A stretch of 32,000 nucleotides of DNA from the NCBI RefSeq assembly GCF_000981785.2, contig NZ_CP011304.1:1230001-1262000 (forward strand). Reading direction: 5' to 3'. The position numbers and the translations under genes are program-made. A model generated the notes under the pieces. It had not been told where the DNA came from, searched no databases, and was given only the letters and a program-made list of their open reading frames with translations. Numbering within the stretch: the first letter of the stretch is position 1; each line of letters opens with the position of its first letter. This document shows positions 1-32,000 of the stretch, piece by piece. This DNA is from Microcystis aeruginosa NIES-2549 (lineage in GTDB: Bacteria > Cyanobacteriota > Cyanobacteriia > Cyanobacteriales > Microcystaceae).

Positions 1-174
1 CCTCTAGGACAAACCCTAGGACAATCGCTTCTGATCGGTTTACAGCCCAGTTTATTAACAGCAACAGCAGATATTATCAGTTTAGCCGATGAAAACCTGA
101 GTAGTTGGAGTTGGGGGCTAAGTTTTGCCAGTATGAACCACGAAACCCAGTATAGTCGTCTATTTCGCAGTTAG
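1..174 (+). CDS. 3' end of an unidentified CDS entering from upstream of the window (57 codons)
   Basis: Frame 1 is open from nt 1 to TAG at 172-174 (...[21 protein letters not shown]). No family recognised. Confidence 0.3.
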
Positions 175-401
175 AAGTTTAGATAGGAGAACAGATGTAT
201 TATTATCGAATTTTTTGCTATTTTCCGGGAGAATATGCAAGTCTCTAGGAGTCTCTCTCTTAGGTTCAAGCCCAGAGAATGACGTAAAAACAAAATAAGG
301 TATAGTAAGATAAAAAAAATCTTAGGTCCTAGTTCTCGCTTTTTGAGTAACTAAGGGTTTTAAGGAAAGGTGCGAACACTCTACCTAGCCACAGTGTACC
401 A

Positions 402-1352
402 ATGTTTAGTCAATCAGAAAAAATTCCCGTTTCGGTGTTAATTCCCGCCAAAAACGAGGAATCTAACCTTCCCGCCTGTTTAGAGAGTGTTGCTAGGGCT
501 GATGAAGTGTTTGTCGTCGATTCCCAAAGTAGCGATCGCTCGATCGAAATATCTACCAACTATGGGGCCAATGTAGTCCAATTTTATTTTAATGGTCGTT
601 GGCCGAAAAAGAAAAACTGGTCCCTCGATAACCTGCCTTTTCGCAATGAATGGGTATTAATCGTCGATTGTGATGAGAGAATCACCCCCGAACTATGGGA
701 CGAAATCGCCACTGTAATCCAAGATCCCAACTATAACGGTTATTATCTCAATCGTCGCGTCTTCTTCCTCGGACAATGGATCCGTTATGGTGGCAAGTAT
801 CCCGACTGGAATCTGCGTTTATTTAAACATAAGTCGGGCAGATACGAGAATTTAAACACGGAAGATATCCCCAACACGGGAGATAACGAAGTTCATGAAC
901 ACGTTATCCTCGATGGCAAGGTGGGCTATCTAAAAAATGATATGCTGCACATCGATTTCCGCGATATCTATCATTGGTTAGAAAGACATAATCGTTATTC
1001 CAACTGGGAAGCGCGGGTTTATTACAATATTCTCACGGGTAATGACGAAAGCGGCACGATCGGAGCGAACTTGTTCGGTGATGCGGTGCAGAGAAAACGT
1101 TTTTTAAAGAAAATTTGGGTAAAACTGCCTTTTAAACCGCTGCTGCGCTTTATTCTCTTTTATGTTATCCGTTTCGGTTTCTTGGATGGCAAAGCTGGTT
1201 ATATCTACGGTCGTCTTTTGAGTCAGTACGAATACCAAATTGGGGTTAAATTGTACGAATTACGGCAATTTGGCGGTAAATTAAACGTTAATGCCCCTGC
1301 TAATCCCCCGATTAAACCCTCGGAACCTCAACCGGTAGAAATGATTAAATAA
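402..1352 (+). CDS. Glycosyltransferase family 2 protein (polysaccharide/LPS-type)
   Basis: 316-aa ORF. The N-terminus VSVLIPAKNEESNLPACLESV...VVDSQSSDRS...IVDCDE is typical of the GT2 (GT-A fold, DxD) family. It lies 5 nt upstream of an acetyltransferase gene. Confidence 0.85.
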   Translation: MFSQSEKIPVSVLIPAKNEESNLPACLESVARADEVFVVDSQSSDRSIEISTNYGANVVQFYFNGRWPKKKNWSLDNLPFRNEWVLIVDCDERITPELWDEIATVIQDPNYNGYYLNRRVFFLGQWIRYGGKYPDWNLRLFKHKSGRYENLNTEDIPNTGDNEVHEHVILDGKVGYLKNDMLHIDFRDIYHWLERHNRYSNWEARVYYNILTGNDESGTIGANLFGDAVQRKRFLKKIWVKLPFKPLLRFILFYVIRFGFLDGKAGYIYGRLLSQYEYQIGVKLYELRQFGGKLNVNAPANPPIKPSEPQPVEMIK

Positions 1353-1357
1353 GTCCT

Positions 1358-1948
1358 ATGTCCCCAGAAATCCGCACCGATGAGGAAGCGTGGCTAGATC
1401 TGCGTACCTACGATCAATCTTGGTTCGATCGCGGTCGTTCTAATCCAATTATCCTACTTTGGTGGTTAGTACAGGGAATTCTTTTTCCCCTCAGTTTGCA
1501 TCAGATGGATAGCTTTCGCTGCGCTGTTTTGCGGCTATTTGGGGCTAAAATCGGCCTTGGGGTGAAAATTCGCCCGACGGTAAGGGTGACTTATCCCTGG
1601 AAAGTGGCGATCGGCGATTATACTTGGATTGGCGATGATGTGGTGATTTATAGTTTAGATAATGTTACCATCGGCAGTCATTGTGTGATTTCTCAAAAAT
1701 GCTATCTTTGCACTGGCAGTCACGATCCCGGCGATCGCTCTTTTGGTTTAAAAACCACTCCCATCCTCATCGGTAATGGTACATGGATCGCGGCCGATTG
1801 TTTTTTGGCTCCGGGGGTAAAAATTGGCTCTAATGTTGTTATTGGGGCAAGAAGCAGCGTATTTGCCGATATTCCCGCTCAAAAGGTCGCTTGGGGTAGT
1901 CCCTGTCGTCCTCAATACGATAGAAAGATGAATTCTTATAGTAGTTAA
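1358..1948 (+). CDS. Hexapeptide-repeat O-acetyltransferase (WcaF-like, polysaccharide modification)
   Basis: 196-aa ORF with left-handed beta-helix hexapeptide repeats (IGDYTWIGDDVVIYS, IGNGTWIAADCFLAPGVKIGSNVVIGARSSV) and a hydrophobic N-terminal segment. Appears co-transcribed with the GT2 gene. Confidence 0.8.
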   Translation: MSPEIRTDEEAWLDLRTYDQSWFDRGRSNPIILLWWLVQGILFPLSLHQMDSFRCAVLRLFGAKIGLGVKIRPTVRVTYPWKVAIGDYTWIGDDVVIYSLDNVTIGSHCVISQKCYLCTGSHDPGDRSFGLKTTPILIGNGTWIAADCFLAPGVKIGSNVVIGARSSVFADIPAQKVAWGSPCRPQYDRKMNSYSS

Positions 1949-2078
1949 GCTAAGAGGCATTTTTGGCGGTCTTCCGCTCGCTTTTGCCCCACTGTTTCCC
2001 ACGGGACATATTAAGCTGTTCGTAATTTAATTAGCATTTTTATCGATTTTTGTCAAGATATATTTGACACAATTTATT

Positions 2079-2110
2079 AGAAAAAGGGTTTCTAAAGAAA
2101 CCCTTTTTCT
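2079..2110. terminator. Perfect 14-bp stem / 4-nt loop hairpin, likely a bidirectional intrinsic terminator
   Basis: agaaaaagggtttc-taaa-gaaaccctttttct is a perfect inverted repeat with T/A runs built into both arms. It lies 130 nt after the acetyltransferase stop and 1 nt before the first CRISPR repeat. Confidence 0.6.
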
Positions 2111-2111
2111 A

Positions 2112-2527
2112 GTTTCCAACTAATCCTATTTGACCTAATAGGTAAGGAGTAAGAGTAGGGCTAATTCATGAATTAGCCCTACTTTTTTAGTTTCCAACTA
2201 ATCCTATTTGACCTAATAGGTAAGGTTCACTGGCTCACCACCATGCCAAGGATTCTCAATAGTGTTTCCAACTAATCCTATTTGACCTAATAGGTAAGGT
2301 CCTTGCCATTATTAGCCCTGCTCGGGCCCAAGAACTCAAGTTTCCAACTAATCCTATTTGACCTAATAGGTAAGGCAGAGCCGTAAAATCGACGGGCAGA
2401 AAATGAATTCTACTGTTTCCAACTAATCCGATTTGACCTAATAGGTAAGGTTAGTCTGATTTTTTAATCAGTGTAGAAAAGCCCCCCTCAAGTTTCCAAC
2501 TAATCCTATTTGACCTAATAGGTAAGG
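2112..2527 (-). CRISPR. CRISPR array, 6 x 36-nt repeats and 5 spacers (42, 38, 40, 39, 41 nt); no cas genes in the window
   Basis: The repeat GTTTCCAACTAATCCTATTTGACCTAATAGGTAAGG occurs at 2112, 2190, 2264, 2340, 2415 and 2492. The fifth copy has T>G at 2430. Spacers are unique. The reverse complement ends in ...GTTGGAAAC, which is the usual 3' end of cyanobacterial type I-D/III repeats, hence the minus-strand call. The AT-rich flank is on the left side, so orientation is not settled. Confidence 0.9.
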
Positions 2528-3185
2528 AGTACCCCTTGGAAAGTCTCATCGAGAGGGGAAGACAGACCCCCAGACGCATCTCCAAAAAGGTGGTATTGGG
2601 GGGGGGTAAAAGTCCCGATACCAAAGGGTAGAACCCTGACTGGGAGAGCAATCGACACATCTAACCAGAGAATCGGGGTTTTAGGTCGGGGAGAGGCTGC
2701 ATCGATTTTCAACCAAGAGTTAGGGGACAAGCTCACCGTCCGTAGAGATTGGGGGGTGGTTGAGGAGGAGAACCTCCCATCACCAACAATCTAGAGACAG
2801 CTTCTTCGGAAATCCTATAGAAGCGCTCATCATCCTCTTGAGGATTGACCCTTTCTACTACTTTAGCGTACAGTTTCCGCCTCTCGATGTGTAATTAATT
2901 TTGCTTAAGTAGGGATTGCTGAATAAATCTAAAAACCTTGTTGGGTAAGACTTTTAGACTTTTTGTCAATCAAAAAAGACCAGAGATGGGAGTGATCAGG
3001 GGGAAAATTTAGGGACTTTTTCCCTGAAAATTAGGTAATTGACCAGATGAAAATCGGTAAAACCCCACACCCCAACCCCACCAACAAACTTTTTCAGCAA
3101 ACCCTAAGTAATTAAGTAGCTGGTTATGATTAAATTAAAAATGGATTTTAACTTCGATCCCCCCTTAATCCCCCCCCCTTGATAA

Positions 3186-4054
3186 GGGTAGGGCTATTTC
3201 AAGGTCGATAGAGGGATTGTAAAAAAGAGGTTAGTGTGTATAATCACAATATTAACCTGACATAAGCCAAAATATGCCTAAAAATCTAATTTATTATCTG
3301 GAGAAAATTCCTGACTTCCGAGAGCCGAGAGGATGCCGTCACCGATTGTCAGTTGTCTTGCTTATTACCATCCTGGCCATCATGAGTGGAGAACTGGGCT
3401 ATCAAGCAATGTCTCGTTTTTTAGAACGCCATCGTCGTAACTTGTCTTTTGTTACTCGGTCTGCCCATATCCCGTATCCCCTCTACATCAGTGATTAGAC
3501 GAGTTTTAATAGGATTAAACTATAAAAAAGTCGGTTCTTCCGAACTTACACTGTAGAAAATTCCTCAAGTTCCCTCTCTGCCCAGCAATGCTCTAAAGTT
3601 GATAAATATCAATCTAACAAAAACTCAAAGCCTTAGTATACAAGCTTTACAAGCACGAGTTGTTGATAGTTTTACATGACAGGTTCGGTAGAGCCAAAAA
3701 GTCGAAGAACAATTGAACGAGTGGCTAAAAGAGAATGCTAAAGTTCCCGAAGGTGAATGGGTCAGTGGAGAGGGAAAAGCACTTAAAAATACGGTGTTGA
3801 ATTATGATGATTCTCAACAAGTATTTTTTAATTTCGTCTCATTGTCCCCAGAAAAAGGGACTTTCCCCCATCAACATTTCCTTGTTAAAGACATGGGTTT
3901 TAACCTTGTACAGGTTAGAGGGTTATGATTCTTTAACAAAGGGAATTGACCACAATAAGCACAACATCCGCCAATTATTGTCTTTATGTCCCTAAAATTT
4001 CGTTTCTCGCCGTATTTCTCCTTTTTTCTTGAGAATGAAATAGCCCTACTACCC
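3186..4054 (+). mobile_element. Internally deleted, non-autonomous ISAs1-family insertion sequence (about 0.87 kb) with terminal inverted repeats and a target-site duplication
   Basis: The left end gggtagggctatttca (3186-3201) matches the right end tgaaatagccctactaccc (4036-4054) as an inverted repeat with a 3-nt indel. The element is flanked by direct repeats ttgataa(ggg) at 3179-3185 and 4055-4061. It contains frameshifted ISAs1-type transposase fragments. Confidence 0.7.
3274..3995 (+). pseudogene. ISAs1-family (H-repeat-associated) transposase, disrupted by frameshifts and an internal deletion
   Basis: Fragment 3274-3498 (PDFREPRGCRHRLSVVLLITILAIMSGELGYQAMSRFLERH) matches the ISAs1 transposase N-terminus. 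A shifted frame continues as GLPISRIPSTSVIRRVLIGLNYKKV. Fragments 3713-3928 (GEGKALKNT) and 3804-3995 are in other frames. The total coding length is far too short for an intact transposase. Confidence 0.7.
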
Positions 4055-4101
4055 TTGATAAGGGGGGAAATCTGACAATTTTTAACACCTACCTACTTAA
4101 T

Positions 4102-4129
4102 CACTGATAACCGATAACTGATAACTGAA
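4102..4129. repeat. Heptamer tandem repeat (STRR-like), 4 units cactgat/aaccgat/aactgat/aactgaa, abutting the ATG at 4130
   Basis: Direct reading of 4102-4129. The same unit family recurs at 5795-5835. Confidence 0.7.
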
Positions 4130-5593
4130 ATGACCTCTGACCCGTCCCTCGATCGAGCTTGGAATACCGAAGACCTAGAACAAGCGCTTCGAGGTGTCGG
4201 CACTATTCAAGAAGAACTCAACTATAATCAGGCACGCAATTCTCTGAGCAAACTTGTTGAGCGTCTGGATCTTACCTCGATCGAGAAAATTGGTCTAGAA
4301 GCGGAGATCGATCGCCTGGTGGCCCTGCTAGAAAAACTCGATCGATCCCTGATTCAAATTGCCGCTTTTGGCCTGGTGGGCCGGGGAAAATCCTCGATTT
4401 TAAATGCTCTGGTCGGTCAAGAAATCTTTACAACCGGTCCTTTACACGGAGTTACCCGCACCATTGAAGGGGTAAATTGGCAGTTAAGCAGCGATGATAC
4501 TTTCCCCAATCTAGCGCGTCTGACCCTGAACGGCCAGGGTAATGCTCAGGTGCAATTGCTTGATACTCCCGGTATTGATGAGGTAGATGGGCAAACGAGG
4601 GAAATTCTCGCCTGTCAGGTGGCGCAGCAGGTGGATTTAATCCTTTTTATCATCTCTGGTGATATGACCAAAGTGGAATTTTCCGCCCTGGCCAAGTTGC
4701 GGGAAGCAGGAAAACCGATGATTTTGGTCTTTAATAAAATCGATCAGTATCCAGAAGTCGATCGCCTCGCTATCTATGAGAAAATCGCCTCAGAACGGGT
4801 CAAAGAATTACTCTCCCCCGATGAGATTGTTATGGTGGCGGCCTCTCCCCTCTTGGCGGAGACCGTCAAGGGGCAGGATGGGCGGCTAAAAACGCAACGA
4901 TTTCGGGGAAAACCCCAGATAGAAGCCCTGAAACTCAAAATTTTAGAAATTCTAGAGCGAGAGGGTAAATCGCTGGTAGCACTCAATTCTATGCTGTATG
5001 CGGACGAGGTAAACGAGCAAATTGTCGCCCGCAAAATGGCTATCCGCGATCACGGCGCTAATCAATTGATTCAAAAAGCAGTGATGATCAAAGCATCGGC
5101 GATCGCTCTTAATCCGGTGACGGTGTTGGATCTGTTTACGGGGGCAGTTATCGATCTGGCCATGATTCTCGCTCTTTCTCGCTTATACGGCATCGATTTA
5201 ACTCGTCAGGGGGCGATCGCTCTTTTACAAAAAATTGCCCTCAATATGGGGGGTATTAGTGCCAGCGAATTTTTAGCGGTTTTGGGCTTAAGTTCCCTCA
5301 AAGGACTGCTTGGCCTCTCGATTCCTGCCACTGGCGGCATTTCTCTCCTTCCCTATACTTCGATCGCCCTGACTCAAGCGGGAGTTGCCGGTGTATCCTG
5401 TTACGCGATCGGCCAAGTGACGAAAACCTATCTCGCTAATGGGGCCACTTGGGGACCCGATGGCCCGAAGGCAGTGGTGGCCAGTATTCTCGATTCCCTC
5501 GATGAAACCTCGATTCTCAACCGGATTAAGCGGGAATTAGGCTCAAAATTGGGGGGTGGGGGACTTTTCAGTGTTGCCAAAGGCACGGCGTAG
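4130..5593 (+). CDS. GTP-binding protein with a C-terminal DUF697-type membrane domain
   Basis: 487-aa ORF with G1 GLVGRGKSSILNALVG, G3 DTPGIDE and G4 NKID. The C-terminal third is hydrophobic and glycine-rich (AIALNPVTVLDLFTGAVIDLAMILALSRLYG...), as in DUF697/YcjF-like proteins. Confidence 0.8.
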   Translation: MTSDPSLDRAWNTEDLEQALRGVGTIQEELNYNQARNSLSKLVERLDLTSIEKIGLEAEIDRLVALLEKLDRSLIQIAAFGLVGRGKSSILNALVGQEIFTTGPLHGVTRTIEGVNWQLSSDDTFPNLARLTLNGQGNAQVQLLDTPGIDEVDGQTREILACQVAQQVDLILFIISGDMTKVEFSALAKLREAGKPMILVFNKIDQYPEVDRLAIYEKIASERVKELLSPDEIVMVAASPLLAETVKGQDGRLKTQRFRGKPQIEALKLKILEILEREGKSLVALNSMLYADEVNEQIVARKMAIRDHGANQLIQKAVMIKASAIALNPVTVLDLFTGAVIDLAMILALSRLYGIDLTRQGAIALLQKIALNMGGISASEFLAVLGLSSLKGLLGLSIPATGGISLLPYTSIALTQAGVAGVSCYAIGQVTKTYLANGATWGPDGPKAVVASILDSLDETSILNRIKRELGSKLGGGGLFSVAKGTA

Positions 5594-5605
5594 CCGTCCA
5601 GTAAA

Positions 5606-5669
5606 CAGTAATCAGTAATCAGTCAACTGAAGGCAAGAGGCAACAGGCAACAGGCAATAGGCAATAGGC
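5606..5669. repeat. Two heptamer tandem arrays: cagtaat x2.6 (5606-5623) and ggcaaNa x5.4 (5632-5669)
   Basis: Direct reading: cagtaatcagtaatcagt, then ggcaaga ggcaaca ggcaaca ggcaata ggcaata ggc. Confidence 0.75.
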
Positions 5670-5705
5670 TCCCAGAAAGAATCTGGCAATTCTCCTACCT
5701 AAAAA
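5627..5705. repeat. Dispersed intergenic repeat, copy A (copy B is at 15504-15567)
   Basis: Both copies share ctgaaggcaagagg, aacaggcaa and an identical 28-mer agaatctggcaattctcctacctaaaaa, in the same orientation. Confidence 0.8.
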
Positions 5706-5794
5706 GAAGGTTAGAAACTGAGTAAATTAAAGCTTTTAGCTTAACAAATTTGGTATTAGATTCAGCCCTTGTGAACTGAAAATTCAAATCTGAC

Positions 5795-5835
5795 CACTGA
5801 TCACTGATAACTGATCACTGATCACTGATCACTGA
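5795..5835. repeat. Heptamer tandem repeat cactgat x5.9 (one aactgat variant)
   Basis: Direct reading. The array ends 5 nt from the stop codon of the minus-strand toxin gene. Confidence 0.8.
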
Positions 5836-5840
5836 CTCGA

Positions 5841-6137
5841 TCAATCCAAGAAATGCTTACTATGGACGATCGCCGCTATAATAACTACCGCCCCTTGAAT
5901 TTGATAGATCAGACGGTAGGCATAGGCAGACTTTTCTCGGATGGTATCATCGCTAAATTCGGCGCATTTTTTCGCTTCTAGGGGACAATTTTCTAAAGAA
6001 TAGCTTATATCAAGAATTCGACGCACGACGGCCGCCGCGTAGGACGGGGAATCTCGACTAATATAAGATGCGATCGCATCTACGTCTTCAATTGCTTTGG
6101 GCGACCAGACAAGGCGATAATTCACTCGATCAGCCAT
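5841..6137 (-). CDS. Type II toxin-antitoxin system toxin, RelE/ParE family
   Basis: 98 aa. The pattern YRLVWSPKAIEDVDAIASYI...AYRLIYQIQGAVVIIAAIVHSK is characteristic of ParE/RelE-fold toxins. It overlaps the upstream small ORF by 16 nt. Confidence 0.8.
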   Translation of the reverse strand: MADRVNYRLVWSPKAIEDVDAIASYISRDSPSYAAAVVRRILDISYSLENCPLEAKKCAEFSDDTIREKSAYAYRLIYQIQGAVVIIAAIVHSKHFLD

Positions 6138-6310
6138 TTGTTTAAAAGACCCTCAACTTCTTCTTGGGGGATTGTATTCTCCAGAGAGGCAGCGTTCAAA
6201 CTTTGACGCACCTTCTCCAGAACGTATAAATGATACTGAATATCTTCAATTGAACAATCATCTGGTAATTGATTCAAGAGGGATTCAACTTTTTGTCTAA
6301 TGCTATTCAT
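6122..6310 (-). CDS. Putative cognate antitoxin (small acidic protein)
   Basis: 62-aa ORF immediately upstream of the toxin and overlapping it. Size and position fit an antitoxin, but no family was recognised from the sequence. Confidence 0.6.
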   Translation of the reverse strand: MNSIRQKVESLLNQLPDDCSIEDIQYHLYVLEKVRQSLNAASLENTIPQEEVEGLLNKWLIE

Positions 6311-6664
6311 ACAAGTTTGACCGAAGTTTTTAAGGAAAAGTATAAATTTAAGTTATCCATCAACTATCATCTATCATTTATCATCGGATAGAAAATTATA
6401 GTTACGCCTCCTATCCTAAGCCATAGTCCCCAGAAAAGCGAGAAAAAGTTAAGAATAGATAAGGTGATTATCTAGCTTTTGTAACATTGGGGCGGGGATA
6501 CTGTTAAGAATGCTTAATAATTTCCTTATCTGCTCAATCCCCGCAACTTTTAGGGATTATTGACCGATAACCATCTAGCGGCCACAAGACCCCCCCCAAT
6601 CGCAGAAAATTTTTGTTACATTAGTTTACAGTTCCCTCAACGCCCCAGTGGGTTATTAATTTTA

Positions 6665-7357
6665 ATGTCTTCTTCGGTTCCTTCGTCGGATTTTATACCC
6701 TTAATCGGTCAAGAAACAGAAATCTTTAACTGGGCAAAATCCCATTATCGTAACCATACCTTTGCCAAAGATGAAAGAGTCGCCACGCGCCCCGGGCTGT
6801 TATACTTTGTGGAATCTGGGGCGATTCGTATTCTTGGTAAGGCACAAGTTAACGTTATCGACCAAAAATCCTGCCGTCAACTACCTATGGCCGACAGTGA
6901 GGAAGTATTTCTCGGTTTTGTGGGTGCAGGTCAACCTTTTGAGATTGTTTCTCAATTTCCCTTTCAATTACAAGCCCAAGCTCATCTAGACGGGACCGAG
7001 TTAGTCTGGTTATACTGGGAAGACCTAGAACAATGGCCGCAATTGCGATCGGCTGTTATGGAAACTTTTCGCCATCAATACCAGCGTAAGTTATTTTGGT
7101 TGAGTATTCTCGGTCAAAAACGCTCCCTCGATCGATTAATGGGGTTCTTAGTTCTATTATTGGAAGAATACGGTCAACCCTGTCTGGAAGGCTATTATCT
7201 CCCCTATACCCTAACTCACGCTCAAATTGCCAGCGCCATCGGCACTACCAGAGTAACAGTAACAAGATTAATCGGTAAATTGCGACAACAAAATTCGATC
7301 TTTTTTAAGCAGGATAATCTTATCGGATTGCCCAGTTTATTTTTGAGTCAGAATTAA
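6665..7357 (+). CDS. Crp/Fnr-family transcriptional regulator
   Basis: C-terminal HTH THAQIASAIGTTRVTVTRLIGKLRQQNSI, preceded by a cNMP-binding-like beta-roll region. Start placed at ATG 6665 (230 aa, the usual Crp size) rather than the track's TTG at 6560. Confidence 0.75.
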   Translation: MSSSVPSSDFIPLIGQETEIFNWAKSHYRNHTFAKDERVATRPGLLYFVESGAIRILGKAQVNVIDQKSCRQLPMADSEEVFLGFVGAGQPFEIVSQFPFQLQAQAHLDGTELVWLYWEDLEQWPQLRSAVMETFRHQYQRKLFWLSILGQKRSLDRLMGFLVLLLEEYGQPCLEGYYLPYTLTHAQIASAIGTTRVTVTRLIGKLRQQNSIFFKQDNLIGLPSLFLSQN

Positions 7358-7744
7358 TTTTTCTGCAGTGTTGCGGGTGCATCTCATTTTTGTAAATCTA
7401 CTAAGTTGGGATTTTTAAGGGGAAACTCTCGGATAAAATTGGGCATTACTTTCGATTTTATCACTCAATCCCAGCTTTTGGGGGGTTCTACCCCCCCAAA
7501 CCCTGGAGCGCATTAGTTTTAATTAAGACGATCACCTTCTTGTCGATGAGAAGCACGGCATAACTTAGTCGTTAGCTGGACTAAAAAGCTATCGTGATCG
7601 AGTTCCGCCTATTTCCTGTTCCGAAGTTCTTAATGAGAGTAGATGAACTCGGAAACTTGAAGTCATAACTGCTTACATAGTATTCTTAGGTAGAAGAATA
7701 ATGCCAAATAATTTTTCGACGCAAAAAAATAAAATTCAGGAAAG

Positions 7745-8488
7745 ATGACTGCTCAATCTCTGTGGAAACCCCAAAAAGTTCACGTAAACTTACTAAGCCG
7801 CGTATCTGTGCTTCCCACATCATTAACTTGGTTTCAGACAAACTTTACTGGAATTTGGTTTGGCTGTTTCGAGTCTGACCATGAAATCCAGGATCATCCA
7901 GTAACAATGCTGACTCGATTCTATCCGGGTGGTTTTTTTCCGCTGCACGGACATCCCGGTGGTGAAGAGATTTTGGTGCTTGAAGGCAATTTTGCAGATG
8001 AAACAGGGGTGCATCCACCGGGTACTTATATGCTTAACCCCGAAGGCTTTATCCATCGCCCCTATAGTGAGGAAGGATGCCTGACTTTTGTTAAATTGCG
8101 GCAACATGGTGGTAAAACTCGCCAACAAGTGAGAACCAACATTTTTAACGGCTCCTGGCAAGCAGGTATAGTGCCTGAAATTAAGGTTCAACACCTCTAT
8201 GAGCAAGCAGATTTCTCAGAAAAAGTCTGGATTGAGCGTTGGCTGCCCAACACTCAGTTGGTGAATGTTGTCGAAACTGAGATTAAAGAAATCTTTGTCA
8301 TTGAAGGTACCTGGAGAGATGAATTGGGTAGTTATCCAGTAGGCAGTTGGCTAAGATACCCCCCCAATTGCCCCTACAGTCCTTCCTCAACAACAGGTTG
8401 TCTCATTTACGTTAAAACCTATCCTGTTACTGATACAACCGCAAGATTTGTGGTCGGTGATGATTTCCAACATCCTCAAGCAATCTGA
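7745..8488 (+). CDS. Cupin domain protein (ChrR-like cupin, no anti-sigma zinc domain seen)
   Basis: 247 aa. FPLHGHPGGEEILVLEGNFADETGVHPPGTY is a cupin metal-site motif. A second cupin-like repeat (IFVIEGTWRDELGSYPVGSWLRYP) lies in the C-terminal half. Confidence 0.65.
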   Translation: MTAQSLWKPQKVHVNLLSRVSVLPTSLTWFQTNFTGIWFGCFESDHEIQDHPVTMLTRFYPGGFFPLHGHPGGEEILVLEGNFADETGVHPPGTYMLNPEGFIHRPYSEEGCLTFVKLRQHGGKTRQQVRTNIFNGSWQAGIVPEIKVQHLYEQADFSEKVWIERWLPNTQLVNVVETEIKEIFVIEGTWRDELGSYPVGSWLRYPPNCPYSPSSTTGCLIYVKTYPVTDTTARFVVGDDFQHPQAI

Positions 8489-8531
8489 AGCAACCATCTA
8501 TGGGATTGAGGGTAGGACGTAGAGTCAAAAA

Positions 8532-8552
8532 AGACAGGCATTAAGCCTGTCT
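8532..8552 (-). terminator. Intrinsic terminator hairpin for the 8575-9495 gene
   Basis: agacaggc-attaa-gcctgtct, preceded on the plus strand by an aaaaaa run, which is a U-tract on the minus transcript. Located 23 nt past the minus-strand stop. Confidence 0.55.
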
Positions 8553-8574
8553 ATAAAACAAAATAAATCACCTA

Positions 8575-9495
8575 TCAGGTTGCCATAAATAGGGAGTTTT
8601 TTGCGTCAAATTTCCAAGCAATACCATCGGGATCTCTGATGCGACTCCAATCGGCAAATTCTGCTTCCGATTTATTTTTCTTGTTTCTACCCAAAACGGC
8701 CGGGGTAACTCCTAAACGTTTAGCCAAATCCGCCAAACTCATCGATGAGATGGTTTCAGATACAGTGGTTAGTGATTCTTCCCTAACTTCTGCTTCTGAC
8801 TGGAACAAAGAACTGGCAGAACTGTTCAAACTAGGATTAATTATCTCCTCCGGTTCTTGAATTACCGTTTCTTGAACAGAGATTGCTGCAGTATTTTCTT
8901 CCTCTTTTTCCTCAAATAATTTACCTAAATTAGTCAGAGGTTGGGAGGAGGAAATAACAGCAACCTCCGGGACAGAATTTTCGCTTTTCTCGGCGACAAT
9001 CAGGGGGGATTTAGCCTCCTGCGATTGCTCTAAATTGGTCAGAGGGGATCTCGATGCAGTAATCGCAGGAACTTGTTTTTCCTCTATTTCTTCTAAAGAG
9101 GGGTCACTCTCATCAAAAATACTACCCAAGGTACTGGCGGTGATAAAGTAATAGGCCATACCCTTATCGCCTACAGCTTTTTTTTGCGCCCCAAATTCCT
9201 CAGCTTTTTTGTCTAAAAATTGTCTGGCTAATTTGGCCGTGAGATTGGCTTTTGCCGATAGGTCAATCGGGGTGAGACAACCTTGATTGTCCTGTAAAAG
9301 TTGATTGAAATAGGGGTTAATCACCGTCGATAATTTTGACCAGCGATAGTCTTGCCACACCTTGACTGCAAGAGTTAAGAAGAAGACCAGTAGGATCAAT
9401 GGCCAAGCGGTAAAAACAAGGATGATTAGCACCGCTAGGGGGATGATGAGGACGAGAAACCCCGCCGTTTGACGATCGATAATTTTTCCAGTCAT
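8575..9495 (-). CDS. Hypothetical membrane-anchored protein with an acidic/Ser-rich linker and a C-terminal HTH-like tail
   Basis: 306 aa. Two N-terminal hydrophobic helices (FLVLIIPLAVLIILVFTAWPLILLVFFLTLAV), a low-complexity E/S/P-rich middle, and the C-terminus LADLAKRLGVTPAVLGRNKK...DPDGIAWKFD. No family recognised. Confidence 0.55.
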   Translation of the reverse strand: MTGKIIDRQTAGFLVLIIPLAVLIILVFTAWPLILLVFFLTLAVKVWQDYRWSKLSTVINPYFNQLLQDNQGCLTPIDLSAKANLTAKLARQFLDKKAEEFGAQKKAVGDKGMAYYFITASTLGSIFDESDPSLEEIEEKQVPAITASRSPLTNLEQSQEAKSPLIVAEKSENSVPEVAVISSSQPLTNLGKLFEEKEEENTAAISVQETVIQEPEEIINPSLNSSASSLFQSEAEVREESLTTVSETISSMSLADLAKRLGVTPAVLGRNKKNKSEAEFADWSRIRDPDGIAWKFDAKNSLFMAT

Positions 9496-9571
9496 AATTT
9501 CATAAGCTGCCAGAATTAAAATTCTTAATGGCTAGTTTGACTATCTCCTGCCATAAGTGTATATGACCAGT

Positions 9572-10375
9572 TTAGGCTTTATTGGTCACACTGGTTAGTT
9601 CTAGTCGTTCAAACATGGCAAATCTTGCCTTCAGGGCCAGAGAATCATCAAGTTTTGTTAAAAAAATCGGTTTTTGATACTTTTGTTCTAAAGCTTTTTG
9701 GATTAACCAATCAGCTAAAAAGGGATTTTTGGGTAGTAAGGGACCATGGGCATAGGTAGCGATCGCATTGTGGTAAAATGCTCCTTCATAACCGTCCTCT
9801 CCGTTATTTCCGTAACCGGTAATCACCTTTCCCAAGGGAGAAACGGTCTGTAAATAGGTACGACCCCCGTGATTTTCAAAGCCAATTACTAGCGGTTTTT
9901 CCCCAGTCATAGCTTTAATTTCCTCCGCTAAGGGAGAGGCCGTAATTTCAAAAACCACGTTACCGATACAGCGTTTTGCATTGGGGCCGGGATGTTTACT
10001 TACTAGGTCTAATAATCCTAATCCTTCGATTCTTTGACCGAAAGCTGGTTCGTAATAATGTCCTAATAATTGTGGGGAACCACAGGTAAAAACCCCCGGT
10101 ATTCCTGCCGATAATTGTTCTTTCATCGCCGCCGCTTTTTTCCCCTGTAAATCCCGCATAACGATCTCCTGTTGCCGATCCTGCGCTCCACCCCCAACAA
10201 TTATATCTACTTGATAAAATGTATCGGCTTCTGTTTGAGCATCTAGGGGAATAATTGTCACAGGAATATCACGCCATTGACATCTTCTTTGGATAGTAAT
10301 AACATTACCTCGATCGCCGTAGGTACTCATTAAGGTCGGATATAACCAGCCGATTTTTAGTTCTAGTTCTTGCAT
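9572..10375 (-). CDS. gatD: Lipid II isoglutaminyl synthase glutaminase subunit GatD (CobB/CobQ-like GATase)
   Basis: 267 aa with a nucleophile-Cys motif FTCGSPQLLG and IGFENHGGRTY, as in GatD. Located downstream of a MurT-type gene. Confidence 0.75.
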   Translation of the reverse strand: MQELELKIGWLYPTLMSTYGDRGNVITIQRRCQWRDIPVTIIPLDAQTEADTFYQVDIIVGGGAQDRQQEIVMRDLQGKKAAAMKEQLSAGIPGVFTCGSPQLLGHYYEPAFGQRIEGLGLLDLVSKHPGPNAKRCIGNVVFEITASPLAEEIKAMTGEKPLVIGFENHGGRTYLQTVSPLGKVITGYGNNGEDGYEGAFYHNAIATYAHGPLLPKNPFLADWLIQKALEQKYQKPIFLTKLDDSLALKARFAMFERLELTSVTNKA

Positions 10376-10538
10376 AATTTTTTAGGGGATTAGGGAATGG
10401 GGAAATGGGGGATAAGAGACAGGCTGCATCTCAAGTTTGTGGAAATATCAAAAATTATTAATATATGAACAACTGCGTGTAAGTATCTCACAAAAAAAGC
10501 TAATGTACCCTTGCGCTTATGTACCCCTTTTCTAATTT

Positions 10539-11876
10539 CTACAAAATCTTTCGACCCGTGAGAATCTCTCGTACTTCCAACATAGCAGAATAGGTGGGTA
10601 AAATATGTAAAGTTTCCTCATTTTTGGTGTTATTAAGGGCAATTTGGATCGCTTTTTTTAGATCGGATTCAACAATTAAATTAACTGGATAAGCGAGACT
10701 ATCCTGACTATATTGTAAGCGTAAAGCCATATCATAAAGTCGATCGCCCGTTACTACTAAAGTTGTTCCCAAACGGGTTAATTTTTCCGTATCCACATCC
10801 CAAATCCAAGAAACATCCGTCCCGTCGGGGATGCGATCATTGAGAACTAAGAGAGTAGTCGAGGACTTTTCTTTCTGTAAAATATCAGCCACTGCGCGAA
10901 TTGTTTCATTCATACCCACAGGATTTTTAGATAGTAAAATTCTAACTTTTTTACCCTCAATTTCTAATTCTTCCGCTCGACCAAAAGCCGCTTTAAAACC
11001 CTGAACTGTCTCAAAAATTTCTCGATCTTTAATCCCCAATTCCTGGGCTACTAAACCCGCTGCTAAAGTATTATATTTATTATAAACACCGATTAAAATC
11101 TGCGGCCAATCGTGACTATGAAAAGCAGGATTACTCTTTTTAAAGCCACAACTAGGACAACTAAAATCCCCTAAATGGGAGAGATAAACCCCGCGATAAT
11201 CCAAAGAAGCGCCACACTTAGGACAGTAAATAGAATCGACAGCGTGGGGAATTTCTTCCAGATATAATTCTGGCTCACTTAAGCCAAAATATACAACTCT
11301 TTGGGGCAGTTGTTGACCCAAATGGGAAAGGGTCGGATCATCAGCATTGAGAATCACTAAAGTATCGGTGGGTAGGGGAGATATGGCCCCTTGCCAACGG
11401 CGACTAATCGTATCCACTTCCCCATAGCGATCGAGTTGATCGCGAAACAAATTTAGAGCTAAAATAGCGCGAGGACGACAATCTTTTAAAACCAAAGGGA
11501 GAATATTTTCATCCACTTCTAAAATGGCATAATCAGCCTTTAAAGTGCCGAATAAATTAGCATCGGCTAATAAAGCAGTGATTAAACCATTAATTAAATT
11601 CGCCCCGGTGGTATTATGGGTAACTTTTGCCCCTTGACGCTCTAGAATAGTTCTTAGCAGTAGGGAAGTGGTAGTTTTTCCATTCGTGCCAACCACCAAG
11701 ATTACCCCCCGTCGGACTTGCCCACAAAGTAGGGGTAACAAACGGGGATGGAGACGACGGGCAATTTCCCCCGGCAAGACGCTGGCAGCCCCTAAACGGA
11801 GTCCTTTAACCACAGCAGTAACGGTTTTAGCCACCGCTACGGCTATCCCTAAACGGATGCGATCAAACAATTGCAT
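10539..11876 (-). CDS. murT: Lipid II isoglutaminyl synthase subunit MurT (Mur-ligase family)
   Basis: 445 aa with Mur-ligase P-loop VVGTNGKTTT, a Cys4 ribbon CPKCG...CPSCG typical of MurT, and a C-terminal DUF1727-like region. Confidence 0.8.
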   Translation of the reverse strand: MQLFDRIRLGIAVAVAKTVTAVVKGLRLGAASVLPGEIARRLHPRLLPLLCGQVRRGVILVVGTNGKTTTSLLLRTILERQGAKVTHNTTGANLINGLITALLADANLFGTLKADYAILEVDENILPLVLKDCRPRAILALNLFRDQLDRYGEVDTISRRWQGAISPLPTDTLVILNADDPTLSHLGQQLPQRVVYFGLSEPELYLEEIPHAVDSIYCPKCGASLDYRGVYLSHLGDFSCPSCGFKKSNPAFHSHDWPQILIGVYNKYNTLAAGLVAQELGIKDREIFETVQGFKAAFGRAEELEIEGKKVRILLSKNPVGMNETIRAVADILQKEKSSTTLLVLNDRIPDGTDVSWIWDVDTEKLTRLGTTLVVTGDRLYDMALRLQYSQDSLAYPVNLIVESDLKKAIQIALNNTKNEETLHILPTYSAMLEVREILTGRKIL

Positions 11877-12039
11877 GAACTGAGATTCTCATAGCTGTTT
11901 CGTGATTTTACCCCTAAAAGAAGACCGGTAAACGGGGTAAGTTCCCATTGATTCTTTCCTACCGACAAAAAAGACAGCCTATAATATAGGTAAGTTTGGG
12001 GCCGATTCTACCGCACACGACATTTTAGGGCTAGAGCTT

Positions 12040-13230
12040 ATGGGTTTATTGACAAGATTGGGGATTTCACTGGGATTACTCGCCCTAGGCGGTGCTGTGG
12101 GTGTGCTAGGAAATCAGTATTTAAGCAGAAAAGCGCCCCTAGAGGTAAATACACCGCCGGCAATCGTCCCCGCTTCCCTCTCTCTCCCTGTTATTCCCCA
12201 AAACGACGACAATGTTAATTTTATCGCCCAGGCCGTGCAGAAAGTTGGGCCGGCGGTGGTGCGGATTGACTCGGCCCGGGAAGTGGCCGACCAAATTCCC
12301 GAAGAATTTAAACAGCCCTTTTTTCGGCGCTTTTTTGGTGATCAAGTGCCGATTCCCAAGGAGCATTGGGAACGGGGAACCGGTTCTGGATTTATAATTA
12401 GTACAGAAGGACTACTTTTGACTAATGCCCATGTGGTGGACGGGACAACCCAAGTAAAAGTGACTTTGAAAAACGGTCAAACCTATCAGGGTAAAGTTCT
12501 GGGGGTTGACAATATGACCGATGTGGCCCTGGTGAAAATTGAGGCGAAAAATTTACCGACGGTGACTTTTGGCAAGGCCGAAACTTTAACCCCCGGGGAG
12601 TGGGCGATCGCTATTGGCAATCCCCTAGGCTTAGATAATACGGTGACAGTGGGCATTATTAGCGCCTTGGGCCGGACTAGCAGCGAAGTGGGGGTTCCCG
12701 ATAAACGGGTTCGTTTTATCCAAACCGATGCCGCTATTAACCCCGGCAATTCCGGCGGCCCGTTGCTGAACGCCAAGGGGGAAGTTATCGGCATTAATAC
12801 GGCAATTCGGGCCGATGCCCAGGGTTTAGGGTTTGCCATTCCCATCGAAACCGCCCAAAAAGTGGCGGGACAGCTATCTAGTAAGGGTAAAGCGGAACAT
12901 CCCTACATTGGTATCCAGATGGTGACGCTAACCCCAGAATTACGGCAGCAATTGAACGAAACTAAAGAATTAAACTTTAATATTGACCAAAATGAAGGGG
13001 TAATCGTCCTGCGAGTGGTGGAAAATTCCCCCGCCCAAAAAGCCGGAATGCAAGCGGGTGATATCATCGAAACTGTGGCAGGAAATCCCGTTAAAACCGC
13101 TTCGGATGTGCAGCAAGGTGTAGAAACCAGTGCGATCGGTGGTAATCTGGAAATCGAGATTAACCGCAGGGGTAAACAACAAACTCTCACCGTTCAACCG
13201 GGGGTTTTTCCTAGCAAAACTAGCGAGTGA
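12040..13230 (+). CDS. HtrA/DegP-family periplasmic serine protease with a PDZ domain
   Basis: 396 aa with an N-terminal signal/anchor, catalytic triad context TNAHVV, D in DVALVKI and GNSGGPL, and a C-terminal PDZ (VVENSPAQKAGMQAGDII). Confidence 0.9.
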   Translation: MGLLTRLGISLGLLALGGAVGVLGNQYLSRKAPLEVNTPPAIVPASLSLPVIPQNDDNVNFIAQAVQKVGPAVVRIDSAREVADQIPEEFKQPFFRRFFGDQVPIPKEHWERGTGSGFIISTEGLLLTNAHVVDGTTQVKVTLKNGQTYQGKVLGVDNMTDVALVKIEAKNLPTVTFGKAETLTPGEWAIAIGNPLGLDNTVTVGIISALGRTSSEVGVPDKRVRFIQTDAAINPGNSGGPLLNAKGEVIGINTAIRADAQGLGFAIPIETAQKVAGQLSSKGKAEHPYIGIQMVTLTPELRQQLNETKELNFNIDQNEGVIVLRVVENSPAQKAGMQAGDIIETVAGNPVKTASDVQQGVETSAIGGNLEIEINRRGKQQTLTVQPGVFPSKTSE

Positions 13231-13306
13231 ACTACTTTCAACCGGTCAAGGGGCGACCCCTTACCCTACACTGGGAGGAGAGAAAATAGCAGCGGAGCGA
13301 TCGAAA

Positions 13307-14455
13307 TTGAGGCAGCGGTTACAATTAAAATTATCAATTGGGCGCGGGGCTGCCCTTCTAATCGGTTTGCTGGGATTAACAGCCTGTCAACCTCCCGATC
13401 CGCCGAAAATTTCGCCGACAGAATCGCCTAAAATTGAAGAAACTGGCCGCTTAATTCTCAATAATGCCACCTTAGAACAGGCTAACCCCTCCGGACAACC
13501 CCTCTGGAAAATTCAGGTCAAAAAAGCTACCTACACCCAAGACCAAAAAATCGCCCGTCTGGAAAATATCAAGGGTAATATCTATCAAGAGGGGAAAGTA
13601 GTTTTACAGGTTAGTGCTGACCGAGGGGAAGTCTATAAGGAAGGCCAGGAAATTCTCCTCAAAGATAATATTGTGGCTGTGGATCCCCGCAATAAAGCCA
13701 TTATTAACGCGCCTGAATTGCGTTGGCTACCCAAGGAAGGTATTTTAATCTCCCCCAAAGGGATCAAAGGTAGTCATCTACAACTAGAAGCCAAGGCCCG
13801 CCAAGGACGCTACGACACGCGCCAAGAAAAACTAGAATTACAAGGTCAAGTGGTGGCTACCGCCAAGGAATCTCGTGTCGTCCTGCAAACCGAGCGCCTG
13901 TACTGGGAAATTCCTCAACAAGTCATTAGTACCGATCAAAAAGTCGCTTTTGATCGCTATATTAATAAAACTATTATCGATCGCCTGACTGCTATCGGCG
14001 GTCGTTGGGAAAGAAAAAATAATCAGGTTATCCTGCAAGAAAACCTCGAATATCGCTCTTTAGAACCACCTTTACAGATTTCTGGTTCTCAGGCAATTTG
14101 GAACTATCAAAATCGTACCCTAACTTCCGATCGCCCCACGGAAATTTTTCAATATCAAGATCAAATCACTATTACTGGTAATCGTGTGGTGGTGGAATTA
14201 GGCAATCGTATCGCTTATCTCAAGGATGGGGTTAAGGGAATTAATCAGAAAACTGGGGCGCAATTGTATAGTCAGATCTTAACTTGGAAAATGTCGGAAA
14301 AAATTGTCGAGGCCGAGGGGAATATTATCTATGAACAACAGGAACCAAAATTTAATCTCACCGGCGATAAAGCGATCGGCACTTTAGAAGATAATAACAT
14401 TGTTGTTACCAGTAGCTCCCCCGATCGAGTTGTCACCGAGATTTATCCTCGTTAA
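13307..14455 (+). CDS. LptC-like / OstA-fold periplasmic lipoprotein (start uncertain)
   Basis: Repetitive beta-jellyroll-like sequence resembling cyanobacterial LptC annotations. Proposed TTG start at 13307, preceded by ggagcga. This gives MRQRLQLKLSIGRGAALLIGLLGLTAC with a lipobox (LTAC). The track's ATG at 13130 would overlap htrA by 101 nt. Confidence 0.5.
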   Translation: MRQRLQLKLSIGRGAALLIGLLGLTACQPPDPPKISPTESPKIEETGRLILNNATLEQANPSGQPLWKIQVKKATYTQDQKIARLENIKGNIYQEGKVVLQVSADRGEVYKEGQEILLKDNIVAVDPRNKAIINAPELRWLPKEGILISPKGIKGSHLQLEAKARQGRYDTRQEKLELQGQVVATAKESRVVLQTERLYWEIPQQVISTDQKVAFDRYINKTIIDRLTAIGGRWERKNNQVILQENLEYRSLEPPLQISGSQAIWNYQNRTLTSDRPTEIFQYQDQITITGNRVVVELGNRIAYLKDGVKGINQKTGAQLYSQILTWKMSEKIVEAEGNIIYEQQEPKFNLTGDKAIGTLEDNNIVVTSSSPDRVVTEIYPR

Positions 14456-14478
14456 CAGGGAAAACTGGCCAAAAAAAA

Positions 14479-14499
14479 CTCTCCCCAAAAAAGGGAGAG
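14479..14499 (-). terminator. Intrinsic terminator after ndhE
   Basis: ctctccc-caaaaaa-gggagag hairpin. The plus-strand a8 run at 14471-14478 becomes a U-tract on the minus transcript. Located 23 nt past the ndhE stop. Confidence 0.6.
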
Positions 14500-14521
14500 A
14501 GAGGGGTAAATATTTAAAAGC

Positions 14522-14833
14522 TTACCATTTGAGCAGGTTAAACTGTTCCATATCGATGGTGTCGCGGTTACGATAGATAGTCAGGATAATCGCTAAACCC
14601 ACGGCTGCCTCGGCTGCCGCTACGGTAATCACGAAAATAGTAAAAATTTGGCCTCGGATATTAGCGGGGTCAAGATAGTTGGAAAAACCCATTAAGTTAA
14701 TGTTAACAGAATTGAGCATCAATTCGATCGACATTAAAACCCGGACGGCATTGCGACTGGTGACTAAACCGTAAATTCCGATACAAAATAAAGCCGCCGC
14801 TAATAACAAATAATACTCTAACTGAATCTGCAT
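14522..14833 (-). CDS. ndhE: NAD(P)H-quinone oxidoreductase subunit 4L (NdhE / NuoK)
   Basis: 103 aa, three TM helices, conserved [14 protein letters not shown]...[10 protein letters not shown]...[11 protein letters not shown]. Last gene of the ndhA-I-G-E order. Confidence 0.95.
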
Positions 14834-14852
14834 GATACCTCTTTTTTGGGTC

Positions 14853-15449
14853 TTATTTAGGGGCGGTTAATTCTCTAGGTCGTTCGGGTAATGTTAAGGC
14901 TGTGGCCGTAGGTTCTTCAGCTTTTAGGGTAGGGATAAGGTCACGACGAGCTAAAATAATTGCTCCGACCATCGCCATTAATAACAGCACAGAAGCTAAT
15001 TCAAAGGGTAGCAAGAAATCACTAAAGAAATGCTTACCGATTTCTACTAAAGTATTAGTCACAACGGCGGGAGAAGTGGTAGAAATTGACCAAGGTGTGA
15101 TTAAAACCATGGTCGATAACAGTACAAATAAACCCACACAAACTAAAGCAGTAGATGCCTGACGAATCCAACGTTTAGGAATATCAGAAAAGTCCTCTTG
15201 CTTGTTAACAAGCATAATAGCAAAGAGAATTAAAACGTTAATCGCACCCACATAAATTAGAATTTGTGCCGCCGCTACAAAGTCAGCATTTAGTAAGAGA
15301 TATAAACCCGAAATGCTGATAAAAACACCGCCCAATAAAAAGGCGGAATAAACGATATTAGATAATAGTACCACGCCTAAAGCTGTCCCGATTACTAGGG
15401 CTGCTAAAATGCCAAAAGATACTATTTGAACGCCCTCGGCTAAATTCAC
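14853..15449 (-). CDS. ndhG: NAD(P)H-quinone oxidoreductase subunit 6 (NdhG / NuoJ)
   Basis: 198-aa hydrophobic protein ([22 protein letters not shown]) in the canonical position between ndhI and ndhE. Confidence 0.9.
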
Positions 15450-15503
15450 AGTAGTTTCATCTCCTTTTATGTTTGAGAGTTATTAATTATTAGTTATCAG
15501 CTT

Positions 15504-15567
15504 CTGAAGGCAAGAGGTAACAGGCAAGAGGCAAAAGACAGAATCTGGCAATTCTCCTACCTAAAAA
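15504..15567. repeat. Dispersed intergenic repeat, copy B, inside the ndhI-ndhG spacer
   Basis: ctgaaggcaagaggtaacaggcaagaggcaaaagacagaatctggcaattctcctacctaaaaa. The 28-mer core is identical to copy A at 5627-5705. Confidence 0.8.
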
Positions 15568-15594
15568 CCGTGACGGCTGATAGCTAACTGCTAA

Positions 15595-16167
15595 TTAATC
15601 AGTAATTTCTTCCGGACGTTTACCGGCGCGTTGACTACCGGCGGGTAAATCGTGGGGTTCGATGACACCTTTAGGCAGATAACCTAATTCCCTCAGAGGT
15701 GTTACCATCGGGTCTTGGGTGACTTTGTAGGGTAAACGGCCTAGGGCGACGTTATCATAGTTTAATTCATGACGATCATAGGTCGCTAGTTCGTATTCTT
15801 CGGTCATCGATAGGCAATTAGTCGGACAGTACTCTACACAATTACCGCAGAAAATACAGACCCCAAAATCGATACTGTAGTGTTTGAGTTCTTTCTTTTT
15901 AATTTCCTTGTTAAAAGTCCAATCCACTACTGGTAAATTAATCGGACAAACTCGCACACAAACTTCACAGGCGATACATTTATCGAACTCAAAGTGAATT
16001 CTACCCCGATAACGTTCCGAGGGAATTAACTTTTCGTAGGGATACTGAACGGTAATCGGACGACGACGCATATGGTCGAAGGTAACGGATAAACCTTCGC
16101 CGATGTATTTCGCCGCTTGAATGCTACCTTTGGCGTAATCGCTGACTTGTTTGAGGATGTTAAACAT
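15595..16167 (-). CDS. ndhI: NAD(P)H-quinone oxidoreductase subunit I (NdhI / NuoI), 2x[4Fe-4S] ferredoxin-type
   Basis: 190 aa with two CxxCxxCxxxCP motifs ([12 protein letters not shown] and [12 protein letters not shown]). Confidence 0.95.
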
Positions 16168-16209
16168 GATGGTCAGAGGTATAGTAGGTTAACAGGGCAA
16201 AAACGGGAA

Positions 16210-17328
16210 TTAACCGCCAAAAGCAAAGGGAAAAGCTAGTTTTAGGGCGGCGGTAAGTAGTAGGTTAACTAAAGATACCGGTAAAAGGAATTTCCAGCCT
16301 AAATCGAGTAATTGGTCAATGCGAACCCGGGGTACAGTCCAACGCAAGAGAATAGCGATGAAGATGAGAAAATAGGCTTTTAATACCGTCATCGTAATCC
16401 CGAGGGAAGCGGTGATAATTTGTAGCCAAGGATTGGTTTCACTCACTCCCAACCAGCCGGCCACAGCATTGACGGGGATAGGAAATTCCCAACCACCAAG
16501 ATAGAGGACGGCGAAAACTAGGGCCGACAGCACGAGGTTAACGTAGGAACCCACATAAAAGAGAGCGAATTTCATCCCCGCGTATTCGGTTTGATAACCG
16601 GCGACTAATTCCTCCTCCGCTTCTGGTAAATCGAAAGGCAGACGTTCACACTCAGCTAAAGCGGCAATCCAGAAAATCAGAAAACCCACCGGTTGGCGCC
16701 AGATATTCCAGCCTAAAATGCCATAACCGGATTGTTGTTCGACAATATCAATGGTACTGAGACTATTAGACATCATCACAATCGCTAATACCGATAAAGC
16801 CAAGGGAATTTCATAACTAATCGATTGCGCCGCCGCCCGTAGGCCTCCCAGTAAGGAATACTTATTATTTGAGGCATAACCCGCCATTAATAAACCAATG
16901 GGGGCAATACTGGACAAGGAAATCCATAAAAAGATACCCACGTTTAGGTCAGTAATCAGCAGATTTTGACCGAAGGGGACGATGAGGTAGGAGACAAACA
17001 CCGGCATCACCACCAAAATTGGCCCAAAGAGGAATAACCAAGGGTCAGCTTTAGCGGGGACGACATCTTCTTTAAAGACTAATTTCAGACCGTCGGCGAC
17101 CGGTTGTAAAACGCCCAAGGGTCCTGCGTATTCCGGCCCGATACGCTGTTGGACGGCGGCGGAAATTTTCCTTTCTAACCAGACGCAGACTAAAACCCCC
17201 ACTGTGGCGGCTATAATCATCAGGAACATGGGTAAAGGCATCCAAATCGCTTTAGCCAGTCCTCCACTTAATCCCAAGTCTGTTAGGGATTTAATGAAAC
17301 TTTCTTGTAAATCTATGCCTTGATTCAT
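16210..17328 (-). CDS. ndhA: NAD(P)H-quinone oxidoreductase subunit 1 (NdhA / NuoH)
   Basis: 372-aa polytopic membrane protein with conserved NuoH motifs ([45 protein letters not shown]). Confidence 0.95.
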
Positions 17329-17739
17329 ATTTGGCGATCGCTGTACTGTCGATAGTTCGGCATGGTCCGAAGATTTTTAAGCAAATCTTATAGCCTAGTA
17401 TACAGTTAGTCGGTCTGAGGGTTATCAGAAAGTGATAAAGGCTTCAATTCTTAGCGGCCAAGAGAATCAAGCAATCTTGATTCCCCGTCCGAGAATAGCT
17501 ATTAGTCAATCGTTAGACTCTGAATCTATCAATGTTCTCATTTGTTTCTTAGTGCCGACAACCTCAGCTAGTTACCAATTATTCACAGGAAAAAAATGTA
17601 AATAACTTATCGTTTAGGCAATGAAAGCAGCCCGCTTGAATCTGTCTTCCTCTTTGTGTTCTTTGTGCCTTTGTGGTTTATCCCCAGAGCCAATCCGACT
17701 GTTAAAATCCAGTTATCGAGCGTTTCTCGCCACTCCCCG

Positions 17740-18327
17740 CTATTGATTATGATAAGCCGCCTGTAGATCCCGAATCGAAAACAAAGCTTGAAACTTTATT
17801 CCCTGAGATTGGTAAAATTCCGCCCCTCCTTGCTCTCTATCCACCAAAGCAATGATTAAATCTACTTGATAACCCGCATCGCGTAATCTTTCTACCGCTA
17901 CCATGGCACTTTTCCCCGTTGTCACCACGTCTTCGAGGACAACCACTGCGGCACCGGGGTTTAAAGTCGGCCCCTCGATATAAGCCATGGTTCCGTGACC
18001 TTTTGCCTCTTTGCGGACGATTAAAGCTGGAATCGGGCTATTTTCGTAGGCAGATACCACACTAACCGCGCTGACAATCGGATCCGCCCCTAGGGTTAAT
18101 CCTGCCACCGCTTGGGTATCTGGAGGCAGTAGAGACAGCAATAAACGCCCCACGGCTAAAGCTCCCTCAGCAGTGAGAGTAACTTGTTTGCCGTTGATAT
18201 AGTAGCTGCTTTTTTGTCCTGAAGACAGGGTGAAATCTCCCTCTCGATAGGCAAGACGGACAAGAGCATCGAGGAGAAATTGACGCAGGGAAGCAGTATC
18301 GAGATTCGCTACCGAGGAATTAGCCAT
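17740..18327 (-). CDS. pyrE: Orotate phosphoribosyltransferase
   Basis: PRPP-binding motif VVVLEDVVTTGKS and GDFTLSSGQKSSYYING. Start placed at ATG 18327 (196 aa, MANSS...) instead of the track's 18429, which would add an atypical 34-aa extension. Confidence 0.85.
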   Translation of the reverse strand: MANSSVANLDTASLRQFLLDALVRLAYREGDFTLSSGQKSSYYINGKQVTLTAEGALAVGRLLLSLLPPDTQAVAGLTLGADPIVSAVSVVSAYENSPIPALIVRKEAKGHGTMAYIEGPTLNPGAAVVVLEDVVTTGKSAMVAVERLRDAGYQVDLIIALVDREQGGAEFYQSQGIKFQALFSIRDLQAAYHNQ

Positions 18328-18482
18328 ATTTTCAGGATTGGGAGTCTGACTGACTCCAAAATTTCGGTTACAATTAAGCCAAAAGTCATTATATATTGCC
18401 TCGATCGCTAGTATTGATTTCTTTCTCATCCCATTGAAGCAATTTTTTAATTAACCTTGCCCCTGTGAGGAGGTTTTCACCC

Positions 18483-18935
18483 ATGCGCGCTCAATTTTTA
18501 CTCCCTTCCCTGTTTTGTTTAACCGGTTTAGTCTGGTTGAGTTCGCCTATTGCGATCGCCCAACGTTCACCCGCCACCAATCCGGCGCCGGTAAAAATCC
18601 AACAATTGCAACTTGTCCCCTCTCCCGATACGGCGGTGGGATTTAATAATATCCCCGGTTTGTTTAACCGCGCTGTTAATAATAATACCGGTCGTTTCTA
18701 CGACTACACCAACATTTTAGGACAGTTCAACTCTCTTTTGGGTTGGCGTACTTTTCCCCAGGGTTCTTATTTCGATAATATGATTACCCGGGATGCTAAA
18801 TTGACCGAAGCTTTATACTATGATGTCATGCAACAGCAACAGTCTGGGCCTTTAATTCGCACCCAAGATCTACCCAATCCCTTCGATACTTCCCTACAGG
18901 AAAATCCCAGTTATTTAAGCCCCGGCGGCTTTTAA
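18483..18935 (+). CDS. Hypothetical secreted protein
   Basis: ATG at 18483 lies 8 nt after GAGGAGG. Signal peptide MRAQFLLPSLFCLTGLVWLSSPIAIA. No family recognised. Confidence 0.5.
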   Translation: MRAQFLLPSLFCLTGLVWLSSPIAIAQRSPATNPAPVKIQQLQLVPSPDTAVGFNNIPGLFNRAVNNNTGRFYDYTNILGQFNSLLGWRTFPQGSYFDNMITRDAKLTEALYYDVMQQQQSGPLIRTQDLPNPFDTSLQENPSYLSPGGF

Positions 18936-19049
18936 TTCGCCAATTTAACTCGCAATTGGCTAACAATGTAATCGGTCGAGAATCTTCTTTGAAGGTTCCC
19001 GAACTGCGGCAATATATCTTTTTAAGTTCAATCGAAGCTCCCTGAGAAG

Positions 19050-21044
19050 CTAAACTCTCACCCATTTGGCAATATCAAGGGTTTTGTCATAACGATAGCT
19101 CATGCCATCATTGGCAACAATCGTTTGACCTCGACTGGCTTTATTTTTGATCGTACTTAAGCTATAGTTGGTCAGTTTTTGCATTTCTTGATGGGTAAAA
19201 TTGTCTTGATTGTTCATTTCAGAGACAATTTCTATCGTTTCATCAACGGTTTGGTCATTGTTAGAATGAGTTGCAATCACTGCTGATGGATGATAGTCTT
19301 CCATCCTCATTAAGCGCCAAGTAGAATCCTCGGACAGTTCCAAAACCTTTTGATGGTAGTTAAACAAACTTTCTCGATGTCCGACACTAATAAAGGTCTT
19401 GCCAGTTTGTTGTAACTGTTTATATAAATGATCTTCATTTTTTAAATCTAAAGCACTGGTGGCTTCATCTAAAATTACAAAATCTGGCTGATTAACGAAT
19501 AGTCGCGCAAAGGCTAGACGCTGTTGTTCTCCTAAAGATAAAATATTTTCCCAATCCACTTCCTCATCAAAATTTTTGATGCGATTAAGAACATCTTGCA
19601 GGTTAACTTCTTGTAAGATTTCTTTTAATTGGAATTCACTCATCTCCGTTGTCGTTTGAGGATAAATTAGCTGTTCGCGCAAGTTTCCTAAAATGATATA
19701 AGGACGTTGGGGTAAAAATAATAAATCGTCGAGGGGAGGTCGCACCAAATGACCTGTACCTGTATTCCATAACCCAGAAATAGCGCGTAAAAGAGAACTT
19801 TTTCCTCGACCACTTGGCCCAACAATTAATAAACCTTTCCCTGGTTCAACGGATAGGGATAAATGTTCGACAATCACTTTAGCGGCATCGGGAGTTTGTA
19901 AGGTGACATCCTCAAAAGCTAGATTGTTATCTTCAATGACTTTAATGGTATTAACTGGGGTTTTTTGTTTGCTTACACCCTCTAAAGCTTGGTAAAACTC
20001 TTCTAAACGTTCAATATAATTAATAAACTCACCGGAGCGTCCAAATTCATCCACTAACACGGATAAGGCTGTGGAAAAGAAATAGCAACAATAGCTGGCT
20101 TGGTTAACTTGTCCAAACTCAATTTCACCACTAATATATAATGGGGAAACAATTAAGAAGGGGAAGATTTGAACAATGGATTGATAGCCGCGGTTAAAAA
20201 ATTCTTGGGTTCTTTCCCAATTAATTCTTTCAATCATGATTTTAATCACCTGATTGAACTTTCTGTGAATAATATTTAACTCTTTTTCTTCCCCTCTAAA
20301 AAATGCAATTGATTCAGCGTGAGTCCGAACATGAGTAATGGCGTATTTATAGGTTCCTTCGATTTCTAATTGTTGTTTATTGACTTTATTTAGTTGTTGA
20401 GTAATATAGGTGGCAAGAATATTTCCAATAATCGTATAAACCAGAAGCACAATAGAAATGCTTTTAGAAATTGACCAAAGGATGACAATAAAAACCAGCA
20501 TCTCCATAACTTTTTCAACACAGGTTGTTAAAAAGTCCATCGTTGTTCTGGCAATGGGTTGAATTTCTTGGGATAAACGTTGATCTGGATTTTCAATATC
20601 TCCTTTAAAATTAATTTGATAATAAGCACGATTTTTAAAATATTTTTGCAAGATACTACTATTGATCCATTGATACCAATCCAGCGCAATTAGTTTTTTA
20701 AGAAACCTAGACAATCCTGTGAAAAACGTCATACTGCCTAGAGTAATCCCATAAATAATGACAAAATGAGTTAATTTTTCTGCATCCCTAGCTTCTGTGA
20801 CGCTAATTAAGTCTCTAAAAACAAAACTATTAAACGCATTAAGACCTACTACTCCCACTAATAATAAAAACAATAAAACGAGCATTCCCCAGGAACGAAT
20901 AATCTGCGAAAAAGCTCTATCCTGGTGTTCTTTAGGATACCAATAAACTTGAATAAATCTTAAAAATTCTTGAAGAGATTGATTGAAAGTTCGAGTCTCT
21001 TGCTTGAGATTCATGCTGTCTGAGGTTTTTTCTGCAACATTCAT
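19050..21044 (-). CDS. Fused permease/ATPase ABC transporter (ABC_membrane_2 / SbmA-BacA / ABCD-like), probable exporter of the NRPS product
   Basis: 664 aa with an N-terminal 5-6 TM domain, Walker A GPSGRGKSSLL, signature LSLGEQQRLAFAR, Walker B FVILDEATSALD and H-loop SVGHR. An extra C-terminal tail of about 85 aa is present. Last gene of the minus-strand cluster. Confidence 0.85.
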   Translation of the reverse strand: MNVAEKTSDSMNLKQETRTFNQSLQEFLRFIQVYWYPKEHQDRAFSQIIRSWGMLVLLFLLLVGVVGLNAFNSFVFRDLISVTEARDAEKLTHFVIIYGITLGSMTFFTGLSRFLKKLIALDWYQWINSSILQKYFKNRAYYQINFKGDIENPDQRLSQEIQPIARTTMDFLTTCVEKVMEMLVFIVILWSISKSISIVLLVYTIIGNILATYITQQLNKVNKQQLEIEGTYKYAITHVRTHAESIAFFRGEEKELNIIHRKFNQVIKIMIERINWERTQEFFNRGYQSIVQIFPFLIVSPLYISGEIEFGQVNQASYCCYFFSTALSVLVDEFGRSGEFINYIERLEEFYQALEGVSKQKTPVNTIKVIEDNNLAFEDVTLQTPDAAKVIVEHLSLSVEPGKGLLIVGPSGRGKSSLLRAISGLWNTGTGHLVRPPLDDLLFLPQRPYIILGNLREQLIYPQTTTEMSEFQLKEILQEVNLQDVLNRIKNFDEEVDWENILSLGEQQRLAFARLFVNQPDFVILDEATSALDLKNEDHLYKQLQQTGKTFISVGHRESLFNYHQKVLELSEDSTWRLMRMEDYHPSAVIATHSNNDQTVDETIEIVSEMNNQDNFTHQEMQKLTNYSLSTIKNKASRGQTIVANDGMSYRYDKTLDIAKWVRV

Positions 21045-21227
21045 AGGATTCTCTTTACTCTAAAATGGGGTACATTAGAACTTTTAAGGTCTATTTATTG
21101 AGTTAGACACTAATTCAGCATACCATAAAAATCTGCATTATTATCACAAATTCTATTACTACTATTTTCTAGATTTTTTACATATCAGTAATCAATATTA
21201 ACCTATTGTTTAGGCATTGGATCAGAT

Positions 21228-21836
21228 TCATAATCGTTTGATAATTTTGGCAGGATTACCAGCAACAACAGTAAAAGGTTCTACATCTTGTGTCACCACC
21301 GAACCTGCTCCAATAATTGCTCCTTTCCCAATCGTAACCCTTTTAAGAATCGCAACATTAAATCCAATCCAAACATGATCTTCTATCACCACTGGTGCAG
21401 ATTTTATATCAAGATATTTAGCATCCTTAATCAGATTATTTAAAATGACGACTTCCACAAATTATTTCTGTCTTAAAACATAATTTAATGAATGAGCATC
21501 GGTATCATAAATATTGACATCATCGGCAATTATAACTTCATTGCCAATTTTGATAGAATTTGCTGATCTAATTCCAGTTTTCTCACCAATATAACAATTT
21601 TTACCGATTTCTATTTTTCCACCATGAGTAAATAAAAACAATTCACCTAATATTATGGTATTTTCTCCGATAGTAATTAAACTTTTATCTCCCCTATAAT
21701 TTTCACACTTTCCGATAAATTTGACTGAACTGTGAAACGTGGCATTTTCAGAAAGTTGTTGACGTTTTTCGATCCGTTCTTGTTCTTCTAAGAATTTTGA
21801 AATTAATAAATATAATTGATGTTTTAAGTTAAACAT
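21228..21836 (-). pseudogene. Hexapeptide-repeat acyl/acetyltransferase interrupted by a single in-frame TAA (21462-21464)
   Basis: ORFs 21462-21836 and 21228-21458 are in the same frame, separated only by TAA plus one codon (...DTDAHSLNYVLRQK*FVEVVIL...). Together they give a roughly 200-aa left-handed beta-helix transferase (IGNEVIIADDVNIYDTDAH ... VWIGFNVAILKRVTIGKGAIIGAGSVVTQDVEPFTVVAGNPAKII). Confidence 0.7.
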
Positions 21837-21900
21837 AAGATTGATTTCGTGGAATTTATGATCTGGATTTTTGAATTTAGGGGTGTGATAAAATCGACAT

Positions 21901-24900
21901 TTATTGTGTTAAAAACCCACTTTTAGTAAAATATTCAAAATAAGTTTTTAACAATCTGTCATCAATTTTGGGAAAATTAAAGGCTGTACCCTTTAACCCC
22001 ATTACCGTATTTTGAGCATCAAACTGGGGGGGATAACCTGCGGATAAATTTTCATCTGAAAAATTATCTAACACCGGAGATAAAGCATTATCTGTATTAA
22101 TTTTACATTGTTCTGTTAAATGCGATCGCCATTTTTCCAAGGAAACACACTGCAACGGATAACCCATTTCCCGAACACAATCAAATAACTCACGATTTAA
22201 GGTTGGGTGAGAATTCAACAAATGAAATGCTTTCCCTAAAGAGGTTTCTTGACTGGCTAAATGTACAATTGCACCACTGACATAATCCACAGGAGTGAGG
22301 TCTTCTGTACTATCGCCAAAATCAGGAATCATTCCTAATTGAATACAGCCTTTAATCATACGACAAAACAAATCTTCTCTATTACAAATTCCGGTTTTAC
22401 TATGTCCAATAATTCGAGACGCTCTAAAAATTGTCATCGGAAGTCCTCGTTTTCCAGCTTCCATGATTAATTTTTCGGCAACCCATTTACTTTGAGTATA
22501 ACCGGCATTGAGTCCATGATTTATACCCAGGGGATCAGATTCTTGAATTAAGTTTCCTTGAGCATAACTGGGGGAAAAAACAGAAATCGTCGAGACAAAA
22601 TGAACAGGTTTGGTTTTAATTAAGCAGGCTAATCTCAAGATTTCTGCTGTTCCTAAAACATTAGTGGGTTTCAGTATTGAATAGGGATAAATAGCATTCA
22701 CCCAAGCTCCATTATGATAAATCACATCAATTTGATTGGCTAATTCCAGAAAATCAGGTTCACACATTCCTAAACGTTTTTGGGATAAATCACCAATAAC
22801 AGGAATAATACGAGAGCTTTTCTGTTCATCCCATAATTGAAAGGTTTTTAATTTCTGGTAAATTTTCGCTTGAGCTTGTTCTAAACTTTTGTCTCGAATT
22901 AAACAATGAATATTAGCTTCTGTTTTGTCTAATAATTCAGCTAATAAATGAATTCCGAGAAAACCCGTAGCTCCTGTGAGCAAAATATCAGCAGGTTTTT
23001 GAGGAAAGGGAGCCACAAGATTCGGCGGTTGAATGGAGGTATCTAAGGTAATTTCGACTTGCCAATCTGGGATTTGATCACTCTCAATTGTATCAGATAA
23101 ATTCAAGTCTAAATTAGAGGATAATCCTGCTACCGTCGGTTCTGAAAAAAGATAGTTTAAAGGAATATTAATAGCTAATTGTTCTCGCAGTCGAGAAATC
23201 ACTTGGGCAGCTTTTAAAGAATGACCACCTAAGTCAAAGAAATTATCGAAAATACTAATTTGCTTTAACCCTAAAACATCTTGCCAAATCTCAGCAACAA
23301 TTTTTTCTGTAGCTGTTCGGGGTGTAATCATCGTTTTTTGCTCCCGAATTTCGGTGGGTGCGGGTAAAGCGTTACGATCAATTTTCCCACTGCTCATTAA
23401 GGGCAATTCTTGAAGCTGTACAAAGAAAGCTGGAATCATATAATCTGGTAATTTCTGTTTGAGAAAACTCCGCAATTTTGCAGGATCAATGGATGGGTAT
23501 TTTGGCACAATATAAGCCACTAATTGTTTATTATTTGTTTGATCTTCTCTAACAATTACCGCCGTCGCTCGGACATCTGTGTATTCAGTTAATACGGCTT
23601 CAATTTCGCCAATTTCAATACGAAACCCTCGAATTTTAACTTGATTATCAATGCGTCCTAAAAACTCTATATTTCCATCGGGTAAATAACGAGCTAAATC
23701 TCCAGTTTTATAGAAACGTTGATATTCTGATGAATTAAAAGCATGAGTAATAAATTTTTCACGGGTTAAATCATCGCGATTGAGATAACCTTTGGCCAAA
23801 CCTAAACCTCCAATTAACAGTTCTCCTGGTATTCCAATCGGGACTTGTTGCAAATAGCGATCACAAATATAAACCTGTGTATTTGTAATCGGTTTACCAA
23901 TGGCAACAGAATGAATTTGAGCAATTTTATGACTCAAATTGGGATTAAAAACCGTGGTGGTTATCGTCGCTTCTGTCGGACCATAAGCATTCAACCAAGT
24001 GATATCTTCTCGTTGACTATTTGATAGGATTTTTTGCCATAATATTAATCGCTCTGCTAATACTTCTTCACTTCCTGTAATCACTAAGCGTAGGGTTTCA
24101 GGTAAAGTTATTAAAGTTTGAGATAAATCTAATACCCATTCATGCCAATAAGTAGCTGGAAGATTAATTACCGTTAAACGATTGTGCTGAATAAATTGAG
24201 TAAAATCGGCTAAAGCAGGGAACATTAATGCAGGACGCATAACTAAAGTTGCACCCGTTAAAAAGGTTGGATAAATTTCTTCAGCAGCTACATCAAAGGT
24301 AAAAGAAGCAAATTGTAAAATTCGGTCACGACTTGTTAAATCATAGGCTTTAATAATTCCTAAGCTATGATTAACTAAACTTTGATGTTCAATCATAACC
24401 CCTTTAGGAGTGCCTGTTGAACCAGAGGTATAAATAATATAAGCTAAATTATTTGGCTGAATAGGGTTAACTAAATTGTTTTGGCTTTGACTAATAATTA
24501 AGTTTTCTTCAGTATCTAGACAAACCACTTTTGCTGGATGCTCATGGAATAAATTAATCAAGGTATTTTGAGTGATTAATACCGAGACTTGAGCATCATT
24601 TAAGATATAGTTTAAACGCTCTTGGGGATAATTGGGAGCTAGAACAAGATAAGCAGCACCGGTTTTAAGAATTGCCAAAAAACTGATAATAATAGATACA
24701 GATTGTTCTAAACAAATACCCACTAATGATTCAACTTTAACCCCCTTAGATTGGAGATAATGAGCTAATTGATTGGCACGATAATTTAAGTCTTGATAGG
24801 TGATTTTTTCCCTGCCCCATTCTATTGCGATCCCATTTGGATTTTTTAAAACTTGATGTTCAAATAATTCATGAATACAAACCTTTGGATTTTCAGCAAT

Positions 24901-26373
24901 ATTAGTCTGATTCCATTGAGCTAATAACTTTTGTTCTGATAAAGGTAAAATAGGTAATAATTCAATCGATTGTTCAGGATTAACGGCAATTCCTTCTAAT
25001 AAAGTTTTAAAGTGGGTAATCATGCGCTCAATTGTGTCTTGATTAAACAACGCGCAATTATAATCAAACGATCCAACTAAACCCTCAGTGGTTTCTTGCA
25101 TGGCTAAGGTTAAATCAAATTGAGCAATTAAAGCATTCATCGTGACGGGAGTTAATTTTAAATCCGCCATCGAAAAATGATTAATGTGCAGCATATCTTC
25201 CCAAGAAAACATCACTTGGAATAAAGGACTATAACTTATGTTTCGTTGAGGATTTACCGCTTCTACCACCTTCTCTAAGGGTAAATCTTGGTGTTCATAA
25301 GCTTCTAAAACTACTTGTTTGACTTGATTTAATAAAGCTTTAAACGAGAGATTTTCTTTAAACTGAGTGCGAATGGGTAAGGTATTAATAAAGCAACCAA
25401 TTAAGGGTTCAATTTCAGGAAATTGTCGATTTCCACTAGGAATTCCAATCACAATATCTTCTTGACTGCTATAACGATATAATAAAATATTAAAAGCCGT
25501 TAACAGCGTCATATTCAAAGTAGCGGTTGACGTTTGGCTAATATTTTTCAGGTTTTGGCTTAATTCTGGACTTAGTTTAAATGTACAATTATTGCCTTTA
25601 AACGTTTGTATGGGAGGACGAGGATGATCAGTGGGAATTTCCAATAACGGTGGAATTCCCGTTAATTTTTGTTTCCAATAATTAACTTCCTGGGTGAGTT
25701 TATCTCCTTGTAACTGTTGTCTTTGCCAAACGGCAAAATCACCATATTGAATAGGCAAATCGGGTAAAGGATTAGATTGTTTTTGTAAAAAAGCTTGATA
25801 TAAACGAGAAAGTTCTTGTAGTAAAACTTTCATTGACCAGCCATCAAAAATAGAATGGTGTAAACTCAAAAATAAAAGATAAGAATCAGCTTTTAATTTA
25901 ACCAAAAAAGTCCGCATTAAGGGAGCTTTGGTTAAGTCAAAGGGAGTATAAATTTCTTGTTCGGTTAATCGCTCTAATTCTTGGGTTTGTTCCCCAGAAG
26001 ATAAAGACTGTAAATCCAGCAAGGTAAAATTTAAATGAATTTTAGGGTTAATAATTTGTCTGGGAATTTCTTCAACTTCTTGAAAACAGGTCTGCAACAC
26101 TTCATGACGTTGCTTAATAGTTTCCAAAGCTTTTCTAAAGATATCAATATCTAAATTGCCTTCAATTTGAAAGCGAAACGGCATATTATAGGTATAGCCG
26201 TTAGCTTCTAATTGGTACAAAAACCAAAGTCGTTCTTGAGAAAAAGAAAGCGGTACAAGTTGAGACGGATCCCTAGTAGGTATCGTATTTGTTTTTACCC
26301 CGATTCCTTTTTTTTGTAGTAACAGCTTGAGTAATTTTTGTTTGTCTTGAGAGTTATGGTTCATCTTTGACAT
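21901..26373 (-). CDS. Non-ribosomal peptide synthetase, terminal module: C(LCL)-A-T-R (thioester reductase)
   Basis: 1490 aa. C1 PLSFSQERLWFL and HHSIFDGWS (about 25838-25860). A-domain motifs LAYIIYTSGSTGTPKG, NAYGPTE, YKTGDLARYLPDGNIEFLGRIDNQVKIRGFRIE and SGKIDRNALP. PCP FFDLGGHSL (Ser codon 23218-23220). C-terminal reductase LLTGATGFLGIHLL plus YTQSKWVAE (about 21904-22990). Confidence 0.95.
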   Translation of the reverse strand: MSKMNHNSQDKQKLLKLLLQKKGIGVKTNTIPTRDPSQLVPLSFSQERLWFLYQLEANGYTYNMPFRFQIEGNLDIDIFRKALETIKQRHEVLQTCFQEVEEIPRQIINPKIHLNFTLLDLQSLSSGEQTQELERLTEQEIYTPFDLTKAPLMRTFLVKLKADSYLLFLSLHHSIFDGWSMKVLLQELSRLYQAFLQKQSNPLPDLPIQYGDFAVWQRQQLQGDKLTQEVNYWKQKLTGIPPLLEIPTDHPRPPIQTFKGNNCTFKLSPELSQNLKNISQTSTATLNMTLLTAFNILLYRYSSQEDIVIGIPSGNRQFPEIEPLIGCFINTLPIRTQFKENLSFKALLNQVKQVVLEAYEHQDLPLEKVVEAVNPQRNISYSPLFQVMFSWEDMLHINHFSMADLKLTPVTMNALIAQFDLTLAMQETTEGLVGSFDYNCALFNQDTIERMITHFKTLLEGIAVNPEQSIELLPILPLSEQKLLAQWNQTNIAENPKVCIHELFEHQVLKNPNGIAIEWGREKITYQDLNYRANQLAHYLQSKGVKVESLVGICLEQSVSIIISFLAILKTGAAYLVLAPNYPQERLNYILNDAQVSVLITQNTLINLFHEHPAKVVCLDTEENLIISQSQNNLVNPIQPNNLAYIIYTSGSTGTPKGVMIEHQSLVNHSLGIIKAYDLTSRDRILQFASFTFDVAAEEIYPTFLTGATLVMRPALMFPALADFTQFIQHNRLTVINLPATYWHEWVLDLSQTLITLPETLRLVITGSEEVLAERLILWQKILSNSQREDITWLNAYGPTEATITTTVFNPNLSHKIAQIHSVAIGKPITNTQVYICDRYLQQVPIGIPGELLIGGLGLAKGYLNRDDLTREKFITHAFNSSEYQRFYKTGDLARYLPDGNIEFLGRIDNQVKIRGFRIEIGEIEAVLTEYTDVRATAVIVREDQTNNKQLVAYIVPKYPSIDPAKLRSFLKQKLPDYMIPAFFVQLQELPLMSSGKIDRNALPAPTEIREQKTMITPRTATEKIVAEIWQDVLGLKQISIFDNFFDLGGHSLKAAQVISRLREQLAINIPLNYLFSEPTVAGLSSNLDLNLSDTIESDQIPDWQVEITLDTSIQPPNLVAPFPQKPADILLTGATGFLGIHLLAELLDKTEANIHCLIRDKSLEQAQAKIYQKLKTFQLWDEQKSSRIIPVIGDLSQKRLGMCEPDFLELANQIDVIYHNGAWVNAIYPYSILKPTNVLGTAEILRLACLIKTKPVHFVSTISVFSPSYAQGNLIQESDPLGINHGLNAGYTQSKWVAEKLIMEAGKRGLPMTIFRASRIIGHSKTGICNREDLFCRMIKGCIQLGMIPDFGDSTEDLTPVDYVSGAIVHLASQETSLGKAFHLLNSHPTLNRELFDCVREMGYPLQCVSLEKWRSHLTEQCKINTDNALSPVLDNFSDENLSAGYPPQFDAQNTVMGLKGTAFNFPKIDDRLLKTYFEYFTKSGFLTQ

Positions 26374-26399
26374 GGATTAAATAGGATTTAATTTAGTGA

Positions 26400-26436
26400 T
26401 TTTAGGTTGTTTTCATGGATACAAATCAACCTAAAA
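26400..26436 (-). promoter_or_regulatory. Intercistronic hairpin (10-bp stem, 17-nt loop) between the SDR gene and the terminal NRPS gene
   Basis: ttttaggttg (26400-26409) is the exact reverse complement of caacctaaaa (26427-26436). Function unknown. Confidence 0.35.
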
Positions 26437-26454
26437 ATTGTTTAATTATTGATG

Positions 26455-27231
26455 CTAAATAGCGGTATAACCTCCATCTACCATTAAAATTGCTCCAGTT
26501 ACATAAGAGGAAGCTTCGGAGGCTAAAAACACGACAGGGCCAATTAACTCTTCTAAATCTCCGGTTCGTTTCATGGGAATTCTAGTATATAATTCGTCCA
26601 TTTCATCGGAAGTTGAACGTAAACCTTCTGTTCCTTCCATCATATTATTCATATACCCCGGTGCAAAAGCATTGACTCGAATTTTGTGACTAGCTAATTC
26701 GACCGCTAGGGATTTTACTAATTGATTGACCCCACCTTTTGCGGCGCTATATGCTCCTGAAGATTTGGGAACAGCAACGAAAGCACAGATAGAAGAATTC
26801 ATAATAATTGAACCTGCTGTTCCTTGTTTGATCATTTGTTTGGTTGCGAGTTGAGCGCAATTAAAATAACCTTTTAAGTCAACATTAATAACCTGATCCC
26901 ATTCAAATTCCTCTAATTCATCAGTGTTTTTGAGAATTTCAACCCCTGCATTACAGACCATAATATCGAGTTGACCATAATGAGCAACCGCCTGGTTAAT
27001 TAAATTCTGACAAGCTTGACGTTGACGAACATCGGTCTCAATTGCGATGGCTTCGCCTCCTGCTTCTTGAATCAGTTGAGCAGTTTGTTCAGCGCCAACT
27101 TGATTAATATCACCAATTACCACCTTAGCTCCAGCTTGTGCTAACCCTTGGGCTAATACCCGACCAATTCCTCGGGCAGCACCCGTGATAATTGCAACTT
27201 TACCTGTTAAATCAAAGAGATGATTTGTCAT
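26455..27231 (-). CDS. Classical short-chain dehydrogenase/reductase (FabG/gluconate-5-dehydrogenase-like)
   Basis: 258 aa with cofactor motif TGAARGIGRVLA, NAG, and catalytic S...YSAAK followed by PG. Confidence 0.9.
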   Translation of the reverse strand: MTNHLFDLTGKVAIITGAARGIGRVLAQGLAQAGAKVVIGDINQVGAEQTAQLIQEAGGEAIAIETDVRQRQACQNLINQAVAHYGQLDIMVCNAGVEILKNTDELEEFEWDQVINVDLKGYFNCAQLATKQMIKQGTAGSIIMNSSICAFVAVPKSSGAYSAAKGGVNQLVKSLAVELASHKIRVNAFAPGYMNNMMEGTEGLRSTSDEMDELYTRIPMKRTGDLEELIGPVVFLASEASSYVTGAILMVDGGYTAI

Positions 27232-27286
27232 TTTTTTCCTTCAGTTTAAATCAATGTCCATTATAGAAAGTTTAAGTCATTTAGGT

Positions 27287-30200
27287 TCAGCTTTGAGATA
27301 GTAAAGCTTGAACTTCTTCTGGTGAAAGTCTAGAAATTTCTTGAACTGTTACGGCAATTTCATTTAGTAACCCTTCATTCCCCACTAATTCAATCATGAC
27401 TTGAGTTAATTGGCTGATAGTTGAGTGATTAAAAAGTTGACGCACAGAAATTTCAATTTCTAAGGTTTGACGGATTTTACTAATCAGTTGAATCGCTTTT
27501 AAAGAATGCCCACCTAACAGAAAGAAATCGTCTTCAATCCCAATTCGTTCGACTTCTAAAATTTCTGCCCAAATTACCGCTAAAACTTCTTCAATTGCAG
27601 TTCGAGGAGCGACATAATTTTGAGTTAACGATAAGGGGTTTTTATCGGGTATTGGTAAGACTTTTCGATCAACTTTACCGTTAGGACTGAGTTGAAAAGA
27701 TTCCATCACAACAAAAGCAGAAGGAATCATATAATCGGGTAGCCAGTTTTCAAGGAAATGACGTAATTCAACTTGGTTTATGGTTTCACCTGGACGGGGA
27801 ATAAAATAAGCGGCTAGATATTTTTCTCTAGCTGTTTCTCCCTGAACTGTAGCAACAGCTTGGGCAATTTGAGGATGTTGATTTAAAATAGTTTCTACTT
27901 CCCCTAATTCAATTCTATAACCTCTAACTTTTACCCCATCATCAATTCTTCCTACATACTCGATGTCTCCATTGGGTAAATAACGAGCTAAATCTCCAGT
28001 TTTATACAGCAATGAATTCTCGCTAAAGGGATTAGGAATAAATTTTTCTTGGGTTAATTGGGAATTGTTGAAATAACCCCGCGCTAAACCGCCACCCGCA
28101 ACATATAACTCGCCAGTGACTCCGATGGGTACAGGTTGAAGATGAGAATTTAAAATATAAACTTGCACATTAATCGCGGGTTTACCAATGGGAATATACT
28201 TCGGCCAAAGCTCAGGATTGGTGTCAAAGGTATAACTGGTAACGATATCCGCTTCTGTGGGACCATAATAATTGTAAAGGGTACAATGTTCGAGTTTTTT
28301 GAATGTAGAAATCATCGTTGGAGTAATTTGTAATTGCTCTCCAGCTGAAATAATTTCACGCAAGTTAGCAAATAAGTAGGTTTCCTCACTATAGGTTTCA
28401 ATTAATTGCTGTAATAAAGTAACGGGCAAAATTGCTTTATGAATGGGGTTATTTGCCAATAATTGACTTATTTTAGCAAGGTCTAAGCGAGAATCTTCTG
28501 GAACAATAAATAAGCTTCCCCCTAAACACAAAGCGGCAAAGATTTCGTGATAGCTGACATCGAAATTAAAGGGAGCAAATTGTAAGAAATTCCTTGCGGA
28601 TGACATTTTTACTTGATGATGCTCAATAATATTCGTTAAGGATTGATGCAGGATCATAATCCCTTTTGGCACACCCGTAGAGCCTGAACTATAAATAATA
28701 TAGGCCAAATCCTTTAAACTCACGGGGTTGTCAAGATTAGTCTTGGGTTCTAAGGCAATTTCTGAACCTTGTTCATCCAATAAAATCCTTTGAGAAATGG
28801 TTTCACTGTTTAAGAGAGATTGACAATCTTTTTCGGTTAATAAGGTTTTAATTTGGGTATCTTGCAGGATGTAAGAAAGTCTTTCTTGGGGATAAGTTGG
28901 GTCTAGAGGAACACAAACGCCGCCTACTTTTAACACTGCTAAAACGGCAATTACCATATTAACAGACCGTTCTAAACAAATCCCGACTAAAGATTGATAA
29001 CTCACCCCAATTTTTCGTAAATAATGAGCCAATTGATTAGCGTATTCATTCAGTTCTTGGTAGGTTAATTGTTGCTCTTGAAAAACAACGGCAATGGCTG
29101 AAGTAGTTTTGAGAGTTTGTTGCTCAAATAATTGATGAACGCAGTGTTTTAGAGGCTTTTGGGGTGCAGTTTGATTCCATTCAATTAATAATAATTGACG
29201 TTCAGCTTCCGTTAATAAAGGTAAGTCTTGAATCCGACGATGGGGATTAATAGCGATTCCTTCTAATAAAGTTTTAAAATGACCTAACATCCGTTCAATG
29301 GTGTCATTTTCAAATCGTTCTTGAGGATAAATAATTTTAATACTTAAGGCTTCTCCAGGGGTGACAATAACCGTTAAGGGATAATCAGCATTGCCATAAT
29401 CTTGCATTTCACCGACTTGTAAACCGCCTAAATTCTGACTATCATTGTCGCTAAAGGGTAAATTTTCAAAGACAACAAAACTTTCAAAAACTGAATGAGG
29501 GGCTGGAATTTCACTCCATTTTTGAATATCAATTAGAGAACTATAACTATATTGCTCTCGTTCTAAATGCTCTTGTTGTAATTGTTGAAACCAAGTTAAT
29601 AATTCAAGTTGAGACTCAATTTGGATGCGAACGGGTAAGGTATTTAAAAACATCCCCACCATCGATTCAATCCCAGTAAAATTGGGCGGTCGTCCCGAAA
29701 CGGTTGCCCCAAATACAATATCAGATTCACTACTATAATGATGCAATAATAAAGCCCAAGCTCCTTGAATTAGGGTAGAAAGAGTAAGGCGATATTCTTG
29801 GGCGAGTAATTTCAGACGACTGGTAATTTCTGGAGAAAGTTTTGATTTTTGATCAAGATAATTTTTACTTTGAGTAACAAGAGGATTTAACGGTTTATCA
29901 ACGACTAATGGAGTTGGAGAGGTAAAACCTTGAAGATTTTTTCGCCAAAATCGTTCGGCTTCAGTTTGATCTTGCTGTTGTAGCCAATTAATATAGTCTT
30001 GATAAGGGCGGGGTGTGGGTAAATTGACGGGTTGATAGTTGATGAGTCCAGCGTAAAAATCGAAAACTTCTTTCAACAGAATTGCTGTTGCCCAACCATC
30101 TAATAAAATATGATGTCCAGTATGGATAAATTCATATTTTTGATCTTCGACTTGAATTAAATGACCTCGAAGTAAGGGGACTTTATCTAATTCAAAATAT

Positions 30201-30577
30201 TGCTCTTTATCAGAGGTTAATAATTCCTGAAATTTAGTTTCTTGTTCGGCGGGAGAATGCGCTCGCCAATCCTGATTAAACCAAGGTAAGGTGACATTTT
30301 TTCTAACCACTTGTAAAGGCTGTTTGGTTTTTTTCCAAGCAAAACAAGTCCGTAAAATACTATGTCTATCTACTACTTTTTGCCAAGCTTGTTGGAACGC
30401 ATTAATATCTAAATTGCCTTGCAAGGTGATTTGAATTTGTGATAAATACGTCTTTGATTCTGGATTATATAAAGAATGAAACAGCATCCCCTGCTGCATG
30501 GGAGAAAGGGGATAAATGGATTCAATATCTTTTTTACTAACCCTAGATTGTTGAGGTGTTACCATTATTTTTCCCAA
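27287..30577 (-). CDS. Non-ribosomal peptide synthetase module: C(DCL-type)-A-T with a C-terminal docking tail
   Basis: 1096 aa. The N-terminus YPLSPMQQGMLFHSL...LRTCF resembles C domains that accept D-aminoacyl donors. HHILLDGWA (about 30092-30115). A motifs LAYIIYSSGSTGVPKG, NYYGPTE, YKTGDLARYLPNGDIEYVGRIDDGVKVRGYRIE and NGKVDRKVLP. PCP FFLLGGHSL (Ser codon 27503-27505). Tail ...LSPEEVQALLSQS. Confidence 0.95.
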   Translation of the reverse strand: MGKIMVTPQQSRVSKKDIESIYPLSPMQQGMLFHSLYNPESKTYLSQIQITLQGNLDINAFQQAWQKVVDRHSILRTCFAWKKTKQPLQVVRKNVTLPWFNQDWRAHSPAEQETKFQELLTSDKEQYFELDKVPLLRGHLIQVEDQKYEFIHTGHHILLDGWATAILLKEVFDFYAGLINYQPVNLPTPRPYQDYINWLQQQDQTEAERFWRKNLQGFTSPTPLVVDKPLNPLVTQSKNYLDQKSKLSPEITSRLKLLAQEYRLTLSTLIQGAWALLLHHYSSESDIVFGATVSGRPPNFTGIESMVGMFLNTLPVRIQIESQLELLTWFQQLQQEHLEREQYSYSSLIDIQKWSEIPAPHSVFESFVVFENLPFSDNDSQNLGGLQVGEMQDYGNADYPLTVIVTPGEALSIKIIYPQERFENDTIERMLGHFKTLLEGIAINPHRRIQDLPLLTEAERQLLLIEWNQTAPQKPLKHCVHQLFEQQTLKTTSAIAVVFQEQQLTYQELNEYANQLAHYLRKIGVSYQSLVGICLERSVNMVIAVLAVLKVGGVCVPLDPTYPQERLSYILQDTQIKTLLTEKDCQSLLNSETISQRILLDEQGSEIALEPKTNLDNPVSLKDLAYIIYSSGSTGVPKGIMILHQSLTNIIEHHQVKMSSARNFLQFAPFNFDVSYHEIFAALCLGGSLFIVPEDSRLDLAKISQLLANNPIHKAILPVTLLQQLIETYSEETYLFANLREIISAGEQLQITPTMISTFKKLEHCTLYNYYGPTEADIVTSYTFDTNPELWPKYIPIGKPAINVQVYILNSHLQPVPIGVTGELYVAGGGLARGYFNNSQLTQEKFIPNPFSENSLLYKTGDLARYLPNGDIEYVGRIDDGVKVRGYRIELGEVETILNQHPQIAQAVATVQGETAREKYLAAYFIPRPGETINQVELRHFLENWLPDYMIPSAFVVMESFQLSPNGKVDRKVLPIPDKNPLSLTQNYVAPRTAIEEVLAVIWAEILEVERIGIEDDFFLLGGHSLKAIQLISKIRQTLEIEISVRQLFNHSTISQLTQVMIELVGNEGLLNEIAVTVQEISRLSPEEVQALLSQS

Positions 30578-30601
30578 TAGATTAAATAAAAATATGCGTG
30601 A

Positions 30602-30631
30602 GTTTCTTGAATCAAATTTTATTCAAGAAAC
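30602..30631 (-). promoter_or_regulatory. Perfect 11-bp stem / 8-nt loop hairpin between the sulfotransferase-like gene and the first NRPS gene
   Basis: gtttcttgaat-caaatttt-attcaagaaac. Lies in the 79-nt spacer 30578-30656. Could be a partial terminator, attenuator or processing site. Confidence 0.4.
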
Positions 30632-30656
30632 CTGATAAAATTAGAACGAATTACCT

Positions 30657-31601
30657 TTAACGTTGACTAGACCACTTGAGTTTAAATTTGTTAATTTCTT
30701 CATCGGTGTAAAAATGACGCACTAATGGTTGATCATAAATCTCTTCTAAATATTCATCACTAAAGGTCAGACTCTTTCTTAAATTATCATAGATGAGATA
30801 GTCATCCGCTTCTAAAAAGTCTGCTCGGTCAAGTCGTTCACAATCTAAATTTTCAACACCTAAAAAAGTTTCTAGGGCTTCTTTTAAGCAAGAATCAAGT
30901 TTTTCTAATTTTAAGACTAATAAGTCAATATTTCTGTCCGGGAAATTCGCAATCGCATAACCTTTTTCTTTCGGAAAATCAATGGAAGCGATATCAATGC
31001 CGAAAACTGGTTGCAATTCTTCTTCAAACCAGTCAAACTGCTTTCCATAAACAAATTTTTGAGACCAAAATTTTTTAATAATTTCATCCATTGTGATTAA
31101 TCCTTCTTGATATTTTATGAAAAATTCAGGAAAAACAGATTGACAATGAATGACTTGAAAAAACCAAGAAATATTACGGGCGATGGGTTCTCGGACTCCA
31201 GTAATAATTTTAATATTTTTTTGATTTTTAATTTCCTCAATGTGTTCGCTTAAATATTTGGTCATACAGGAATGCCCAAAGGTAAAAGCATGATAATGTT
31301 TCTCCAGTTGCATTGTTTTCCAAATTTTTGAGAAATGTTCTGAATTCAGATTATGAATATGATAAATAGCTTGATTTTGCAGATGTTTTTTTAGGGTCAA
31401 ATAGGTACTCATTGAACCGACTTTCCCCATTTGATAAACAAATATGACTGAAGAATTATTGAGAAGTTCTTGTTTTAATTTTCTTTCTGTATTCCACATA
31501 TTAATCCTATTATTCATATAGGAATACACGGGAAAAAACTGTTTATCTGCGATGGGATAATAGTTAAGAGCTTGGTTTGAGAGTTTAGTTTGTGTGTTCA
31601 T
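30657..31601 (-). CDS. Sulfotransferase-like protein (tentative)
   Basis: Start placed at ATG 31601 (314 aa), after the upstream SDR stop. GKVGSMST resembles the PAPS 5'-phosphosulfate-binding loop (PKxGS/TT), and VREPIARNISWFF resembles the 3'-phosphate-binding R-x-P-x-x-R-x-x-S motif. Otherwise no homolog recognised. Confidence 0.5.
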   Translation of the reverse strand: MNTQTKLSNQALNYYPIADKQFFPVYSYMNNRINMWNTERKLKQELLNNSSVIFVYQMGKVGSMSTYLTLKKHLQNQAIYHIHNLNSEHFSKIWKTMQLEKHYHAFTFGHSCMTKYLSEHIEEIKNQKNIKIITGVREPIARNISWFFQVIHCQSVFPEFFIKYQEGLITMDEIIKKFWSQKFVYGKQFDWFEEELQPVFGIDIASIDFPKEKGYAIANFPDRNIDLLVLKLEKLDSCLKEALETFLGVENLDCERLDRADFLEADDYLIYDNLRKSLTFSDEYLEEIYDQPLVRHFYTDEEINKFKLKWSSQR

Positions 31602-31632
31602 GATGCTTGTTGATGATGTTGGAGGGTTGAAT

Positions 31633-32000
31633 TTAAAATGCTGACGAGGATAAACCACCATCGATGGGAATAGTAATTCCCGTTATATAACTCGCACATT
31701 CTGAAGCTAAAAATACAACGAGATTAGCAAATTCTTCAGTCGTACCAATTCGATTCATGGGAATTGTTTTTAGAATTCCTTCTCGGATTAAATCTGGGGT
31801 TGTTCCTTGCTTTTTGGCATAAATTTCTAAATATTCTCGATGTCTAGGGGTATCAATAACGCCGGGGTTAACACTATTAATTAAAACATTATAGGGGGCG
31901 GTTTGTCTAGCTACTGATTTGGTAAAATTCATTAAAGCTGCATTGACAACACCCGATTTAACTAAACGAGGAGATGGCTCTTTTCCCGATGTCCCAATGA
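31633..32000 (-). CDS. SDR-fold reductase, C-terminal part only (CDS continues past the window edge)
   Basis: The reading frame stays open through nt 32000 (...IGTSGKEPSPRLVKSGVVNAALMNFTKSVA...VNPGVIDTP...FLASECASYITGITIPIDGG). This is a typical SDR C-terminal half. Confidence 0.75.
   Translation of the reverse strand, partial: IGTSGKEPSPRLVKSGVVNAALMNFTKSVARQTAPYNVLINSVNPGVIDTPRHREYLEIYAKKQGTTPDLIREGILKTIPMNRIGTTEEFANLVVFLASECASYITGITIPIDGGLSSSAF

Follow-up and report, generated by a model that had tools for sequence, protein, structure and literature searches.

The aer genes of the window

The window, that is, the whole stretch of DNA analysed here (32,000 nt of Microcystis aeruginosa NIES-2549), carries seven consecutive minus-strand genes in its AT-rich right-hand part. 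ORF and Pfam calls bore out the gene order and domain architecture that an earlier note on this DNA had claimed, and all seven of its gene calls were correct: its partial SDR corresponds to aerF, its sulfotransferase-like gene to aerL, its DCL-type C-A-T module to aerG1, its classical SDR to ORF1, its LCL-type C-A-T-R module to aerM, its interrupted hexapeptide acyltransferase to ORF2 and its ABC exporter to aerN. The proteins match NIES-2549/2481 entries exactly (e.g. AerN, AKE63581/AOC51978), and the database names of the cluster members are AerL, AerE, AerD and BacA/B/G-like.

The AT-rich stretch is the downstream half of the published cluster for aeruginosin, a protease-inhibitor peptide, and its identity was already known. 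Entfellner et al. 2023 (PMC10744761) took this very locus, from NIES-2549 (CP011304) and NIES-2481 (CP012375), as the reference for aer, with the gene order aerA-J-B-K-D-E-F-L-G1-ORF1-M-ORF2-N. There is no substantive difference between that account and ours, and it already describes the ORF2 stop codon in NIES-2549 and the high similarity of NIES-2549/2481 aer to the ‘group 1’ Planktothrix clusters. It does not give the HIP1/CGATCG depletion, the GC3 values, or the chromosomal site and the empty or remnant alleles found there; new here are the fixed site, the empty, remnant and decayed alleles, the unmarked edges and the HIP1-poor mcn cluster.

The 3’ part of aerF (31633..32000) is cut by the window edge and encodes the C-terminal ~121 aa, with an adh_short_C2 match; the full gene, read at 9229-10029 of the sister-strain contig L001, encodes a 266-aa Choi-pathway SDR whose cluster members are named BacG-like. 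The longest ORF of aerL (30657..31661, 334 aa), a putative sulfotransferase gene, overlaps aerF by 29 nt, and a start at 31601 would give the 314-aa form that is annotated for Planktothrix. NKWYS (PF10364) is its sole Pfam match, and sequence searches detected no similarity to Pfam sulfotransferase families or PDB structures. Two of its stretches, GKVGSMST and REPIARNIS, appear to resemble the two PAPS-binding motifs (5’-PSB and 3’-PB), and the presence of aerL correlates with sulfated aeruginosins (PMC10744761).

The gene aerG1 (27287..30565, ATG at 30565) encodes a Choi-incorporating NRPS module of 1092 aa with Condensation, AMP-binding and PP-binding domains (window coordinates: C 29186-30523, A 27674-29128, T 27401-27586). 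Its N-terminal motif YPLSPMQQGMLFH, typical of D-donor-accepting C domains, is what we take to be the DCL-type signature from knowledge of C-domain subtypes. The A-domain code, DVHIIAYIVK, had been called proline-like; it instead agrees at 8 of 10 positions with the published Choi code DVHICAYLVK (PCC 7806, NIES-98). ORF1 (26455..27231) encodes a classical short-chain dehydrogenase/reductase of 258 aa (adh_short_C2, 217 bits), an oxidoreductase proposed to act on the C-terminal residue (PMC10744761, PMC3765200).

An Arg-activating terminal module with a reductase release domain was found in AerM (21901..26373, 1490 aa), which consists of Condensation (24922-26259), AMP-binding (23383-24864), PP-binding (23119-23298) and NAD_binding_4 (R, 21907-22986) domains. 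Its N-terminus carries the LCL-type motif PLSFSQERLWFL, and its A-domain code, DVENIGAITK, agrees at every position with the Arg code published for NIES-843 AerM. The R domain contains the motifs TGATGFLG and YTQSK and scores 352 bits against the thioester reductase model TIGR01746 (cut-off 213).

ORF2 (21228..21836) is a pseudogene of a hexapeptide-repeat (maltose O-acetyltransferase-like) acyltransferase. Its two ORF pieces share one frame and both match Hexapep. An in-frame TAA at 21462-21464 separates the two; at this codon, intact homologues of 202 aa, such as that in L002, read GAA (Glu125). Since this acetyltransferase, whose role is a literature proposal, is knocked out by the nonsense codon, an acetylated congener is not expected. 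The last gene, aerN (19050..21044), so named in PMC10744761, encodes an ABC exporter of 664 aa in which permease and ATPase are fused (ABC_membrane_2 and ABC_tran).

Beyond nt 32000, the genes were read in the sister strain NIES-2481 (L001, CP012375.1), which is 99.72% identical to the NIES-2549 window over 11.3 kb and continues as aerF-E-D-K-B-J. Here aerD encodes a BacA-like prephenate decarboxylase, aerE a cupin and aerJ a halogenase, so that the Choi-forming aerD, aerE and aerF (the first two and full aerF being taken from this 99.7%-identical strain) adjoin the NRPS genes. AerB has two Condensation-type domains, an A and a T domain, and the Leu code DAWFLGNVVK. The epimerisation module (C-A-T-E, aerB) and the prephenate decarboxylase and cupin genes that had been predicted upstream are thus present in the sister strain. 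In the related contig L091, aerJ and the SWIM gene flank an aerA-type ORF of 1428 aa (A-KR-PP-binding), and seven other related Microcystis contigs have an equal-sized gap at this position; aerA is listed as conserved (PMC10744761). The role of AerK is a literature proposal.

Composition of the cluster and its flanks

GC content is 0.438 over positions 1-19049 and 0.351 over 19050-32000, and 500-nt non-overlapping windows gave 0.438±0.037 outside versus 0.350±0.027 inside (Mann-Whitney p=1.6e-10). An AT-rich island, as claimed before, is therefore present, but the spot values of 48-53% GC given for its outside had been counted on GC-rich lines, and the flanks in fact average 44%. Mean GC3 is 0.27 for the aer genes and 0.43 for the flank genes (p=1e-5). 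The whole cluster has a GC content of 0.35-0.36, with aerK as the compositional exception (0.448).

The HIP1 octamer GCGATCGC occurs 10 times in the window (532, 1731, 5099, 5213, 6070, 9759, 12604, 17334, 18552 and 22122), versus 0.16 expected by dinucleotide shuffles. The earlier count of nine outside and one inside is exact, with one position amended (9759, not 9769); the sole copy in the island, at 22122..22129, lies within the aerM R domain. Taken within the window, this 9:1 split reaches no more than marginal significance (binomial p=0.044; P=0.09 if 1 site per 3209 bp is assumed, as published for the whole NIES-843 genome, PMC2779907); the HIP1 depletion becomes clear over the whole ~28-kb cluster, where 2 copies were found versus 8.7 expected (P=0.008). 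The contrast is much stronger for the HIP1 core CGATCG, which was found 35 times in the right flank versus 3.4 expected, 8 versus 1.5 and 13 versus 1.9 in left flanks, and once each versus 2.5 and 0.85 in aer DNA. Both flanks are thus ~5-10-fold enriched, and the cluster is not.

One possible explanation, to which we give slightly less than an even chance, is that AT-rich third positions and a lack of HIP1 are general to Microcystis NRPS clusters. Low expression or relaxed codon selection may be the cause, as may constraints on NRPS coding sequence, which is long and repetitive, or a mobile pool from which biosynthetic clusters are shared. In 16 kb of the unrelated cyanopeptolin cluster (mcnC-D-E, contigs L170/L171), we found no HIP1, a GC3 of 0.30-0.33 and one CGATCG versus 2.4 expected, and Cadel-Six et al. 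2008 reported a GC of 37.7% and a GC3 of 26.8% for both aerJ and mcnD. The HIP1-poor signature is therefore common to mcn and not aer-specific. However, mcn is the one further cluster sampled, its GC content (0.406) is less AT-rich than that of aer (0.36), and aerK departs from the pattern. Moreover, GC3 is also low in the non-NRPS genes aerD, aerE, aerF, aerL, aerN and ORF2, and thus NRPS coding constraints alone are insufficient. This explanation is compatible with, and complements, the one that we favour, a long-standing cassette at a fixed site.

A bolder and rather improbable proposal is that aer and at least mcn form a distinct compositional class, free of the host HIP1/CGATCG enrichment and of host GC3 despite an aer site that is fixed throughout the genus. 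If so, either the HIP1-building process would be inactive on these clusters, or alleles from a Microcystis-Planktothrix pool would continually overwrite them, in which case the aer and mcn clusters would never adapt to host composition. HIP1-core density could then be a clock or marker of biosynthetic-cluster gene flow.

Chromosomal site and allelic states

The right junction lies in the intergenic stretch between the hyp156 and aerN stop codons (18937..19049). Comparison with the empty-site allele L085 showed that it matches the window up to 18936, diverges from 18937, shares the 12-mer AATATATCTTTT with window positions 19010-19021 (a score reached in 0/500 shuffles) and then runs directly into the SWIM-side junction. 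The indel edge is at nt ~19022, beside a TTTT(T) microhomology; aer-free alleles thus place it within 18.95-19.05 kb, where the earlier note had put the composition change.

Where present, the ~28-kb cluster is always located between topA/SWIM and hyp156/PRTase/ndhA. The arrangement aerN-hyp156-PRTase was found in six Microcystis species representatives, and the other side of intact clusters abuts SWIM/topA in eight metagenome contigs. Alleles L006, L085 and L096 are empty at this site. Remnant alleles retain either only residues 163-664 of aerN (L007) or the aerB tail, an intact aerK and the first ~55 aerD residues (L011, L089, L092 and L101), and L008 has a decayed cluster.

In the window and in homologous left-junction contigs of related strains, from which the left junction was read rather than from NIES-2549 itself, we found no tRNA or Rfam match and no inverted repeats, and no gene of the island or at its boundaries encodes an integrase or transposase domain. 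Of the marks of an integrative island (integrase/transposase, tRNA/att, direct repeats), there is only the TTTT microhomology at the indel edge. The term ‘island’ thus holds for composition and for presence/absence, but not for a mobile element: the cluster is no classical mobile island but a compositional one, and its locus is fixed and often deleted.

A recent horizontal acquisition, in which a foreign island from an AT-rich, HIP1-poor donor was newly integrated into the chromosome of this strain, would account for the low GC3, for CGATCG being enriched in the flanks and not inside, for the sharp edges and for the Planktothrix copies, whose identity is 92-99.5% in most genes and 86% in ORF2; anomalous oligomer content is also an accepted gene-transfer indicator in cyanobacteria (PMC3497702). 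However, at least six Microcystis species representatives and many metagenome contigs carry the cluster at this very site, and aer-free lineages often have internal aer remnants there, which shows that it was lost and not that it was never acquired. The missing integrase, transposase, tRNA and terminal repeats in the window and left-junction contigs, together with published work that infers for both aer and mcn an ancestral presence followed by repeated losses (PMC2515870, PMC3741299), also argue against it, and we consider a recent acquisition unlikely. Most likely, the cluster is a cassette of long standing that recombines, is exchanged laterally and has been repeatedly lost by deletion, and not a mobile element that integrated recently. 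In principle, the clean empty sites may represent the ancestral state, with the cluster inserted in the deepest event. Together, we are highly confident that nt ~19022-32000 are the downstream 13 kb of the ~28-kb aer cluster, which is a fixed-site compositional island and a long-standing cassette.

Predicted pathway and related clusters

From the domain content and the published pathway, we propose a model for aeruginosin assembly. AerA (A-KR-ACP) would load and reduce 4-hydroxyphenylpyruvate, giving Hpla for AerJ to chlorinate. AerB (C-A-T-E, Leu code) would add Leu and epimerise it to D-Leu, while prephenate would be converted into the bicyclic amino acid Choi via AerD, AerE, AerF and AerK. 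AerG1, with its DCL-type C, A and T domains, would then join the D-Leu-ending chain to Choi. AerM, with its LCL-type C, Arg-code A, T and R domains, would add arginine and release the tetrapeptide reductively as an argininal, possibly reduced further to the argininol. Finally, the product would be sulfated by AerL and exported by AerN. A chlorinated and sulfated Hpla-D-Leu-Choi-argininal, or the corresponding argininol, is predicted as the product.

According to the comparison of Ishida et al. 2009, as far as it is relayed in PMC10744761 and PMC3765200, the clusters of PCC 7806, NIES-843 and NIES-98 share the Choi genes, AerG1, AerJ, AerL and AerN with the present one; AerM with a reductase is common to PCC 7806, NIES-843 and NIES-2549, whereas NIES-98 has aerG2 in place of aerM. 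[quoted passage not shown] The Nodularia spumigena aer cluster (Fewer et al. 2013, PMC3765200) likewise has a Choi-code AerG, an Arg-code AerM with R domain, an ORF1-like oxidoreductase and argininal/argininol release, but AerA is missing from it and its first domain is a lipidating C domain. In the spu cluster of the same species, there are no Choi genes, and Pro or MePro is used (PMC3765200).

A spumigin-type cluster (Hpla-Hty-Pro/MePro-argininal), the second half of the earlier label ‘aeruginosin/spumigin-type’, would, like an aeruginosin cluster, have a terminal Arg module with reductive release and a third position resembling proline, as the earlier note had remarked, but spu identity was ruled out by the Choi genes aerD, aerE and aerF directly upstream and the Choi-type AerG1 code, and with an AerM code equal to that of NIES-843 and no methylproline candidate (zinc dehydrogenase, P5C reductase) in the part read, aerJ to aerN, we give it practically no chance; the aeruginosin half of the label stands.

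Near-identical copies occur as the ‘group 1’ clusters of Planktothrix agardhii (L165-L167), in which the genes aerJ to aerN follow the same order and the GC content is likewise ~0.36. Their nucleotide identity is 99.5% for aerL and 86-96% for the other genes (ORF2, 86%), but their flanks differ from those in Microcystis, with an HdrB-like gene after aerN. In L165 and L167, aerK is a remnant and ORF2 is intact (208 aa), whereas ORF2 is split in L166. The P. agardhii aer copies contain 2-4 HIP1 sites.

Gene content and predicted product of the aer cluster

ORF listing combined with Pfam/NCBIfam scans recovered seven minus-strand genes, with the types and order that had been read earlier from the sequence alone. 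By coordinate, they are an ABC exporter (aerN, 19050-21044), a hexapeptide acyltransferase split into two pieces that share a frame (ORF2, 21228-21458 and 21462-21836), a C-A-T-R NRPS with a thioester-reductase domain above the TIGR01746 cut-off (aerM, 21901-26373), a classical SDR (ORF1, 26455-27231), a C-A-T NRPS (aerG1, 27287-30565), an NKWYS-family protein (aerL, 30657-31661) and the C-terminal third of a second SDR (aerF), which is cut by the window end. The names aerG1, ORF1, aerM, ORF2, aerN, aerL and aerK are the same here as in Entfellner et al. 2023 (PMC10744761), where NIES-2549 and NIES-2481 serve as the Microcystis aer reference. Exact-sequence look-up returned M. aeruginosa NIES-2549 and NIES-2481 entries for the window proteins, as well as protein-cluster members named AerL, AerE and AerD. 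The interruption of the acyltransferase gene described in the earlier note is a single nonsense change, TAA at 21462-21464 versus GAA in the intact 202-aa homologue on contig L002.

The longest ORF for aerL, of 334 aa, shares 29 nt with the end of aerF (stop at 31633). Database versions of aerL are 334, 314 and 280 aa long; the 314-aa form, annotated in Planktothrix, starts at the ATG at 31601 and does not overlap aerF. NKWYS was the only family found for AerL when Pfam was scanned permissively, and a sequence search against the PDB gave no match for AerL or AerD.

The upstream half of the cluster was followed in the sister strain NIES-2481 (L001), which is 99.72% identical to the window across 11.3 kb. 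In transcription order it carries aerJ (a docking-domain FAD halogenase), aerB (a C-A-T-E NRPS), aerK (FMN-dehydrogenase-like), aerD (BacA-like), aerE (a cupin) and aerF as a full-length SDR, followed by the genes of the window. In related Microcystis contigs, aerA, a 1428-aa A-KR-ACP loading module, lies between aerJ and the chromosomal flank. All genes predicted to lie past nt 32000 (prephenate decarboxylase, cupin, C-A-T-E and loading modules) are thus present, as aerD, aerE and aerB in NIES-2481 and aerA in the related contigs. The cluster had been called aeruginosin/spumigin-type. That interpretation is supported in its first half: because the Choi genes are present, the spumigin reading is rejected, and the cluster is aeruginosin-type.

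Adenylation codes were read by alignment to the GrsA Phe-activating domain, whose own code (DAWTIAAICK) was recovered correctly, and were compared with those in Fewer et al. 2013, Table 2. The AerM code DVENIGAITK equals, at every position, the Arg code published for AerM of NIES-843, the AerB code DAWFLGNVVK is the published Leu code, and the AerG1 code DVHIIAYIVK agrees with the published Choi code DVHICAYLVK at 8 of 10 positions. The R domain of AerM contains the motifs TGATGFLG and YTQSK. The N-terminal motifs are YPLSPMQQGMLFH in AerG1 and PLSFSQERLWFL in AerM, which we take to be D-donor (DCL) and L-donor (LCL) signatures, respectively.

Biosynthesis would proceed as in the published aeruginosin pathway and is predicted to yield an Hpla-D-Leu-Choi-argininal or -argininol that is both chlorinated and sulfated. 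Aeruginosins are trypsin/thrombin (serine-protease) inhibitors made by bloom-forming cyanobacteria, and aer clusters account for the congeners made by each strain. What the window contributes is annotation, namely this product prediction, in which no acetylated congeners are expected because ORF2 is a pseudogene. A TubC_N-type docking domain stands at the start of AerJ (2807-4684 in the Microcystis contig L091) and AerB (1976-6748 in NIES-2481), and McnD and McnE of the cyanopeptolin cluster (mcn) likewise open with one, which suggests the same mode of docking to the assembly line for the trans-acting halogenase and the downstream synthetase.

Base composition and HIP1 core

The sliding GC profile runs at ~0.40-0.50 up to nt 19000 and at 0.30-0.385 from there to the window end, with means of 0.438 (1-19049) and 0.351 (19050-32000; p=1.6e-10, non-overlapping 500-nt windows). 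GC3 is 0.43 in flank genes and 0.27 in aer genes (p=1e-5), and the shift is mostly at third codon positions. The change in composition noticed earlier at the island start is therefore confirmed. Low GC (37.7%) and GC3 (26.8%) were previously reported for aerJ and mcnD by Cadel-Six et al. 2008 (PMC2515870).

The HIP1 octamer GCGATCGC occurs at 10 sites in the window against 0.16 expected from shuffles, nine before nt 19000 and one beyond, at 22122; the positions listed in the earlier note are right except for one written 9769, whose true site is 9759. Taken by itself and within the window only, this split carries little weight (binomial p=0.044), and at the genome-wide rate of NIES-843 (1 per 3209 bp; PMC2779907) at most one site in 13 kb has a probability of 0.09. 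Over the entire ~28-kb aer cluster, two sites were counted versus 8.7 expected (P=0.008). The signal of the core CGATCG is much stronger, with 35 observed and 3.4 expected in the right flank, 8 and 1.5 in one copy of the left flank, 13 and 1.9 in the other, and 1 and 2.5 and 1 and 0.85 in two parts of aer DNA. The description as a HIP1-depleted island holds, in that the core is enriched in the flanks and not in aer DNA.

The mcn locus was reached through the halogenase paralogue mcnD, using a member on a longer contig; another halogenase relative (P0139) was discarded as entry point, its neighbourhood being another aer cluster. The 16 kb measured, mcnC-mcnD-mcnE, contain no HIP1 site and one CGATCG versus 2.4 expected, with GC 0.406 and GC3 0.30-0.33. 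Low GC3 and HIP1-core poverty are thus common to a second NRPS cluster and not confined to aer, which is more AT-rich. Coding constraints of NRPS genes alone are an insufficient explanation, because the non-NRPS aer genes have low GC3 too. Within aer, aerK is a compositional outlier (GC 0.448 and GC3 0.37 versus ~0.36 and ~0.27). Microviridin-type genes (Inhibitor_I10 precursor peptides and two MvdD-type ATP-grasp ligases) directly follow mcn (L171, 17061-19922), so that two protease-inhibitor clusters lie side by side in one Microcystis genome.

A fixed chromosomal site in several allele states

On the right side, one genome per species was scanned for the PRTase-like flank gene, and aer and flank proteins were mapped onto the matches; aerN adjoins the same hyp156-PRTase-ndhA genes in at least six Microcystis species representatives. 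On the left side, metagenomes were scanned for the SWIM-domain gene, and in 8 contigs the intact cluster ends in aerA beside SWIM and topA. Exact-sequence look-up of hyp156, a 156-aa flank protein, gave no match.

In the empty allele (L006, L085 and L096), hyp156 is followed directly and cleanly by SWIM. One remnant allele (L007) retains only a 5'-truncated aerN. A recurrent one (L011, L089, L092 and L101) consists of the last ~50 aerB codons, aerK as the sole intact gene (8293-9348 in L011; its counterpart in the full NIES-2481 cluster lies at 6788-7831 of L001) and the first ~55 aerD codons; its breakpoints are identical in the four contigs, which suggests one ancestral event that has since spread. 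In a decayed cluster (L008), aerG1 residues 1-224 are fused to 954-1092 and only residues 1-113 of aerM are left.

Compared at base level, the empty allele matches the window through 18936, has AATATATCTTTT in common with 19010-19021 (12 nt, a score reached by 0 of 500 shuffles) and then runs straight into the pre-SWIM sequence of the occupied alleles, across a TTTT overlap. This junction match to the right edge (12 nt plus the overlap) was found only in the empty-site allele. Intergenic heptamer tandem repeats (AGGCAAC, CTGATCA, CAGTAAT-like) stand in place of the 18937-19009 segment in aer-free alleles (L085 9899-9950, and L096), and occur in the window at 4100-4128, 5631-5669, 5790-5835 and 15504-15567.

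The "island" of the earlier note stands for composition and presence/absence but does not behave as an integrative element. Scans of the whole window found no tRNA gene or Rfam family, and hence no tRNA-type integration target at the edge. Inverted repeats were absent from the window, integrase and transposase domains from the Pfam-scanned genes at or inside the edges, and a search for long direct repeats flanking aer, right versus left junction, stayed at chance level (the score was equalled in 362 of 500 shuffles). In its behaviour the aer region is a cassette with a fixed site and frequent deletion. Cadel-Six et al. 2008 (PMC2515870) proposed that aer and mcn were present ancestrally and lost repeatedly. 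The site, its allele states and the lack of HIP1-core enrichment in both aer and mcn bear on a question left open in that year, namely how entire aer or mcn clusters vanish from some lineages.

Probable exchange between strains and genera, and features of the right flank

Horizontal transfer of the aer cluster type between Microcystis and Planktothrix has been described (PMC10744761) and is reproduced here: the gene order of Microcystis aer recurs in three contigs of Planktothrix agardhii (L165-L167), with nucleotide identities to the window of 99.5% for aerL and 86-96% for the other genes. aerL (8905-9909 in L165/L166) is far closer than its neighbour genes, a sign that this gene or segment passed between the two genera very recently.

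The 32 differences from NIES-2481 over 11.3 kb are clustered and mostly synonymous, with patches within aerM and aerG1 at 25575-26152, 27702-27998, 30149-30172 and 30543-30567. Gene conversion between these paralogues was rejected as their source because the SNP alleles do not track the paralogue; the patches look like ordinary allelic recombination imports between near-identical strains.

The finding is already known in essentials, since PMC10744761 and PMC2515870 cover the cluster, its transfer, the low GC and GC3 and the repeated loss. What is added here is modest. The HIP1-core contrast has been quantified, the chromosomal site has been mapped together with its empty, remnant and decayed states, and mcn has been found to share the signature.

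In a small CRISPR-like array at 2108-2531, a 36-nt repeat, GTTTCCAACTAATCCTATTTGACCTAATAGGTAAGG, occurs six times at a spacing of 74-78 nt, with unique spacers. The reverse complement of the repeat ends in GTTGGAAAC, and the repeat forms only a weak hairpin (-4.9 kcal/mol, no better than shuffles). The array looks like an orphan, because the window contains no cas gene. Next to it, in the ORF-poor stretch 1950-4130, a 74-aa ORF (3274-3498) begins with MPKNLIYYLEKIPDFREPRGCRHRL and is presumably similar to the N-terminal part of ISAs1/H-repeat-type transposases; it is probably a transposase fragment. An intergenic element of ~64 nt is present twice, at 5627-5705 and 15504-15567.
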